Assembly: GCA_963832165.1 (NCBI GenBank)
Contig: CAWHTE010000001.1
Coordinates: forward strand, 736,001 to 800,000
DNA: 64,000 nt
Direction: 5' to 3'
DNA from: an uncultured delta proteobacterium
GTDB taxonomy: Bacteria; Myxococcota_A; UBA9160; SMWR01
Shown: positions 1 through 64,000 of the stretch, in pieces
How positions within the stretch are numbered: the first letter of the stretch is position 1
How the letters are laid out: every line of letters begins with the position of its first letter
Translations under genes and position numbers: made by a program
The notes under the pieces: model-generated
Databases searched by the model: none
Seen by the model: the letters and a program-made list of their open reading frames with translations, nothing else
What the model was told of the DNA's origin: nothing

Positions 1-1188
1 CAGAAGTTGCGCGAGAGCCGCAGCGCGATCTCCTGGGAGTCCTCGCGCGTGAAGTAGGGCGCGCGCCGCAGTCGGGTCTCGTGCGCGAACAGGTGACGCT
101 CGACCACCTCGACCACGAAGGTCGTGTCAGCGACGCCGTAGTACTCGACTCCGACCAGCGCATCGAAGCGGCTCTTCTCGCCCACGAACGCGAAGCCGAG
201 GCCGTCCAGGTAGGCGAGCTCGGCTTTGAAGAGCCAGCTCCCGACGGTGTAGTTCCCGCCGCTGCCGACCATCCAGAGCCGGTCGTGCACGAGCCGCGGC
301 ACGACCCCGTCGCCCTGCCGAGGCAGGTCGTTCCAGAACCACGCGCCGTGGAACGAGACGTCCCATCCGCTGAAGATCCCGTTGATCGCGCCCGCGATCT
401 CGGTGTCCTCGAAGTGATCCGGCCGGCGCTCGGACGGCTCGAACGTGCCCGGAAAGAAATCGCTGCCGACCACGGGGTTCGAGTCGAAGCGGATCTCCGG
501 GATCGCGATCAGCGCTGCCGACCAGTCGCCCGCATAGCCCTTGAGATTCAGCATCGAGACGGGGCGCCGGATGTCCTCGAGGTCGACGCGGCCGGGCTCG
601 CGGTTGTCGAGCGGGTTCAGCACGTCGAGCACGCGCAGCGTTTCGGAGCGGCCCCAGATCACTACCTGGCGCCCGAGCGCGACATCGACGTGCTCGCCGA
701 GGCCGCCCGCGAGCCACGCCTCGCCGAGCTCGGCATCCCACTCGTATTCGTCGCGCACCTCGCGGCTGTAGTCGCTGCGGCCGTTGATCGCGTAGGCGGC
801 GTCGTAGAACCCCCAGCCCTCGATCCGCATCTGCCACTTGTGCCGGCAGGTTCGCGTCGAGCTGGAGATTGGCGCGGTTGCGCAGCCGCTGGAGTCCCTC
901 GTAGTCGGTGCCGGTGTCGGATCGGTGCGAGTGATAGTTGACCGATCCGCTCACCTCCACGCTGCCCGAGAGGTCGAAGATGCGCTCGTCGCTCTGCGCG
1001 CCGGTCTCCTCCGCGGGCCCGGTCTCCTCCTGTTCGAAGCCGCCGAGCACGGCGTCGAGATCTTCCTCCGTCTGCGCGGGCGCTGCGGCCGCGAACCACA
1101 GCCACGCCAGACCGAGCGCAAGTTTCGCGCAGCGAGCCGCAGGCGAGCGAAGACCTTCAGGAAGGCGAGCGAAGGCGGGCCCCTGCAG
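1..1188 (-). CDS. Outer-membrane beta-barrel protein (DUF1302-like); runs off the window start; one-base frameshift at ~843; start uncertain
   Basis: Signal-peptide-like LALGLAWLWFAAAAPA, then ...LQRLRNRANLQLDANLP. After a one-base shift it continues HKWQMRIEGWGFYDAAY...LGRQVVIWGRSE...DVLNPLDNREPG...WLFKAELAY. The only candidate start between the upstream gene and the signal peptide is CTG at 1188. It lies downstream of a lipoprotein-sorting gene, a usual partner. Confidence 0.65.
1118..1161 (+). repeat. Family B repeat, copy 1 (GCAAGTTTCGCGCAGCGAGCCGCAGGCGAGCGAAGACCTTCAGG)
   Basis: 41/44 nt identical to 12067-12110 and to the reverse complement of 17850-17893 by manual alignment. Confidence 0.9.
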
Positions 1189-1190
1189 GG

Positions 1191-2000
1191 CTAGGGACCC
1201 TTCTCGAGCTGCCGCACCGTGAAGAATTCCTCGCTCTGCTTCTGGCCGAAGCGGGTGTTCTTCGCCGAGAGCTGCGTGCGGTGCAGCGTCTCCTCGCCCT
1301 TGCGCGTGGACATGTGCATCTCGGTAGCCACCCAGATGCCGTCGATCTGCTCGAGCTTCTTCACTTCGAAGTACTTGAGCCGCGATCCCTTCTTCACCCA
1401 GCTCACGCTGCGGATCGTCACGAAGTTGTCCTTGCGCACGAACAGGACCGACTTCGTGTACCCCGTCTCTTCCTGCTCCTGCTCGGTGATCGGCACCGCT
1501 TCGATCTGCCACACCGGGTGGCCCTCGATCTCGAGCTCCTTCATGAGCGTGTAGCGGTAGTGATCGAGCGGGCGCTCGGTCATGTCCGCGTAGCTGAAAT
1601 CCGACCCCATGAAGCTGCCGCTCTTGTCCGCCGACGCGATGCGCTTGGTGCGCGACAGCGCGGGCAGGTAGAGCCACTGATCGTCGTCGCGCGCAGGGTC
1701 CTTGTAGTCGTACGTGAGGAAGCCCGTGTCCTCGACGTCGGCGGGCGTCAGGAAGAACAGGATCGACTGCTCGTCCGGCCCGACGTCGCGCCCGTACGAG
1801 CGCAGCTTGCGCACGCGTTGGACGCCGCGCTTGTCGAAGAGGACCATCTCGAGGTCCTGCGCCGAATGGTCGCCGTCGTCGCGCGCGTCGACGCGATCCA
1901 TGATCGCGCGCGCGGTCAGCGGCTCTTCGGCCGCGGCGCCGCTCGCAGCGAGCAGCGCGACCGCTCCGATCGCACAACACCACCGGATCGAGCAGCTCAT
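1191..2000 (-). CDS. Outer membrane lipoprotein-sorting protein (LolA-like)
   Basis: Signal peptide; motifs FLTPADVEDTGFL, DDQWLYLPALSRTKRI and SFMGSDFSYADM. Confidence 0.85.
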   Translation of the reverse strand: MSCSIRWCCAIGAVALLAASGAAAEEPLTARAIMDRVDARDDGDHSAQDLEMVLFDKRGVQRVRKLRSYGRDVGPDEQSILFFLTPADVEDTGFLTYDYKDPARDDDQWLYLPALSRTKRIASADKSGSFMGSDFSYADMTERPLDHYRYTLMKELEIEGHPVWQIEAVPITEQEQEETGYTKSVLFVRKDNFVTIRSVSWVKKGSRLKYFEVKKLEQIDGIWVATEMHMSTRKGEETLHRTQLSAKNTRFGQKQSEEFFTVRQLEKGP

Positions 2001-2001
2001 C

Positions 2002-3009
2002 TCAGATCGCTTGCAGCTCTCGCAGTCGCACGATCTCGTTCGGATCTCCGGGCGGCGCTCCGCCGAGCAGGCGATCGAAGATTCCGCCGTAGCGCTGCTG
2101 GATCTTCGCGGCGATCTCGTTCGGCTCGCCCACGATCGCCATCTGGTCGAGCAGATCGTCGTCGATCCTGCGGCCCATCTCTTCCCACTGGCCCACCTTG
2201 GACAGGCGGTTCAGCTCGGTCTGGAGCTCGCCATGGCCGATCGACTCGAGCACGGGTCGATACGCGGGCGTCGAGCCGTAGAACGCGATCTGCCGGGTCA
2301 CCGCGGTGCGGCTCGCCGCGCGGCTCGCGGCGTCGCGGCCCGTGACGACGAATACGGGGCAGGTGATCTGGAAGTCGGCGCGCTGCTTGCCCGCGCGCGC
2401 GAGCCCGCGCTCGAGCGCGGGCAGCGTCACCTCGCGCACGTAGCGCTCGGTGGTGAACGCGTGCGCGATCATGCCGTCCGCCACCTCGCCGGCGACCTCC
2501 GTCATCTGCGGGCCGACCGCGGCCAGGAACACGCGCGGAGGTCCGTAGCTCGTGTTCGTCGGCGTGAACATCGGCGTCATCAGCGTGTGGGTATAGAACT
2601 CGCCGCGGAAGTCGAGCGGCTTGCCCGCATACCAGCAGTTCCACACCGCGCGCATCGCGAGGATGAACTCGCGCATCCGCGCCGCGGGCTGGCTCCAGGG
2701 CATGCTGAAGCGCTTCTGGATGTGCGGGCGGATCTGCGAGCCCAGCCCGAGGATGAAGCGCCCCTTCGAGTACGCGTTCAGGTCGTGCCCCATGTTCGCG
2801 AGCAGCATCGGGTTGCGCGCGAACGCGACGGCGATCGAAGTCATGAGGTCGATCCGCTCGGTGTGCTCGGCCGCGAGAACGAGCGGCAGGAACGGATCGC
2901 TCGCGATCTCGGCCGTGACGGCCCCGTCGTATCCGGCGGCCTCGAGCGCCCGGGCGCGCGCGGGCACTTCCGCGAGGTGGGTCGTGATCAGTCCGCCGTC
3001 GACCTTCAT
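2002..3009 (-). CDS. LLM-class F420-dependent oxidoreductase (TIGR03617-like)
   Basis: DPFLPL...SIAVAFARNP, GRFILGLGSQIRPHI, IAFYGSTPAYRPVL. Confidence 0.88.
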   Translation of the reverse strand: MKVDGGLITTHLAEVPARARALEAAGYDGAVTAEIASDPFLPLVLAAEHTERIDLMTSIAVAFARNPMLLANMGHDLNAYSKGRFILGLGSQIRPHIQKRFSMPWSQPAARMREFILAMRAVWNCWYAGKPLDFRGEFYTHTLMTPMFTPTNTSYGPPRVFLAAVGPQMTEVAGEVADGMIAHAFTTERYVREVTLPALERGLARAGKQRADFQITCPVFVVTGRDAASRAASRTAVTRQIAFYGSTPAYRPVLESIGHGELQTELNRLSKVGQWEEMGRRIDDDLLDQMAIVGEPNEIAAKIQQRYGGIFDRLLGGAPPGDPNEIVRLRELQAI

Positions 3010-3050
3010 TGGGGCTCCCTTCCGGTTGGCCGCGTAGTATACGGGCGATC

Positions 3051-4655
3051 ATGTTCGACTACGCGGCCCACGGCCTGAACGCTCCGAGCGCGCGGCCGGA
3101 GATCCCGGGGCGACCGCAGACGGTTGCCGAGGTGCTCGACCCGGTGCTCGCGAGCGACCCCGAGCGACTCGCGCTCGTCGGCCGCCACGGCCGTTACAGC
3201 TATGGCGCGCTCGACCGCGAGGCGAACCGCGCCGCACACGCGCTGCGCGAGCTCGGGATCGCGCCGGGAGACCGCGTCGCCGCGTGTCTGCCCAACGACG
3301 TCGCGATCACCGTCGCGTTCCTGGCCTGCATGCGCCTGGGCGCGCTGTGGGTGGGCATCAACCGCGTGCTCGCGCCGCGCGAGAAGGCGCACATCCTGTC
3401 GGACTCGGGCGCGGCGCTCCTGCTCGCATCTCCCGATGTGCACGGCGAGATTCGCGGCCAGGAGGGCGACCTCGCGGCGCTGCGCGCGCGCGTAACGGTC
3501 GATCCGGGCGCAGCCCGGGACGAATGGGATGCGCTGCTCGCGCGGCAGTCCGACGCGCGGCCCGACGCGAAGCTCGACGCGTGGGGTCCGGCTGCGATCG
3601 CGTACACGAGCGGCACCACGGGCAAGCCGAAGGGCGCCGTGCACAGCCAGCACAACATCCTGCTGCCCGGCGCGGTGACCGCCGCCACGGGTCTCTATCC
3701 GGCAGGCGCCGCGCAGGGGGCCGTGCTCCCGCTCACGATCCTGAATCTCGTGGTGCTCGGGCCCGTGCAGGCCTGGCAGTACGGAGTGTGCTCGGTGGCG
3801 ATGGACCGCGTCGACGCGGTCGGCGTGGCCGAGTGGGTGGAGCGCGAGCGGATCTGCACGTTCGCGGCCGTGCCGACCGTGATCCACGACCTGCTCACCC
3901 ACCCCGACGTGCGGCCCGACCAGCTCGCCTCGCTCGTGCAGCCGTTGATCGGCGGCGCGGAGTGCCCCGAGGAGTTCCGCGAGCTCTATCGCAAGCGCTT
4001 CGGCGCCCACGTGGCGATCGGCTACGGCATGACCGAGGCGCCCACCGCGGTGACGCGCGCCGAAGGGGAGCCGCAGCCGCGGCCGGGCTTGTGTGGCAAG
4101 GCGCTGCCGCAGTGCGAGATCTCGATTCGCGGCGAGGGGGGTCGAGAGCTGCCCGCGGCTGAGGAGGGCGAGATCTGTGTAGGGCCCGCGCGCTCGGGCG
4201 CGTGGGCGGGCCAGTACACGCCGATGCTCGGCTACTGGAACCGTCAGAGCGCCACTGCCGAGGCGCTCGAGGGCGGCGTGTATCACACGGGCGACGTCGG
4301 CGTGCTCGAGCCCGATGGCACGCTGTTCATCCGCGGGCGCCGCAACGAGCTGATCCTGCGCGGCGGCGCGAACGTGTATCCGGCCGAGGTGGAGCGGGTG
4401 TTGCTCGAGCATCCCGCGGTGGCGGAGGCGGCCGTGCTCGGCGTGCCGGACCGGCGGCTCGGCGAGCGCGTGGTCGCAGCGGTGCGGCTCGCAGACGGTG
4501 CGCGCGCGAGCGACGCCGCGCTGCGCGATCACTGTCGCGCTTCGCTCGCGCGCTACAAGGTGCCGGACGCGATCGCACTCGTGGATGCGCTGCCGCGCAA
4601 CGCGATGGCGAAAGTGATCAAACGCGAGTTGCTCCCGCTGTTCGAATCCGAGTAG
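3051..4655 (+). CDS. Acyl-CoA synthetase (AMP-binding)
   Basis: YTSGTTGKPKG, GYGMTE, YHTGD, GGANVYPAEVE, LPRNAMAKV; start placed at ATG 3051. Confidence 0.9.
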   Translation: MFDYAAHGLNAPSARPEIPGRPQTVAEVLDPVLASDPERLALVGRHGRYSYGALDREANRAAHALRELGIAPGDRVAACLPNDVAITVAFLACMRLGALWVGINRVLAPREKAHILSDSGAALLLASPDVHGEIRGQEGDLAALRARVTVDPGAARDEWDALLARQSDARPDAKLDAWGPAAIAYTSGTTGKPKGAVHSQHNILLPGAVTAATGLYPAGAAQGAVLPLTILNLVVLGPVQAWQYGVCSVAMDRVDAVGVAEWVERERICTFAAVPTVIHDLLTHPDVRPDQLASLVQPLIGGAECPEEFRELYRKRFGAHVAIGYGMTEAPTAVTRAEGEPQPRPGLCGKALPQCEISIRGEGGRELPAAEEGEICVGPARSGAWAGQYTPMLGYWNRQSATAEALEGGVYHTGDVGVLEPDGTLFIRGRRNELILRGGANVYPAEVERVLLEHPAVAEAAVLGVPDRRLGERVVAAVRLADGARASDAALRDHCRASLARYKVPDAIALVDALPRNAMAKVIKRELLPLFESE

Positions 4656-4713
4656 TCGAGCGTACGTGCACTCGGATACATTGCGCGCGGTGCACCGGAA
4701 GGAGCCGCTCGCG

Positions 4714-5406
4714 ATGTCCGAAGAGGCTGCTGCGTTCACACCTGCGCTGTTCCGATTCCTGCGCGATCTGCGCAAGAACAACGACCGCGACTGGTTCCTC
4801 GCCCACAAGGACGTGTACGAGCGCGACGTGAAGGAGCCCGCGCTCGCGTTCATCTCGTCGTTTGCCTCGACGCTGCGCAAGATCAGCCCCCATCTCGCGG
4901 CCGACCCGCGACCGGTCGGCGGGTCGCTGTTCCGGATCCACCGCGATGTGCGATTCGGAGCCGATAAGCGCCCGTACAAGACGCACGTGGGCATCCATTT
5001 CCGCCACGCGGGAGTCGATGGAGCGCACGCCCCGGGGTTCTATCTGCACCTCGAGCCCGGAGACGTGTTCGCGGGCGCGGGGATCTGGCAGCCCGACGGC
5101 GCGGTGCTCTCCGAGGTGCGCGAAGCGATCGCGGAGTCGCCCGCGGCGTGGCGGCGCGCGGTCGGAGCGCGCGAGTTCAGCATGCGCTGGGCGCTCTCGG
5201 GAGAATCGCTCGTGCGCGTGCCGCGCGGCTACGATCCCGAGCACCCGCTCGCTGCGGATCTCAAGCGCAAGAGCTACATCGCGCTCGCGGGCTTCTCCGA
5301 GCGCGACGCGTGCGCGGCCGATTTCGCGGAGCGACTCGCCCAGGCTTGGCGTGCGAGCGTGCCGCTCATGCGCTTCCTGACCCGCGCGCTCGATCTGCCT
5401 TTCTAG
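4714..5406 (+). CDS. DUF2461 (TIGR02453) family protein
   Basis: NNDRDWF, FRIHRDVRFGADKRPYK, PGFYLHLEPG; GGAAGGAG RBS before ATG 4714. Confidence 0.85.
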   Translation: MSEEAAAFTPALFRFLRDLRKNNDRDWFLAHKDVYERDVKEPALAFISSFASTLRKISPHLAADPRPVGGSLFRIHRDVRFGADKRPYKTHVGIHFRHAGVDGAHAPGFYLHLEPGDVFAGAGIWQPDGAVLSEVREAIAESPAAWRRAVGAREFSMRWALSGESLVRVPRGYDPEHPLAADLKRKSYIALAGFSERDACAADFAERLAQAWRASVPLMRFLTRALDLPF

Positions 5407-5468
5407 GCCCGCGGGGCGACGCGAGGAGCGCGGTACTACACTGCGCGCGCACCACCCGGAGCACATCG

Positions 5469-6479
5469 ATGGCATCCGCGATCCGCAACTGGGGAGAGAT
5501 CATCCGCACCCAGAACCTATCGCCCGACAAGGCGATGGACCCGATCTCGCGCTGGCTCTTGATCACGCGCGCGAGCGTCTTCCCGATGACGATCATCTCG
5601 GGCCTGATCGGCGGACTGCTCGCGGCCCGAGTGCCCGGCGCGGACCTCGGGCTGTTCTCGCTCGCGCTCGTGGGCCTCGTGTTGGCGCACGCCGCCAACA
5701 ACATGATCAACGACTACTTCGACCTCGAGGGCGGCGTCGACAGCGCGGACTACGTACGCGCGCAGTACGCACCGCACCCGGTGCTCAATGGCCTGATCTC
5801 CAAGAAGGGTCTCCTGCTCGCGATCGCGCTCACGAACCTCGCCGACCTCGCGATCCTGCTCGTGCTCGCCGACGCGCGCGGTCCCGCACTCGTCGCGTTC
5901 GCGCTGGCGGGGCTGTTCATCTCCGTGTTCTACGTGGCGCCGCCGCTCAAGCTCAAGCACCACGGACTCGGCGAGCCGGGCGTGTTCCTGGTGTGGGGGC
6001 CGCTCATGATCGGCGGCACCTACTACGTCACCGCGGGCACCGTGGAGCCGTGGGTGATGCTCGCGAGCATCCCGTACGCGCTGCTCGTGACGTGCGTACT
6101 GATGGGCAAGCACGTCGACAAGATCGAGGCGGATACCGCGAAGGGGATCCGCACGCTGCCGGTGATCCTGGGCCGCGATCGCGCGCTCGCGTTGACGCGC
6201 GGCATGATGATCGCGTTCTTCGTGCTCGTGGGCGCGCTGGTCGCGGTGGGCTGGCTCGGCGTGTGGACCCTGCTCTCGTTCCTCGCGATTCCGCGCCTGC
6301 GCAAGATCCTCGGGGTGTTCCGCCAGCCGAAGCCCGCGGCGCCGCCGCCGCGCTATCCGCTGTGGCCGCTCTGGTACGTGTCGTTCGCGTTCCTCGTGAC
6401 GCGCAGCGCGGGGGGTCTTTTCGTGATCGGCCTCGTGCTCGACGCGATCTTCCCGCTGCACCTGCCCGCGCTGCTCTGA
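5469..6479 (+). CDS. menA: UbiA-family prenyltransferase, MenA-like
   Basis: NMINDYFDLEGGVD, YVAPPLKLKHHGLGE, DKIEADTAKGIRTL; multiple TM helices. Confidence 0.7.
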   Translation: MASAIRNWGEIIRTQNLSPDKAMDPISRWLLITRASVFPMTIISGLIGGLLAARVPGADLGLFSLALVGLVLAHAANNMINDYFDLEGGVDSADYVRAQYAPHPVLNGLISKKGLLLAIALTNLADLAILLVLADARGPALVAFALAGLFISVFYVAPPLKLKHHGLGEPGVFLVWGPLMIGGTYYVTAGTVEPWVMLASIPYALLVTCVLMGKHVDKIEADTAKGIRTLPVILGRDRALALTRGMMIAFFVLVGALVAVGWLGVWTLLSFLAIPRLRKILGVFRQPKPAAPPPRYPLWPLWYVSFAFLVTRSAGGLFVIGLVLDAIFPLHLPALL

Positions 6480-6489
6480 TCGCGGTCGC

Positions 6490-6777
6490 TCAGCCCGCGA
6501 GCTCGTTCATCGCGTGCGCGAGGTCGACGTCGTTCTGGGTGATGCCGCCCGCGTCGTGCGTCGTGAGGTCGACGACGACGCGGCCGTAGACGTTGAACCA
6601 CTCGGGATGGTGGTCGCGCTTCTCGGCGACGAGCGCCACCGCGCTCATGAACGAGAACGCTCGCACGAAGTTCGCGAAACGGAACTCGCGGTGGAGCTTC
6701 CCGTTCTCGATCGACCAGCCCGACAGCGCCGCGACCGCGCTGCCGAGCTCCTGCTCGGAGAGGGGGGTGCGTTTCAC
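6490..6777 (-). CDS. Pterin-4a-carbinolamine dehydratase
   Basis: [13 protein letters not shown] and [13 protein letters not shown]; the GTG start overlaps the upstream stop. Confidence 0.9.
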
Positions 6778-8045
6778 GTTCGACCTCCGTCGGTTGGCGG
6801 CGCGAAGATGACGCCGTCGCGGCGCAGCACCTCCAGCTCGCGGTCGTCGATCCCGACCTCGCGCAGCACGGCTTCGGTGTGCTCGCCGAGACACGGTGTT
6901 GCCGCGACCGGGCCCTCGGGCGCGCCGGAGAGCTTCACGGGATTGCCCGGGACGAGCATGGGCCGCGGGTCGTCGACGCGCGGCACTTCGATGAGCATGT
7001 CGCGCGCGGCCACGTGCGGGTCCGCGTGGAGATCCGGCGCGAGGTTGCTCGGGCCGGCCGGGATGCCCTCCGCGGCGAGCACCCGCGAAGCCTCGAGCTT
7101 GGTCATGTCGCGCGCCCAGGCCTCGACCGCGGGTCGCACCACGGACTCGCGGTGCTCCGCCCAGCCCTCACGCGTGGCGAAGCGCGGATCGCTGCACCAG
7201 CCCGACTGACCCACGAGCTCTGCGAGCCGCTCGAGCTGGTGATCGCGCAGGATCGCCATCACGAAGTAGCCGTCGGATGCGGCGAACGCCGAGACGATCC
7301 CGACGCGTCCCGCGGTCGCCGCGCTCGGCGGCTCGCCCACCGACCACATGAACGGGACCATGTCGGTCATCGCGACCATCGCGTCGAACATCGAGATGTC
7401 GACGTGCTGACCGCGGCCGGTGCGCTCGCGCTGGCGCAGCGCCGCGAGCATTCCGATCAGCGCGTAGAGCGCGCTCGCGTTGTCGCCGAGCGCGCCCGCC
7501 ACCACCACGGGCGGCGGCTCGCCGGGGCGTCGGATCGGCTCGTAGAGCCCGGCCATCGCCTCGGCGATCGGCGCGTAGGCGGGCCAGTCCGAGTACGGCG
7601 TCGGCGCGAGGTGCCCGAAGCCCGTGATCGACACGTAGACGAGCGGTGGGTGGAGCGCCGCGAGCGCGGCATAGCCGAGACCCATCCGCTCCAGCGCACC
7701 GGGCTTGAAGTTCTCCGCGAGCACGTCGAAGTGCGGAACCAGGCGGCGCAACAGCGCCGCGCCCGCGGGCGCCTTCCAGTCGATCCCGATGCTGCGCTTG
7801 GAGAGGTTGTTGCGCAGATAGGTCGCGCCGACCTTCCGGCCGTCGCGGTCGGTGATCTGGGGGCGCGATGCGCGCCCCGACTCGCCTTGGATCGGGTGCT
7901 CGACCTTCACGACGTCTGCGCCCAGATGCGCGAGCAGCTGCGTCGCGAACGGCAGCGCCTGCATCTGCTCGACGGCGAGCACGCGCACCCCGTCGAGGGG
8001 CCGGGCGGCGCCACGCTCGGCATGGCGCACCTCGTTGAGACGCAA
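6774..8045 (-). CDS. CaiB/BaiF family III CoA transferase
   Basis: [42 protein letters not shown]. Confidence 0.9.
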
Positions 8046-8204
8046 GTTCGCATTCCTCCGGGGTAACTCGCGAACGAACGGGACGATACAGCGCGAAAGT
8101 TTCGAGCCCTTGGGCGCCAGCGCGCCACTACACCATACCTGGGCAGGGCCGCGCGGCCCCGCGCTCCTAGCCGACCGGGCTGCGCGCGATTCGCTGAGGC
8201 GCTC

Positions 8205-8930
8205 ATGCTGCGTTCCCCTGCCGTTTCGCTCGCTGCCCTCCTGCTCAGTGCAGCTTCACCCGCTGCCGCCGTGACGATAGGTTTTGAGGAGTTCGCGCAC
8301 GGCGACATTGTCGCGGCGCCCGTCGCGTCCCATGCGGGCTACACGCTCGTCGTGGAGAACCTTTCCAGGACGTTCGACGCCGGGGTCGCGTTCGACACCG
8401 GCGAGACGGGTACCGCCGACCTCGATCTCGAGCGCGGCAGCGGCTTCGCGACCGGAAACATCGCGGATGGGGTTCTCGGCAACATCCTGGTGCTGCAGGA
8501 GCGCGACAACTGCAGCGCGACGAGCTGCTCCGACCCGGACGACGAGGCCAGACGGCCGGCCGGGGAGTTCACGTTCCTGCTCGACGAGATCGCAACGGGC
8601 GGGTTCTCGTTCGATCTGGTCGACGTGGATGACGAAACCGCCGAAAATGGCCGGATCACGTTCCTCTTGTTGGAGAACGGCCAGGTCGACGTGTCGGTGG
8701 CGTCCTACTCGTTCGCGGAGTTCCTGGGCTTCGGGCAGGACGTCGACTACGGCAACAACTCGGCCAATCACATCGAGTTCACGGAGCTGGGCGCATTCAA
8801 CGCGTTCACGATCGTGATGGGCGGCTCGGGCGGGATCGACAACATCGTCGCGGTGCCCGAGCCGACTACCGGAGCACTGCTCGTCCTCGGCTTGATCGGT
8901 CTCGCCGCGTATACGCACCGTCGCCGCTGA
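8205..8930 (+). CDS. PEP-CTERM sorting domain secreted protein
   Basis: Signal peptide; C-terminal VPEPTTGALLVLGLIGLAAYTHRRR. Confidence 0.9.
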   Translation: MLRSPAVSLAALLLSAASPAAAVTIGFEEFAHGDIVAAPVASHAGYTLVVENLSRTFDAGVAFDTGETGTADLDLERGSGFATGNIADGVLGNILVLQERDNCSATSCSDPDDEARRPAGEFTFLLDEIATGGFSFDLVDVDDETAENGRITFLLLENGQVDVSVASYSFAEFLGFGQDVDYGNNSANHIEFTELGAFNAFTIVMGGSGGIDNIVAVPEPTTGALLVLGLIGLAAYTHRRR

Positions 8931-9023
8931 CAGCCGGCGCGCGCAGCCCGACGTTTGCGCGCGGGCTCCGGATCGTCGAACGTCCCCCGACCGGCCCGGT
9001 CGGGCCGTTCGTAAAGGAGTTCC

Positions 9024-9911
<888 letters not shown>

Positions 9912-9913
9912 TC

Positions 9914-11104
9914 TTGTTCCTCGATCTCTTCTACGGCCTGCGCGACGAGGGCGTCCCCGTCGCGATCCAGGAATGGATGATGCTCATGCGCGCGCTCGCG
10001 ATGGGCCAGCACGGGTCGTCGCTCGACGGGTTCTACCACGTCTCGCGCGCATGCCTCGTGAAGAGCGAGACCTACTTCGACGCATTCGACCGCGTGTTCG
10101 CGCGCGTGTTCCGCGGCGTGGAGGGCGAACTCTCGGTCACCGACGAGCTGCTCGAGTGGCTCAAGAACCCCGAGAACTTCAAGGAGATGACCGACGAGCA
10201 GCGCGCGATGCTCGAGGAGCTCTCGCGCGACGAGCTCTTGCGGCGATACCTCGAGACGCTGCAGCGCCAGACCGAGCGCCACGACGGCGGCGGGCGCTGG
10301 ATCGGCACGGGCGGCCACTCGCCGTTCGGTCACGGCGGCGAGCATCCCACCGGCATCCGCGTCGGCGGGCAGAGTCAGCGCAAGTCGGCGATGAAGGTCG
10401 CCGAGGAGCGGCGCTACAAGGACTATCGCACCGACGAGGCGCTCGACCTGCGCGGCACGGTCGTTGCGCTCAAGCGATTGCGCCAGCTCACGCGCCAGGG
10501 GCGCGCCGACGAGCTCGACCTCGACGGGACCGTCGACGAGACGTGCCGCAACGCGGGCGAGATCGAGCTGATCTTCCGGCCCGAGCGCAAGAACAACGTG
10601 CGCCTGCTGCTGCTGATGGACGTGGGTGGGTCGATGGACCCGTACTACAAGCCGGTGAGCCGGCTGCTCACTGCGCTGCACGCCGCTCGCGGCTTGCGCG
10701 ATTTCCGCGCCTACTACTTCCACAACTGTGTGTACGAGAACATCTACACCGACGCGCGGCTCCTGCGCAGCTCGGCGGTGCCCACCGGGGATCTGTTCCG
10801 GCAGCTCGACGAGCGCTGGAAGGTGGCGATCGTGGGCGACGCCGCGATGCATCCCCACGAGCTCATGAGCGCGTACGGGAACATCGATCCGCGCAAGGAG
10901 ACCGAGACCGCGGGGATCGTCTGGCTCCAGCGGATCGCCGATCACTTCGAGCGCAGCGTCTGGCTCAATCCCGACCCCGAGAAGAGCTGGCGCTCGACGC
11001 GCACGACGGCGGCGATCGCGAGCGTGTTTCCGATGTTCCATCTCTCGATCGACGGGCTCGAGAATGCGGTCGCGGCGCTCGTGGGAGCGCGCAAGGTCGC
11101 CTAG
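9914..11104 (+). CDS. VWA-domain (CoxE-like) partner of MoxR
   Basis: MIDAS-like LLMDVGGSMDPY, WIGTGGHSPFG, YFHNCVY, VGDAAMHP; TTG start 2 nt after the MoxR stop. Confidence 0.85.
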   Translation: MFLDLFYGLRDEGVPVAIQEWMMLMRALAMGQHGSSLDGFYHVSRACLVKSETYFDAFDRVFARVFRGVEGELSVTDELLEWLKNPENFKEMTDEQRAMLEELSRDELLRRYLETLQRQTERHDGGGRWIGTGGHSPFGHGGEHPTGIRVGGQSQRKSAMKVAEERRYKDYRTDEALDLRGTVVALKRLRQLTRQGRADELDLDGTVDETCRNAGEIELIFRPERKNNVRLLLLMDVGGSMDPYYKPVSRLLTALHAARGLRDFRAYYFHNCVYENIYTDARLLRSSAVPTGDLFRQLDERWKVAIVGDAAMHPHELMSAYGNIDPRKETETAGIVWLQRIADHFERSVWLNPDPEKSWRSTRTTAAIASVFPMFHLSIDGLENAVAALVGARKVA

Positions 11105-11144
11105 AATCGCTCTCCCAATCTCTTCAACTCGAAAGGAGTCCCCC

Positions 11145-11627
11145 ATGCCGATCGCAGTGGGCGCCAAGGTTCCCGACGTGAAGATCAAGACGATGGTCGA
11201 CGGCAAGATGCAGGACGTCTCGACGGGCGAGCTGTTCGCGGGCAAGAAGACCGTGCTGTTCGCGGTTCCGGGCGCGTTCACGCCGACCTGCTCGATGCAG
11301 CATCTGCCGGGCTTCATCGCACATGCCAAGGACATCAAGGCGAAGGGCGTCGATCTGATCGCGTGCATCTCGGTCAACGACGCATTCGTGATGGATGCGT
11401 GGGGCAAGGACAAGGGCGCAGGCGACAGCGTGATGATGCTCGCCGATGGCAACGCCGACTTCGCGAAGGCGATGGGTCTCGAGATGGACGGCAAGGGCAT
11501 CGGATTCGGCACGCGCTCGCAGCGCTACGCCGCGGTGATCGAGAACGGCGTGGTCAAGGCGCTCAACGTCGAGAAGCCGATGAAGTTCGAGTGCAGCAGC
11601 GCGGACGCGATCCTCGACGCGCTCTGA
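11145..11627 (+). CDS. Peroxiredoxin (Prx5 type)
   Basis: VPGAFTPTCSMQHLPG, SVNDAFVMDAW, RSQRYA; AAAGGAG RBS. Confidence 0.93.
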   Translation: MPIAVGAKVPDVKIKTMVDGKMQDVSTGELFAGKKTVLFAVPGAFTPTCSMQHLPGFIAHAKDIKAKGVDLIACISVNDAFVMDAWGKDKGAGDSVMMLADGNADFAKAMGLEMDGKGIGFGTRSQRYAAVIENGVVKALNVEKPMKFECSSADAILDAL

Positions 11628-12196
11628 TGGATCTCGCTGCGCTCTCCGCGCTCGCGCTGCCCGACCCGTCGGGTGCCGCGCACCGCCTCGGCGACTACTG
11701 GTCCGAGCGCCGCGTGGCGCTCGTGTTCCTGCGCCACTTCGGGTGACTCTTGTGCCGCGAGCACGCCGCGCAGTTGCGCGACGCATATCCGGAGGTGCAA
11801 CGCGCCGGCGCGGAGGTCGTGGCCGTCGGCACGGGCCCCTCGATGGCGCAGGCCTTCGTCGAGGACTATCGGATCCCGTATCCCGTGCTGATCGACGCCG
11901 ACGCGAGCGCGGCCAGGGCAGCGACAATCGGGCGGATGAGCTTCTTCGGGATGTTCACGCCCGCGTCGTACCCGGGCACGATCCGCGCGTGGCGGGCGGG
12001 GCACCGGATCGGCGCGTCGGGCAAGCGCGTGACGCAGCTCGCGGCGACATTCGTCATCGCCCCGCAGCAAGTCGCGCGCAGCGAGCCGCAGGCGAGCGAA
12101 GACCATCAGGGCGGGACGCTGGTCTACGAGCATCGCAATCGGCACGGCGCCGACCATCCGCCGCTCTCCGAAGTGCTAGCGGCTCTACGCGGTTAG
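11627..12196 (+). CDS. Peroxiredoxin-like (AhpC/TSA, SelU/PRXL2-like) selenoprotein; Sec at TGA 11744-11746
   Basis: ATG overlaps the Prx stop (TGATG). The frame reads VALVFLRHFG-TGA-LLCREHAAQL, a UxxC motif where homologues have CxxC, and continues in frame to the stop at 12196. A candidate SECIS hairpin follows. Confidence 0.85.
11767..11780 (+). promoter_or_regulatory. Candidate bacterial SECIS apical hairpin (CGCGC-AGUU-GCGCG)
   Basis: 25 nt separate the UGA from the loop; G is at the second loop position followed by U, as in the general bacterial SECIS model. Confidence 0.5.
12067..12110 (+). repeat. Family B repeat, copy 2, in-frame inside the selenoprotein CDS
   Basis: GCAAGTCGCGCGCAGCGAGCCGCAGGCGAGCGAAGACCATCAGG; translated as QQVARSEPQASEDHQ. 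Confidence 0.9.
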
Positions 12197-12212
12197 TCGG
12201 AGGAATCGAGAT

Positions 12213-13001
12213 ATGACGCGGCTCGACGGAAAGGTGGCGTTCATCACCGGCGCGGGATCCGGGATCGGCTTCGCGACCGCGCTGCGCTTCGCGCGCGAGG
12301 GCGCGATCGTGGCCGGACTCGACCTCGCCGAGTGCCCCGACTGGAAGCAGGTCGCCGACGCGGCGCGCGGCACGAGCTTCTACACGGCGGACGTGCGCGA
12401 TGCTGCGGCGCAGAATGCCGCGGTGACCGCGGTGCTCGAGCAGCACGGCGGGATCGACGTGCTCGTGACGGCCGCGGGGATCGCGGGCGGCGGCCCCGTG
12501 CACCTGATCACCTCCGAGGACTGGCAGCGCGTGCAGGACGTGAACCTCACGGGCACGTTCCTGTCGGCGAAGGCAGTGCTTCCGTCGATGATCGCGCGCC
12601 GCCGCGGCAGCATCGTCACGATCGCGAGCGTCGAGGGCCTCGAGGGCTGCGAAGGCGGCAGCACGTACAACGCGTCCAAGGGCGGCGTCGTGCTGCTCAC
12701 CAAGAACATGGCGATGGACTACGGCCGGATCGGCATCCGCGTGAACTGCATCTGCCCCGGCTTCATCGACACGCCGCTGTTCCGCAAGACGGTGGGCGGA
12801 GCATTTCCGGAGGCGAACCGCGAGCGGATCCGCGAGCAGCACAAGCTCGGCCGCTTCGGGCGTCCCGAAGAGATCGCAGGTGCGGTGCTGTTCCTGGCCT
12901 CCGACGACGCGTCGTTCGTGTCGGGCGTCGCGCTGCCCGTCGACGGCGGCTACACCGCGGGGCACTCGGCGGGCGTCGCGGAGATGATGGGGCTCGTGTA
13001 G
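12213..13001 (+). CDS. SDR family oxidoreductase
   Basis: TGAGSGIG, YNASKGG, RVNCICPGFIDT, LPVDGG. Confidence 0.92.
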   Translation: MTRLDGKVAFITGAGSGIGFATALRFAREGAIVAGLDLAECPDWKQVADAARGTSFYTADVRDAAAQNAAVTAVLEQHGGIDVLVTAAGIAGGGPVHLITSEDWQRVQDVNLTGTFLSAKAVLPSMIARRRGSIVTIASVEGLEGCEGGSTYNASKGGVVLLTKNMAMDYGRIGIRVNCICPGFIDTPLFRKTVGGAFPEANRERIREQHKLGRFGRPEEIAGAVLFLASDDASFVSGVALPVDGGYTAGHSAGVAEMMGLV

Positions 13002-13036
13002 GGCGGGAGAAGCGAGCGAAGCGAGCGGATCCCGCC
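12998..13036 (+). repeat. GTAG-type REP (family A) providing the SDR stop codon
   Basis: GTAG-GGCGGGA-(spacer)-TCCCGCC; a GCGCGCC-GAA-GGCGCGC hairpin follows at 13037-13053. Confidence 0.8.
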
Positions 13037-13067
13037 GCGCGCCGAAGGCGCGCCGGGCAACCCGGGC

Positions 13068-15083
13068 TCAGAGCGCCGCGGAGACCGCGGTGGCCTCGTA
13101 GATCGCCTCTTCGAACGTGCGCGGCGCGACGCAGTCTCCGATCCGGTGCACCGCGGCGCGGCCCCCCGCGAGCACGGCCGCGAGCGCGTCGTCGGGAGCG
13201 AGCGCATCGGACAGCACCACGGTGTCGGCGGCGATCTCGCGCTGCGCTCCGTCGGCGAGAGCGATGTGCACGCGCTCGCGCTCGATCGCGACCAGCTGCG
13301 CGCCGCTGTGGCGCGCGACGCCGTGCTCGGCGAGCAGGTGGACCGCGCGCCAACGCCGCGGGGGCGCCATCTCGGGCGCGAGCACCGCCTGCGCCGCGAT
13401 CAGCGACACGCTCGCGCCGAGCTCGGCGAGGCGCTCCGCGATCTCCACGCCCACGAGTCCGCCGCCGACGACGGCGACGTGCGTTCCGTTCGCGAGCGCG
13501 GTCTCGATGCCGCCGCGCAGCTGCCACGGGTCGAGCACGTGTGCGGCATCGGCTCCGGGGATGCGCGGCCGCATGCGCTGTGCGCCGACGGCCACGACCA
13601 CGGCGTCCGGATCGAGCTCGGCCACGAGCGCCGCGTCCACTTCGCAGCCGAGCCGCAGCTCGATCTTCGAAGCCGACACGGCACGCAAAAGCTCGTCGAG
13701 CAGCGGCGCGTTGTTCGGCTCGGCCGACACGGCCGCGAGCGCGAGACCGCCGAGCTCGGGCTCGCGTTCGCACAGCGTCACCGCGTGTCCGCGCAGCGCG
13801 AGCAGGCGCGCCGCCTCGAGGCCGGCCGGGCCACCGCCCGCTACGAGCACGCGCCGCGGCCGCGCGGCGGGCTCGACGCGCAGCTCGGCCTCGCGGCCCG
13901 CGCGCGGGTTTACCGCGCAGCTTGCAGCGCGGCGCAGGAAGATGTTCCCGACGCAGCGATAGCTGTAGATGCAGCGGGAGACTGCGGCGTCGCCGCGCGC
14001 GAGCTTCGCGGGCAGCTCGGGATCGGCGATCAGCGCGCGGCCCCACGCCACGAAGTCCGCATCGCCGTCGGCGATCGCGCGCTCGGCGGCGTCGGGTGCG
14101 ATCCGCCCGACGGCGATCACGGGCACCGCGACGCGCCGCTTGATGCCGCGCGCGAGATCGAGATAGGCCGACGGCTGATGAGGCAGCGGCGCATCGGTGA
14201 ACGCGATCGCGGAGCGCGGATCGGCGTAGGCCGACACGTGCACCGCGTCGAGCCCCGCAGACGCGGCGAGCTCTGCGGTGCGCTGCGCGTCGGCCTGCGT
14301 GATTCCGTTGGCCTTGTGGAACTCGACGCCGTCGAGCCGGCACCACACCGGGAACGCGTCACCGACCCGGTCGCGCACGGCGCGAATCACGCGCAAGAGC
14401 ACGCGCGCGCGGTTCTCGAGCGGCCCGCCGTACGCATCGGTGCGGTGATTCGTCGAGAGGGAGAGGAACGAGGAGATCAGGTAGCCGTGTCCCGCATGGA
14501 TCTCGATACCGTCGAACCCCGCGCTGCGCGCGCGCTCGGCGGCATCGGCGAACCAGCCGCACAGCGTCGTGATGTCGTCTTCGGTCACGACGTGGAACGC
14601 GAGGCGGCTGGTCGGCTGCATGAACGGCGAGCTGACGGCCGCGATCTCCTCCGGCAGGAGCGCGTCGAAGAGATCGCCGGCCTTCTCGGGCAGCTCGGTC
14701 GGCACCCAGAGCGGCCGCCCCGCGATCACGTCCTGGAGCGAGGTCTTGCCCGCGTGCTGGAGCTGCACCGCGATCGCGGCGCCGTGTGCGTGCACGCGGT
14801 CGGTCATCGCGCGGAACGCCGGAACGAACTCATCGCGCGAGAGGCCCATGTTATTCGGGTTCGAGACGCCCGCGGGCCACGCGACCCCCGTGACGCCGAC
14901 GATGATCATCCCGACGCCGCCCTTCGCGCGCTCCTCGTAGAAGCGCGTGATCCGCTCGCCGGGAGTGCCGTCCTCCGCCTCGAGGTTGGTGCCCATCGGC
15001 GTGAGACAGATCCGGTTGCGCAGCGTGAGCGAACCGATCTGCCCCGGCGACAGCAGATGCGGATACCGCGCGGCGATCGTCAC
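13068..15083 (-). CDS. NADH:flavin oxidoreductase (2,4-dienoyl-CoA reductase/OYE-like)
   Basis: LRNRICLTPM, GFDGIEIHAGHGYLISSFLS, YGGPLENRAR, VAGGGPAGLEAA. Confidence 0.9.
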   Translation of the reverse strand: MTIAARYPHLLSPGQIGSLTLRNRICLTPMGTNLEAEDGTPGERITRFYEERAKGGVGMIIVGVTGVAWPAGVSNPNNMGLSRDEFVPAFRAMTDRVHAHGAAIAVQLQHAGKTSLQDVIAGRPLWVPTELPEKAGDLFDALLPEEIAAVSSPFMQPTSRLAFHVVTEDDITTLCGWFADAAERARSAGFDGIEIHAGHGYLISSFLSLSTNHRTDAYGGPLENRARVLLRVIRAVRDRVGDAFPVWCRLDGVEFHKANGITQADAQRTAELAASAGLDAVHVSAYADPRSAIAFTDAPLPHQPSAYLDLARGIKRRVAVPVIAVGRIAPDAAERAIADGDADFVAWGRALIADPELPAKLARGDAAVSRCIYSYRCVGNIFLRRAASCAVNPRAGREAELRVEPAARPRRVLVAGGGPAGLEAARLLALRGHAVTLCEREPELGGLALAAVSAEPNNAPLLDELLRAVSASKIELRLGCEVDAALVAELDPDAVVVAVGAQRMRPRIPGADAAHVLDPWQLRGGIETALANGTHVAVVGGGLVGVEIAERLAELGASVSLIAAQAVLAPEMAPPRRWRAVHLLAEHGVARHSGAQLVAIERERVHIALADGAQREIAADTVVLSDALAPDDALAAVLAGGRAAVHRIGDCVAPRTFEEAIYEATAVSAAL

Positions 15084-15285
15084 GCGCGCATTCTAGCGGT
15101 CGCTCCGGGCGTCGAGAGCGCCCAGGACCGGACAGCCGAAGCTTCGGTCCGACGGTTCCATTAGGGAATCATTTTTCCGCTGCGGCGGAACATCCCTTCC
15201 GAGGGACAGGTCACCTAGTTCGATATTCAAACTAGATATCCAATAGATCCGGGTACCTAGGACGTTCGCCCGCCAGGAAAATCCC

Positions 15286-15301
15286 TGGCACGACAGTTGC
15301 T
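15286..15301 (+). promoter_or_regulatory. Sigma54 (-24/-12) promoter upstream of a PEP-CTERM gene
   Basis: TGGCACGACAGTTGCT matches TGGCAC-N5-TTGC(A/T) exactly; it lies in an AT-richer intergenic region. Confidence 0.85.
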
Positions 15302-15337
15302 TAGGGATCGAACATCCTTGGGAAGGAGGAGTCTGCC

Positions 15338-15988
15338 TTGCTGTCTCGAATGCTCTCGCTCCCCGCGCTCGCTGTGGTGCTGCTGGTCGCGGGCTCGGCC
15401 TCGGCGATCTCGACCATCTACGACATGTCCGGGTCGACGATGACGATGACCAACCAGGCGTGCCCCGGGGTTCCCCCGTGCACCGTGGCCGTGACCGGCA
15501 CGCTCACGCTCGACGACGACCTCGGCGGCAACGTCTCGCTCACGGATTTGAACCTGGCTCATGAGCCCTACCAGGTGGGGAGCCCGGTCTTCGTCAACGT
15601 GTTCATCGATCGCGACAGCATCACGCTCACCTCCCCTCCGGTCCTGGGTACCGGCACCACGCTCAACGGCAACACCGCATTCGGGTCCGCCTCGATCACG
15701 CAGGTCGGCACGACCAACTGCTCGGACGGTCTGCTCGCCACGTGTGCTCTCGCGGGTCTTCCGCCGGGCAGCAGCCCGCTCACGTCGCCGATTGTCATCG
15801 ACCTCGGGAACTGGGCGTTCAATGGGCTCGGCATTCTGACCGCGAATATCACGTACACCAACAACGCGAACCCGCCTGCTACCGAGATCCTGTACCTGTA
15901 CGGCACGCCGGTGCCCGAGCCCGCGACGGCGGTGCTCATGGTGATGGGCCTGGTCGGGATGGCGATCCGCCGCCGCATGGAGCGCTGA
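15338..15988 (+). CDS. PEP-CTERM sorting domain secreted protein
   Basis: GGAAGGAGG RBS; signal peptide; C-terminal PVPEPATAVLMVMGLVGMAIRRR. Confidence 0.9.
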   Translation: MLSRMLSLPALAVVLLVAGSASAISTIYDMSGSTMTMTNQACPGVPPCTVAVTGTLTLDDDLGGNVSLTDLNLAHEPYQVGSPVFVNVFIDRDSITLTSPPVLGTGTTLNGNTAFGSASITQVGTTNCSDGLLATCALAGLPPGSSPLTSPIVIDLGNWAFNGLGILTANITYTNNANPPATEILYLYGTPVPEPATAVLMVMGLVGMAIRRRMER

Positions 15989-16018
15989 GCGAGCCGCTTC
16001 GCTTCCGACTTCCCGTAA

Positions 16019-16051
16019 CGAGCGCGGAGACCGGACTGGTTTCCGCGCTCG
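16019..16051. terminator. Stem-loop between convergent genes (possible terminator)
   Basis: CGAGCGCGGAGACC-ggact-GGTTTCCGCGCTCG; no strong U-tract. Confidence 0.5.
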
Positions 16052-16066
16052 CTCCGTTTCGAGGGG

Positions 16067-16906
16067 TCAGAGCGCGGCGAGGATCTGCTCGATCGCATCG
16101 ACGGCGCCGCCCTCGGCGTTGCTGCGCACGACCCGTCGCGCTGCGGCGCGCACCTCGGGCAGCGCGTTGCCCATCGCGATCCCGAGTCCGACGCGGCCCA
16201 ACAGCTCGGCATCGTTGGTGTCGTCGCCGACGGCCGCGATCTCGTCGGGTGCGATGCCCCAGGAGGTCGCGAGTCGCTCGAGTGCCCGCCATTTGCCCGC
16301 GTCGGGCGACTGGAACTCGAGGATCTGGCCCTGATAGTTCTTGTTGAGCAGCCAGTGGGTCTGGATCCGATCGCCGAAGAGCTCGTGCGCGCGGCTGCGC
16401 AGCGGCGCAAGCGACTCCGCGTCGGCCATCGTGCTCACCATGATCACGCGTTCGCGGTCCATCGTCGCGACGTCGTCCACGACCGTGACCACCCCGATCT
16501 GGTCGTCGACGTACTCGCGCTGGAACGCGTGCGCACGGTCCCGGCCCTCGGTGAAGATGTCGACGCCGTCGTGATAGCTGTCGATGTAGACGAGCGGAGG
16601 ACCGTGAGATCGCACGTGGGCGATCACCTCGTCGAATACGGGCGCGGGCAGATAGGCGTGCTGGACGGTTTCGCCGCTCGCGAGGTCCTTCACGAGCGCG
16701 CCGTTGTTGACGATGATCGAGCCCGTGAGCCCGAGTGCGGTTGCATGGGGCAGGGCGGTGCGGAAGCGGCGCCCGGTGCACAGCACGATGCGCAGCTCGC
16801 CGTGCTGCGCCATGCGGCTCACGGCGCCCTGAACCGCCGGAGTGAGCTTCCCGTACGGATCGAGCAGCGTTCCGTCGAGGTCGAACGCGACGAGGCGGAT
16901 CGTCAT
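16067..16906 (-). CDS. Cof-type HAD-IIB hydrolase
   Basis: FDLDGTLL, CTGR, NNGA, AVGDDTNDAELL, AMGNA. Confidence 0.9.
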   Translation of the reverse strand: MTIRLVAFDLDGTLLDPYGKLTPAVQGAVSRMAQHGELRIVLCTGRRFRTALPHATALGLTGSIIVNNGALVKDLASGETVQHAYLPAPVFDEVIAHVRSHGPPLVYIDSYHDGVDIFTEGRDRAHAFQREYVDDQIGVVTVVDDVATMDRERVIMVSTMADAESLAPLRSRAHELFGDRIQTHWLLNKNYQGQILEFQSPDAGKWRALERLATSWGIAPDEIAAVGDDTNDAELLGRVGLGIAMGNALPEVRAAARRVVRSNAEGGAVDAIEQILAAL

Positions 16907-17802
16907 GACGTGCGCCTGGCCTCGAGCTCTTCGAGCGATCTCGGCCAGTCCTTCTTCAGCAGCTGCGACAGCGCGCGGTCTGCGAGCAGCTTGCCGCCCG
17001 TCTGACAGCGCGCGCAGTAGTTGGTCTCGTTCGCGGCGTACACGATCCGCTGCACGGGGGCACCGCAGTCGGGGCAGGGCTGCCGATAGCGGCCGTGCAC
17101 CGCCATCTCGGGCCGGAACGCAGTCACCTTCTCGGGAAAGCCCTCACCGGTCTGCTCGCGCAGGCGTCCGGTCCAGAGCTCGAGGGTGTCGCGCGCGGCC
17201 GCGTGGAGACGCCGCCACTCTTCGTCCGAGAGCCGGCTCGTGAGCGTCACGGGCGAGAGCCGAGCCCGGTGCAGGATCTCGTCGGAGTAGGCGTTGCCGA
17301 TCCCGGACAGGATGTGGGGATCGGTGAGCGCGCGCTTGAGCGTGCGGTTCTCGGCGGACATGCGCGCGCGGAATTCCGCGAGGGAGGAGCCCGACACCTC
17401 GAGCCCGCCCGGGTCGTGTTCCGCGAGCGCGGACTCGCCGCGCACGAGGTAGAGCGACGCGCGCTTCTGGGTGCTCGCCTCGGTGAGCACGAGCGTTCCG
17501 GTGGAGAAGTCGACCGATGCGAGCCCGGTCTTGCGGGATGGCCGCGCTCCGCGCTCGCGCCAGTGGAAGCGACCCGCGATCATGAGATGGAAGATCAGGA
17601 ACAGTTCGTTTCCAGACGCGAACACGACGCGCTTGCCGAGCCGGCGCACGCCGCGCACCCGTTTCCCCTCGGCCGCAGAAATCGGCGGATCGAAGCTGCG
17701 CAAGAGCGACGGACCCACGACGCGCACGCGCTCGAGCGTCTGGCCCACGCAGCGCGCTGCGAGGCACTCGACGTAGACGGTGACGTCGGGGAGCTCGGGC
17801 AT
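16903..17802 (-). CDS. Fpg/Nei-family DNA glycosylase
   Basis: N-terminal PELPDV, RLGKR, HLMIAG, GIGNAYSDEIL, zinc finger CPDC...CARC. Confidence 0.9.
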   Translation of the reverse strand: MPELPDVTVYVECLAARCVGQTLERVRVVGPSLLRSFDPPISAAEGKRVRGVRRLGKRVVFASGNELFLIFHLMIAGRFHWRERGARPSRKTGLASVDFSTGTLVLTEASTQKRASLYLVRGESALAEHDPGGLEVSGSSLAEFRARMSAENRTLKRALTDPHILSGIGNAYSDEILHRARLSPVTLTSRLSDEEWRRLHAAARDTLELWTGRLREQTGEGFPEKVTAFRPEMAVHGRYRQPCPDCGAPVQRIVYAANETNYCARCQTGGKLLADRALSQLLKKDWPRSLEELEARRTS

Positions 17803-17849
17803 CTGCGGGAGCATGTCCCAGCCATCTGGTCTTCGCTCGGCTTCGCCAA

Positions 17850-17893
17850 CCTGATGGCCTTCGCTCGCCTTCGGCTCGCTGCGCGAAACTTGC
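17850..17893 (-). repeat. Family B repeat, copy 3 (intergenic, with a duplicated TGCGCGAAACTTGC end)
   Basis: The reverse complement reads GCAAGTTTCGCGCAGCGAGCCGAAGGCGAGCGAAGGCCATCAGG. Confidence 0.9.
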
Positions 17894-17933
17894 AGTGCGC
17901 GAAACTTGCGGCGAGCCCGCTAGCATCCACGCC

Positions 17934-18833
17934 GTGCGCAACGCGTTCTTCAAGGGGCATGGGCTCGGCAACGACTACCTCGTGGTCGACTCGTCGGAGC
18001 TCGACTTTCCGATCACGCCTGCGCGCGTGCGCAGCTTGTGCGATCGCCACACCGGCGTGGGTGGAGACGGACTCCTGGCGCTGGTGCCGACGCGGCGCGC
18101 CGATTTCGGCATGCGCATCTGGAATCCCGATGGCAGCGAGGCGGAGAAATCGGGCAACGGGCTGCGGATCTTCGCACGCTTTCTGCACGCCACGAAGCGC
18201 ACGCGCCGCACCGCGTTCTCGGTCGAGACGAAGGGCGGCATCGCGGGGATCGAGCTCGCGCTCGACGCGCAGGGCGTCGCATCGAGTGCGACGGTGGCGA
18301 TGGGGCGTGCGAGCTTCGCGCCCGCCGACCTGCCGTGCAGCCTCGATGTGCCCGAGCTCGTCGACGAGCCGATCCGGGTCGGATCGCAGTCGCTGCGCTT
18401 CACGGGAGTGTCGATCGGCAATCCGCACTGCGTGGTGTTCCGGCCCAAGGGTCGCGACGTGACGCGGCGTGAGCTCACCGAGCTCGGTCCGGCGCTCGAG
18501 ACGCACCGGATCTTCCCGCGCTTCACCAATGTTCAGCTCGTGGTGCCGCGCACGCGGCACCGGCTCGCGGTGTGGATCTGGGAGCGCGGCGCGGGCATCA
18601 CGCAGGCGTCCGGCTCGTCCGCATGCGCTGCAGCGGCGGCCGCGGTGCGCCGCGGCATCGCGAAGAGTCCAATCGAGGTGGAGATGCCCGGCGGCACCCT
18701 CTCCGTGGAGGTGGACCCCGCGTTCGATGTAATTCTTACCGGAGCGGTCGAAGAGGTCTGTCGCGGCCAGCTCGCCGAGCCGTGGGTCAAGGCGCTCAAT
18801 GGGGGTGCGCGCCGCCGTCCGTCGCGGCGCTGA
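17934..18833 (+). CDS. dapF: Diaminopimelate epimerase family protein, Ser/Ser active-site variant
   Basis: KGHGLGNDY, GVGGDG, NPDGSEAEKSGNGLR, GNPHCV, WERGAGITQASGSSAC; start uncertain (17895 or 17934). Confidence 0.8.
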   Translation: MRNAFFKGHGLGNDYLVVDSSELDFPITPARVRSLCDRHTGVGGDGLLALVPTRRADFGMRIWNPDGSEAEKSGNGLRIFARFLHATKRTRRTAFSVETKGGIAGIELALDAQGVASSATVAMGRASFAPADLPCSLDVPELVDEPIRVGSQSLRFTGVSIGNPHCVVFRPKGRDVTRRELTELGPALETHRIFPRFTNVQLVVPRTRHRLAVWIWERGAGITQASGSSACAAAAAAVRRGIAKSPIEVEMPGGTLSVEVDPAFDVILTGAVEEVCRGQLAEPWVKALNGGARRRPSRR

Positions 18834-18954
18834 TTCGTCGACCGAAGCGCGGCGCAGCACGGGGACCGTTCGATCCGCCTCGGGGTACCCTCTTCAGTCG
18901 CTGCGAATCCCCGGAATGGGGTAGGATTTGCTCGAGCCGCGCCCCGTCTTTTCA

Positions 18955-20463
18955 ATGAAAAAGCCCCCCCCGACTGTCTTGCGCTCCGCACCTCGCGCCG
19001 AGACCGGCGTCGAGGGGCTCGACCACGTGCTAGGCGGTGGGCTCACGCCGGGCCAGCTCTACGTGCTCGAAGGCCTGCCCGGAACGGGCAAAACCACCCT
19101 CGCGCTGCAGTTCCTGCTCGAAGGAGTGCGGCGCGGAGAGTCGGTTCTGCACGTGACCCTCTCGGAGACCACCCCGGAGCTGTACTCGATCGCTGCCTCG
19201 CACGGCTGGTCGCTCGAAGGGATCCAGATCCACCAGGTGCTGGCGGACACCAAGCTCCTCGACGCAGACGAAAACACGGTATTCCATCCATCCGAGGTCG
19301 AGCTGAGCGAAGCGATCCGGCCGATCCTCGCGCAGGTCGAGCGGCAGAAGCCAGCGCGCGTAGTGCTCGACTCTCTGTCGGAGATCCGCCTGCTGGCCGG
19401 CTCCGCGCTGCGCTTCCGGCGGCAGTTGCTCTCGCTCAAGCAGTACTTCACGGGCCGCGACTGCACCGTGCTCGTGCTGGACGACCGGACCTCCGGCGAC
19501 CCGGACTTCCAGGTGCAGAGCATCGCCCACGGCGTGATCCAGCTCGATCAGCAGAACCCGGAATTCGGAGCAGAACGACGCCGCATGCTCGTGTGCAAGT
19601 TCCGCGGCGTGCAGTTTCGCGGTGGCTTTCACGACTTCCAGCTCCGTCGCGGCGGGATCAGGATCTTCCCGCGACTCGTCGCCGCCGAACACCGCCAGGT
19701 GCTGCCGGCCGGAAAGCTCGAGAGCGGGGTTCCCGAGCTCGACAAGCTGCTCGGTGGTGGAGTCGATCAGGGCATGAGCACGCTCTTCGTCGGCGCTGCG
19801 GGAACCGGCAAGTCGTCGTTGGTGGCGCAGTTCGTCGTGGCAGGGGCCGCTCGCGGCGAGACCAGCGTGATGTTCCTCTTCGACGAGAGCGTCGCCACGC
19901 TGCTCGGGCGCTGCGACGGTCTCAACATTCCGCTGCGGCGCCACGTCGAATCGGGTCTCGTGAAGGTACGACCGATCGATCCTGCCGAGCTCTCGCCCGG
20001 CGAATTCAGCCAGGCCATCCGCACTGCCGTCGAGGTCGATAAAGCCGCGATCGTCGTGCTGGACAGCCTGAACGGGTTTCTCAACGCGATGCCCGGAGAG
20101 CGCTTCCTGACCCTCCAGCTGCACGAGATTCTCTCCTACCTGGGTCAGCAGGGTGTCGCCACGCTGTTGGTCGCGGCGCAGCAGGGCTTGATCGGCCAGC
20201 AGATGAACACCCCGATCGATGCCACCTTCCTGGCCGACGCCGTGGTGTTGATGCGCTACTTCGAGATGCACGGGGAGATCCGCCAGGCGATCTCGGTGGT
20301 CAAGCGCCGCGGCGGAGAACACGAGCGCACGATCCGCGAGTTTCGGCTCAAGGCCGGAGGCATTCAACTCGGCGAGCCCTTGCGCCAGTTGCGCGGCGTG
20401 CTTACTGGAGTTCCGATCTTCGAGGGATCGGGCGATCCATTTCTGTCGACGAAATCGACATGA
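18955..20463 (+). CDS. KaiC-like double RecA-domain ATPase
   Basis: Two Walker A motifs (GLPGTGKT, GAAGTGKS); FHPSEVEL; LTGVP C-terminus. Confidence 0.88.
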   Translation: MKKPPPTVLRSAPRAETGVEGLDHVLGGGLTPGQLYVLEGLPGTGKTTLALQFLLEGVRRGESVLHVTLSETTPELYSIAASHGWSLEGIQIHQVLADTKLLDADENTVFHPSEVELSEAIRPILAQVERQKPARVVLDSLSEIRLLAGSALRFRRQLLSLKQYFTGRDCTVLVLDDRTSGDPDFQVQSIAHGVIQLDQQNPEFGAERRRMLVCKFRGVQFRGGFHDFQLRRGGIRIFPRLVAAEHRQVLPAGKLESGVPELDKLLGGGVDQGMSTLFVGAAGTGKSSLVAQFVVAGAARGETSVMFLFDESVATLLGRCDGLNIPLRRHVESGLVKVRPIDPAELSPGEFSQAIRTAVEVDKAAIVVLDSLNGFLNAMPGERFLTLQLHEILSYLGQQGVATLLVAAQQGLIGQQMNTPIDATFLADAVVLMRYFEMHGEIRQAISVVKRRGGEHERTIREFRLKAGGIQLGEPLRQLRGVLTGVPIFEGSGDPFLSTKST

Positions 20464-22424
20464 GTGACACCGGTGGATTCGAAACGCGAGTTGTGGTGCT
20501 CGCCCCGACCGGTAGGGACGGGGAGCTGATTCGATCCGTCCTGGGCAAGGCCGAAATCGCGTCGGAGACCTGCGCCGACGTGGCTTCACTGTGCCGCGCG
20601 ATCGCCTCGGGTGCGGGTGCGGTGCTCCTGGCCGAGGAGGTGATCACCGGCGGCATGCCCGATTCGCTGATGGCGTGCTTCGCCGAACAGCCACCGTGGT
20701 CCGACCTGCCGATCCTCGTTCTCACCGAGCAAGGCGCCAGTTCCCCTGCGGCGCACCGGGCGATGGCTGATCTCGGGAACGTGACGTTGCTCGAGCGCCC
20801 GATCCGCGTGGCGGCGCTCGTGAGCAACGTGCGCTTCGCGTTGCGCGCGCGGCAGCGGCAATACCAGATCCGATCCCACCTCAGTGCCGTGGAGGAGGCT
20901 GCCAAGACGAGTGCGCGCCTCGCGGCCATCGTCGAGTCGTCGGATGACGCGATCGTGAGCAAGACACTCGACGGCGTGATCACCTCGTGGAACTCCGGCG
21001 CGGAGCGGCTCTTCGAGTACTCGGCGGAGGAGGCGATCGGCCAACCGATCCTGCTGATCATTCCGCCGGACAAGGCCGAAGAGGAGCAGTGGATCCTCCG
21101 CCGGCTGCGGCAGAACATTCCCGTCCAAAACTACGAAACCGAGCGCCTCGCCAAGTCCGGCCGCCGGGTCGACGTCTCGGTGAGCGTCTCGCCGCTACGC
21201 GACGCGAGTGGCCGCGTCGTGGGGGCTTCGAAAGTCGCGCGCGACATCGGCGCCCGCAAGCGCGCCGATGCCGCGCTCAAGGAGGCGGACCGGCGCAAGG
21301 ACGAGTTCCTCGCCACGCTCGCGCACGAGCTGCGCAATCCGCTCGCGCCGATCCGGACGTCGCTGCACATCCTGGAGCTCGCGAAGTCCAACGGCGCCAT
21401 CGACCCTGCGCTCGCCCCGACGCTCGAGATCATGGACCGGCAGGTCGATCACATCGTGCGGCTGGTCGACGACCTCCTGGAAGTCTCGCGCATCACCCGC
21501 GGCAAGATCGAGTTCCGACCCGAGACCGTCGAGCTCGACTCGGTGATCGAGAGCGCCGTCGAGACGAGCCGTCCGCTGATCGACGCGGCCCGCCACGAGC
21601 TGATCGTCGAGATTCCGCGCAAGAACCTGACTCTGGAAGCGGATCCGGTTCGCCTGAGCCAGGTATTCGCCAATCTGCTGAACAACGCGGCCAAGTACAC
21701 CGAGGAAGGTGGAACGATCTGGCTGACGGTGAGCGAAGAGAACTCCCACGTGCGGGTCGCCGTTCGCGATACGGGCGTCGGGATCGACGCCGAGATGCTC
21801 CCGCGCATCTTCGAGATGTTCTCGCAGGCCGATAACCGGCCGGAAGGACGCGCTCCGGAGGGTCTGGGCATCGGGCTGTGGCTCGTGCAGAATCTCGTGG
21901 CGATGCACGGCGGCAGCGTCGGCGCGCGGAGCGGCGGAATCGGAATGGGCAGTGAGTTCGTCGTGCAGCTCCCGCGCGTGGCAGAGGCGCGAGCCTCCGC
22001 AGCCGAGCCACCCCGAGCGCGCTTCGTCGACGAGTCACTGTCCTGGTTGTCGGTGCTCGTCGTCGACGACAATCACGACGCTGCCGACAGCCTCGGCGCA
22101 CTGCTGCGATCGCTCGGCGCGAAAGTCCGGATTGCCTACGACGGTCCTTCCGCGCTGAAGCTCGTCGCGGAGGATCTGCCCGGCGTCGCGCTGCTCGACA
22201 TCGGGATGCCGGGCATGGACGGCTACGAGGTCGCGCGACGGATTCGGGAAGAGCCCCAGTATCGGGACGTCACGCTGATCGCGCTCACGGGGTGGGGTCA
22301 GGAAAAGGATCGCCTGCGCGCGGAGCAGGCCGGGTTGGACCACCACATCGGCAAGCCCGCCAAGGTGGCCGAGCTCCAGGAGCTGATGCTCTCGATCCGC
22401 CGCGATCGGGCCGCGACCGAATGA
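20460..22424 (+). CDS. Hybrid sensor histidine kinase (degenerate REC, PAS, HisKA, HATPase, REC)
   Basis: AIVESSDDAI, LAHELRNPLAPI, NLLNNAAKYT, GLGIGL, LLDIGMPGMDG; ATGA overlap with the KaiC-like gene. Confidence 0.92.
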   Translation: MSDTGGFETRVVVLAPTGRDGELIRSVLGKAEIASETCADVASLCRAIASGAGAVLLAEEVITGGMPDSLMACFAEQPPWSDLPILVLTEQGASSPAAHRAMADLGNVTLLERPIRVAALVSNVRFALRARQRQYQIRSHLSAVEEAAKTSARLAAIVESSDDAIVSKTLDGVITSWNSGAERLFEYSAEEAIGQPILLIIPPDKAEEEQWILRRLRQNIPVQNYETERLAKSGRRVDVSVSVSPLRDASGRVVGASKVARDIGARKRADAALKEADRRKDEFLATLAHELRNPLAPIRTSLHILELAKSNGAIDPALAPTLEIMDRQVDHIVRLVDDLLEVSRITRGKIEFRPETVELDSVIESAVETSRPLIDAARHELIVEIPRKNLTLEADPVRLSQVFANLLNNAAKYTEEGGTIWLTVSEENSHVRVAVRDTGVGIDAEMLPRIFEMFSQADNRPEGRAPEGLGIGLWLVQNLVAMHGGSVGARSGGIGMGSEFVVQLPRVAEARASAAEPPRARFVDESLSWLSVLVVDDNHDAADSLGALLRSLGAKVRIAYDGPSALKLVAEDLPGVALLDIGMPGMDGYEVARRIREEPQYRDVTLIALTGWGQEKDRLRAEQAGLDHHIGKPAKVAELQELMLSIRRDRAATE

Positions 22425-22457
22425 ACTAGCGCGCGCCAGCGCAGCGTCGAACCCAGA

Positions 22458-23066
22458 TCACTCGCCCGACATCTCGCGCACGAGCGTCTTCTTGAGCAGA
22501 TCGAGCTCGGCGCCCTGGATCGGCTCGACGGCGCGGCGCAGCATCGCGAGCGCGGCCATGCCGGAGACGACCGAGATCGAGAACGCCTGCAGCGCGACCA
22601 TCCTGCGCCGCGGCAGCTCCACGTCGGCGAAGATCTTCGACCAGACGCGATTCCACGCGCCCAGCATCTCGGTCTGCCAGACCGGGACGCCGTTCGTCTC
22701 GCTCGTGTGGTTGAGCAGAATCTCGAACGTGGAGCGATAGGCGGGGCTGCCGAAGTGCTCCCAGGCGATGTCGACGAATGCCGAGACGCGCTCGGCGAGC
22801 GACGCGCCCTCGGTAGGCACGGCCGCGAGGCGCTCCGCGAAGCGGTCGAACGATTCCTCCAACACCGCGGTGAGGATTCCCTCCTTGCCGCCGAAGTGGT
22901 GTTGTACGGCGCCCCAGGTGACGCCCGCGCGCCGCGTGATCTCGTTGGCGGTCGTCTTCTGGAAGCCGATCTCGGCGATGCTCTCGACCACCGCACGCAC
23001 GATCCGCTCGCGCGTGGCGGCGGTGCGCTCGGCCTGGGTGCGGCGGATGGATCGGGCTTGGGACAC
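22458..23066 (-). CDS. TetR/AcrR family regulator
   Basis: RTQAERTAATRERI...EITRRAGVTWGAVQHHFGGKEG helix-turn-helix. Confidence 0.88.
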   Translation of the reverse strand: MSQARSIRRTQAERTAATRERIVRAVVESIAEIGFQKTTANEITRRAGVTWGAVQHHFGGKEGILTAVLEESFDRFAERLAAVPTEGASLAERVSAFVDIAWEHFGSPAYRSTFEILLNHTSETNGVPVWQTEMLGAWNRVWSKIFADVELPRRRMVALQAFSISVVSGMAALAMLRRAVEPIQGAELDLLKKTLVREMSGE

Positions 23067-23083
23067 GCGACGGCAGGCTAGCG

Positions 23084-23111
23084 CATTTCCATTGCGCGCA
23101 CAATGTAAATG
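23084..23111. promoter_or_regulatory. Imperfect 28-bp palindrome, candidate TetR operator
   Basis: CATTTCCATTG-CGCGCA-CAATGTAAATG in the short gap between the divergent tetR and P450 genes. Confidence 0.6.
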
Positions 23112-23144
23112 AGATAGCGTCCCGAAACGCGCAGAGAGTGATCC

Positions 23145-24332
23145 ATGCCGCCGGCGGACGTCGAGTACAACCCCTACGCCTATCAGATCCACGAGGATCC
23201 GTACCCGACCTATGCCGCGCTGCGCGAGGCTGCGCCCGTCTACCGCAACGACGCGCTCGACTTCTGGGCGCTGTCGCGTCACGCCGATGTCCTCGCGGCG
23301 TTTCGGGACACCGGGCGCTTCTCGAACGACCACGGGGTATCGCTCGATCCGGAGTCGTGGGGCGAGTACGCGTCGGCGGGCACATCGTTTCTCGCGTTCG
23401 ATCCGCCGCGCCACACGCGCGTGCGCGGGCTGGTCTCGAAGGGCTTCACGCCGCGCCGCATCGCCGCGCTCGAAAAGAGCATCCGCGACATGTCGGTCGC
23501 CTATCTCGATCCGCTCGTCGGCGCGGGCCGCTTCGACTTCATCGACGAGCTCGCGGGCAAGGTACCGATGGACGTGATCAGCGAGATGCTCGGCGTGCCG
23601 CGCGCCGACCGCGCCGAGCTGCGCCGCCGCGCGGATCTGCTCGTGCACCGCGAAGAGGGCCACATGGGCGTGCCGCCCGAGGGCGTCGAGGCGTTCGGGT
23701 GGATCCGCAGCTATTTCCGCGCGCTGCTCGCCGAGCGCCGCGCGCGGCCGGGTGACGACCTGCTCTCGGTGTTGCTCGAGGTCGAGTCGGACGGCGAGCG
23801 GCTCGACGAGGGGGAGATCCTCTCGTTCGCGAATCTGATGATCGTGGCCGGTAACGAGACCACCACGAAGATGCTCGCGAACGCGATCTACTGGCTGTGG
23901 CGGAACCCCGAGCAACGCGCGCTCGTGCGCGAGGCGCCCGGGCAGCGGATTCCGGGCTGGGTCGAGGAGACGCTGCGCTTCGACAACTCCACGCAGATGC
24001 TCGCGCGCCGCGTCGCGGCCGACATCGAGCTGCACGGAGTCCGGCTGCGCGCGGGCGACCGCGCGCTGCTGCTCGTGGGCTCGGCGAATCGCGACGAGCG
24101 CGTGTTCGAGCGCGCGGACGAGTACGACATCCTGCGCGACACGACCCAGAGCGTGGCGTTCGGTCGCGGCGTGCACTTCTGTCTGGGCGCGGCGCTCGCG
24201 CGCCTCGAGGGCCGCGTGGTGCTCGAGGAGTGGTGGCGGCGCTTCCCCGACTACGAGATCGAGCCCGCGGGTGCGGTGCGCGTGCATTCGATCAACGTGC
24301 GCGGCTTTGCCGCGCTGCCCGTGAAGGTCTGA
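23145..24332 (+). CDS. Cytochrome P450 (CYP123-like)
   Basis: DPPRHTRVR, AGNETT, EETLRF, FGRGVHFCLG. Confidence 0.9.
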   Translation: MPPADVEYNPYAYQIHEDPYPTYAALREAAPVYRNDALDFWALSRHADVLAAFRDTGRFSNDHGVSLDPESWGEYASAGTSFLAFDPPRHTRVRGLVSKGFTPRRIAALEKSIRDMSVAYLDPLVGAGRFDFIDELAGKVPMDVISEMLGVPRADRAELRRRADLLVHREEGHMGVPPEGVEAFGWIRSYFRALLAERRARPGDDLLSVLLEVESDGERLDEGEILSFANLMIVAGNETTTKMLANAIYWLWRNPEQRALVREAPGQRIPGWVEETLRFDNSTQMLARRVAADIELHGVRLRAGDRALLLVGSANRDERVFERADEYDILRDTTQSVAFGRGVHFCLGAALARLEGRVVLEEWWRRFPDYEIEPAGAVRVHSINVRGFAALPVKV

Positions 24333-24336
24333 CCCC

Positions 24337-25737
24337 ATGAGCGAAGCCTCTCCGCTGATCGGAACTCACGAATCGACGCACGTCGCCGCGAGCGCTCACG
24401 GCGGCAAGGCTCCGCCGCGGCTGTCGGGTGGTCTGCCGCTGCTCGGACACCTGCTCGAGCTGCGCCGGGCCCCGATCGAGCTGTTCTGGCGCGTGCGCCG
24501 CGAGTGCGGCGAGATCGGCGAGATGAACTGGGCCGGAAATCGCGTCGTGCTGCTCTCGGGCGAAGCAGCCCAGGAGGCGTTCTTCCGCGCCGAGGAGGAG
24601 CAGCTCGACCAGGCCGCGGCGTATCCGTTCATGACGCCGATCTTCGGACAGGGCGTGGTGTTCGACGGCACGCCCGAGCAGCGCCGCCAGGCGATGCGCA
24701 ACCAGTCGCTGCGCGACAAGATGATGCGCGGACACGCCGAGACGATCGCGGCCGAGACGCGCCGCATGATGGAGGGCCTCGGCGACGAGGGCGAGATCGA
24801 TCTGCTCGATTTCTTCTCCGAGCTCACGCTCTACACGTCGAGCGCGTGTCTGATCGGGCGCGAGTTCCGCGAGGAGCTCTCGTCCGAGTACTACCGCGTG
24901 TTCTACGAGCTCGAGAAGGGCACCGACGCGATCGCGTACGTCAACTCGCACCTGCCGCTGCCCGTGTTCCGGATCCGCGACCGCGCGCGCAGGCGGCTCG
25001 TCGAGCTGCTCACGGAAGTGTTCGAGCGCCGCGCCAAACGCGAGGGAGCACAGCGCGAGCTGTTCGACGTGTTGCTCTCCATCCGCGATGCCGAAGGCCG
25101 TCCGCGCTACACGATCGACCAGGTCACCGGGATGTTCATCTCGATGATGTTCGCGGGGCACCACACCACCTCGGGCACGGCCGCGTGGACGCTGATCGAG
25201 CTGCTGCGCAATCCGGGGGCGATGGAGAAGGTGCGCGCGGAGGTCGACGGGCTCTACGCCGACGGCCGCGAGGTGAGCTACCAGGCGCTGCGCGAGATCC
25301 CCGATCTCGAGGCCGGCATCAAGGAGTCGCTGCGGCTGCACCCGCCGCTGATCATCCTGATGCGCAAGGTCACCCACGACTTCCACTACAACGGCTTCAC
25401 GGTGCCGGCGGGCAAGCTCGTGGCGGTGTCCCCCGCGGTCTCGAACCGCATGCCCGAGTGCTTTCCGGATCCGGACCGCTTCGATCCCGCGCGCTACGAC
25501 GTGGGCCGCGAAGAGGACCGCCGCGTGATGGCGTGGATCCCGTTCGGCGCGGGGCGCCACCGCTGCGTGGGCGCCGCGTTCGCGATGATGCAGCTCAAGG
25601 CGATCTTCTCCGATCTGCTCTTGCGCTACGAGTTCGAGCTCTCGCAGCCGCCTGAGAGCTACTGCAACGATCACTCGAAGATGGTCGTGCAGCTGCGCCA
25701 GCCCTGCCGTGCGCGCTATCGACGCAGAATCGCGTAG
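24337..25737 (+). CDS. cyp51: Sterol 14-alpha-demethylase-type cytochrome P450 (CYP51)
   Basis: LDQAAAYPFMTPIFGQGVVFD, MMFAGHHTTSGT, KESLRLHPPLIILMR, PFGAGRHRCVG and NDHSKMVV closely resemble mycobacterial CYP51B1. Confidence 0.88.
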   Translation: MSEASPLIGTHESTHVAASAHGGKAPPRLSGGLPLLGHLLELRRAPIELFWRVRRECGEIGEMNWAGNRVVLLSGEAAQEAFFRAEEEQLDQAAAYPFMTPIFGQGVVFDGTPEQRRQAMRNQSLRDKMMRGHAETIAAETRRMMEGLGDEGEIDLLDFFSELTLYTSSACLIGREFREELSSEYYRVFYELEKGTDAIAYVNSHLPLPVFRIRDRARRRLVELLTEVFERRAKREGAQRELFDVLLSIRDAEGRPRYTIDQVTGMFISMMFAGHHTTSGTAAWTLIELLRNPGAMEKVRAEVDGLYADGREVSYQALREIPDLEAGIKESLRLHPPLIILMRKVTHDFHYNGFTVPAGKLVAVSPAVSNRMPECFPDPDRFDPARYDVGREEDRRVMAWIPFGAGRHRCVGAAFAMMQLKAIFSDLLLRYEFELSQPPESYCNDHSKMVVQLRQPCRARYRRRIA

Positions 25738-25766
25738 GGCGGGAGGAGCCGAAGGCGGATCCCGCC
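25734..25766 (+). repeat. GTAG-type REP (family A) providing the CYP51 stop codon
   Basis: GTAGGGCGGGAGGAGCCGAAGGCGGATCCCGCC, identical to 47721-47753. Confidence 0.85.
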
Positions 25767-25799
25767 GTTCCCGGACTGTTAGCACTCAGGAGGAAAAAG

Positions 25800-26360
25800 A
25801 TGCCCGCATTTCCGCGTCAAGAGCTCGAGGAGATGATCCGCCGCTGGGTGGCGGCGAACGACGAGGCCGGCCGCACCGGCGACTGGTCGCAGATGTCGCG
25901 CTTCTACACCGAGGACGCGATCTACACCTGGAACAACGGCCAGAACTGGGAATTCGTCGCGCGCGGCCGCAAACAGATCCACGAGTGGGCGTTCGGCACC
26001 GAGATGGCCGGCCTCGAGCACTGGGTCTATCCCTACGTGCGCACGATGATCGACGACCAGAAGGGCGAGATCCTCGGTGTCTGGCGCCAGATCGCACCCG
26101 ACAAGGACGCGGAGGGCAAGCCCTACGAGATCGCGGGCACGGGCGGCTCGTGGTTCCGCTATGCGGGCAACTTCCAGTGGGACTGGCAGCGAGACTTCTT
26201 CGACCACATCAACGCGGGCACGGTGTTTGGCGCGATGATGAAGAACAACCAGCTCAAGCCGAAGATGGTCGAGCGGCTCCAGAAGGGCTCGAAGATGCCC
26301 GGCTGGACCCGGCGCTCCGACTTCGACTGGTACGAGACGATCGCGAACCGGGAGGCCTGA
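25800..26360 (+). CDS. NTF2/SnoaL-like protein (Rv0762c-like)
   Basis: RWVAAN...GDW...FYTEDAIYTWN, EMAGLEHWVYPY, GGSWFRYAGNFQWDWQRDFFD; AGGAGG RBS. Confidence 0.8.
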   Translation: MPAFPRQELEEMIRRWVAANDEAGRTGDWSQMSRFYTEDAIYTWNNGQNWEFVARGRKQIHEWAFGTEMAGLEHWVYPYVRTMIDDQKGEILGVWRQIAPDKDAEGKPYEIAGTGGSWFRYAGNFQWDWQRDFFDHINAGTVFGAMMKNNQLKPKMVERLQKGSKMPGWTRRSDFDWYETIANREA

Positions 26361-26361
26361 C

Positions 26362-26733
26362 ATGGGCAACGATCGCCGCGAGCGCGGCGCCGAGATGATG
26401 AAGAAGGTCTATGCGGGCGACGTGATCGTGCCGCCCGAGGGCGCGGTCCCGTTCGCCGACATCATGCTCGAGCAGGTGTTCGCCGAGGTGTGGACGCGCC
26501 CCGTGCTCCCGGTGCGCGACCGGCGACTGCTCATCATGGGCGTGATCGCGTGCATGGGCGAGTCGATGACCTGGGGCATCCAGGCCAAGGCGGCGCTCAA
26601 GAATGGCGAGCTCACGCCCGAGCAGCTGCGCGAGTGTCTGATCCAGCTCGCGCAGTACGCGGGCTACCCGCGCGCGGCGGGTCTCATGGCCGTCACCGAG
26701 AAGACGATCGCGGAGTTCAAGAAGGGCGAGTAG
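26362..26733 (+). CDS. Carboxymuconolactone decarboxylase family protein
   Basis: VFAEVWTRP...RDRRLL, ALKNGELT, LAQYAGYPR. Confidence 0.85.
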   Translation: MGNDRRERGAEMMKKVYAGDVIVPPEGAVPFADIMLEQVFAEVWTRPVLPVRDRRLLIMGVIACMGESMTWGIQAKAALKNGELTPEQLRECLIQLAQYAGYPRAAGLMAVTEKTIAEFKKGE

Positions 26734-26759
26734 CGCGCGTCTCGACTATCGTCCTGCGC

Positions 26760-27140
26760 GTGAGGAGCGCCGGGCGGCTGCTAGTCGCGTGCCTTCTGGT
26801 CTCGGGCTGCGCCGTGGGCGAGGTGGCGAATCGTCGCACGCTCAACGAGCTCGATCACCACCTGACACCCTCTACCGCGACGGGGCGTTGGGCGGCTGCG
26901 CCGGTGGCGTTCCCCACCGCACTCGTGAGTCTCGCGGCGGACGCGTTCGTCGTGCACCCGAGCACGGTGTTCGACGACGCGTGGCGCGACACCCGAGATT
27001 GGCTCTGGACGCCGGATCCGTCCGAGTCGCGGTTTCGCCGTGCCGTCTTGTTCCCGGTGACCTTGCTGGCGACTCCCTTCGTGTATGTCGGCGACTGGCT
27101 GGCGCGCGCGGCGTTCGCGCTCGGCCCGAACGACTCGTGA
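26760..27140 (+). CDS. Hypothetical lipoprotein (paralogue 1)
   Basis: Lipobox LVSGC; shares motifs with the next gene. Confidence 0.65.
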   Translation: MRSAGRLLVACLLVSGCAVGEVANRRTLNELDHHLTPSTATGRWAAAPVAFPTALVSLAADAFVVHPSTVFDDAWRDTRDWLWTPDPSESRFRRAVLFPVTLLATPFVYVGDWLARAAFALGPNDS

Positions 27141-27961
27141 TCGTACGGGCGGTCTCGCGGGCTCTGCCGTTCGCCCTCGTTGCATGGGTGTGCGGCTGCG
27201 CCTGGACCAACCGCGACAACCGGCCGGTGTGGAACGCCTTCGAGGAACACCTCGTGCCGGAGGGCGACGCGGCCTTCTATGCCTCGTTGCCGCTGACGGT
27301 GCCCGCCGGCTTCGGTGCCATCGTTACCGACACCTTCGTGGTGCACCCGGTGCAGGTGATGGACGACGCCTGGTGCGATGCGGCAGACCTGTGGGACGAC
27401 CTCGACTGGCAGACGCAGTACTACACAGAGCTGGCGATTCTGCCGTTTCGCGGGGTGGCGACGCCGCTCGTGCTGGGAGGCTCGTTCCTCGCGCGCAGCG
27501 CCTTCGACATCGCGCCGTACGGCCGCAATGCGAGTGCGCGAGAGTTGCCGAAGCGGGCAGCACCCGCGGAGCCGTCTCTCGAGGAGAGGCAACTGGAAGC
27601 CCGCGCGCTGCTCGTCCGGGTGAGCGCGCGCGAAGATCATCGGCTGTTGATCAACACGTTGCGGCAACTGGAATGGCCTCCCTGGAGCCCGTCGCTGGAT
27701 CAGGCCTGGGAGCAGGCGATCACTCGGGGCAGCGCCGAGATGAGGCGTGAGCTGTTCGACATCGCGCGACGACACGAGCTCCCGCCGTGGCGCGCCGACC
27801 CGGTGCGCGGGCTGCGCGATTCGAGCGCGGTCGTGCGCTACCAGGAGCTGCGGGAGCTCCCGGCGGAAGTAACAGTGCCCCCCGATCTCTCCGCAGCGTT
27901 GCTGCGCGATCCGGAGGAGGCCGTGCGCGATCGCGCGCGCACGCGCTGGCCCGAGAACTGA
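27137..27961 (+). CDS. Hypothetical lipoprotein (paralogue 2) with a HEAT-like C-terminus
   Basis: Lipobox VCGC; GTGA overlap; repeats LRDSSAVVR and LRDPEEAVR. Confidence 0.65.
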   Translation: MIVRAVSRALPFALVAWVCGCAWTNRDNRPVWNAFEEHLVPEGDAAFYASLPLTVPAGFGAIVTDTFVVHPVQVMDDAWCDAADLWDDLDWQTQYYTELAILPFRGVATPLVLGGSFLARSAFDIAPYGRNASARELPKRAAPAEPSLEERQLEARALLVRVSAREDHRLLINTLRQLEWPPWSPSLDQAWEQAITRGSAEMRRELFDIARRHELPPWRADPVRGLRDSSAVVRYQELRELPAEVTVPPDLSAALLRDPEEAVRDRARTRWPEN

Positions 27962-27980
27962 GCTGCGGCGCGATCGCCGG

Positions 27981-28601
27981 CTACCGCCACGCGAACACGG
28001 GCTGCTCGTAGTGCGCGACGCGCGTCGCGTCGCCGCGCATCGCGACCTCGCGCAGCTGGAACAGGATCGCCGCGGTCGGCGCGTGGATGTGCGTGCCGAG
28101 CAGCGGGATCGAGATCACGGGCCGGTCGCTCTCGGGGATCTGGCGCAGACGCGGGACGTCGGGCCGCTCGAGCTCGGCGAGCGGAACGCGGTAGGCGATC
28201 GCCACCTCGTCGGGATTCGGCGCGAGCGCGGCGTCGGCGCCTGCCCACACCACGACCGGCGTGATGCAGTAGCCCGAGCGCGTCGGATAGTCGTCGAGCA
28301 GACCGAGCACCGCCTCGGGGTCGAGCGCGAGTCCGACCTCCTCGCGCAGCTCGCGCAGCGCCGCGACGGCGGGCGTCTCGCCGGGGTCGATCCGACCGCC
28401 CGGCAGCGCCCACTGCCCCTGGTGCGCCTTGAGCTTCGCGGCGCGGCGCGTGAGCACGAAGCTCGGGGCGCCCTCGTCGCCCGGCAAGAGCGCGAGCGCG
28501 ACCGCCGCCGCGCGCAGGCCATCGCGCGCGTGGGTGTGGCGCTCGAAGCGCGCGAGATGGGTGCGCACGCGATCTCGTAGCAGGGGGTCGTAGGAGTGCA
28601 C
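27981..28601 (-). CDS. Nudix CoA pyrophosphatase
   Basis: HQGQWALPGGRID...ALRELREEVG; PNPDEV. Confidence 0.88.
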   Translation of the reverse strand: MHSYDPLLRDRVRTHLARFERHTHARDGLRAAAVALALLPGDEGAPSFVLTRRAAKLKAHQGQWALPGGRIDPGETPAVAALRELREEVGLALDPEAVLGLLDDYPTRSGYCITPVVVWAGADAALAPNPDEVAIAYRVPLAELERPDVPRLRQIPESDRPVISIPLLGTHIHAPTAAILFQLREVAMRGDATRVAHYEQPVFAWR

Positions 28602-28651
28602 GCGGCGCAGGATAGCTTCCGTTAGAGAAGGGGAGTGGCGGCTGAACGCGC

Positions 28652-29566
28652 GTGCCGCAAGACTCGCTTCCCGTGCTCGAAGACGTCACCCGCCGACGGC
28701 TCGCGTTCCCCGAACGCGGCGTGGAGATCGCGCTGCTCGACTGGGGCGGATCCGGTCCGCTCGCGCTGCTCCACCACGCGAACGGTTTCTGCGCGGCGAC
28801 GCTCGATCTCGTCGCGCGGCCGTTGCGCTCGCACTTCCGCGTGATCGGCATGGACGCGCGCGGCCACGGCGACTCGTCGCGCCCCGTCGGCGAGAGCGCC
28901 TACGCGTGGCGCGAGTTCGGCGCCGACCTCGCCGCGGTGGCGCGCGTGCTCGCCGCGGAAGACGGCGGCCGCATTGCTCTCGGGCTCGGCCACTCGTTCG
29001 GCGGCACGTCGATGCTGCTCGCGGCCGCCGAAGAGCCCGCGCTGTTCGAGCGGCTCGTGCTGATCGACCCGGTACTGCACGCGCCGCAGGCAGCGAAGAG
29101 CTGGGACCCGGAGCGACTCGCGCGCGCGGGCTCGCTCGTCGAGCGTGCGTCGCGCCGGCGTTCGGTATTCCCCGACCGCGCCGCGGCGCGCGAGAACTGG
29201 CGCGACAAGGAGCTCTTCGCGGACTGGGACCCGCGCGCATTCGATCTCTACCTCGCGGAGGGGATGGCCGACCGCCCCGACGGCCAGGTCGAGCTCAAGT
29301 GCTCGCCCGAGACTGAATCGGCGGTGTACGCCGCGGGTCCGACCACCGACGTGTGGGAGCGCATCGAGAAGATCGCGGTGCCGACGCTCATGATCTGGGC
29401 GGAGCACGGAGACTTCCCGCGCAGTGTGTTCGCCAGCTATGCGGCGCGCATGGAGAACGCGCAGATCCAGGAGATCGACGCGGGCCATCTCGTACCGATG
29501 GAGCGCCCAGAGATCGTCGTCGACGCGATCCTTGCGTTCACGGGGCGTCAGACTTCGACGGGGTAG
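28652..29566 (+). CDS. Alpha/beta hydrolase
   Basis: HANGF, DARGHG, GHSFGG, GHLVPME. Confidence 0.88.
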   Translation: MPQDSLPVLEDVTRRRLAFPERGVEIALLDWGGSGPLALLHHANGFCAATLDLVARPLRSHFRVIGMDARGHGDSSRPVGESAYAWREFGADLAAVARVLAAEDGGRIALGLGHSFGGTSMLLAAAEEPALFERLVLIDPVLHAPQAAKSWDPERLARAGSLVERASRRRSVFPDRAAARENWRDKELFADWDPRAFDLYLAEGMADRPDGQVELKCSPETESAVYAAGPTTDVWERIEKIAVPTLMIWAEHGDFPRSVFASYAARMENAQIQEIDAGHLVPMERPEIVVDAILAFTGRQTSTG

Positions 29567-29952
29567 CCGCGCTCGGTCCAGCCGGTCCAGCCCTCCGCCA
29601 TCGAGACCACGTTCGTGAAGCCCATCTGCACGAGCGTCGAGGTCGCGAGCGCGCTGCGATGTCCGCCGCCGCAGTAGAGCACCATCTTTCGCGCGCGATC
29701 CTCGAACCACGGGTCGCGCTTGTAGTGCTCGAGGTCGGCGCGCACCTCGAGGAAGCCGCGCGGCGAGCTGCGCGCGCCGGGCAGGTGGCCCGCCGCGAAC
29801 TCGTCGGGCTCGCGCACGTCGACGAAGTGCCAGCCCTCGCGCCCGGGCGCCCGGAGCCGGCGCAGCGCCTCCTCGGGCGCGATCACCTCGATGTGGCTCA
29901 GCGCCTCGCCGACGAAGTCGGCCAGCGCACGCGGGGGCTTCGCATCCGTCAC
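29548..29952 (-). CDS. Rhodanese-like protein
   Basis: DVREPDEFAAGHLPG, YCGGGHRS. Confidence 0.88.
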   Translation of the reverse strand: MTDAKPPRALADFVGEALSHIEVIAPEEALRRLRAPGREGWHFVDVREPDEFAAGHLPGARSSPRGFLEVRADLEHYKRDPWFEDRARKMVLYCGGGHRSALATSTLVQMGFTNVVSMAEGWTGWTERGYPVEV

Positions 29953-30020
29953 GTTCGGAAGCTTACCCGTCGCAAAGCGCTCCGACTCGGAGGTAGGATG
30001 GCGCCCGGAGGCCCGAAACC

Positions 30021-30419
30021 GTGATCCAGATCGGCGACTCCGCGGAGGCGAGCATCACCGTAGAGCACAGCGACACCGCCGCGGTGATCGCGATCGCGCC
30101 GGAGGACTCGTTCCCGGCGGTGTTCTCGACGTCGCGCATGATCGCGCTCATGGAGCTCGCTGCGGCGCGCGCGCTGCGGCCGATGCTCCAGCCCGAGCAG
30201 CTCTCGGTGGGTGTGTCGCTCGCGGTGGAGCACCGCGCGGCGACGCCTGTCGGCGGCCATGTGCGCGCTGTGGCCACCTATCTGCGGCCCGAGGGAAAGC
30301 TCTTCCGCTTCAAGGTGGAGGCGTTCGACGACGCGGGCCCGATCGGCGACGGCGAGCACGTGCGCGCGATCGTCGCGACCGAGCGCCTGATGGCGGGCGC
30401 GGCGAAGCGAAAGCCCTGA
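30021..30419 (+). CDS. FlK-like hot-dog thioesterase
   Basis: VFSTSRMIALME, SVG...EHRAATPVG, GEHVRAIV. Confidence 0.82.
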   Translation: MIQIGDSAEASITVEHSDTAAVIAIAPEDSFPAVFSTSRMIALMELAAARALRPMLQPEQLSVGVSLAVEHRAATPVGGHVRAVATYLRPEGKLFRFKVEAFDDAGPIGDGEHVRAIVATERLMAGAAKRKP

Positions 30420-30442
30420 TTCGGAATCCATAGGAGAATCCC

Positions 30443-30946
30443 ATGGCATTGTCTGCGGCGCACCAGCGCTTCCTGATCATCGAGCAAGGCGCGGTTCCCA
30501 CCGTGTTCAACTTCGCGCTCAACGGCGCGATCGCGTGGGCGCTCTTCCGGTCGGCGGCCGATGTGCCGCTCTGGGGCGAGTCGAGCCTCGGCGTCGATCT
30601 GATCGCGACGGGCTTTCTGCTGCCGTTCCTGACCTGCCTGATCGTGTCCGCGATCGTCGCGCGACACGTGCGCGATGGAAAGGTTCCGCCGCTGCGCGGG
30701 GACCAGCTGCCGAACACGCGCTGGTTCGAGCGCACGACCCTGCAGCGCGGGCTCGCGCTCGGCGCCGCCGGAGTCGTGTTCGCGGCGCTGCCGCTGGTCT
30801 GGGCGCTTCACCTCGCGCAGGCGCAGCCGCTCGCGGTGTACTCGTTCGTCACCTTCAAGGCAGTGTGGGCGGCGATGCTCGCACTGCTCGTGACGCCCGT
30901 GATCGGCTGGTGGGCCCTCGCGAACGCTTCGCGCGCGTCGGCCTGA
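30443..30946 (+). CDS. Hypothetical membrane protein (4 TM)
   Basis: AGGAG RBS; four hydrophobic segments. Confidence 0.7.
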   Translation: MALSAAHQRFLIIEQGAVPTVFNFALNGAIAWALFRSAADVPLWGESSLGVDLIATGFLLPFLTCLIVSAIVARHVRDGKVPPLRGDQLPNTRWFERTTLQRGLALGAAGVVFAALPLVWALHLAQAQPLAVYSFVTFKAVWAAMLALLVTPVIGWWALANASRASA

Positions 30947-30952
30947 TCCGCC

Positions 30953-31570
30953 CTACGAGTCGGCCTTGTCCTTGGCCCGCTGATACGCGTCGCGCGCCAT
31001 CATGCGCTCGAGATAGGGCACGAGGTGTTTCGTGTTCGCGAGGTGGTTGCGGCCGCTCGCGAACTCGAGCGCATACGCGAGCATCACGTCGGCGGCGCTG
31101 AACGAGTCGCCCGCCGCGAATGCGCGCCCCTCCATGTCGGAATCGATCCACTGGAGATAGCGCGAGAGCTCCTGGGTGAGCATCGGGCCGAGCGGGCCCG
31201 GGTCGACTCCGGGCACGATGCCCGACGTGAGCAGCAGATCCATCGTGAGCCAGGGCATCAGCGAGCCCTCGGCAAAATGGAGCCAGAACACGTACCGCGC
31301 CCAGGCCGGGTCGCTGTGGCTCGGAGCGAGGCGGCCGCGGCCGTGCCGTGTCACGAGGTAGTCGACGATCGCTCCCGACTCCGCGATCACGAGCTCGCCG
31401 TCGCGCATGATGGGGGACTTCCCGAGCTCGTGGATCTCGCGCATCTCGGGCGGAGCGCGGAACGTCGGATCGCGGTCGTAGCTGATGACCTGGTACTCGA
31501 CGCCGAGCTCCTCGAGCAGCCAGATGATCCGTTCGGAGCGCGAGTTCCGCAGGTGATAGACCGTGAGCAA
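30953..31570 (-). CDS. Glutathione S-transferase
   Basis: SRSERIIWLLEELG, HELGKSP, ESGAI, HFAEGS, FSAAD. Confidence 0.9.
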   Translation of the reverse strand: MLTVYHLRNSRSERIIWLLEELGVEYQVISYDRDPTFRAPPEMREIHELGKSPIMRDGELVIAESGAIVDYLVTRHGRGRLAPSHSDPAWARYVFWLHFAEGSLMPWLTMDLLLTSGIVPGVDPGPLGPMLTQELSRYLQWIDSDMEGRAFAAGDSFSAADVMLAYALEFASGRNHLANTKHLVPYLERMMARDAYQRAKDKADS

Positions 31571-31598
31571 GAACAGCCTCCGGAGGAGCGGCCGGATT

Positions 31599-32636
31599 CT
31601 ACCCGTCCAAGAGGATCACGCTGCGCCCAATCGTCTCGCGCCGGATCACTGCGTCGAAAGCAGTGGGCAGATCTGCAAAGGGGGCGCGCTGGCCGATCAC
31701 GGGCCGGATCGCGCCGCGCCGCAAGAGCCCTAACACCTGTTCGTGGATGCGCGCGCCGTCCTCGTGCGAGGGGAAGTTCCAGCCGCTCTGGCGGCGGACC
31801 GCGAGCGGGTCGTCCAGGTACGTCCAGCACACGCCGACGAGCGCGAAGTTGCCAAACAAGAGCGGGCGCGGTGTAAAGGTTGCTTCGTCCTCGGCTTCGA
31901 TCCCGGAGGCGAAGCCCAGCGAGAGCAGCCGGCCGCCGAACGCCATGCAGCGGAACGATTGGATCGTCACGTCGCCGCCGACCGAGTCGAACACGACGTC
32001 GACGCCGCGGCCGTCCGTCGCCTCGTTCACGAGGTCGGCGAAGGAGTCCTTGCGGTAGTTGATCGCGACGTCCGCCCCGAGCTCGCGGCACAGCGCGAGC
32101 TTCTCGTCGTTGCCCGCGGTCGCGAACACACGCGCGCCCGCCTGCCGCGCGAGCTGCACGGCGGCCGATCCGATCCCGCCTGCTGCCGCGTGGATCAGCA
32201 CGCTCTCGCCGCGCGCGAGCCGGCCGCGGTCGAAGAGCGAGAACCAGGAGAGATGGAACGGGAAGAAGATCGCCGCGGCCTCCGCGTCCGGGATGTCCTG
32301 GGGCATTTCGAACGCACACGCCGCGGGGCAGATCGCCTGCTCCGCATAGCCGCCGAATCCGCCGCCCGGGATCGCGCACACGCGCTTGCCCAGCCAGTCT
32401 TCGGCGCCCGCGCCCGCGGCGTCCACGCGCCCGAGCACCTCCATGCCCGGGATATAGGGCAGTGGAGGCCGGATCGTTAGGTAGCGGCCGAGGATGCCGT
32501 CGAGGTCGTTGTAGTTGAGGGTGATCGCCGACACCTGCACGCGGATTTCGCGCGCGCCCGGCTCCGGCGCCGGGACTTCTTCGAGGCGCAGCACGTCGCG
32601 CGGAGCGCCGTACTCGTGTAGCCGCCAGACCTTCAT
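31599..32636 (-). CDS. NADPH:quinone oxidoreductase (MDR family)
   Basis: PYIPGME, HAAAGGIG, GVDVVFDSVGG, GFASG. Confidence 0.88.
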   Translation of the reverse strand: MKVWRLHEYGAPRDVLRLEEVPAPEPGAREIRVQVSAITLNYNDLDGILGRYLTIRPPLPYIPGMEVLGRVDAAGAGAEDWLGKRVCAIPGGGFGGYAEQAICPAACAFEMPQDIPDAEAAAIFFPFHLSWFSLFDRGRLARGESVLIHAAAGGIGSAAVQLARQAGARVFATAGNDEKLALCRELGADVAINYRKDSFADLVNEATDGRGVDVVFDSVGGDVTIQSFRCMAFGGRLLSLGFASGIEAEDEATFTPRPLLFGNFALVGVCWTYLDDPLAVRRQSGWNFPSHEDGARIHEQVLGLLRRGAIRPVIGQRAPFADLPTAFDAVIRRETIGRSVILLDG

Positions 32637-32762
32637 CGCTCGTCCTCCTTCCGCTCGCCAAGCTGCTTTATAACCGGTACGTTCCTGCACGGCGACACAG
32701 GTCGGCGTCCCCCCCTTTGACTTCCCCTGCGATCGAAAACGATCGACGAGAAGGAGACTGGG

Positions 32763-33455
32763 ATGACGAAGTACGCAGCCGAGGCGCTCGGAACGTTCTG
32801 GCTCGTGCTCGGAGGATGCGGCAGCGCCGTGCTGGCGGCCGCGTTCGGAAACGTCGGCATCGGTCTGCTCGGCGTTTCACTCGCGTTCGGACTCACCGTG
32901 CTCACGATGGCGTACGCGATCGGACACATCTCGGGCTGCCACCTGAATCCCGCCGTGTCGGTGGGACTCTGGGCCGGCGGACGCTTCTCGGCCGCAGAGC
33001 TCCTGCCCTACATCGGGGCGCAGGTCGCGGGTGCGGTCGCCGCAGGCGCCGTGCTGTTCCTGATCGCGAGCGGCCGCGAGGGGTTCGACGTCGTGGCGAG
33101 CGGCTTTGCCGCGAACGGGTTCGGCGAGCACTCGCCCGGAGGTTATTCGCTCGCGGCGGCGTTCGTGTGCGAAGTCGTGATGACGATGATGTTCCTGGTC
33201 GTGATCCTGGGCGCGACCGATCCGCGCGCGCCGCAGGGGCTCGCGCCGATCGCGATCGGCCTCTGCCTCACGCTGATCCACCTGATCAGCATCCCCGTGA
33301 CGAACACGTCGGTGAATCCCGCGCGCAGCACGGGAGTGGCGCTGTTCGTGGGCGGCTGGGCGATCGGGCAGCTCTGGCTGTTCTGGATCGCGCCGATCGC
33401 GGGTGCCGTGCTCGGTGCCGTCACCTATCGCTTCGTCGGCAGCGCGGGGAAGTGA
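32763..33455 (+). CDS. aqpZ: Aquaporin Z
   Basis: Two NPA motifs ([12 protein letters not shown]); [14 protein letters not shown]. Confidence 0.95.
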
Positions 33456-33694
33456 CCGACGCGCAGAGGGAGCGCGCCGAACAGACCTGGGAGCTCGTGG
33501 TGCACGACGCGCCATCGCGCGACGTGATCGCGGCGCTGCGCCGCGTGCTGCGCGTGAAGAAGAGCGAGATCCACCGCGTGTCGAGCGCACTGCCGGGCGT
33601 GGTCCGGCGCGGTGCGCGCGTCGATCTCGCCGGGTACGAGGCGCAGCTGCGCGAGGCCGGCGTGCACTGCGAGCTGCGCCGACGCGAGGTCTGA
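33452..33694 (+). CDS. Small hypothetical protein (80 aa)
   Basis: GTGA overlap with aqpZ; fills the gap to the next gene; GC-ending codons. Confidence 0.55.
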
Positions 33695-33709
33695 TAGGAT
33701 CCGAGCGCG

Positions 33710-34129
33710 ATGGCCGAGTCGGTTCTCAGCGGGCGCTGCATGTGCGGCGACGTGCGCTTCGAGGTGCACGGAAAGCCCGGGCCCGTGGCCTACTGCCACT
33801 GCAAGCGGTGCCAGCGCGCCAACGGCAGCGCGTTCGCCGCGAACGCGCCCGTGCGCGCGCGCTACCTGAAGTGGCTCTCGGGGCGCGATGGGATTCGCGA
33901 GTACGAGTCCTCGCCGGGAAAGTTCCGAGCGTTCTGCTCGCGCTGCGGATCGCCGATCTACAGCCGAATGGCGAGCGACCCGGAGACGTTCCGGATCCGG
34001 CTCGGCGTGGTCGACGGAGATCCGGGGCGCCGCGCGTTCGCGCACTTCTGGGTGTCCGAGAAGGCGCCCTGGCACGAGATCACCGACGATCTTCCGCAGT
34101 ATCCCGAGGGCACGATTCCCGACACCTGA
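33710..34129 (+). CDS. GFA (CENP-V) family protein
   Basis: GRCMCG, CHCKRCQR, FCSRCGS. Confidence 0.9.
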   Translation: MAESVLSGRCMCGDVRFEVHGKPGPVAYCHCKRCQRANGSAFAANAPVRARYLKWLSGRDGIREYESSPGKFRAFCSRCGSPIYSRMASDPETFRIRLGVVDGDPGRRAFAHFWVSEKAPWHEITDDLPQYPEGTIPDT

Positions 34130-34144
34130 CGTGTGCGCGGCTGG

Positions 34145-35935
34145 TCACAGCAGCGCGAGCTGCTCGCCGCCCGGACGCCGGAACGCCGCCGTCGAGAGCT
34201 CGACCGGGTTCTCGTTCACGCCCGCGCGCCGGCACGCGAGCTCGAACAGATCCGCGATCTGATCGGCGAACACGCCCTCGCCGCGCTGGCGAGTGAAGAA
34301 ACGCGAGTCGTAGCGGCGGCCGCCGCGCATCGACCGGATCCGGCTCATCACCTTCGCCGCGCGGTCGGGGAAGTGGCGCGCGAGCCAGGCCTCGAACAGG
34401 TCCGCGACGCCGTGCGGCAGGCGCAGCACGATCGGCCGCACCGTGCGCGCGCCCGCGCGCGCGGCTGCGGCGACGAGCGCGGGGATCTCGCTGTCGGTGA
34501 GGCCGGGCACGATCGGCGCCACCATCACGCCGACCGGAATGCCCGCGTTCGCGAGCGCCTCGACCGCGCGCAGGCGCTCGTGCGGCGGCGACGCGCGCGG
34601 CTCCATCGCGCGGCGCACCGCGTCGTCGAGGCTCGTGATCGAGACGTTCACGGCCGCCGCGCCGTGCTCGGCGAGCTCGCGCAACAGATCGATGTCGCGC
34701 GTCACGAGCCCGCTCTTGGTGATGATCGCGACCGGGTTGCGGTACTTCGCGAGCACCGTGAGGCAGCCACGCGTGATCCGCAGCCGGCGCTCGACGGGCT
34801 GGTACGGATCCGTCACGCCCGCGATCGCAATCACCTCGGGCTCCCAATTCGGCGAGCGCAGCGCCTTCTCGAGCAGCGCGGGCGCATCTTCCTTCACGAG
34901 GATGTGGGTCTCGAAGTCGAGCCCGGCGGAGAGGCCGAGATACTCGTGCGTGGGGCGCGCATAACAGTTGTGCGTGGCGAGTCCCGCCGCGTAGAACGTC
35001 CGCGTCGAGGTCTGGATGTCCACCACGTCGCGCACGGGGCCGGGCTCGATCGCCTCGATCGGCTCGGGGTCGAGCGTGGGCATGATTCCAAAGATCGCGT
35101 TGCGTTGCGGGCGATGGTCAAGTTGCGACATCGACGCCAAAAGTCCGTAGATAGCCTCGAAGACGTTCGAGCGGCTCCATGTCGACGAGCGCTACCCGCC
35201 AATAGGCAACGGGGAACCCCCTTCCGCTTCGCCAACCCGGTTGGTAGCGAAACGTCCCGTCCCCAAGCGTCATTCCAGCGACGTACCCGATGCGGTAATC
35301 GTCGTCGACGTACTCATGCCCGACGACTGGCATGTAACGCAGAGTCTCCGGGAGCGAGCTGATCCGTACGCGACCAACGAAAATCTCGATCCTGAAGCCA
35401 GCGGTGCTCGCCTGTTGTCACCACCTCTGTGTTGCGCGTGGTGAGCCGTCTCGTGGCTTTCCGTGACCACCAGATGCCTTCGACACGCGCGCGACGAAGC
35501 TTCCTGCGCGATGACCGTGGGGCGCGGGAACTCGTCGAAGGCAATCGAGTTCGTCTCCGATTCGAAGTTCTCCGATCGGTCGCCAGACCATGTCCGCGCC
35601 GAGCACTGGCGTGTCAGGTGATGTACAGTAGAACAGCCGTGCTCGCATCCGCGATACGGATTGATGCTCACGTCGAAGCCGATGTCGGGGCTCTCGTTGC
35701 GCGCGAGCAGCGTGCGTGACGGGTCGCGGTAGTAGCGCGTGCGCAGCGGGTTGGTGCGCGCGCCGTCGACGTCGTCGGGTGCATCGTCGACGAAGTCGGG
35801 GTCTTCGGCGTACGCGAGCCGCTCGAAGCGGTTCGCGGGGCTCTCGGCGCTGCCGCGCGCGACCAGGCGGCCCCGATCGGTCGGGGCCGAAACGCGCGCG
35901 AGGGGTCGTTTGGGTGCTTCGCCGGGGTCGCTCAC
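34145..35935 (-). pseudogene. PA0069/Rv2578c-family radical SAM gene, intein-interrupted and frameshifted as sequenced
   Basis: The N-extein ends [12 protein letters not shown]. The C-extein reads CYARPTHEYLGLSAGLDFET...TDPYQPVER...MEPRA...APIVPGLTD. At least five frame breaks lie between ~35120 and 35633. Confidence 0.85.
34967..35627 (-). mobile_element. Intein with a truncated LAGLIDADG homing-endonuclease remnant
   Basis: Block [13 protein letters not shown]...[10 protein letters not shown]; block [22 protein letters not shown]; blocks F/G VVDIQTSTRTFYAAGLATHN|C; visibly lower GC than the flanks. Confidence 0.9.
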
Positions 35936-35979
35936 AAGGGCGAAAGTAGGGCGAAAACAGGGCCCGGGTCAAGCCCCTG

Positions 35980-36729
35980 CTACCACTGCCCGCCGTCGAT
36001 CCGGAACACCTCGCCCGTGATCCACGCCGCGTCGTCGGAGGCGAGGTAGACGGCGAGCTGGCCGACCTCGTCGGGGCTGCCCATGCGCCGCATCGGGATC
36101 GACTTCACGATCGCCTCACCGTGCGCGGAGACGAGCCCGTCGCCCATGTCGGTGGCGATCAGTCCTGGTGCGATCACGTTGCAGCGGATGTTATGTCGCG
36201 CATTCTCGCGCGCGGCCATGATCGTGAGCGCGTTCACGGCGGCTTTGGAGGCGACGTAGGGACCGCCGTTCGCGCCGCATGCGTCGGCCGCGATCGACGA
36301 CACGGTGAGGATCACACCGCCGTGGCCCTCGCGCAGCACGGGGATCGCCGCGCGCAGCGTGAAGAAGACGCCGTTCAGGTCGATGTCGAGCACGCGCTGC
36401 CAGTAGCTGACCTCGACCTGTTCGAGCGGCTCGAAGCGCGTCGGTACGCCCGCATTCGCGACGACGGTGTCGAGGCCGCCGAGCGCGTCGCGTGCCCCGT
36501 GCACCATGGCGGCTACCGCGTTGGCGTCGCGCACGTCGGCCGCGAACGCGAACGCGCGACGGCCCTTCGCCTCGATCGCTTTCACGGTCGCCTCGGCCGC
36601 CGCGACCTCGCGCCGGTACCCGATCGCCACGTCGGCGCCCGCGTCCGCGAATGCGAGCGCGATGCCGCGCCCGATTCCGCGCGAGGCGCCCGTGACGAGC
36701 GCGCGCCGCCCTTCGAGCTTGCCGCTCAC
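35980..36729 (-). CDS. SDR family oxidoreductase (FabG-like)
   Basis: TGASRGIG, ANAG, YVASK, NVIAPGLIATDM. Confidence 0.9.
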   Translation of the reverse strand: MSGKLEGRRALVTGASRGIGRGIALAFADAGADVAIGYRREVAAAEATVKAIEAKGRRAFAFAADVRDANAVAAMVHGARDALGGLDTVVANAGVPTRFEPLEQVEVSYWQRVLDIDLNGVFFTLRAAIPVLREGHGGVILTVSSIAADACGANGGPYVASKAAVNALTIMAARENARHNIRCNVIAPGLIATDMGDGLVSAHGEAIVKSIPMRRMGSPDEVGQLAVYLASDDAAWITGEVFRIDGGQW

Positions 36730-37460
36730 TTCGCCTCCACCTGAACCAGCGGCAGCGCCAGCGCGGGGTGCGGACCCTCGGGCAGCGCGAGCCGGTGTGC
36801 CGCCGCGAGCTCGAGCGCGATCGGACCCTCGTCGGCGTCGGGCTGCACGCGCACCGCGATGCGAAGCGGCGAGTCGGGCCAGCGGAACACCAGGCGATCG
36901 CGCTCGCGCGCGAGCGCGCCGCCGAGCAGAGCCTGCCACTGGCGCAGCGCGCGCTCTTCGCTGCGCGAGGACAAGAACAGGCCCACCACCTGCACGGGCT
37001 CCGGCGCAGCGCGCGTCGCCGGATACGGTGGACGCGATTCGTCGCTGTCGTCCTCGAGCTCGGGGTGCGACTCCGCGAGCTGCACGACGATCCCCTGCGC
37101 CTGCTTCGGGTGCAGGAACGCTTCCTTCCAGCTCGGTGAGCGATCGTCGATGCCGACCGGCTCGTAGCCGAGTGCGCGCGCGCGGCCGATCGCGGCATGG
37201 AGATCCGGCACTTTGAACGTCACGTGGTGGGGGCCCGCGCCGCGCGCGGCGATGAACCGGTGCAGGAAGCCGCCCTGCGGCCCGTGCGGAACGATGATCT
37301 CGATCGCGCCGCCGCCCGCGAACTCCCACTGCCACAGCACGAAGGCGTGCGCGGTACCCGATCCGCGCTCTCGGCCGCCGAGATGCCCCGCGAGCAGCTC
37401 CGCGACGGGAGCGATGTCGGGCACGCCGAACGCGATGTGATCCAGCTTCGCTTCCACCAC
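36726..37460 (-). CDS. VOC/glyoxalase family protein
   Basis: LDHIAFGV, GPHHVTFKV, WKEAFLHPKQAQGIVVQLAE. Confidence 0.8.
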   Translation of the reverse strand: MVEAKLDHIAFGVPDIAPVAELLAGHLGGRERGSGTAHAFVLWQWEFAGGGAIEIIVPHGPQGGFLHRFIAARGAGPHHVTFKVPDLHAAIGRARALGYEPVGIDDRSPSWKEAFLHPKQAQGIVVQLAESHPELEDDSDESRPPYPATRAAPEPVQVVGLFLSSRSEERALRQWQALLGGALARERDRLVFRWPDSPLRIAVRVQPDADEGPIALELAAAHRLALPEGPHPALALPLVQVEAK

Positions 37461-37543
37461 GGCGCCTTACGGTAGCAAGCCCACCCGTCCGAACTTCGCT
37501 CGGCTTCGCCCTTCTTCGCTGCGCGCCCTTCGGGCGCTTGCGT

Positions 37544-39952
37544 TCAGTCGATCAGCCCTGCGCGGCGGCTCGCCGCGAGCGCTTCGACGGCGTCGATGCG
37601 CCGCAGCGTCGACCGGATCTGGTCCGCGAACAGGCGACGCCACTGCTCGATCTCGGGCTCGGTGGACCGCACGAGTCCGCGGTTGTCGGCGAGCTTGAGG
37701 GCCGACTCGAAGAGCACCTTCGAAACGGATTCCCCGCTGTGGATGCGGCGCTGGAGGTAGTACTGCCGCCCTAGCCCGAGGCAGGAGTCGATGAAGCCGC
37801 GGTCGTCGACCACCGTGCCCGCCGGAGTCTGCGCGAGGCGATCGGCCACGACCCGATACGCCTCGAGGAACGGCCGCAGCACGCGGTGCGCAGTGAACGG
37901 GCGCGAGCGCTTGACCAGCTCGTGCGCGCCGTCGGCGCTGCGCGCGAGCACCTCCTCCCAGTTCGGATCGAGCTCCGCGAGCTCGCGCCGCAGCTCGCCG
38001 CGGAACGTGTCGCGGTCTTCGAAGAAGAACTCGAACTTGAGCAGGTCGCGCAGCTGCATCGCCGCGCGCCAGAAGGCCGCGACGCGGTCGTCGTGCTCGC
38101 CGGCCTCGGCCGCCTCGATGAGCGCGAGCTCGACGATCGCGTCATCGACGAAGAAGTGGATCACCGAGTTGCGGTAGTAGGCGGCCGCGAGCTCGCGCTG
38201 CGGGCCGATCCGATACACCACCTCGCTGCCCTCGGCGAACCGGTCGACCACCTCGTTGGCCGCGAGCGCATCGAGCACGCGCGCGACTCCCTCCTCGGTC
38301 TCGAGCTCGGCGAGGCCCGTGTTCGGCAGGTCGCGCCGAGCGACGTCGTGGAGCAGGTTCTTGAGGCGCACCATCACGCCGGGCACCGTCTGCGCGACCC
38401 CGCCCGTGCCGAGCAGCGCGAGCGTCACGAGCGAGACCGGTGTGATCGGCGTGACGGCGTTGATGCGCACGCACACTTCGAAGGCGAGCTTCTGCAGCGA
38501 GAGGTCGCGCTCGTCGGGATCGGGCTTCGCGCCGGGGTCGGGCGGACCGAGCGCCTTCGCGAGCGAGACCGGCTCGCCGAAGTCGATCTGGATCGCGCCG
38601 TACGGGCGGCGCAGGCGGCGCAGGAAGCCCAGGAACCAGCCGAAGCCCTCGCGCTGCTTCTTTCCGCCGAGATGCTCGTGCGCGTAGTCCTGGACTTCGG
38701 AGATCTGGTCGTAGGCGATCGAGACCGGGATCAGCGCGACGTCGTCGGCTTTGCCGCGCCGATACGAATCCACCACGTAGGCGAGCAGGCCGAAGCGCGG
38801 CGGCAAGAGCTTTCCCGACCGCGAGCGGCCACCCTCGATGTACCACTCGAGCGCGAAGCGCTTCTCGATCAGGTAGTCGATGTACTGGCGCAGGACGAAC
38901 TTGTAGACCTCGTTGTCCTTGAACGAGCGCCGGATGAAGAACACGCCGCTGCGCCGCCCGAGCGGTCCGAGCGGGAAGAAGTTCATGTTGATGCCGCCGG
39001 CCGTGTGATTCGGCGGGTGGCCGTTCTCGTGCAGCATGTACTGCAGCACGAGGTGATCGAGGTTCGACTTGTGCGTGGGCAGGAACACCACGGACTGGCG
39101 CTGCGCGAGCGCGCCGATGCGGTCGAGCTTGGCGGGGTCGTAGCGCAGGACCGGCGCGTAGCCCTGCGTGTACCAGCGCCGGATCAGCCGCGCCATCAGA
39201 TCGATCGCGAACGTGCTGTGGGTGGCGGCGATCTCGCGCAGATAGCGCGCCGCCTCGCGCGTGACGCGCGCCTCGCTCTTGCCGGTCTCGCGCGCGAGCT
39301 GCGCGACACCGCCGCGGAACGCGGGCCGCGCGAGGATGTCCTCGTGCACGAGGCGCGGCACCTTGTAGCGCGCGCCGCGCAGGCGGCGTTCGGCGCGCTC
39401 GAGCGCGAGCGCGGCCTGGCGCGCCACGAACTCGGCGAAGCCCGTGGTCTCGCCGAGCGCGCCGCCCATCGCGTGCCGCCAGCGCTGGCGCAGCTCGCTC
39501 GCGGGCGCGGGCTCGCCCGCGACGATGCGGCAGCGGTCGAGCTCGCGCCGCGCGATGAAGCGCTGGCGCACCGCGTTGGGATCGCGCGGGTCGCCGAGCC
39601 GCAAGAGATCGGACAGGCGCGCGCTGCGCTCGCCGTCCACCTTGCGCGGAAGCCACGCGACGCGCAGCGGCGCCAGCAGCGGGTCTCCGGGCGCCGCGAG
39701 CAGGGCGTCGAGCTTGGCCAGCGAGACGCGGCGCGTGCGGCGGCGCGACGGCGGGATGTCGAGCGCGTCCCAATTCTGGGTGCTCGTCGTCTCGGGGGAG
39801 TTCGTCTCGGGGGAGTTGCGCGCGATCCACGCCAGCAGGAGCCGGCGCTCGAACGCGCTCGACGCGTCGAGCAGGAAGACCACCCGCTCGCGCGCGCTGC
39901 CGGGCAGCGGCCACGGCGGCTCGTCGCGATGCGGGGTCTGGGCGGGCGCCAC
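37544..39952 (-). CDS. plsB: Glycerol-3-phosphate acyltransferase (PlsB type)
   Basis: HKSNLD (HX4D), GVFFIRRSF, EGGRSRSGKLLPP, PVSIAYD, YYRN. Confidence 0.85.
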   Translation of the reverse strand: MAPAQTPHRDEPPWPLPGSARERVVFLLDASSAFERRLLLAWIARNSPETNSPETTSTQNWDALDIPPSRRRTRRVSLAKLDALLAAPGDPLLAPLRVAWLPRKVDGERSARLSDLLRLGDPRDPNAVRQRFIARRELDRCRIVAGEPAPASELRQRWRHAMGGALGETTGFAEFVARQAALALERAERRLRGARYKVPRLVHEDILARPAFRGGVAQLARETGKSEARVTREAARYLREIAATHSTFAIDLMARLIRRWYTQGYAPVLRYDPAKLDRIGALAQRQSVVFLPTHKSNLDHLVLQYMLHENGHPPNHTAGGINMNFFPLGPLGRRSGVFFIRRSFKDNEVYKFVLRQYIDYLIEKRFALEWYIEGGRSRSGKLLPPRFGLLAYVVDSYRRGKADDVALIPVSIAYDQISEVQDYAHEHLGGKKQREGFGWFLGFLRRLRRPYGAIQIDFGEPVSLAKALGPPDPGAKPDPDERDLSLQKLAFEVCVRINAVTPITPVSLVTLALLGTGGVAQTVPGVMVRLKNLLHDVARRDLPNTGLAELETEEGVARVLDALAANEVVDRFAEGSEVVYRIGPQRELAAAYYRNSVIHFFVDDAIVELALIEAAEAGEHDDRVAAFWRAAMQLRDLLKFEFFFEDRDTFRGELRRELAELDPNWEEVLARSADGAHELVKRSRPFTAHRVLRPFLEAYRVVADRLAQTPAGTVVDDRGFIDSCLGLGRQYYLQRRIHSGESVSKVLFESALKLADNRGLVRSTEPEIEQWRRLFADQIRSTLRRIDAVEALAASRRAGLID

Positions 39953-39962
39953 CGGGTAATTA

Positions 39963-41258
39963 TCACCGTGCTCGCGTCAGCGTGTCTACCGCGAGCTGGG
40001 AGAGCGCCCGCACTCCGATCACGAGGGCGTTCTCGTCCACGAAGAAGCGCGGGGTGTGCGTGGGCGCGACATCGGCCGGGGCGACGCCGGGTGGATTGGT
40101 GCCGAGGAAGAAGAACACGCCGGGCACGCGCTCCTGGTAGAGGGCGAAGTCCTCGGCCGCGGTCCAGGGCAGCGGCTCGACCAGCTTTCCGGCCGCGGCG
40201 CGTTCGAGCGTCGGGCGCACGCGTCGGGTCAGGTCGGGATCGTTCCAGACGCTCGGGTTGCCCTCGTCGATCGTCACCTCGGCGGTCGCCCCGGCGCTCT
40301 GCGCGATCGCGGTGGCGGTGCGGCGCACGCGCTCGTGGAGCTCTGCGCGCACGCCCGGAGAGAGCGCGCGGATCGTGCCGAGCAGCTCGACCCGTTCGGG
40401 GATGATGTTGCCGCGGACTCCACCCGAGATCGCCCCGAACGAGACGACCGACGGAACGCGCGCGTCGACCTGACGCGCGGGCAGCGCCTCGAGCGCGAGC
40501 ACGATCTGGGACGCGACCGCAATCGGATCGATGCCGTCCCAGGGATAGGCCGCGTGCGTCGATCGCCCCAACACCGCGATCGCGAGTCGATCCGAGCTGG
40601 CCGTCGCCGCGCCGGACACGACTCCGATCTCGCCGAAGTTCCGCTGCGGATCCACGTGCAGCCCGAACACGAAGTCGGGTTTCGGGTCGTCGAACGCGCC
40701 CTCTTCGAGCATCAGGCTCGCGCCGCCGCGCTCGCCCGGCGGCGCCCCTTCTTCGGCGGGCTGGAACACGAACAGCACCTGTCCGGGCAGCCGTTCGCGC
40801 ATGCCGGCCAGCACCTCGGCGACGCCCAGCAGGATCGCGGTGTGGGCATCGTGGCCGCACGCATGCATCACGCCCACCTCGCGGCCCTGATAGGTCGTGC
40901 GCACGCGCGACGCGAAGGGCAGCCCGGTCTCCTCGGTGACGGGCAGCGCGTCCATGTCGGCGCGCAGCGCCACGACGGGTCGCTTCGCGGTACCGCGCAG
41001 CACCGCCACCACGCCCGTGTGCGCCACCTTCGTGCGCACCTCGAGACCGAGCTTGCGGAGCTGCTTCGCCACGAGTGCGGCCGTGCGCACCTCGCGATTG
41101 CCGAGCTCGGGGTGCGCGTGCACCTCGCGCCGCCACTCGATCACGCGCGGCTCGACGGCGCGCGCCGCGCGATCGACCGCGTCGCCGAGCTCTTCACCCG
41201 CGACGGCGGAGGCGGTCAGCGCCGCGATCGCAAACGCACTGAACCGGGTCGGCGCCAT
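39963..41258 (-). CDS. M20D amidohydrolase with a signal peptide
   Basis: HPELGNRE, RADMDALP, MHACGHDAH, FQPAEEG, AEDF. Confidence 0.9.
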   Translation of the reverse strand: MAPTRFSAFAIAALTASAVAGEELGDAVDRAARAVEPRVIEWRREVHAHPELGNREVRTAALVAKQLRKLGLEVRTKVAHTGVVAVLRGTAKRPVVALRADMDALPVTEETGLPFASRVRTTYQGREVGVMHACGHDAHTAILLGVAEVLAGMRERLPGQVLFVFQPAEEGAPPGERGGASLMLEEGAFDDPKPDFVFGLHVDPQRNFGEIGVVSGAATASSDRLAIAVLGRSTHAAYPWDGIDPIAVASQIVLALEALPARQVDARVPSVVSFGAISGGVRGNIIPERVELLGTIRALSPGVRAELHERVRRTATAIAQSAGATAEVTIDEGNPSVWNDPDLTRRVRPTLERAAAGKLVEPLPWTAAEDFALYQERVPGVFFFLGTNPPGVAPADVAPTHTPRFFVDENALVIGVRALSQLAVDTLTRAR

Positions 41259-41326
41259 GCACACCTCGGCCGCGCAGGGTATCGTCGCCACCGCGGCGTC
41301 GCCGCCGACGGCGAAGGAGAACGGGC

Positions 41327-42736
41327 GTGTTCGATCCGGTGCGCTGGCCGCGCGAGGCGTGGATTCCGCTCGCGAGCGGGATGGCGTGGAATACCGTCGC
41401 TGTCTCGGTCGGGCTGCCCTGGGGCGTGCTCGCGCTGCTGCCCGGCACGTTTCTGCTGAGCTCGGGGGCGGGCATGCTGCTCCATCCCGGCGACCGCCGC
41501 CTCACACACTTCGCCGCACTCGGCGCGGTGCTCGGCGTGCTGCTCGCTCCGTTCGCGCTCGCGTTCGCGGGAGCCATCGCGCTCGCACTCGCGGTCGCCT
41601 CGGCCGCCTCGTTCCTCGCGGCCGGCTACCACGCGCTGCGGCTCGACGTGCACCCCGAAGGCGTGCCCGAGCCGCTTCCGACCGCCCGCCTCGCGGCTGA
41701 GGTCGCGATCGACGAGGCGATGCTCGGCACGATGGTGTTCACGCAGCTCTTCCCTTCCGTCGAGGATCACCGGCGGATCGAGCGCGAGATCGCGGTGGCG
41801 CGCGAGCAGTTCGCGGATGCGGGATGGCTGGAGAAGCCCGAGGGCTACCACGTGTGCCCGACCGACGCCTGCGGAGGCGACATCGTGCGGCGCCGCACGC
41901 GCGGCTTCGACTACGAGCACCTGTCGTTCCGCAGCGAATACGAGCCGCGCGCCGGCGAGCCCGGGCGCGAGCGCTGGATCGGCTACGAGGCCAACCACAC
42001 CGCCCATGCCTGGATCGTGCGCGGCGACCCGGGTGCGCCGTGGCTCGTCTGCCTGCACGGCTACCGGATGGGACAACCGCTGATCGATCTCTCCGCGTTT
42101 CATCCGCACTGGCTGCACCGGCACCACGGCCTGAATCTGCTCGTTCCGGTGCTCCCGCTGCACGGGCCGCGCAGCATCGGGCGCCGCAGCGGCGACGGCT
42201 TCCTCGGCGGCGATCTGCTCGACACGATTCACGCCGAGGCCCAGGCGATGTGGGATCTGCGACGGCTGCTCGCGTGGGTCCGCTGCGAGAGCGATGCGCT
42301 GATCGGCGTGTACGGCCTCTCGCTCGGCGGCTACACCACGGCGCTGCTCGCATCGCTCGACGATCAGCTCGCGTGCGCGATCGCGGGTATTCCCGCGGTG
42401 GACTTCGCGCGCACGTTCTACCGGCATGGCGGGCCCTGGCAGGAGCGCGCCGCGCTGCACGCAGGCCTTTCGGAGGCGAAGATGGCGGAGGTTCTGCGCG
42501 TGATCTCGCCGCTCGCGCTCGAGCCGAAGGTGCCGCACGAGCACCGCGCGATCTTTGGCGGCGTCGCCGATCGGCTCGTGCCGCCCGACCAGGTGCGCGA
42601 CCTCTGGCGCCACTGGGGCGAGCCGCGCATCACGTGGTATCAGGGCTCGCATCTCACGCTGGGCATGCATCCGGGCGTGCGCGCGATCACCGACGAGACG
42701 CTGCGCGCTGCGCTCGGCCGCAGCGTCGCCGCTTAA
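41327..42736 (+). CDS. Alpha/beta hydrolase with N-terminal TM segments (Rv2627c-like)
   Basis: CLHGYRMG, LPLHGPR, GLSLGG, DRLVP, GSH. Confidence 0.75.
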   Translation: MFDPVRWPREAWIPLASGMAWNTVAVSVGLPWGVLALLPGTFLLSSGAGMLLHPGDRRLTHFAALGAVLGVLLAPFALAFAGAIALALAVASAASFLAAGYHALRLDVHPEGVPEPLPTARLAAEVAIDEAMLGTMVFTQLFPSVEDHRRIEREIAVAREQFADAGWLEKPEGYHVCPTDACGGDIVRRRTRGFDYEHLSFRSEYEPRAGEPGRERWIGYEANHTAHAWIVRGDPGAPWLVCLHGYRMGQPLIDLSAFHPHWLHRHHGLNLLVPVLPLHGPRSIGRRSGDGFLGGDLLDTIHAEAQAMWDLRRLLAWVRCESDALIGVYGLSLGGYTTALLASLDDQLACAIAGIPAVDFARTFYRHGGPWQERAALHAGLSEAKMAEVLRVISPLALEPKVPHEHRAIFGGVADRLVPPDQVRDLWRHWGEPRITWYQGSHLTLGMHPGVRAITDETLRAALGRSVAA

Positions 42737-44106
42737 CGCCGTTCGAGCGCCGCGCGGATCTCCGCGTGGCGCGCGCGCGTTAGCTGGTAGCCGTGCGCGA
42801 CGTACGCGGCCAGCAGCAGGAACGCGGCAGGCACCACCGAGGAGAGCCAGCGCGTCGCGGTGAGCGTGGCCTCGTTCGCGGGCTGATCGTGCTCGTAGCC
42901 GAGCACCCCGAGCAACGTGAGCGCGAGCCACACCGCGACTGCGCCGGCGAGCTTGCGCACGAACATGAACAGACCGTAGTAGGTCCCCTCGCGGCGCTCG
43001 CCGGTCTCGAGGTCGTCCTCGTCGACCACCTCGCCGAGCATCGACCACGGCATCAGGTCCATCACCGCGTACCCGATCGCACCCGAGAGGGCGAGTCCGA
43101 TCACGAGCCAGCGCGGCCAGTCCGGCTGCACGAACAGGATCACGGTCAGCGCCGCCGCCCACCACACCGCGCCGATCACGAACACGGTCGCCTTCTCCAT
43201 GTGCCCGGCGAGGCGGACCCAGACGGGCAGCGACGCGAGCACCAGAAGGAAGAACATTCCCATCGTGGGCTCGAAGTCGTCGCTGCGCCCGAGCCAGAGC
43301 GTGAAGTAGAGGATCAGCATCGCAGCGACGAGATCCATCGCGACGCGGCCGCACAGGAACAGCCCCACGAGCCGGCGAAAGTTTGCGTGACGCGCGGCGA
43401 GCCGGACCCCCTCGAAGAACGGGACGTGTCCCTCGCGCGCCTGGAAGTCGGGCCGTTCCCAGGTGACGGCCCAGATCGCGAACCAGGGCGCGGCAATGAT
43501 CGCGCCATAGAGCACGCCCGCGGCCAGGAAGCCCTCGGGCCCGCCGCCAAATGCGTTGGCGACCGGTCGGATCGCGATCGCCGCGAACACGCCGATGATC
43601 GACCCCATGTTGCGCCACGCGTTCAGCGAGGTGCGCGCGTCGTAGCCGAGCGCCATCTCGGGCTGCAAGGCGAGGTAGGGCACCGCGACGATCGTCATCG
43701 AGAGCGACGTCAGTACGAAGACCGTCGTGTAGTAGGCGAACATCGCGAGCTGCGATGTCTCGGGCAGGGGCAGCCACAGCAGCGCGAATCCCACGCCGAA
43801 CGGGATCGCGCCGAGCAGGAAGAACGGGCGCCGTCTCCCCCAGCGCCACCGACAGCGGTCCGAGATCCGCCCCATTGCGGGATCCGCGAACGCATCGATG
43901 GCGCGGCCGATCAGCTGCACCGCCCCCGCGAGCTCCGGGCGCAGCCCCACGACCACGAGCAGGTAGTGCGTGAAGTACAGCAGCGCGAGCGACGTGAGCA
44001 CCGTGTTGACGGTGAAGTCGCCGAGCGCGAACACCGCCTTGCGCGCCGGAACGAGGCGAGGATCCTCGACCGGCGCGCGCGGCGGTTGCGGAGCGGGAGC
44101 GGCGAT
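42733..44106 (-). CDS. MFS transporter (GPH/MelB family); start uncertain (44034 GTG or a non-canonical start upstream)
   Basis: DAFADPAMGRISD...WGRRRPF, VPYLAL, RREGTYYG. Confidence 0.85.
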   Translation of the reverse strand: MAAPAPQPPRAPVEDPRLVPARKAVFALGDFTVNTVLTSLALLYFTHYLLVVVGLRPELAGAVQLIGRAIDAFADPAMGRISDRCRWRWGRRRPFFLLGAIPFGVGFALLWLPLPETSQLAMFAYYTTVFVLTSLSMTIVAVPYLALQPEMALGYDARTSLNAWRNMGSIIGVFAAIAIRPVANAFGGGPEGFLAAGVLYGAIIAAPWFAIWAVTWERPDFQAREGHVPFFEGVRLAARHANFRRLVGLFLCGRVAMDLVAAMLILYFTLWLGRSDDFEPTMGMFFLLVLASLPVWVRLAGHMEKATVFVIGAVWWAAALTVILFVQPDWPRWLVIGLALSGAIGYAVMDLMPWSMLGEVVDEDDLETGERREGTYYGLFMFVRKLAGAVAVWLALTLLGVLGYEHDQPANEATLTATRWLSSVVPAAFLLLAAYVAHGYQLTRARHAEIRAALERR

Positions 44107-44109
44107 GGC

Positions 44110-45303
44110 CTAGAAGCCCTTGCGATAGGCCGTCACGACCGCGGCGCCGCCGAGGCCCAGGTTGTGCTGCAGCGCGATCTTCGCGCCCGCCACCTGGCGC
44201 TTCTGGGCTTCGCCGCGCAGCTGCCAGTTGAGCTCTGCGCACTGCGCGAGGCCGGTCGCGCCGAGCGGATGGCCCTTCGAGATCAGGCCGCCCGACGGGT
44301 TCACCACGACCTGGCCGCCGTAGGTCTGCGCGCCCGAGTCGACGAACTCGCCCGCCTTGCCCTCCGGGCACAGACCGAGCGCCTCGTAGGTGATCAGCTC
44401 GTTCGCGGCGAAGCAGTCGTGCAGCTCGACGACGTCGATGTTCTCGGGGCCGACGCCCGCCTGCTCGTAGACCTTGCGCGCGGCCTGCTTGGTCATGTCG
44501 TAGCCGACCAGCTTCATCGAGCTCTTCTCAGCGAACGTCTCGTTCGTGTCGGTGGTCATCGCCATGCCGATGATCTCGACCGCCTTCGCCTCGAGCCCGT
44601 GCTCGCGCACGAAGCGCTCGCTCGCGAGGATCGCCGCGCCGGCGCCGTCCGACGTGGGGCAGCACTGCAGCTTGGTCAGCGGATCGAACACCATCGGTGC
44701 GTTCTTGATGTCTTCGAGGCTGTACTCGTCCTGGAACTGCGAGTACGGGTTGTTGACCGAGTGCTTGTGGTTCTTCCAGCCGATCTTCGCGAAGTGATCG
44801 GGCGTGGTGCCGTAGCGCTCCATGTGCTCGCGGCCGGCGTTGCCGAAGAACTGCGCCGCCGCGGGCGACTTCGCTGCGAACCCGCGCTTCTCGATCATCG
44901 CCTTCGCGTGCTTGTCCATCGGGTTGGTGCGATCGGTGAATTTGACCCCGAGCGACCCCTTTTCCATCTTCTCGAAGCCGAGTGCGAGCACGCAGTCCGC
45001 GATGCCCGACTGGACGAATTGCTTGGCCATGAACAGCGCGGTCGAGCCGGTCGCGCAGTTGTTGTTCACGTTGTAGATCGGGATGCCGGTGAGCCCGAGC
45101 GTGTACACGGCGCGTTGGCCGCAGGTCGAGTCGCCGTAGCAGTAGCCGACGGCGGCCTGCTCGATCTGGTCGAACGAGATCCCCGCGTCGGCGAGCGCCT
45201 TCGTGCCCGCCTCCTGCGCCATGTCCGGGTAGTCCCATTCCTTGGAGCCGGGCTTCTCGAACTTGGTCATGCCGACGCCGACGACGTACACCTTCTGGCT
45301 CAT
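44110..45303 (-). CDS. SCP2-type thiolase / lipid-transfer protein
   Basis: [51 protein letters not shown]. Confidence 0.92.
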
Positions 45304-45433
45304 GGGGGGGCCTCCGAGATGCAGCTACGGGCCGGTGCGGTCCCGAGCGCGGTGGGTTGGGGTGTGAAAGGGGAGCCGGAGGTCGCGGCTGCGACTCGCG
45401 GCGGGCGGAAGCTAGCCCAAGGGGTGTGTTGCT

Positions 45434-46246
45434 TCACATCCGGAAGTGACGCCGGATCAGGCGCAGGCCGAGCCGCTCCGGCAGCCAGCGCTGCGCGAAC
45501 GATACGAGCCTGGCATCCCGACCCACCGCGTAGCGGATGCGCGGATTCCGCGCGCGCAGCGCGCGCAGGACCGCGTGCGCGACGAGCTCGGGGCCGGGCG
45601 CGCTCGCGAGCGAGCGCTCGACCACCTCGCGACAGCGCGCGACGCGCTCGCCATAGCTCGAATCTCTAACTAGATCGAAGTCGGTCGCCTCGTTGAACGG
45701 AGTCCGGATGTCACCGGGCTCGATCAGCGATACGCGGACGCCGGTTCCGATCAGCTCGTTGTGCAGCGCGCGCGCGAGCGCGTCGAGAGCTGCTTTGCTC
45801 GCCGAATAATGAGCCTGGAACGGGATCGGCGCGCGGCCCGCGAGCGAGCCCACGATCACCACGCGCGCAGACTCGGCTCTGCGCAGCGTGGGCAGCGCGG
45901 CGCGCAGCACGCGCAGCGTGCCGAACCAGTTCGTCTCGAACTGCTCGTGCGCGTCGCGCAGCGGAACCTCTTCGACGCTGCCGAAGATCCCGTAGCCCGC
46001 GTTACATACGACTGCGTCGAGGCCACCATTTCGATCGATGGCACTCTGCACGCCCTTCGTCACGGAGTCGTCGTCGCGCACATCCATCGCGACCCACGCG
46101 ATGTGGGGTGCGCGCTGCGCCGCAGTTGCCGGATCGCGCGAGGTCCCCACGACCTGGAAGCCGGCTCGCGCGAGCAGGTCGCTCGCGGCGGCGCCGATGC
46201 CCGACGAGGCGCCCGTGATCAGCACGGACGGTCCGATCGGCCTCAT
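45434..46246 (-). CDS. SDR family oxidoreductase
   Basis: TGASSGIG, NAGYG, YSASK, IEPGDIRT. Confidence 0.9.
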   Translation of the reverse strand: MRPIGPSVLITGASSGIGAAASDLLARAGFQVVGTSRDPATAAQRAPHIAWVAMDVRDDDSVTKGVQSAIDRNGGLDAVVCNAGYGIFGSVEEVPLRDAHEQFETNWFGTLRVLRAALPTLRRAESARVVIVGSLAGRAPIPFQAHYSASKAALDALARALHNELIGTGVRVSLIEPGDIRTPFNEATDFDLVRDSSYGERVARCREVVERSLASAPGPELVAHAVLRALRARNPRIRYAVGRDARLVSFAQRWLPERLGLRLIRRHFRM

Positions 46247-46377
46247 CTACTTTCGCCCGTCATTTGCCTGTTTTCTGACATTTCGGGCCATTTGTACTCG
46301 TTCAGACACAGAATAATTCGGAAACCTTAAAATTTTTCCACCTGAAAGGTAGTCAGATCCCTTCCGTTCCGCTTATA

Positions 46378-46896
46378 ATGCTCCCCGCTGTACCGACTGA
46401 TCTGGAGGCTCTTGTGAGCGCAAACGCAACACCCGTTATCCAAACCCACCGACCCGAGGCGCCTCAGCAAGCGGGCGACTTCCGAGATGGCATTCGGCTC
46501 CTGGCGCGTCTCGCGCGTGTCGCGGAGCAGACCTGCCAGTCCACGGGCATTAGCCTGCCGCAGTACCGGCTTCTCGTCTCTGCCGCCGAAGGGCCGCAGC
46601 GCGCGAGCGAGCTCGCCGCCGCAGTCGGAGTGAGCCGGCCTACGCTCACTTCGCTCGTCGACGGTCTCGAGCAGGCCGGGCTCGTCAAGCGGGTTCCGGT
46701 GGCGAGCGATCGCCGCGGGATCCAGCTCGAGCTGACCCCGGCCGGCCGCGAAGCCACCTTCCGCGCCGAGCGCGCGCTCAGCGTGCGTCTGATGACGCTG
46801 CTGAACGGCGAGGCGGGCACTGTGGTTCCGCTCGTGGGCGGTGTCGTCTCCGACATCCGCGCCGCGCTGGACCGCGAGGGTCGCGAGACTCGCTGA
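46378..46896 (+). CDS. MarR family regulator
   Basis: ISLPQYRLL, VSRPTLTSLVDGLE, DRRG...LTPAG; divergent from the SDR across an AT-rich gap; start could be GTG 46414. Confidence 0.85.
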   Translation: MLPAVPTDLEALVSANATPVIQTHRPEAPQQAGDFRDGIRLLARLARVAEQTCQSTGISLPQYRLLVSAAEGPQRASELAAAVGVSRPTLTSLVDGLEQAGLVKRVPVASDRRGIQLELTPAGREATFRAERALSVRLMTLLNGEAGTVVPLVGGVVSDIRAALDREGRETR

Positions 46897-46935
46897 TCGG
46901 TTCCTCCCCGCGCACGCTGCTAGCGTGCGCGGGGT

Positions 46936-47682
46936 TTGGCGCCGATCGAAGTCATCGACACTGCCTTTCCGGGGCGCGCCGCGTTCGATGTGGCGGTGTC
47001 ACGCGCACTGCTGCGCGAGATTGCGACCGGGAAGCGGCCCGAGACGCTGCGGCTCTATCGTCCCGACGACGTCGTCGCGTTCTCGACCACCGACCTGCGC
47101 TGCGCCGGATTCCCGCGCGCATTGGAAGCCGCGCGCGCCGCGCGATTCGATGCCGCAGTGCGGCTCGCGGGCGGCTCTGCGGCGCTCTTCCACACCGAGA
47201 CGATCGCGTTCGCGTGGTGTGCGCCGGAGGCCGACGAGCGCACGGGCATCCGCGCGCGCTTTGCGCGCACGTCCGACTGGGTGATGCGCGCGCTGCGCCG
47301 GATCGGCGTCGACGCGCGCGTGGGCGAGGTGCCGCAGACCTACTGTCCGGGCGACTGGAGCGTCAATGCGCGCGGCGTGCGCAAGCTGATGGGCGTCGGT
47401 CAGCGGATCATTCGCGGAGCGGTGCACACGGGCGGCGTGATCGTCGTCGGCGACAGCGATCGGCTGCGCGCGGTGCTCGCTCCCGTGTACGCAGCGCTCG
47501 GCTACCCGTTCGATCCCGAGAGCGCGGGCGCGATCGAAGACGAGGTGGGCCCGGTGACGTTCGACGCCGTGCGCGACGCGCTGCTCGCGGAGCTCGCGAG
47601 CGATCGCGAGCTGCGCGCGGGCACGCTCGACGCGGCCGTGCTCGAGCACGCGCAGCGGTTCGAGGCGTCGCACCGGCTTTGA
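46936..47682 (+). CDS. Lipoate-protein ligase (LplA/LipB) family protein
   Basis: TLRLYRP, RLAGG, YCPGDWSV, RKLMGVGQR. Confidence 0.75.
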   Translation: MAPIEVIDTAFPGRAAFDVAVSRALLREIATGKRPETLRLYRPDDVVAFSTTDLRCAGFPRALEAARAARFDAAVRLAGGSAALFHTETIAFAWCAPEADERTGIRARFARTSDWVMRALRRIGVDARVGEVPQTYCPGDWSVNARGVRKLMGVGQRIIRGAVHTGGVIVVGDSDRLRAVLAPVYAALGYPFDPESAGAIEDEVGPVTFDAVRDALLAELASDRELRAGTLDAAVLEHAQRFEASHRL

Positions 47683-47683
47683 T

Positions 47684-47753
47684 GGCGGGATCGCTTCGCT
47701 CTCCCGCCCTACGCGTTCTCGTAGGGCGGGAGGAGCCGAAGGCGGATCCCGCC
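47684..47753. repeat. Head-to-head GTAG-REP dimer between convergent genes
   Basis: Reverse copy at 47684-47712 (...TCCCGCCCTAC), an 8-nt spacer, then a forward copy at 47721-47753. Confidence 0.85.
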
Positions 47754-47763
47754 TTCCGCGTTC

Positions 47764-48726
47764 TTACCGCAGTGCTCCGGTCCGCCACGCGCGGATCAGC
47801 ACGGGCCATCCGAACAGCCACGGGTGCCGGCGCTGGCGCTCGCTCGCTTCGAGCCGGACGCCGGAGTGGCGCTCGACCTTCCAGAGCGCGTAGGGAACCC
47901 AGTCGCCGAACGTGACGGCGGTCTTCGCGAGCTGGAGCAGCCCGATCCACTTCGCGGCCGCACTGCGACCGCTCTCGCGCGGGAGAGGCGTCCGCACGCG
48001 CAGCGCGCCATCGGCGCCGTGTTCGATCGCTCCGCTCTCGAGCAGCGCTGCGAGCGCTTCGGCGAACCGCGCATCGAATCGCTCGCGCTGGTCGTCGTAG
48101 ATCGCGTCGCTCGCGCCTTCGCGCTCGGGGCGCAGCTCGGCGGCGTAGCTTTCGCGGAAGATCTCGCGCCAGAGCGCGCCCGTGTCTTCGGGGTGCCAGC
48201 CGTGCCGGTGCGCCGCGAGCCCCACGCGCAGCGCGGTACAGACGGCATCCGCACACGCCTCCGCGAGCGCATCGCGCGCTGCTGCGTCGCGCACGAACGC
48301 GGCGCCGATCGGCTGCGCGAAGCGTGCCCAGATCCCGCCGCGGTGCGTCTCGCCGCGGCACGCCAGCGCGAGGTCGGCCTTCGAGACGACCGCGTATTTC
48401 GCGCCGAGCCGTGCGCTGCCCGTGCCGAGCTCGATGTAGAACACGTTGGGCGGCAGCAACGCGTTGGCGACCGCGAGTGCGCGCGATCGATACGCCGAGC
48501 GGTAGTCGTCCACGATCGCGTAGAAGTCGTGCACGCCCTCGCTTGTGGCGCGCCGCAGGCAGGAGCCGTAGAACGCGATCGAGGACACCGCAGATCCGTG
48601 GCGCGCGCCGATCTCGCGCGCGAGCGCGGTGGCGTCGGCCGAGATCGGCGCGGAGAGCTCGCGGACCAGGCTCGCGATCAGGCGCGCGCGCGCGTTGCTC
48701 GCGGTGTTCGTCGCGGTGCGCTCCAA
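47764..48726 (-). CDS. Nucleotidyltransferase-fold protein (CpgA/Tam41-like)
   Basis: FYGSCLR...DFY, LPPNVFY, AKYAV, WARFAQP, YAAELRPE, WKVERHSG. Confidence 0.6.
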   Translation of the reverse strand: MERTATNTASNARARLIASLVRELSAPISADATALAREIGARHGSAVSSIAFYGSCLRRATSEGVHDFYAIVDDYRSAYRSRALAVANALLPPNVFYIELGTGSARLGAKYAVVSKADLALACRGETHRGGIWARFAQPIGAAFVRDAAARDALAEACADAVCTALRVGLAAHRHGWHPEDTGALWREIFRESYAAELRPEREGASDAIYDDQRERFDARFAEALAALLESGAIEHGADGALRVRTPLPRESGRSAAAKWIGLLQLAKTAVTFGDWVPYALWKVERHSGVRLEASERQRRHPWLFGWPVLIRAWRTGALR

Positions 48727-48735
48727 ATCGCGACC

Positions 48736-49692
48736 TCAGGCGCGCAGGAAGCGGATCCGGCGGTCGGCACTCAGCTCGATCCGCTCCTCGGGCTCCGGAT
48801 CGAACAGCTCCCCGTCCACGGTGAAGCCACAGCTGATCTGGAGCTCGGCGCGTTCGACCCGTTCGCTCACATAGCCGCGCTCGGGTGTGACCCAGCGCGG
48901 TGGCCGGCCGGCCAGGATTCCGGGCGCCGCGAATCCCATCCACCGCGCGCGGCTCGCCATCCCCGTGATCCGCACACCGCCCGGGCCCGTGCCCCAGAAT
49001 GGATTGATGCGCAGGAACAGCCGCTCGAGCGTGGACGAGATCAGCAGGTACAGCTCGGCGTCGACGAGGTCGCGCCCATCCACGCGCACCTGACACTTGT
49101 CGGGCGTGAGGATCCCCGAGGTCGGACGAAACGCGACCTTGGTCACGAGCGCACCCGTCACGACCCCCGCGCCGAACAGTCCTTGGCTGCGCCCGGGCGG
49201 AAACACGCGGTGCACGAGGCTGATCGCGCGGTAGATCAGTCCGGCGCCGAAGACCATCCCGTACTGGTCGGCAGCGCGCAGCGACGAGCGCACGCGCAGC
49301 ACCGGGCGCGCGACGGCGAGCCGGTCGAGTCGGCCTGCGTCGGCCGCTTCGAGCAGGCGCGCGAGGCCGCGCGCGGGATTGCGGTCGGCGCCGAGGTCGG
49401 TCGAGATCGAGTTCGTGCGGCCGCCGCGCAGCGGCGCCACCGCGGGCAGGGCGACACGGTTCGGGTCGCGCAGCAGCTCGGAGAGCGCGAGTTGAACCGT
49501 GCCATCGCCTCCGTTGAGCACGAGCACGTCGATCGCGCTGCGCTCGAGCTCGGCGAGCGCCGGGACGAGATCGCTCGCGGTCGTGGTCTCCACCCGGAAG
49601 ACGTCGGGGCGCCCGCGCAGGACCTCCGCGACGCGCTGCGCGTCCCGCCCTCGGCGCCCGGCTCGCAGGTTGTTCAGGACGCCTATCCGCAC
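48736..49692 (-). CDS. Diacylglycerol/ceramide kinase family protein (CpgB-like)
   Basis: NGGDGTVQ, LRGGRTN, FTVDGE. Confidence 0.8.
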   Translation of the reverse strand: MRIGVLNNLRAGRRGRDAQRVAEVLRGRPDVFRVETTTASDLVPALAELERSAIDVLVLNGGDGTVQLALSELLRDPNRVALPAVAPLRGGRTNSISTDLGADRNPARGLARLLEAADAGRLDRLAVARPVLRVRSSLRAADQYGMVFGAGLIYRAISLVHRVFPPGRSQGLFGAGVVTGALVTKVAFRPTSGILTPDKCQVRVDGRDLVDAELYLLISSTLERLFLRINPFWGTGPGGVRITGMASRARWMGFAAPGILAGRPPRWVTPERGYVSERVERAELQISCGFTVDGELFDPEPEERIELSADRRIRFLRA

Positions 49693-49695
49693 CGA

Positions 49696-50745
49696 CTAAC
49701 CTCCGGGCCTCATGGTCTTCGCTCGCTGCGCGAAACTTGCGGCGCTGGATTGGGACGAGCTCGGATCTTCCGAGGGGCGGAGCAGGGTGAAGCTCGCGAT
49801 CATCGCGCCGCGCGGCAGGGATTTCCCGGCATTCGACGCGAGCTCCGACGTCGCGTCGGCCCAGATCCGCCTCGGGCGCGCACCGAACCAGTACAGCATC
49901 CGCACGAGGCGCGGTAGAGCGTCGAGCGGGTCGACCGAGAGGTGAGGGGCGCGGATCGCGATAGACCCGCTCAGTGCCCTGCCGGTCGGCCGGATCTGGT
50001 GCGGTAGCGGCGGTCCATCGCCCTCGGCTCGCCAGTCCTCGAGCGCGACGGTCTCCGGGCGCAGCGTCCGCACCCCGCGCGCGCCGCGCCAGCCGAGCCA
50101 GCTCCGCTGCGCGCCGCCCACGAGTCGCTCGTGGACGAACAGCGATGCGTCGTTCGCCGTGAGCCGATGCACGTCGACGCGCAGCGCCGAGACCTCGGGC
50201 TCGCACACGCGGTGGCGCGTGCGCACGACCGTCGCTGCACCGCGCAGCTCGCGCGGCGCGGCCATCCCCGTGCGCCAGACGCGCGCGGTGGCGGGGCGGC
50301 CGAGCACGAGCAGGTCGACTTCGGGGTCGCCCGGAAAGATCCCAACCGACTTCGACCGCGGCGCCTCGATCGCGAGCCGCACCTTCACTCCGCGCCGGTC
50401 GTTGTCCACCTCGAACACCTGCGCGGCCTCGCCGAGCTCGAGCCGGGTCGAGCCGATCCGGACGCGGTCGCCCGAATCGCTCACCTCGAACTCGCCCTCG
50501 CTGCGCCCGTTCTGGAACCGCGTCTGCGTGCCATCCGGCGCGATCCAGAAGCCGACTCCCGCTGCGTTGCGCTCGCCGGGCCCCACGCGCGTCACGATCA
50601 CGCGCGCATACACGCGGTCTCCGCTCGCGAACGCCGCGGTGACGTCCCAGTACACGCCCGCGCAATCGCCCTCGGGCAGGATCTCGGCGCGCGCTCCGAT
50701 CGCTGCGAATGCAAGCGCGAGAAGCGCGGCGATTGCGGCTCTCAT
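49696..50745 (-). CDS. Hypothetical secreted protein
   Basis: Signal peptide MRAAIAALLALAFAAIGARA; ATGA overlap with the upstream gene. Confidence 0.6.
   Translation of the reverse strand: MRAAIAALLALAFAAIGARAEILPEGDCAGVYWDVTAAFASGDRVYARVIVTRVGPGERNAAGVGFWIAPDGTQTRFQNGRSEGEFEVSDSGDRVRIGSTRLELGEAAQVFEVDNDRRGVKVRLAIEAPRSKSVGIFPGDPEVDLLVLGRPATARVWRTGMAAPRELRGAATVVRTRHRVCEPEVSALRVDVHRLTANDASLFVHERLVGGAQRSWLGWRGARGVRTLRPETVALEDWRAEGDGPPLPHQIRPTGRALSGSIAIRAPHLSVDPLDALPRLVRMLYWFGARPRRIWADATSELASNAGKSLPRGAMIASFTLLRPSEDPSSSQSSAASFAQRAKTMRPGG
49708..49740 (-). repeat. Family B repeat, copy 4 (11-nt internal deletion), inside a CDS 3' end
   Basis: The reverse complement GCAAGTTTCGCGCAGCGAGCGAAGACCATGAGG encodes ASFAQRAKTMR. 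Confidence 0.8.
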
Positions 50746-51911
50746 TCCTCCCAGGGTACCGGGGCCTCCCCGCGCGCGCGCTGGGTCTCCGCCCGGACGA
50801 GGCGCAGCGCGTGAAAGCCGAGCGAGGCGATCGTCCACAGCGCGACCATCACGAGCCCGAGGTCGGGTCGGCCTGCGATCGCGCCGACACTGAGCAGGAT
50901 CAGGTTCGGGTTGCGCCGCGCGGTGATCGTGCGGAACAGCCCGTCGATCGGGCGCCAGGAATGCGTCTCGAAGCCGAAGCGCGCCAGGAACGCGCCTTCG
51001 AGCGCGCGCCCGATCACGTATCCAGCCACCACCACGACGGTTGCGAACTCATGGCCCGGTCCCAGCCCCACTCCCCACGCCCACCACCAGAAAGGGGGGT
51101 GGATCAGATCGAGACCGTGGTCCATCACGTCGCCGATCCGGCTCGAGGTGAGCGTGACGCGCGCGAGCTTTCCGTCGACGGTGTCGAGGAACGTCATCGC
51201 CCACGCGCACACGAGGCCCGTGCCGAACGCGCCGCGCGCGAACAGGAGCACGGCCGCGACGGCGAGCACGCCGCTCAGGACCGTCACCGTGTTCGGGTGC
51301 ACGCCGCGCCGCGCGCACCAGTGCGTGACGGCCTGCGCGGGTCGCGGCCATACCCACTTCGTGACGAGGTCGGTCAGTCCCTTGTACGACGCGTCGAACG
51401 TGCGCCGCTCCACCTCGGCGGCCGTGTCGGAGCGGGCCGGAAACACATACGGAGGTTCGCGCTTGCGCAGCTTCGCGACGTAGGCGGCCACGAGCTCGGA
51501 CGGTGCGACGCGGCGCGCGCCCGGCAGCGCATCGGCGTCCGCGCGCGCGAGCGCGGCGCACGCGGCGTGCGCGCGCTCGGACGGGACGTGGGCGCCGACG
51601 GGCCCGAGCTCGGGTGTCACGAGCAGGGTGTCGCGCGCGCCGCGCAGGCCTTCGACGAGGCGCTCGTCGAGCACGACGTCGGCGCGCAACGCGAGCACCG
51701 CCCCGTGCTCGCTTGGCGGAGCCTGCGCGTCGACCACGCGCGGATCGAGGCAGCCGGCGCGCCGCAGCGAGCGCAGCAAGCGCTCCTCGGGGGCGAGCCC
51801 CCAGATCCGCACCTCGCGCGGATCGGCCGCGGGGCCGGAATCGCAGCGCAGATCTCGGCGGACCACCCAGCCCGCCGGTGCCGGCGCAGATTCAGAAGGC
51901 GCGGCGGTCAT
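50742..51911 (-). CDS. CDP-alcohol phosphatidyltransferase with an N-terminal extension (CpgC-like)
   Basis: YKGLTDLVTKWVWP, PNTVT, LDTVDGKLAR...GDVMDHGLD, TARRNPN. Confidence 0.85.
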   Translation of the reverse strand: MTAAPSESAPAPAGWVVRRDLRCDSGPAADPREVRIWGLAPEERLLRSLRRAGCLDPRVVDAQAPPSEHGAVLALRADVVLDERLVEGLRGARDTLLVTPELGPVGAHVPSERAHAACAALARADADALPGARRVAPSELVAAYVAKLRKREPPYVFPARSDTAAEVERRTFDASYKGLTDLVTKWVWPRPAQAVTHWCARRGVHPNTVTVLSGVLAVAAVLLFARGAFGTGLVCAWAMTFLDTVDGKLARVTLTSSRIGDVMDHGLDLIHPPFWWWAWGVGLGPGHEFATVVVVAGYVIGRALEGAFLARFGFETHSWRPIDGLFRTITARRNPNLILLSVGAIAGRPDLGLVMVALWTIASLGFHALRLVRAETQRARGEAPVPWEE

Positions 51912-51961
51912 CGGGCAGCGCGGATCCTATCACACGCTGCCGCGCCGAGTTAGGCTGGTGA

Positions 51962-52894
51962 ATCCCAGCGGAGCCGCCCATCGTCACGCTCGTACACATC
52001 TCGGACCTGCACGCGACGAGCGTGCCGACCTTCGCGCTCGAGCCGCTGCGCTCGAAGCGGTTCCTGGGCTGGCTCTCGTGGCACGTGCGCCGGCGGCGCC
52101 GCTATCTCCCCGCAGTGCTCGAAGCGATGCTGGCCGATCTCGCGGAGACCGCGCCGGACCAGATCGCGATCACGGGTGATCTCACGCAGATCGCGCTCGA
52201 GGAGGAGTTCCGCGAAGCGGCCAAGTGGCTCGAGCGCTTCGGCCCGCCCGGGCGCGTGAGCGCGATCCCGGGCAATCACGACGCGTACGTGGCGGTGCCG
52301 GGCGAACGCGGGTGGCGGCTGTGGTCCGACTATCTCGCGAGTGACGGCGCCGCGTCCGCGTTCCGCGGAGATCCCGCCGAGTTTCCGAGTGTTCGCGTGC
52401 GCGGCGCGCTCGCGCTCGTGGGGGTCTGCACGGCACAGCCGACTCCGCCGTTCGCCGCGACGGGCCGCGTCGGAGCCGATCAGCTCGCGCGGCTCGACGG
52501 CGTGCTCGAGCGGCTCGGCGCGGCGGGCCTGTGCCGCGTGGTCATGATCCATCATGCGCCGGTGGTGGGCCTCACGATCCGGCGGCGTTCGCTGCTCGAC
52601 GCCGCTGCGTTCGGCGAAGTGCTGCGCCGGCGCGGCGCCGAGCTGGTGCTGCACGGCCATCTGCACCGCACCACGCTCGAGGCACTGCCGGGGCCCGAGC
52701 GGCCGATCCCCGTGGCCGGCGTGCCGTCGGGCTCGCACGCGGGTCCCGAGCCCGCGCGCTGTGCTGCCTATCATCTCTACGAGATCGACGGAGCGCGCGA
52801 CGGGTTCACGATCCGCCGCCGTGTGCGCGCGTGGGATCCCGCCCTCGACCGTTTCACCGCGCGCGGGCCCGAGGCGGGCGAGCCGATCGCCTAG
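51962..52894 (+). CDS. Calcineurin-like metallophosphoesterase; start unresolved
   Basis: HISDLH (51995-52012, upstream of the ORF-track start), ITGDLT, PGNHD, IHH, LHGHLH. Confidence 0.85.
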   Translation: MPAEPPIVTLVHISDLHATSVPTFALEPLRSKRFLGWLSWHVRRRRRYLPAVLEAMLADLAETAPDQIAITGDLTQIALEEEFREAAKWLERFGPPGRVSAIPGNHDAYVAVPGERGWRLWSDYLASDGAASAFRGDPAEFPSVRVRGALALVGVCTAQPTPPFAATGRVGADQLARLDGVLERLGAAGLCRVVMIHHAPVVGLTIRRRSLLDAAAFGEVLRRRGAELVLHGHLHRTTLEALPGPERPIPVAGVPSGSHAGPEPARCAAYHLYEIDGARDGFTIRRRVRAWDPALDRFTARGPEAGEPIA

Positions 52895-53682
52895 ATCCCG
52901 CCGTCGCCGGCCGCGAGGATCTTCTCGGCGAGCGCGAGGTCGGCGGCCTTGTCGACGTCGATCGCGGCCACTGCATCGAGCAGCACGGGGAGGATCTTCG
53001 CTCCGGCGCTGCGCGACACCTGGCGCAACCCGCCGTGGAGGTCGAGCGTGCCCGCGAGGTACTCGAGCGCGAGGGTCGGACCGATCGCCGCGACCATGCG
53101 CCACGGCTTCTTGCGGTGGCGCTCTGCGCGCGCGAAGAACTCGGCGGCACGGCGTGCGCGCGCGTGCTGGAACGCGAACAGGTTCGCGCCCGTGTACGAG
53201 CCGCAGCGCAGCCGGATCCAGGTCCGAGCGGCGCTCGCGTCGGCGTCGGCGAACGCGGATCGCTCGACCACACCCACCGCGACGTCGGCCTGGGTCGCCG
53301 CAGCGCCCTCGAGGAAGCGGTCCACGCGCGCGCCCGAGAGCAGCGCGTGATCGGCGGTGGTCACGAGCACGCGCTCGTCACCGATCGAGTCGAGCGCGTC
53401 GGCCACGCTGCGCGCCGGGGACTCCTTGCTGCGGTGCACCGGGATGTCGCGAAACGCCGCGAGCTCGGGCACCGACTCGAGCACCTCGGGCGTGTCGATG
53501 CTGACCCAGATCCGCCCGACGTGGCGCGCGCCGCGCAGCGCGGTGAGCACGCGCGCGAGCATCGGTACGCCTGCCACGGGCAGTAGTGCGCGGTGCGAGG
53601 CGCCGCGCGAGCGCGCGAGCGGATCATCGGGACCGCGGCGCCCCGCAAGCACGAGCGCTGTGTAGGGCTGGATGTCGATCAA
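52891..53682 (-). CDS. MobA-like nucleotidyltransferase
   Basis: ALVLAGRRGPDDPL, LLPVAGVPML, VTTADHALL, GANLF, IDVDK. Confidence 0.82.
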   Translation of the reverse strand: MIDIQPYTALVLAGRRGPDDPLARSRGASHRALLPVAGVPMLARVLTALRGARHVGRIWVSIDTPEVLESVPELAAFRDIPVHRSKESPARSVADALDSIGDERVLVTTADHALLSGARVDRFLEGAAATQADVAVGVVERSAFADADASAARTWIRLRCGSYTGANLFAFQHARARRAAEFFARAERHRKKPWRMVAAIGPTLALEYLAGTLDLHGGLRQVSRSAGAKILPVLLDAVAAIDVDKAADLALAEKILAAGDGGI

Positions 53683-55394
53683 GCAACCGCCTCGCGTGCG
53701 ACGGCCGGCAGTGCGACGCGCTCTGCGCGACCGTCGGCGATTCGGTACACCAGATCGGCGACGCTCGCGAGCGCGGGGTGATGCGAGATCGCCACCACCG
53801 TGGTGCGGCCGCGCAGCGACGCCACCGTCTGCCACACCGCGGCTTCGCTCTCGGCATCGAGCGCGGCCGTCGCCTCGTCGAAGATCAGCAGGCGCGGCTC
53901 GTGCACGAGTGCACGCGCGATCGAGATCCGTTGGCGCTGCCCGCCCGAGAGCAGTGCGCCGCGCTCGCCGACGCTCGCGTCGAGCCCCGACGGCAGTGCG
54001 CGCACGAATTCCCACGCGCCCGCGAGCCGCAGCGCGGCCTCGACCGCCGCGTCGTCGAGCGACGGGTCGCCCAGAGTCACGTTGCGGCGCACGGTGTCGT
54101 GGAGCATCGGGAGATCCTGGGGCACGTAGCCCACCTGACGGCGCCATGCGCCGAGGTCGAGCTCGCCGATCGGCACGCCGTCGATTCGCACGTGCCCCGC
54201 GGTGGGCGACACGAGCCCCGTGATCAGATCGGTGAGCGTGGTCTTCCCGATTCCGGACGCGCCCACCACCGCCGTGATGCATCCCGACGGAATCTCGAGC
54301 GACAGCCCGTCGAACAGCGTGCGGCCGTCGCGCTCGAGGCCGACGCTCTCGATCGAGATCCCACGCGCTAGCTCGACGCGGCGTGCGCCGCCCGACGGCT
54401 CGCACGCCGCTTCGGCCTCGCGGATCCGGCCGTCGATCGCCCAGAGCGCGCTCGTCTCGCTGATCATCGCCTGGTACTTGCCCTGGATCGAGGCGACGCG
54501 CGTGAGCGCGCGCGTGAACACGAGACCGAGCACGAGCGTGCTCGAGAGCGGAATCGAGAAGAGGCGCAGCGCGCCGAACAGGCCCAGCGCGAGCAGCGTG
54601 CCGACCACGGGCTCCTGCAGCGCGCGCAGGGATTCGCGCGCGAGCACGCGGCGCTGGAGCTGGCGGTTCAGGCGCTCGGTGTCGCTGGCCAGGAGCGGCC
54701 CGACCGCCGCCTCGCGCCCAGTCGACTTGAGCAGCTTCACAGCGCCCAGCGTGTCGGTGGTGCGCGTGAGCAGCGAGTCGAGCAGGGCGGTCTGCTTGCG
54801 GCCCGCGCGATGCGCCATGCGCACGAGCGCGGAGAGCAGCAGGAGCATCAGCCCGGCTGCCGCCGCCGCGACCAGAGTGCCGCGCCACGACACCGCGCAC
54901 GCGATCGCCACGTACACGACCGTCTCGACGCTGTAGCTCGCGATCAGCGCGAGGTACTCGAACGCGTACGAAGCGCGGTCGGCCTCGGTCGCCATCGCAT
55001 TGGCAGCGCGGCCGGCCGGCTGACGCGATGAGTAGCTCCAGCGCGCTGCGAGCAGCGCGCGCATCAGGCGCAGCCGGAGATCGGTGGCGATCCGCGCCAC
55101 CGCGTAGCCGACCTGGCGTTTCGAGAGCAGCACCAGGAGGGCCTTGATCCAGAGCGCGCCGACCACGATCGCGAACAGCGGCGCCGGATCGGGCGGAATT
55201 CCGAGCGCGGCGAGCACCTGCCCCACGCGCGCCTCGTAGCCGGTCGATGCGATGTGAGATCCCGTCGCGACGGAGAGCAGCGGGAGCAGGGTGGAGAGGC
55301 CGAGCCCCTCGGTGGCGCCCGCGACGAGCAGCCACACGAGCACGGCGGTGCAGCGCGCCGGATACGCCGTGAGGAAGTAGCGCAGCGTATTCAC
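53679..55394 (-). CDS. ABC exporter, fused TMD-NBD (MsbA-like)
   Basis: N-terminal TM helices; GASGIGKT, LSGGQRQR, IFDEATAALD. Confidence 0.9.
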   Translation of the reverse strand: MNTLRYFLTAYPARCTAVLVWLLVAGATEGLGLSTLLPLLSVATGSHIASTGYEARVGQVLAALGIPPDPAPLFAIVVGALWIKALLVLLSKRQVGYAVARIATDLRLRLMRALLAARWSYSSRQPAGRAANAMATEADRASYAFEYLALIASYSVETVVYVAIACAVSWRGTLVAAAAAGLMLLLLSALVRMAHRAGRKQTALLDSLLTRTTDTLGAVKLLKSTGREAAVGPLLASDTERLNRQLQRRVLARESLRALQEPVVGTLLALGLFGALRLFSIPLSSTLVLGLVFTRALTRVASIQGKYQAMISETSALWAIDGRIREAEAACEPSGGARRVELARGISIESVGLERDGRTLFDGLSLEIPSGCITAVVGASGIGKTTLTDLITGLVSPTAGHVRIDGVPIGELDLGAWRRQVGYVPQDLPMLHDTVRRNVTLGDPSLDDAAVEAALRLAGAWEFVRALPSGLDASVGERGALLSGGQRQRISIARALVHEPRLLIFDEATAALDAESEAAVWQTVASLRGRTTVVAISHHPALASVADLVYRIADGRAERVALPAVAREAVA

Positions 55395-57594
55395 GCGACT
55401 CCCATCATCGCGCGCACGGCGTCCGCGACGGTTGCGCGGTCGTCGCATGCCGCGCCGCGCACGAGCGGGAGTGATCCCGAGAACGGCTGCGCCGCGCCCC
55501 GTTCGATCAGCGCGGCGTGCAGCCGATCGAGGTCGCGCGGCGGCCGCACGTAGCCGCGCTCGATCGCCTTGCCGCACCAGCGCTCGAGTCCGCGCTGCGG
55601 GCGCGGCGTGCCGCGCGGCCCGAGCGGCTTCGCAGTCGCGCGCCGCCACGCCCACTCGCGGAACGCCGACAGTGTGCGGAACGAGGCGCGCACGGGCAAC
55701 GGATAGATCGCCACGGGCCGACCCAGCGATGTCGCCTCGGCGAGCATCGACTCGCTGTCGCCCGTGATCACGAACGCGTCCGCGTGCGCGAGCAGACCCA
55801 GGTAGGGATTGCTCGGATCGTCGGGCGTATAGCGGTGGAGGAAGTGGATCTCGCCGATCGCGGCGCAGAACGCGTCGGTGGCCGCAGATCCGAGCCGGCG
55901 GCTCGTGGTGGCGAACAGCGAGCCGCCGCACGTGCGCGCGAGATCCGCGCACGCGGCGCCGAGCCGCGCGGCTTCGGCCGGGCCGAGCCGGTACTGGCCC
56001 GAGGTGCCTCCGACGAGCACGGCGATCCGCGGCGTGGGCGCATCGGCGAGCCGATCAGCCCACTCTTCGGCCGCTTTCGCGAGCGCATCGCGCGTGACGC
56101 GGTGCAGCGGCCCGGCCGTCTCGATCCGATGCGGGTGGGGAAACAGGCGCGCGTAGTCGGGCGTCACCACGCGATCGAAGAGGTCGGCGTCGTCGCCGGC
56201 CTTGCGCCCGAGCGCGACGATCCGCGCGCGACCCTGCGACTGCGCGCGGATCCACTGCGCGACCGGCGCCGTGCGCCGGCCCGCCGCGATCACGAGGTCG
56301 GGCCACGGCGGCTCGAGCGGCGACGACGCATCGCGATCGATCCCGAGCACAGACGCGCCGAGCCAGCGATTGTGGAGCCCCGACGCGATGCGGCAGCGCA
56401 GGTGCTTCACCTCGTACGGCCACGCGAGCGCCTCGGCGAGCCCGAGCGCCTGCGTAGCGTTGCCGGGGCGATCGTCGCGCAGCACCCAGACACGCGGGGG
56501 TGTCGGTCGCACCCACTGGCCGCCCGTTCGCTGCGCGCTGCCGAACGCGAGCTCGGTCGTGAGCTGCGGATGGGCGCGCGCGGCTCGCGCGAGGAGGACT
56601 TCCCAGCGCTCGCGCTCGCGGCGCGGGCGATCGGGCAGCGCGAGCACGACGCGCTCGCGCGCTCCCGCGCAGAGCTCGGCGAGCAGCCACGGGACGTCGT
56701 CCTCGGGTGCCTCGGCGAGCCACGCCCCTGCGCGCAGCTCGCGCACGGGTCCCGCCGGCGCTGCGCCGGGCGAGGGCGGCACGAACTCGCCCGAGCTCGC
56801 GCCGTGCTCGCTGTCGCTTTCCGCCCACGTGCTGCGCCATTCGGCGTAGCGATCGCTCGGATGCTCGCGCGTGCGCACCTGGAAGCCCTGGGCGTCGGCG
56901 TCGTCCTCGAGTGCATGCCAGATTCCGCCGCTGGCGTTCGGCTGATAGACGTAGCGCTCGGGGAACGGGCGCCACGGCTGCGTGTGCAGTGTCGTGAAGT
57001 GGATCAGCCGAGCGTCGGCGATCACCGCTTCGTCGTCGCGCGCGTTCCACGCCGCATCGAGCGGACCCCACAGGCCCGGCACGGTGTGCGCGCGCGCGTG
57101 CAGCTGATCTTTGGTCTCGCGCTGCGCCGACTCGAGCGTCCAGTGCTCGCGCATCCGGTCGCAGTCGAGCAGCATCACCGACGTATCGCCGGGGCTCACG
57201 CTGCGGTAGCCGCACGCGCCGAGCTCGGTGTCGAAGAGCAGACCCGGATCGCAGCGGTAGATCTGGTCCGTGTCGTTGTAGATCGCCCGGCCGGACCCCC
57301 CGCGAAGTGCGGGATCGCAAAGCGGTACTGCGTGAAGCCGGTGGTCCAGCCCCGCGCGCGGAAGCCCACGAGATCCTTCATCACGTAGATCTCGTAGCGG
57401 CGCCCCGGATCGCGGACCCGCTCGATCGACCACACGAACACGCGCTCGGCGCGCACCTGCGCGGGCTCGCTGCCGAGGAAGATGCGCACGGGGGGCCGAT
57501 TGTTGGCGGGCGCGTCGCGGCGCGCTTCGAGCACCAGACACTCCGGGGCAGCGCGCAGGGCGCTCGCGGCTCGCGATCGGCGGAGCGCGCTCAC
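55391..57594 (-). CDS. Fusion of a GT-A-like glycosyltransferase domain and an ELM1/GtrOC1 domain; one-base frameshift in the C6 run at 57296-57301
   Basis: VRIFLGSE...WTTGFTQYRFAIP | GRAIYNDTDQIY...SVMLLDC...HFTTLHTQPW; the C-terminal part has DLVIAAGRR, VLVGG, TTSRR, NPYLGLL, ITGDSESMLAEA. Confidence 0.75.
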
Positions 57595-58406
57595 GCGCGG
57601 GTGCGGTCGAGCGCCTCGCGAATCGCGACCACGTCGTCGAGCAGGGCATCGAGGTCCGCGAGGCGGATCTGGCACGCGGAATCGCAGGGCGCGTGGTCGG
57701 GATCGGGGTGCGTCTCCACGAACAGCGCATCGATGCCGAGCGCCGCCGCTGCGCGCGCGAGCGGCGCCACGTAGCTGCGGTCTCCGCTGCTCGCTCCCTC
57801 GCCGGCGCCCGGATGCTGCACCGCGTGCGTGGCGTCGAGGCACACCGGCGCCACGCTGCGCATGGCGTACAGGCCGCGCATGTCCACGATCAGATCGTGG
57901 TAGCCGAAGCTCGTGCCGCGCTCGGTGATCATCACGCCGCCGGCGCCGAATCCCTTCGCCTTGTCGACGGCGTGCACGACGTCGTCGGGCGCCATGAACT
58001 GGCCCTTCTTGATGTTGATCGGGAGGCCGGTTTCGGCGCAGGCCTTCACGAGATCGGTCTGGCGCGAGAGGAACGCGGGGATCTGCAAGAGCTCTGCGAC
58101 CTCGGCGATCAGCTTCGCCTGGCCGGGCTCGTGCACGTCGGTGCAAACGGGCAGCCCCGAGGCCGCCTTCACCTGCTCGAGGATGCGCAGACCCGTGTCG
58201 AGCCCGACGCCGCGGTACGAGTCGCGGCTCGAACGGTTCGCCTTGTCGAACGAGGCCTTGAACACGGCCGGCAGCCCGTGGCGTTCCGCGATCGCCGCGA
58301 CGCCGTCGGCGCACGCGAGCGCAATGTCGAGGCTCTCGATCACGTTGAGGCCCGAGATCAGCAGGAGGGGCGAGCCGCCACCGACGGAAATGTCGCGGAT
58401 TCGCAT
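57591..58406 (-). CDS. kdsA: KDO8P synthase
   Basis: FKASFDKANRSS, QIPAFLSRQTDL, KKGQFMAP, ERGTSFGY, DATHAVQ, ETHPDP. Confidence 0.95.
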   Translation of the reverse strand: MRIRDISVGGGSPLLLISGLNVIESLDIALACADGVAAIAERHGLPAVFKASFDKANRSSRDSYRGVGLDTGLRILEQVKAASGLPVCTDVHEPGQAKLIAEVAELLQIPAFLSRQTDLVKACAETGLPINIKKGQFMAPDDVVHAVDKAKGFGAGGVMITERGTSFGYHDLIVDMRGLYAMRSVAPVCLDATHAVQHPGAGEGASSGDRSYVAPLARAAAALGIDALFVETHPDPDHAPCDSACQIRLADLDALLDDVVAIREALDRTRA

Positions 58407-58479
58407 GGGGTTGCCCTCCGGGGCGTCCTGGTTCTCGAGGCGGGCCGGCATTCTGGATAGCGAGACTGGCCCGCGATGG

Positions 58480-59229
58480 CTAACGCGGGGCAAGGGCGGG
58501 TCGAGTCGCGATCTCGCGGCGTGCGCCGTCGAGATCGGAGGAGGAGTCGATCTCCCGCCACCACAGACCGCGCACGCTCGCGGTCTCGACCGCAGAGGCC
58601 TGTGCGATCTGGTGAATCACCGAGAGGTACCACTGGCGCATGGCCTCGGGGCGGCGCACCGCCTCCTCGAGCGCGGTCGCGAACAGCTTCGGTCCGGAGC
58701 CGCGAAACGCGAGCAGACCGATCGATTCACCGCCGACCATCGCGCGCGGCAGGCATTTGTCGACGGCCAGCAGGCGCCCGCGCGCATCGACCGACACCTT
58801 CATGTCGTCGTCGTCGTAGGCCGGCTTGCGATCGATCGCGAGTGCGACCGGCGCAGAGGACAAATCGAGCACGCGCTCGATGACGCCGTCCTCGAAGATC
58901 GTGTCGCCGTTCAGCAGCAGGAAATCCTCGGTCATGGCCCCGCGGGCGAGCCAGCAGCTGATCAGATTGTCGGAGCTGCCGTAGAAGGGGTTGAACAGCG
59001 TTTCACACGCGATGCCGGGTACCGGGTTGGCGGCCAGCCACGCCTCCACGCGTTCGGAGCCGAAGCCGATCACCACCACGGCGCGCTCGACGCCAGCGCG
59101 CGCGAGTGCGCTGAGCTGCCAGCCCAGGATCGGCTCGTCGCCGCGGACCGGCAGCAGGCATTTCGGATTCTCTTCGGTCAGAGGCAGCAGACGCTTGCCC
59201 TGACCGGCGCTCAACACGACCGCCTTCAT
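58480..59229 (-). CDS. Phosphocholine cytidylyltransferase-like NTP transferase
   Basis: LSAGQGKRLLPLT..PKCLL, NPFY...NLIS, LNGDT, DDDDMKV, ESIG, EID. Confidence 0.85.
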   Translation of the reverse strand: MKAVVLSAGQGKRLLPLTEENPKCLLPVRGDEPILGWQLSALARAGVERAVVVIGFGSERVEAWLAANPVPGIACETLFNPFYGSSDNLISCWLARGAMTEDFLLLNGDTIFEDGVIERVLDLSSAPVALAIDRKPAYDDDDMKVSVDARGRLLAVDKCLPRAMVGGESIGLLAFRGSGPKLFATALEEAVRRPEAMRQWYLSVIHQIAQASAVETASVRGLWWREIDSSSDLDGARREIATRPALAPR

Positions 59230-59455
59230 GGCTCCCTTCGACTGGGCCTCATGTGCGGGTGATCTGTGCCGCGGCCGTTGCTCCGAGACGCTCTAGCGCC
59301 CTAGGATTGGCCTCTGAGGGGGCGTCGGAAAGCTGCGTTGATCCCATCGCATTGTCAATGGGACGGGCGGTCGGCCCCACGGGGTTTTCCGGGTAGCTCC
59401 CTCGCGCTCGGATCAGCATCGCGCCCGCCTCCCGCTGAGAGGGTCCCGCGTCGTA

Positions 59456-61714
59456 ATGGCCGGAGTCGAGCCCGCGATCCGCCGTCCCGGCCTCACGCTG
59501 TCGCGTTATGTGGCCCGCGAGGCATTGGGCCCGATCGCGATCGCGGTCGCCGGCCTCACGATCGTCGTGCTCACGCGCGATCTGATCGGTTTCACCGAGC
59601 TCGTACTGAATCGCGGCGTCGGCGCGCTCGAGATGGGTCGCATCACGTTCTTCGAGGCGGTGCAGGTCGCGACCCTGGTGCTGCCGTTCGCGGGGTTGAT
59701 CGGTGCGCTCGTCGCGCTCGGCCGCCTCGGTGCCGACAACGAGATCCTCGCGATCGAGTCGGCGGGCGTGAGCGCGGCGCGCCTGTCTGGGCCGATCGGA
59801 CGGCTCGCCGTGTTGCTCGCGCTCGTGGCCGGATCGCTCTCGCTGTTCGCCGCGCCCGCGGCGCAGCGCGGACTCGAGAGCGCGCTCGCCCGCATCGCGC
59901 GCGATCAGCCGTGGACCCAGATCCGCGCGGGCACGGTGAACCGCTTCGGCGGTTGGCAGCTCGAGGCGAAAGAGGTGACAGCGAGGGGCGACGAGCTGGA
60001 GGGCATCCTGCTCTGGGTGCCCGACATCGAGGAGACGATCTTCGCGCGCAGCGGAAGAGTCGGCGCGGGCGGCAACGGATCGCTCCAGCTCGAGCTCGAC
60101 CACGGGATCCTCGTGCTCTCGCCCGCACTCGGCCCGCGGCAGTTCCGCTTCGACCGCCTCCAGACCGTGCTGCCCAAGAGCGACGAGCCCGGGCCCTGGA
60201 AGCCGACCGATCCGTTCCGGGGCCACTCGCTCCGTTCGCTCCACGCGGCGCTCGACGACGGCGATCGCACGCTCTCCGACGGGGCGAGGCGCGAGTGGCA
60301 CCGGCGCTTCGCGACACCCGTGACCGCAGTGCTGCTCGGCCTGCTCGCTGCGCCGCTGTTCCTGACCCGCGGCCACTTCTCGCGCGCGGGCGGTTCCGTA
60401 CTCGGCATCGCCGTCACGGTCGCGACGTTCGCGCTGGCCCAGCTCGGCGAAGGGCTCACGCAGGCGGGCGTGACCGGGATCGCGAGCGGCGTCTGGCTGC
60501 CGAATGCCGTGCTCGCGACGCTGGCCGCGATCTCGTTCTGGCACGCGCGCCGGGAGGGGGTGTTGCGGCGCTCGCTCGACCGGCTGCGCGGTCGCACGCT
60601 GGCGGCGCTGCCGGGACGGCGGCCCAGCAAGACCCGTCGCCGCGCGCTCGACCGCTACGTCGCCTCGCGCTTCATCCAGCTCGTCACGCTCGCGTTCGGC
60701 GCGATCCTGACCGCGTACCTGATGGTCGACGTGATGGAGCGCCTCGACTGGTTCGCGCGCTACGGCGCGACCGGCGAAGAGGTGGTGCGATTCTACGCCG
60801 CGCGCATCCCACTGCTCGCCTCGCGCGTGGTGCCGATGGCGCTCATGGTCGGGAGCGCGTTGATCGCGAGCCTGCTCGCCGTCGAGGGCGAGCTGACCGG
60901 GATGCGCGCGTGCGGGATTCCGGCGATCCGCGCGATGGTCTCGGTGCTCGTGATCTCGGTGTTGGTGACTCCGCTCTACTTCCTGCTGCGCAACGAGGTG
61001 GTGCCGCGCACGAACGCGATCGCCGATCAGCTCAAGCAGACGGAGATCAAGGCGGACTACTACCTGCGCCTCGCGGAGAGCCGCAAGACCGCGATGTGGC
61101 ACCACGTCGGATCGCAGGTGATCGAGGCCGCGCGCTTCGACCTCGAGAGCGGCGACGCGGTGGACATCACGGTCTACGACCTCGGCGAAGACGGCCTGCC
61201 CGTGAGCCGCGCCGACGCGCGCGCGGCGCGCCACGTCGGCGGCGGCATCTGGCGGCTGCTCGATCCCACGCGCCTCGAGCTCACCAGCGATCACGTCGCG
61301 CGCGTTCCCGCGCGCACGTACGCGGAGCTCGGGAACGAGTTCTCGCGCGAGCTCGACCCGATGCATCTCTCGCTCGGCGAGCTCGCGCACGAGATCGAGA
61401 TGGTGGCTGCCGAGGGATACGACCCGCGCGCGCTGCGCGTCGACTACTACGTGAAGATATCCGAGGCGTTCGCGTGCATCGTGCTGCCGTTCTCGGTGCT
61501 GCTGTTCTCGGTCCTGGGTCCGCCGTTCGCTCCCCCCGCGCAGACGCTGCTCGTGTCCGGGATCCTCGTGGTCGCGCACGTGCTCCTGACCGGCGTCGGC
61601 ACCTCGCTCGGCTACAGCGGCGCGCTGCCGCCCGTGATGGCGGGCTGGCTGCCGAACGGCCTGTTCGCGGGCTACGTCGCGGCGATGGCCGCTCGACTCT
61701 GGAAGCAGATGTGA
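59456..61714 (+). CDS. Fused LptF/LptG-family permease
   Basis: Two tandem YjgP/YjgQ units (RLGADNEILAIESAGVS...VWLPN and GELTGMRACGI...GWLPN); 752 aa. Confidence 0.85.
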   Translation: MAGVEPAIRRPGLTLSRYVAREALGPIAIAVAGLTIVVLTRDLIGFTELVLNRGVGALEMGRITFFEAVQVATLVLPFAGLIGALVALGRLGADNEILAIESAGVSAARLSGPIGRLAVLLALVAGSLSLFAAPAAQRGLESALARIARDQPWTQIRAGTVNRFGGWQLEAKEVTARGDELEGILLWVPDIEETIFARSGRVGAGGNGSLQLELDHGILVLSPALGPRQFRFDRLQTVLPKSDEPGPWKPTDPFRGHSLRSLHAALDDGDRTLSDGARREWHRRFATPVTAVLLGLLAAPLFLTRGHFSRAGGSVLGIAVTVATFALAQLGEGLTQAGVTGIASGVWLPNAVLATLAAISFWHARREGVLRRSLDRLRGRTLAALPGRRPSKTRRRALDRYVASRFIQLVTLAFGAILTAYLMVDVMERLDWFARYGATGEEVVRFYAARIPLLASRVVPMALMVGSALIASLLAVEGELTGMRACGIPAIRAMVSVLVISVLVTPLYFLLRNEVVPRTNAIADQLKQTEIKADYYLRLAESRKTAMWHHVGSQVIEAARFDLESGDAVDITVYDLGEDGLPVSRADARAARHVGGGIWRLLDPTRLELTSDHVARVPARTYAELGNEFSRELDPMHLSLGELAHEIEMVAAEGYDPRALRVDYYVKISEAFACIVLPFSVLLFSVLGPPFAPPAQTLLVSGILVVAHVLLTGVGTSLGYSGALPPVMAGWLPNGLFAGYVAAMAARLWKQM

Positions 61715-64000
61715 TTCGCGCGTTCGCGGGCCTCGCGCTCGCGCTCGCGGGAACCGTCGCCGGCACAGCGCGCGCAGAGCTCGTCGCGGCGCAGATCACG
61801 CCCGAGAGCGCCGCGCGGCTATCGATCGGCGGACCCGATGCGATCGGCGGAGTCGGCGACTGGTGGCTCGCCAACGACGTCGTCGAGGTGGTGATCGACG
61901 ACGTCGCGAGAGCGTTCGGCATCTCGACCCATGGCGGCACCGTGGTCGACTTCGGCCTGCGCGACCGCTCGGGCGAGGATCAGTTCGCGCGGCTCTCGCC
62001 GATCGTGAACCTCTCGCAACGCGTGGTCGTGGGCTACCGATCGATTCGCGCCGAGGTCGACCCGCAGCGCCGCTTCGCTCGCATCATCGCGACGAGCCCT
62101 GGGCTGCGCACACTGCCGCGCGGCTCGCGCTGGGCGCGCGCGCTCGATCCGCTCGTGCCCGATGCCGAGCAGGTGTCGGCCGTGCGCGTCGAGACGGTCT
62201 ACGAGCTGCGGCCGGGGGAGCCGTTCGTGCGCATCGAGACTGCGCTCACGAATGCGGGAAGCATCCCCGCACCCGTCTTCGCATTCGGCGACGTCTGGAT
62301 GCGCGGCGGCCGCGGCGGCCGTGGCTACACGGGGGACGTTCTGGTTCCCGAGCGCACGCGCGGCTTCTCCGTGCGCGACATGTCGAGCAACATCCAGCGC
62401 TCGCTGGCCGCGCTCGCGACCTTCACGCACGCCGCGCTGCTCGGCAGCGCCGGGCTTCCGCCGATCGCCTACGCACTCTACGCGCCCGATCGCGCCGCGC
62501 GCGGCCTGCCGCTGTACGGGATCGCGGGCGAGCACGCGACGCTCGTCTTCGGCCTGATCGGCGACCCGCCGGTCGCCGAGCTCGGCGTGATCTCGCTCGC
62601 ACGCGCGATGTTTCGCGAGCTGGCGCCGGGCGAGACGTGGCGTTGGCAGCGGCGCCTGCGTGCGGCGGGTCGGAACGATCTCTCCGCCGTGGACGGCGCG
62701 ATCCGGCGCGAGCTCGGCGATGAGCCCGACGGCGGCGTCGAGGGACGCGTCGCCGTCGCCGGCCGGCGCGCCGTGGTGTTGGTCGACACGCCGGAAGGCG
62801 CGACGGTCACGGAGATCGGCGTCGACCCGGAGACCGGCGCGTTCCGCGCCGCGCTGCCGCCCGGTGACTACAGCGCTCTGCTGCGCATCGAAGCCGGCGA
62901 GCCGCAGCGCCGCGCGCTGCGCGTCGATGCGGGGCGCAGCGCTGCGCTCGCGTTCGATGCGCCGCCCGCGCCCGCGCGCCTCGCGTTCGAGCCCGCGTTC
63001 GCCGATCGCGGTCCCGGTCGCATCGAGATCCGCGGGCGCGACGGCACGCCCGATCCCGTGTTCGGAGACGATCTGCTCGGCGCGTCCCTCGACGGCGGAA
63101 GATCGCTGCCGAGCGGCAGCGCGTCGTCGTGCGGTGGCCTTCCTGGGCAACGACCGCGACCCGCGCGAGGTGGCGCTCGCGCCGGGCCGCTACCAGCTCG
63201 TGGCCACGCGCGGATTCGATTGGCAGGTCGCGTCGCAGGAAGTCGAGCTGCGCGGTCCGGGCGCGCGCGCGGTGATCGAGCCGTTCACGCTGCGGCCACT
63301 CGCGCCGATTCCGGGATTCGTCACGGCCGACCTGCACGTGCACGGCGAGGCCAGCGACGATTCGCAGGCGAGCAACGTCGATCGCCTGCGGCGCTTCGTC
63401 GCCGAGGGCGTGGACGTGCTGGTGGCGACCGATCACGACCACGTCGCGAACTACGAGCCGGCGCTCGCGCGCCTGCACCTCGCGGGCCGCGTGCGCGTGG
63501 TGCACGGCGTGGAGGTGACGGGCAGCGGGCCGAGCGCGGCCGCGCTCTGGACGATCGGGCACCACAACGCGTGGCCGATCCCGTATCGGCCACACGCGCA
63601 CCGGCATGGCGCGCCGCCGAGCCAGAACCGCGCCGTCGGTGCGCTCTACGCCGAGCTGCGCCGCTCGTACGGCGCGCGCGTGGTGCAGCTGAATCACCCG
63701 CGGCCGACGCCGAAGAACATCGAAGACGGCGACCGGAACCTCGCGTTCTTCGAGCACCAGGGCGAGGGGCACGCGTTCGACCCGCGTCTTCCGCTCGCCG
63801 CGTCAGAGAACGAGCCGCTCGTGCGGGGCACCGGCGCCGACGGCACGCGCGCGATCGACTTCGATGCGATCGAGATCGCGAACGGAGATTCGTGGCCGCA
63901 ATATCTCGCGACGCGCGCGGACTGGTATGCGCTGCTGCGCCAGGGCGTGCGGCGCACCGCCACTGCGAACTCCGACAGTCACGCGCCCGCAGAGCTGATC
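61711..64000 (+). CDS. Secreted CehA/McbA-like PHP metallohydrolase; frameshift at ~63127; runs off the window end
   Basis: Signal peptide; GGVGDWWLAND. After a +1 shift: ADLHVH, ATDHD, GVEVT, GHHNAWP, QLNHPR, EIANG, ANSDSH. Confidence 0.75.
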   Translation, partial: MIRAFAGLALALAGTVAGTARAELVAAQITPESAARLSIGGPDAIGGVGDWWLANDVVEVVIDDVARAFGISTHGGTVVDFGLRDRSGEDQFARLSPIVNLSQRVVVGYRSIRAEVDPQRRFARIIATSPGLRTLPRGSRWARALDPLVPDAEQVSAVRVETVYELRPGEPFVRIETALTNAGSIPAPVFAFGDVWMRGGRGGRGYTGDVLVPERTRGFSVRDMSSNIQRSLAALATFTHAALLGSAGLPPIAYALYAPDRAARGLPLYGIAGEHATLVFGLIGDPPVAELGVISLARAMFRELAPGETWRWQRRLRAAGRNDLSAVDGAIRRELGDEPDGGVEGRVAVAGRRAVVLVDTPEGATVTEIGVDPETGAFRAALPPGDYSALLRIEAGEPQRRALRVDAGRSAALAFDAPPAPARLAFEPAFADRGPGRIEIRGRDGTPDPVFGDDLLGASLDGGRSLPSGSASSCGGLPGQRPRPARGGARAGPLPARGHARIRLAGRVAGSRAARSGRARGDRAVHAAATRADSGIRHGRPARARRGQRRFAGEQRRSPAALRRRGRGRAGGDRSRPRRELRAGARAPAPRGPRARGARRGGDGQRAERGRALDDRAPQRVADPVSATRAPAWRAAEPEPRRRCALRRAAPLVRRARGAAESPAADAEEHRRRRPEPRVLRAPGRGARVRPASSARRVRERAARAGHRRRRHARDRLRCDRDRERRFVAAISRDARGLVCAAAPGRAAHRHCELRQSRARRAD

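Follow-up and report, generated by a model that had tools for sequence, protein, structure and literature searches.

The window, by which we mean the whole 64-kb stretch of DNA analysed, contains a gene interrupted by an in-frame TGA. This gene sits between a Cys peroxiredoxin gene, the product of which we take, by resemblance, to be Prx5-like, and a gene encoding a short-chain dehydrogenase (SDR). The features are listed in Table 1. Directly upstream of the Prx5 gene is a pair of genes for a MoxR-type AAA ATPase and a VWA (CoxE-like) protein (9024-11104, forward strand); the VWA gene is also upstream in a related genome, G006. Two further forward-strand ORFs, at 8205-8930 and 15338-15988, end in a VPEP motif and a hydrophobic tail, and are presumably PEP-CTERM-like. 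No tRNA genes were found in the window.

Table 1. Coordinates of features at the locus and of further selenoprotein candidates in the same genome (G000)
Feature	Position	Strand	Comment
Putative -10 hexamer TAGAAT (11102-11107) and Shine-Dalgarno AAGGAG (11132-11137)	11102..11137	+	Ahead of Prx5
Cys peroxiredoxin, Redoxin family	11145..11627	+	160 aa; PxxxTxxC motif; stop overlaps Sec ATG by one base
Predicted selenoprotein gene	11627..12196	+	189 aa; AhpC/TSA (PRXL2/SelL-like) thioredoxin-fold oxidoreductase; U40-x-x-C43
In-frame TGA, inferred Sec codon (U40)	11744..11746	+	Conserved among relatives
Predicted bacterial SECIS	11764..11783	+	5-bp G-C stem, C.A mismatch, two further pairs; -9.4 kcal/mol
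45-nt in-frame insertion, residues 147-161	12065..12109	+	Copy of genome-wide interspersed repeat; loop between two strands
SDR	12213..13001	+	Downstream of Sec gene
Eight further selenoprotein candidates, G000	C2:492863, C1:622918, C4:699480, C7:163540, C2:271873, C1:495417, C7:571983, C7:64015	-, +, -, +, -, +, +, - (in order)	

The interrupted gene starts with the ATG at 11627, has TGA as codon 40, and closes with a TAG ending at 12196. As the initial annotation described, the start codon overlaps the Prx5 stop; the TGA at 11625-11627 and the ATG have one A in common. With the internal TGA read as Sec, translation yields 189 residues, including FLRHFG-U-LLCREH. ORFs called with table 11 are split. 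Thus, one piece stops at 11746 and the other, of 148 residues, restarts at a TTG (11750). The initial annotation had joined these pieces into one frame, and the translated product supports this; a Pfam AhpC-TSA domain (PF00578) extends over the TGA, from residue 9 to 148 (E 6.7e-14; 52.3 bits against a cut-off of 26). Both the domain and a UxxC motif (U40-L-L-C43) are present in the 189-residue protein. It was also anticipated that standard annotation would truncate the gene. Accordingly, its entry in the protein collection is the 148-residue piece, P0122.

Such truncation is widespread. Among the best 120 of 255 protein homologues, 74 begin after residue 40 and so lack the active site; hence, the family looks catalytically dead. 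Reading the TGA as Sec corrects this error. The other 46 homologues, which cover residue 40, all have both C40 and C43, consistent with the expectation of Cys or Sec at this position.

Codon 40 and the downstream hairpin

In 41 related genomes, all 33 matches to the Sec protein at E<1e-10 hold one TGA. Across the class, 61 of 151 genomes have matches at E<=1e-20; every one of the 67 matches holds an in-frame TGA, and one holds two. The position of codon 40 was checked in fetched loci, of which 133 were aligned and 125 are distinct (a scan of genome contigs yielded six loci only). In the distinct set, codon 40 is TGA at 109 loci, including the window's own, TGC at 14, and a BCP-type Thr codon at two. 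The TGA is kept down to about 30% identity. We also masked the catalytic site and built a tree of 122 proteins by a quick search. In this tree, there are seven changes of Sec/Cys status, and at least three of them are forced by well-supported branches. A distant TGA subfamily, with the motif U-P-I/F-C (L026-L028, L030, and L031), has another hairpin, in which the loop G is near +21.

The initial annotation placed a G-C hairpin with an AGUU loop after a 25-nt spacer, as a SECIS element within the coding sequence. The hairpin is present. Its loop, at 11772-11775, follows the UGA by 25 nt and has G in second place, and the stem starts at +18 to +21. Bacterial SECIS elements are defined by a loop of 3-9 nt, a stem of 4-16 bp, a G in the first two loop places, a spacing of 16-37 nt, and a minimum free energy of at most -7.5 (PMC13188914, Fig. 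2). Here, the loop is 4 nt and begins A-G, the stem is 5 (+2) bp, the spacing is 25 nt, and the energy is -9.4. Taken as a single sequence, the hairpin does not exceed dinucleotide shuffles in stability (z -0.40 to -0.91). Hence, evidence for a SECIS comes from comparative data rather than from the fold of one sequence.

These comparative data are extensive. All 104 TGA forms use TTG for the Leu in the loop, versus 1 of 12 TGC forms; at other Leu codons of the same genes, TTG makes up about 4% (78/1863). For covariation, we used 69 distinct sequences, chosen from the 104 with an AGUU loop. In the stem, 90.3% of cells are paired, compared with at most 58% in slid controls. Two-sided changes number 38 in these related sequences, against 15.7 in shuffles (matched in 0 of 500), while the number of pairs with any two-sided change, 4 of 7, was not above shuffles (117/500). 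Some stem changes alter amino acids yet keep pairing. Between +12 and +60, hairpin probability exceeds 0.5 for 95 of 109 TGA forms and none of the 14 TGC forms. Consistent with this, nearly all Cys forms in the tree of 122 proteins have an eroded hairpin. The proposal of an in-CDS SECIS is therefore well supported, and the sequence comparisons point clearly to selection on the hairpin. With the signature fixed in UGA forms and decayed in Cys forms, the family is an unusually clean natural test set for the bacterial SECIS.

For this genome's copy, the AGUU hairpin has a probability above 0.9 in most windows that start at or beyond +12 and end at +40 to +50. In windows that extend 60 nt or more beyond the UGA, another fold prevails (AGUU hairpin <0.01), and this drop counts against a static hairpin here. 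Transit of the ribosome would refold the AGUU hairpin. By the established bacterial pathway, SelB-GTP-Sec-tRNA would bind the loop and deliver Sec with the UGA in the A site. Note that the loop G, at +27, is farther out than in the genome's other eight candidates (about +18 to +22).

Predicted selenocysteine decoding in the genome

The genome, G000, is 69.6% G+C and 89% complete. The initial annotation supposed that the organism decodes Sec, and called for a search for selA, selB, selC, and selD. All four were found, above curated cut-offs: selA scores 507 bits (cut-off 268), selB 313 (242), selD 253 (125), and tRNA-Sec 68.6 (47). The selB model was matched over positions 2-351 of 581. The selD gene (C2:278373) is a Cys form in a 788-codon frame; PMC2398784 mentions comparable Ndh-SelD fusions, with CxxC. 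Related genomes carry selA in 37 of 41 cases, and the four without it have no TGA-bearing match to the Sec protein.

Other genes are similarly split. A genome-wide scan for TGA was noisy, returning 1212 coding-like sites, of which 185 had a hairpin score of at least 15. Briefly, 14 sites were chosen by eye, four were dropped on their reading frames, and ten were scanned. Eight of the ten match selenoprotein-type families and have similar G-loop hairpins (Table 1). They are a SelW-like protein, two WAxxUGC ResA-like proteins, two AhpD-like proteins, a membrane-anchored Prx-like UxxC protein, a deiodinase-like protein, and a UGSC protein. This count is a lower bound. Of the remaining two sites, one had no match and the other is in an inositol monophosphatase gene (C11:595707, reverse strand), where the TGA is at a likely Trp position and the hairpin is weak (-6.7 kcal/mol). 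This TGA is unexplained; it is a nonsense mutation or an assembly error.

We considered whether codon 40 has another meaning. Were it a genuine stop, or a sequencing error, the locus would be a pseudogene or two separate genes. TGA is indeed the commonest stop in the genome, ending 908 of 1660 long ORFs, and the inositol monophosphatase gene gives the assembly at least one TGA without an explanation. However, a true stop would hardly be kept at 109 distinct loci, across such divergence, and a single Pfam domain spans it. Furthermore, contigs of four public runs, none of them the source sample, show no letter other than those of TGA at 11744-11746; the TGC or TGT that would have spoken against the initial annotation was not seen. 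Among sequencing runs in general, the best share of the 64-kb stretch was 0.15, and none reached half. We regard this reading as very improbable and, in effect, refuted. Alternatively, UGA might be read through as Trp, Gly, or Cys, by an alternative code or a suppressor tRNA. The entry for P0138, a cluster member, has W at the site, though this is probably due to a gene call with code 4. Since TGA terminates most genes, UGA is not generally reassigned, and the only UCA-anticodon tRNA among the genome's 55 is tRNA-Sec. The homologues that cover the site, among the best 120 of 255, have Cys and never Trp, and the hairpin signature is tied to TGA forms. Readthrough of this kind is hardly credible. 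Hence, Sec is the preferred reading, and we predict with high confidence that the gene encodes a real selenoprotein. We conclude that 11627-12196 is almost certainly one frame, in which UGA is very likely decoded as Sec via the predicted AGUU-loop hairpin, giving a 189-residue protein that is likely a U40-x-x-C43 oxidoreductase.

Family, neighbours, and likely role of the protein

A structure model of the Sec protein has a pLDDT of 86.1 and a pTM of 0.83. Structural comparison ranks human PRXL2B first (Z 21.4, rmsd 2.4, 160 aligned residues), and by sequence no other solved structure is matched over the full length (profile 2-174, E 2e-8). The best NCBIfam match is NF040769, 'SelL-related redox protein' (E 5e-26, residues 9-147). 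The score of 91.3 bits is below the cut-off of 120; hence, the protein is related to NF040769 and is not a member by that model's cut-off. All 47 alignment members match the same model, and the Cys homologue P0026 is also under the cut-off, at 101.8 bits. A full-length Trx/Prx-like fold with R-x-F-G-C-x-x-C, as in PRXL2 (FAM213-like) proteins, is present, in line with the motif family named in the initial annotation. The motif of SelL is UxxU. Here, the second redox position is a Cys codon (TGC or TGT) in all 109 TGA loci, which sets these proteins apart from SelL proper. By sequence, the Sec protein is best described as a UxxC oxidoreductase of PRXL2/SelL-like type and differs from canonical peroxiredoxins. 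Its role is likely that of a UxxC thiol/selenol-disulfide oxidoreductase. If the chemistry follows that of CxxC enzymes, the selenolate of U40, close to R36, would attack a disulfide or an organic peroxide. C43 would resolve the intermediate, and a cellular reductant would recycle the enzyme.

Next to this gene, the SDR is a more conserved neighbour than Prx5, being downstream in all four same-genus orthologues and in a further locus, L108. Most family members seem to have their own promoter. In the 30 nt before the start codon (loci L009-L128), a TAnnnT motif occurs 5-8 nt ahead of the start in 62 of 75 homologues, versus 19 of 2594 control windows. This suggests leaderless transcripts in most homologues. 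The motif is absent in G000 and G006, the two genomes with Prx5 directly upstream. At the window locus, the putative -10 hexamer and Shine-Dalgarno sequence ahead of Prx5 likely mark the start of a Prx5-Sec gene-SDR transcript, although a sigma-70 scan of 8900-13200 found no full promoter. The same scan returned one unrelated terminator-like site. In two loci (L108:1-1501 and L009:2127-2732), the gene just upstream of the Sec gene encodes an LLM-type oxidoreductase and is on the opposite strand. In L108 it separates the Sec gene from Prx5, so loss of this gene would produce the window's arrangement. The L108 gene has no match in G000, a genome 89% complete, at E<1e-30. We propose that the family normally has its own leaderless-type promoter, and that the intervening gene was probably lost at the window locus. 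This loss would put the Sec gene under the Prx5 promoter, with expression likely dependent on read-through and on translational coupling at the overlap. The arrangement makes co-transcription of Prx5 and the Sec gene plausible.

Two other roles were weighed against that of an oxidoreductase with a recent, local link to Prx5. In one, the Sec protein is itself a peroxiredoxin-type peroxidase, with C43 peroxidatic. The fold does not separate the possibilities, since Bcp/PrxQ structures score Z 20.7 (Bcp4) and 19.9, the former within one Z unit of PRXL2B. In alignment, C43 takes the place of the peroxidatic Cys of BCP proteins, and source records name fragments 'peroxiredoxin'. However, the PxxxT/SxxC motif is absent; R-H-F-G-U-L-L-C aligns with P-K-D-G-T-P-G-C of BCP, which puts Arg at the Pro position and Sec at the Thr position. 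The PrxQ model scores 28, against a cut-off of 260. We consider a peroxidase unlikely. In the other, which does not conflict with Sec decoding, Prx5 and the Sec protein are a dedicated pair and the UxxC protein reduces its co-translated partner. Both are thioredoxin-fold redox proteins, the genes share a base, and Prx5 is also directly adjacent in G006, while L108 has it within about 1 kb. Yet, among 98 loci with at least 300 nt upstream (fetched loci reach 0.3-2.5 kb), these two and the window are the only three with Prx5 nearby. The stop/start overlap is seen in this genome only, with an 11-nt gap in its place in G006, and Prx5 is not upstream in G004 or G005; the G003 contig ends 711 nt upstream, inside another gene. 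The TAnnnT motif of most homologues also argues for independent expression. A dedicated pair is thus more doubtful still, and coupling to a Cys peroxiredoxin, which the initial annotation proposed, finds no support as a general trait. The preferred reading remains a UxxC oxidoreductase, with a link to Prx5 that, by gene order, seems to have arisen recently and locally and not to be a conserved partnership.

An in-frame repeat and comparison with known systems

The less explained feature of the locus is the 45-nt in-frame insertion. It is absent from all four same-genus genome orthologues, and a contig of public run X2 joins across the site with a net 45 bases fewer. In the structure model, the inserted residues are a low-confidence loop between two strands. 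Because this copy of the Sec gene carries the 15-residue insertion, and lacks the usual promoter motif, it could be poorly expressed. The repeat of about 45 nt has 88 exact core copies in G000 and is present in 25 of 41 genomes; further copies in the window are near 1127 (forward strand) and 17884 (reverse strand). Allowing up to two mismatches, G000 has 171 copies. Of these, 26 are well inside genes (as called from dicodons), and every one of the 26 is in sense orientation, with no antisense copy; the copy in the Sec gene is the one compared with orthologues. The insertion is found in 6 of 37 proteins, at three places on a small tree with modest support, among insertion-free neighbours. Hence, repeated insertion into this loop is suggested. 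Loss or recombination is possible as another origin of the scattered pattern.

We also considered a REP/RAYT system, in which a Y1 (RAYT) transposase gene is flanked by the repeats, as the source, and found no such link. There are 12 dispersed Y1_Tnp matches in G000 (L162-L165 and eight other places), eleven of a similar type of about 230 residues. Copies of the repeat are not clustered at these genes; 11 of the 12 have no copy within 3 kb, and one has copies at -1.4 and +2.3 kb.

It is conceivable, though improbable, that two changes are in progress together at the locus. In this scenario, a leaderless Sec redoxin was captured behind Prx5 as a dedicated selenium-based reductant, and an apparently undescribed repeat with strand polarity inserted more than once into the same surface loop. 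The part concerning the repeat is the likelier. For the repeat to be undescribed and truly recurrent, the chances seem perhaps evenly balanced; for the Sec redoxin to be the dedicated selenium-based reductant of Prx5, they are poor.

How does the locus compare with known systems? The UxxC Prx-like selenoprotein family is already catalogued (PMC13188914, PMC2398784). PMC13188914 gives members with PF00578 the grade 'predicted with high confidence', and PMC9312934 lists them too; a UXXC Prx-like family is described in PMC1088965. The GOS survey gives 225 'Prx-like 1' sequences, and one GOS read on which Prx and Prx-like 2 selenoprotein genes lie side by side (PMC2398784). The subfamily could already stand in the supplementary sequence lists of such papers, and the Sec gene opens no new mechanism. 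With the Prx-like thiol:disulfide oxidoreductase selenoproteins (UxxC/UxxU; GOS 'Prx-like 1'), it has in common PF00578, UxxC, an in-CDS SECIS, Cys homologues, and predicted status. This likeness to the family, of which WP_010940744.1 is the listed representative, is one of domain and motif, and the protein may belong to the same or another subfamily. The repeat-derived insertion and the Prx5 overlap are local to the window's gene.

Human PRXL2B, a prostamide/prostaglandin F synthase (PDB 9us9, 9usa; PMC12938796), likewise has an Arg four residues ahead of the first redox residue (Arg40, equivalent to R36). It differs in having CxxC, not UxxC, and a eukaryotic lipid substrate, and is about 22% identical; the match implies no shared activity.

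For the repeat, we found no published description of its peptide, or of in-frame palindromic elements of this kind, which is thin evidence of absence. The nearest parallel is with Rickettsia palindromic elements (PMC10969869), which also insert in frame, as interspersed copies, into unrelated genes and add a recurring peptide. Those elements are about 150 nt, rather than about 45, and the repeat here folds weakly (-9 kcal/mol) and, unlike them, has its in-gene copies on the sense strand only. The likeness is one of behaviour and implies no homology. If the repeat does recur as suggested, one peptide has been written in frame into dozens of proteins across a bacterial order, by a process like that of Rickettsia palindromic elements, in free-living bacteria.

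Follow-up and report, generated by a model that had tools for sequence, protein, structure and literature searches.

The stretch of DNA analysed (the window; 64,000 nt, whose numbering is used throughout) comes from an uncultured Myxococcota-type bacterium with a genome that is 89% complete. A gene cluster occupies 47764..61714, and one further gene lies close by. The features are:

45434..46246, minus strand: SDR, candidate 3-ketosphinganine reductase (KDSR-like); best match in the source genome of an spt-adjacent SDR; outside the interval picked out by an earlier, sequence-only reading
47764..48726, minus strand: CpgC-like protein (CC_1161; a Tam41-like nucleotidyltransferase according to the published work); 38%, E 1e-33, to Roseomonas
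48736..49692, minus strand: CpgB-like ceramide kinase; DAGK_cat domain, GGDG motif; 31% to the Roseomonas kinase
49696..50745, minus strand: AttH/CrtC/Svf1-type double-lipocalin protein by structure model, 349 aa; signal-peptide-like N-terminus
50742..51911, minus strand: CpgA-like CDP-alcohol phosphotransferase (CC_1159); PF01066 (CDP-OH_P_transf); 44% over 392 aa to Roseomonas
about 51980..52894, plus strand: CC_1158-like calcineurin-type phosphoesterase; Metallophos domain; 45% to the Roseomonas gene
52891..53682, minus strand: CC_1153-like MobA/CofC-type nucleotidyltransferase; PF12804 (NTP_transf_3); 46% to the Roseomonas gene
53679..55394, minus strand: MsbA-type ABC exporter; 44% over 554 aa to a Pseudomonas plasmid cluster
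55391..57594, minus strand: GT8-like plus ELM1/KdoT-family two-domain glycosyltransferase (GT8-ELM1); PF06258, 212.7 bits, E 8.5e-63; frameshifted
57591..58406, minus strand: kdsA, Kdo-8-phosphate synthase; TIGR01362, 335 bits (cut-off 314)
58480..59229, minus strand: CpgD-like CTP:phosphoglycerate cytidylyltransferase (CC_1152); 51% to the Roseomonas gene
59456..61714, plus strand: LptF-LptG fusion, single ORF; two PF03739 domains

Every gene that the sequence-only reading listed for the locus was found and, as it said, spt, a ceramide synthase gene and kdsB have no copy in the window; the genome carries spt and kdsB at other sites, kdsB on contig C11. One name has to change: the nucleotidyltransferase-fold protein it called CpgA-like is CpgC, since CpgA in the literature is the CDP-alcohol transferase CC_1159 and CpgC the Tam41-like protein CC_1161 (PMC11324152, PMC12275187, PMC13228409, PMC9393093). 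Two genes had been overlooked, the 349-aa gene and the SDR, and both appear to belong to the sphingolipid system.

The Roseomonas marmotae cluster was taken as a proxy for the Caulobacter locus because its annotated gene set agrees with the published CC_1152-1166 list, and was searched one-way into the source genome. Six head-group genes of the window are the best or sole matches, at 31-51% identity. The CpgB-like kinase is the only match of the cluster kinase, and the CpgC-like gene the only match of the Roseomonas gene between kinase and spt; Pfam and NCBIfam searches with the CpgC-like protein gave zero matches. For the phosphoesterase an ATC start is likely, with GGAG at 51970-51973. Among the relatives compared, two from the same genus and another from the family have ATC or ATT, and several others have ATG or GTG. 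When the CTP/2-phosphoglycerate residues of CpgD (G12, R16, T88, N90, T93, N110, G111, M147, K161, S170, W201) are mapped by spacing from the text of the paper, all are matched in the CpgD-like protein (respectively G9, R13, S86, N88, S91, N107, G108, M143, K158, S169, W200), two of them as T-to-S changes. The glycerate-contact N, N, M and K are invariant in 18/18 aligned orthologs.

Around cpgC in 40 anchored loci of class relatives, some cut by contig edges, the neighbours that recur are the kinase (38 loci), the phosphoesterase (35), the CC_1153-like gene (33), the 349-aa gene (32), a cpgA-like gene (23) and lptFG (22), and five loci have spt inside the cluster; kin genomes are not independent, so such tallies overstate. 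This recurrence shows that the clustering is not due to chance.

Judged from these matches, the organism very probably has a CPG (ceramide-phosphoglycerate head group) core. Given one-to-one matches to the Caulobacter head-group and export genes, the likely role of the locus is the synthesis and export of an anionic sphingolipid. The phospho-ceramide (CPG/CPG2) proposal of the sequence-only reading is supported by the six head-group genes and a second LptFG, within the limits of a one-way search with a proxy, by spt in this genome and in 53 of the 58 class genomes with cpgC, and by the relatives' clusters that contain spt. Spt is encoded on contig C7 (832-833 kb). Its top model is NF047600 at 530 bits, and neither this score nor any of the 66 class matches reaches the 640 cut-off; it carries GTFSKS, and a tree groups it with Spt, apart from BioF (100/99).

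Ceramide supply may differ from the known pathway. The bCerS search of the 89% complete genome returned a GNAT match only (23-25%, E about 1e-8), while 19 relatives have matches at E<1e-30; AcpR, a clear CerR and a clear AasR were not found in the genome search, the CerR-like matches being generic. A non-bCerS acyltransferase, present in 46/48 spt-positive genomes without a strong bCerS match, is a candidate replacement. The window SDR is the best match in the genome (54-64%) of the SDR that directly follows spt in three clusters of relatives. It scored 191.5 bits against NF049977 (KdsR), missing the 400 cut-off, and that model ranked third; its candidacy as a KDSR-like reductase rests on the synteny with spt in relatives. 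The lack of convincing bCerS, CerR and AcpR might instead mean that the head-group enzymes use an anchor other than ceramide, such as diacylglycerol; CpgB phosphorylates DAG too (supplement of the paper), and five of the 58 class genomes with cpgC are without spt at the threshold applied. We give this very little chance, as spt is present here, in the other 53 and inside relatives' clusters, and the SDR and the candidate acyltransferase point the same way.

The Pseudomonas gene matched by the ABC exporter lies beside spt, and its next full-length match in the genome reaches 27%; the exporter is a candidate flippase for the sphingolipid. The housekeeping lptF (contig C3, beside lpxK) and lptG (contig C5) are separate from the LptF-LptG fusion, whose halves form supported clades of their own, with ambiguous placement relative to proteobacterial F2/G2. 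By likeness to LptF2/G2, we propose the fusion as a second, sphingolipid-type Lpt permease. The 349-aa protein gave a model (pLDDT 88) that matches AttH 2ich (VIA Z 22.4, rmsd 3.6, 277 aligned); its Atlas neighbours are CrtC/Svf1, at a low recognition score, and it is a candidate lipid carrier.

Like Caulobacter crescentus CC_1152-CC_1168 (CpgA-D, CC_1153, CC_1158, LptF2/G2/C2; sources as above and bioRxiv 10.64898/2026.04.12.717747), this organism has all six head-group gene types, a phosphoesterase divergent from cpgA-cpgB-cpgC (judged via the Roseomonas proxy), a second LptF/G beside a housekeeping set, the CpgD substrate residues, and spt and LPS genes in the genome. Unlike in Caulobacter, spt lies outside the cluster and is Bacteroidota-type by HMM rank; acpR, HIT, DUF2141 and the Wzx-type cluster flippase have no matches in the genome, and aasR, cerR and bCerS no clear ones. 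The exporter is an MsbA-type ABC, LptF and LptG are fused, and the locus adds the AttH-fold protein, GT8-ELM1 and kdsA, with the KDSR-like SDR close by.

An intact same-genus copy of GT8-ELM1 was modelled at pLDDT 94. Its N-domain adopts a GT-A fold (Z 17.3, rmsd 2.8, 189 aligned to GT8 3tzt; Z 16.4 to LgtC 1g9r), and its C-domain (residues 345-716 of the relative's model) has GT-B matches at Z 16-19. A DxD motif occurs in 122/122 aligned fusions. Pfam GT8 does not match the window fusion (two split relatives match, at E 0.015 and 2e-5), so we call the N-domain GT8-like, short of a proven member. The ELM1-like CMP-Kdo transferase KdoT requires the arginines of its SRRT motif (PMC12856342). From the text of that paper we infer its equivalent to be the SRR of TTSRRL in the window, found in 115/122 aligned fusions (SRRL 76, SRRT 35, SRRV 4). 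The window protein is thus like Acinetobacter baumannii KdoT (with GnaT; PMC12856342, PMC10936431) in its ELM1 domain (PF06258), predicted GT-B fold and, by published description, both SRRT arginines and a second glycosyltransferase partner. It differs in being fused to a GT8-like GT-A domain, where KdoT partners a GT4, and in lying in a sphingolipid cluster rather than an LOS core locus.

In this assembly a six-G run (57296-57301) in GT8-ELM1 carries a 1-base frameshift that breaks the gene in two. Were the shift real, as the assembly has it, the enzyme would be dead in the strain and only CPG/CPG2 made; no same-strain read or contig spanning the site was seen. We consider this highly improbable, because the shift falls in a homopolymer, the translations on either side are free of stops, relatives' copies are whole (716-837 aa), and 821/5420 gene calls of the genome are fragments or start-less, as an indel-rich assembly would give.

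Gene context favours the sphingolipid as the acceptor of GT8-ELM1. ELM1 was found in 38/58 class genomes with cpgC (missing from 20) versus 1/55 with lpxC and no cpgC, and that sole carrier (G084) has cpgD and an LptFG fusion at a contig end. Fused or split, GT8-ELM1 lies inside spt/cpg clusters of alpha-, beta- and gammaproteobacterial plasmids, and cpg genes adjoin it in 9/17 metagenome loci. In annotated records, Pseudomonas sp. JS425 pPNP1, Roseomonas mucosa p1-AD3 and Diaphorobacter pDCB2 share with the window cpg genes, LptF/G and GT8-like plus ELM1 (fused in pPNP1, with 36-69% to the window parts, and split in p1-AD3 and pDCB2), and pPNP1 the same ABC exporter (44%). Unlike the window, these clusters hold spt/acp/aasR, and their annotated gene lists include no kds gene.

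The enzyme might instead act in the LPS inner core, as Acinetobacter KdoT does with its partner, kdsA being a co-located envelope gene and the sphingolipid plain CPG/CPG2. The proven KdoT acceptor is Kdo2-lipid A/Kdo2-lipid IVA (PMC12856342), and all 39 ELM1-positive class genomes carry lpxC, so lipid A may still be the acceptor. Moreover, genus g2, apparently without lipid A, has lost ELM1, LpxL-type acyltransferases adjoin some other ELM1 loci, and the stretch fetched around ELM1 in Sinorhizobium is free of sphingolipid genes. We nevertheless think it unlikely: lpxC-positive genomes without cpgC hardly ever have ELM1, the plasmid clusters carry ELM1 with no lipid A genes listed, and the LPS genes here (lpxA/B/C/K and waaA were found) lie on contig C3, far from GT8-ELM1. 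Close homologs also occur in MAGs of Sphingomicrobium, a relative of Sphingomonas, for which lipid A is reported to be absent. On its sequence and context, GT8-ELM1 likely adds sugars to the locus sphingolipid, the first of them most likely Kdo.

The stop of kdsA overlaps the start of GT8-ELM1, and kdsA touches it in 13/19 loci holding kdsA. The sequence-only reading had proposed Kdo decoration, which is made plausible by a reason it did not give, the membership of ELM1 in the KdoT family (PMC12856342). No second, dedicated kdsA was found: the gene is single-copy here (one tblastn match), also serving LPS, and in 108/109 class genomes with a match. Since kdsA also sits in clusters without GT8-ELM1 (5/19), beside fusions without SRR (genus g23, 6/6 copies checked) and, in cpg-negative f4 genomes, at the same acyl-CoA-dehydrogenase neighbour, its placement indicates one or two ancient moves and not repeated recruitment.

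In 26 fetched loci the ancestral site of kdsA is a different one, which together with its single copy would also suit a housekeeping passenger that moved in once, beside a real CPG/CPG2 core that GT8-ELM1 decorates from a non-Kdo donor: another CMP-ulosonate, CDP-glycerate (a TagF-like CMP-releasing reaction) or UDP-sugars. No kds genes are listed beside the GT8-ELM1 copies of the three proteobacterial plasmid clusters, none were found in the 17 metagenome loci, the fusion of G047 adjoins NeuB and a CMP-synthetase, Caulobacter's own cluster holds CC_1167 (CDP-glycerol glycerophosphotransferase-like), and the nearest GT-B folds are generic. This is rather unlikely, given that the sole characterised bacterial ELM1 proteins transfer Kdo, that SRR is retained, that ELM1 is separately linked to kdsD/kdsA/kdsB in G107 and to kdsB/kpsF in Sinorhizobium pSymB, and that none of 12 kdsA-negative genomes has ELM1.

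With Kdo as donor, Spt and the window SDR, if its role is as proposed, would give sphinganine, which an acyltransferase would turn into ceramide. CpgB would phosphorylate this and, by orthology, CpgC, CpgD (CDP-glycerate), CC_1153, CpgA and CC_1158 would build CPG/CPG2. The ELM1 GT-B domain may transfer Kdo from CMP-Kdo (KdsA and KdsB) to a free head-group hydroxyl, and the GT8-like domain may use an NDP-sugar to attach another sugar. By analogy with Caulobacter LptF2/G2-type export, flipping of the lipid would fall to the ABC exporter, and its onward movement towards the outer membrane to the LptF-G fusion working with shared LptB. We rate the whole chain, from CPG core to a Kdo-capped, exported sphingolipid, at a little under an even chance. 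A Kdo cap, if true, would place a sugar best known from lipopolysaccharide on a sphingolipid. Only tentatively do we extend this to an LPS-like sphingolipid, a Kdo-capped, GT8-extended ceramide-(di)phosphoglycerate with non-bCerS ceramide and MsbA-type plus LptF-G export, on which a sister genus without lipid A relies.

That sister genus, g2, is apparently without lipid A: its genomes lack lipid A genes, ELM1 and kdsA and keep cpg and, if this is true, it would rely on the sphingolipid.

Pfam and NCBIfam searches, together with our gene calls, recovered in the window every gene that the sequence-only reading had named, and that observation is confirmed. The cluster comprises the following features.

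cpgD-like gene, (-), first run
kdsA, (-), first run
GT8-ELM1 fusion (GT-ELM1), a two-domain glycosyltransferase, 55391-57594, (-), first run
ABC exporter, (-), first run
CC_1153-like gene, (-), first run
phosphoesterase, (+), separating the two (-) runs
CDP-alcohol transferase, (-), second run
349-aa gene, (-), second run
kinase, (-), second run
320-aa gene without Pfam match, (-), second run
fused LptF-LptG, divergent from cpgD, reading away

The host genome is 5.5 Mb, 89% complete and 70% GC, and the named homologs of window proteins are Myxococcota or Deltaproteobacteria MAGs. Genes were called with a home-made codon model, so some fetched loci of lower GC (e.g. L097 and L099) are under-called. 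The GT-ELM1 gene is frameshifted by one base within a run of six Gs (57296-57301). Since the copies in relatives are uninterrupted (716-837 aa) and 821 of the 5420 gene calls made here for the host genome are fragments or start-less, this frameshift is likely an assembly error. No public sequencing runs of the same strain were found; the best run shared ≤0.10 of words, and no RNA run was listed. A frameshift initially guessed at the start of the phosphoesterase was rejected, since relatives show ATC or ATT at the equivalent position. The apparent start there is ATC with GGAG upstream (window 51970-51982); ATC or ATT is likewise found in the two relatives of the same genus and in one further family member, and ATG or GTG in several others. 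An identical contig spans 51963-52201, but its end lies too close to count as bridging.

For the Caulobacter ceramide-phosphoglycerate lipids (CPG and CPG2), the available text of PMC11324152, PMC12275187 and PMC13228409 gives cpgA as CC_1159 (CDP-alcohol transferase), cpgB as CC_1160 (ceramide kinase), cpgC as CC_1161 (Tam41-like) and cpgD as CC_1152, with CC_1153 and CC_1158 likewise taking part in CPG2 formation. The window gene that had been labeled CpgA-like from sequence alone is CpgC in this nomenclature, and the label was wrong. The Caulobacter locus was sought with a primer from a paper's supplement, which gave only three chance matches in other taxa, so a plasmid cluster of Roseomonas marmotae was taken as its proxy; it has the same gene set plus spt (serine palmitoyltransferase), acp, bCerS (ceramide synthase), HIT and LptF/G. 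All six Roseomonas head-group proteins find a window gene as their best or only match in the host genome, and the best match of Roseomonas LptF2/G2 is the window fusion, at 27%.

Identity of window head-group proteins to those of the Roseomonas marmotae plasmid cluster
CpgD, 51%
CC_1153, 46%
CC_1158, 45%
CpgA, 44%
CpgC, 38%
CpgB, 31%

Window CpgD retains the CDP-glycerate-binding residues of CpgD structures (N90, N110, M147, K161, S170 and W201, mapped by spacing), of which the two N, the M and the K are invariant in 18/18 aligned orthologs; a PDB sequence search with this protein returned distant nucleotidyltransferases only and no CpgD entry. Genes like cpgC occur in 58 of the 121 genomes searched in the host's class (UBA9160), and gene order is conserved across the 40 cpgC loci that were fetched of the 58. 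With them, the core of the anionic sphingolipid pathway described in Caulobacter reaches roughly half of a large Myxococcota class whose members are uncultured. Judged by the available gene tests, the window system belongs with the Caulobacter CPG/CPG2 pathway and would work like it; it differs from that pathway in its backbone route and in an added glycosylation module. The earlier proposal of a sphingolipid head-group and export locus extended with Kdo synthesis is partly supported: six gene matches uphold a Caulobacter-type sphingolipid core, and Kdo stands as the leading candidate donor.

Some loci carry additional genes. A second cpgA-like CDP-alcohol transferase is found in 10/40 (e.g. 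L046, L050, L051, L054 and L059), mostly adjoining the CC_1153-like gene, which suggests further head-group variants. In 15/40 (e.g. L059:17315-18322), cpgC directly adjoins a gene for a fatty-acid desaturase, for which the host gave only a weak, distant match. The metallophosphoesterase, Zn-protease and Asp-hydroxylase of the Pseudomonas cluster have no match in the host genome.

The host spt lies on contig C7. Its top model is NF047600 (530 bits, below the cut-off), it has the GTFSKS motif, and in a tree it groups with spt, not bioF (support 100/99). Matches to spt are present in 53 of the 58 genomes with cpgC, lying within the cluster in 5/40 loci. In three in-cluster loci spt is followed by an SDR whose best host match (54-64%) is the window SDR (45434-46246), a candidate KDSR-like reductase; the window SDR scores 191 bits against the KdsR model, whose cut-off is 400. 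A strong bCerS match was found in 19 relatives, and in the host only a weak GNAT. In genus g24, a 268-aa protein with a weak match to the PF00198 acyltransferase family lies between lptFG and spt (e.g. L060:15264-16067), and the host has a PF00198-like acyltransferase at C1:470195-471040. Among 66 genomes with spt, 46 have the PF00198-like gene alone, 16 bCerS alone, two both and two neither, an exclusion that few lineages underlie; the PF00198-like gene is present too in 18/55 genomes without an spt match. It is a candidate non-bCerS ceramide synthase, a lead and nothing more, bearing on how bacteria with spt and without bCerS make ceramide. A search of literature available in part found no alternative ceramide acyltransferase of this kind.

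In the Pseudomonas cluster, the ABC protein adjoining spt shares 44% identity with the window's ABC exporter. The LptF-G fusion is distinct from the housekeeping lptF and lptG, its two halves branching as separate, supported clades in a tree. Caulobacter cannot do without LptF2/G2 while it produces anionic sphingolipid, and there these proteins partner with LptB. A double-lipocalin fold of AttH type is predicted for the 349-aa protein (Z 22.4 to 2ich); its Atlas neighbors, with a low recognition score, are CrtC/Svf1. In yeast, Svf1 is a ceramide-binding protein (PMC10038888, available in part). Our guess from the model is that the protein may be a lipid carrier; hydratases and cyclases have the same fold.

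The added glycosylation module centers on the GT8-ELM1 fusion, for which a PDB sequence search gave nothing significant. In the predicted model of an intact same-genus fusion (pLDDT 94), the N-terminal GT-A domain is closest to GT8 (3tzt, Z 17.3, rmsd 2.8, 189 aligned; LgtC, Z 16.4), and the C-terminal domain is GT-B, matching PF06258 ELM1. Acinetobacter KdoT, which is ELM1-like, has been proven to transfer Kdo from CMP-Kdo to Kdo2-lipid IVA and needs an SRRT motif to do so (PMC12856342 and PMC10936431, available in part). The window fusion has TTSRRL, and SRR is found in 115/122 aligned fusions, the likeness to SRRT being drawn from the available text of PMC12856342. Our ELM1 tree, with a long-branch outgroup and no KdoT, assigns no function. 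The host has one ELM1 copy only. In genus g23 (L047, L049, L053, L056, L058 and L061), the fusion beside kdsA has preserved the GT8-like domain, and its ELM1 domain is degenerate, without SRR; these genomes carry other, intact ELM1 genes.

We favor the sphingolipid as the probable acceptor of GT8-ELM1. Of the 121 class genomes, 39 carry ELM1. Among these, 38 have cpgC; the remaining one, the sole ELM1 carrier among 55 genomes with lpxC and without cpgC, has cpgD and the LptFG fusion where a contig ends. Plasmids of Pseudomonas, Roseomonas mucosa and Diaphorobacter carry, within their spt-cpg clusters, a GT8-like gene paired with ELM1, either fused or as separate genes; the same module is carried by the cultured Pseudomonas sp. 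JS425 and Roseomonas. Among 17 metagenome loci, GT8-like/ELM1 genes stand beside cpg genes in nine, four are orphan copies and four are too short; close homologs also occur in Sphingomicrobium MAGs. Lipid A as the acceptor is distinctly less probable. It would fit the presence of lpxC in 39/39 class genomes with ELM1, the LpxL-type genes flanking some ELM1 loci, and genus g2 of the host's family, which has cpg and neither ELM1 nor the lipid A genes. If ELM1 puts Kdo on a ceramide lipid, lipid A and capsule lipids would no longer be the only Kdo-capped lipid anchors, and the ELM1 family would have acceptors of two kinds. A literature search, with most subscription journals outside its reach, turned up no description of a Kdo-ceramide or of ELM1 enzymes encoded within sphingolipid clusters. 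Further sources were PMC11334938, PMC10331486 and bioRxiv 10.64898/2026.04.12.717747.

The ELM1-containing sphingolipid clusters of Pseudomonas pPNP1 (L071) and Diaphorobacter pDCB2 (L075) have IS/Tn genes nearby, and their plasmids are of IncP type; the pathway is therefore mobile. Second ELM1 loci in many relatives of the class (L076-L091, e.g. L083, L084 and L088) have two to three ELM1 genes and split GT8-like genes, along with sulfotransferases, 2OG oxygenases, LpxL-type acyltransferases, an ABC exporter and an LptFG fusion, which suggests sulfated glycolipid variants.

In genus g2, G003 (L029; 96% complete) and G086 (L037; 97%) have cpg genes, spt, the LptFG fusion, housekeeping LptF/G and LptD, and gave no lpxC, lpxB, waaA, kdsA or ELM1 match. 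By gene content they are candidate natural lipid-A-free, sphingolipid-only diderms, a lead that bears on natural LPS loss outside Sphingomonadales; the Caulobacter sphingolipid can replace lipid A (PMC9393093, available in part). In genus g29 (G041, G043, G070, G074, G085 and G118), spt is found in 6/6 and cpgC, lpxC and kdsA in 0/6; waaA, lpxB and LptF/G were not found in two genomes tested, nor LptD in one. G100 (88% complete; L124 and L138) has no lpxC, lpxB or waaA match and no ELM1 found, and keeps kdsA, kdsB and kdsD. Its kdsA and kdsD lie among sphingolipid-type ABC, AttH-fold and LptFG genes; Kdo could be used off-LPS there, or contigs could be missing.

Kdo is the leading candidate donor of GT8-ELM1, judging from gene content and neighborhoods. 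The host has kdsB and, among the genes raised for checking in the sequence-only reading, lpxA, lpxB, lpxC, lpxK and waaA; the second kdsA that this reading also raised was not found, the host having one copy. Full KpsF/KdsD was not found in the host, where a partial SIS match falls below the cut-off. kdsA is single-copy in 108/109 genomes with a match, lies ≤15 kb from cpgC in 29 of the 56 genomes having both, and touches GT8-ELM1 in 13 of the 19 cluster loci that contain it. It keeps its place where ELM1 is absent or degenerate, and in other families occupies a different conserved site beside a polysaccharide locus (26/40 kdsA-centered loci), so its adjacency to GT8-ELM1 is taken as one or two events. 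The donor case gains from links found separately: ELM1 genes are flanked by kdsD, a divergent kdsA (47%) and kdsB in G107, Sinorhizobium pSymB has kdsB and kpsF in the vicinity of ELM1, and NeuB and a CMP-synthetase adjoin a fusion in G047. No kds genes stand beside the proteobacterial sphingolipid-cluster copies of GT8-ELM1 (three plasmids and 17 metagenome loci). The Sinorhizobium glycosyltransferase beside ELM1 shows no detectable relation to the GT8-like partner (E 0.05), and a gene family that adjoins kdsA in G081 and recurs in the G100 cpg locus resembles, by eye, a peptidase-type protein more than a Kdo transferase.

Outside the cluster, window 7600-11100 and 34000-36000 hold a CoA transferase, a MoxR/VWA pair and radical-SAM-like fragments (by eye), lineage-typical and with no tie to it. 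The interval between the SDR and cpgC (46378-47682) has a MarR regulator, recurring there in five family loci, and a lipoate-ligase-like gene. The gene after lptFG, from 61711 to 64000 and beyond, encodes a large secreted product whose C-terminus resembles a metallohydrolase (by eye), and is frameshifted near 63100; its homologs are found in 8/40 loci, mostly following lptFG and an acyl-CoA dehydrogenase.
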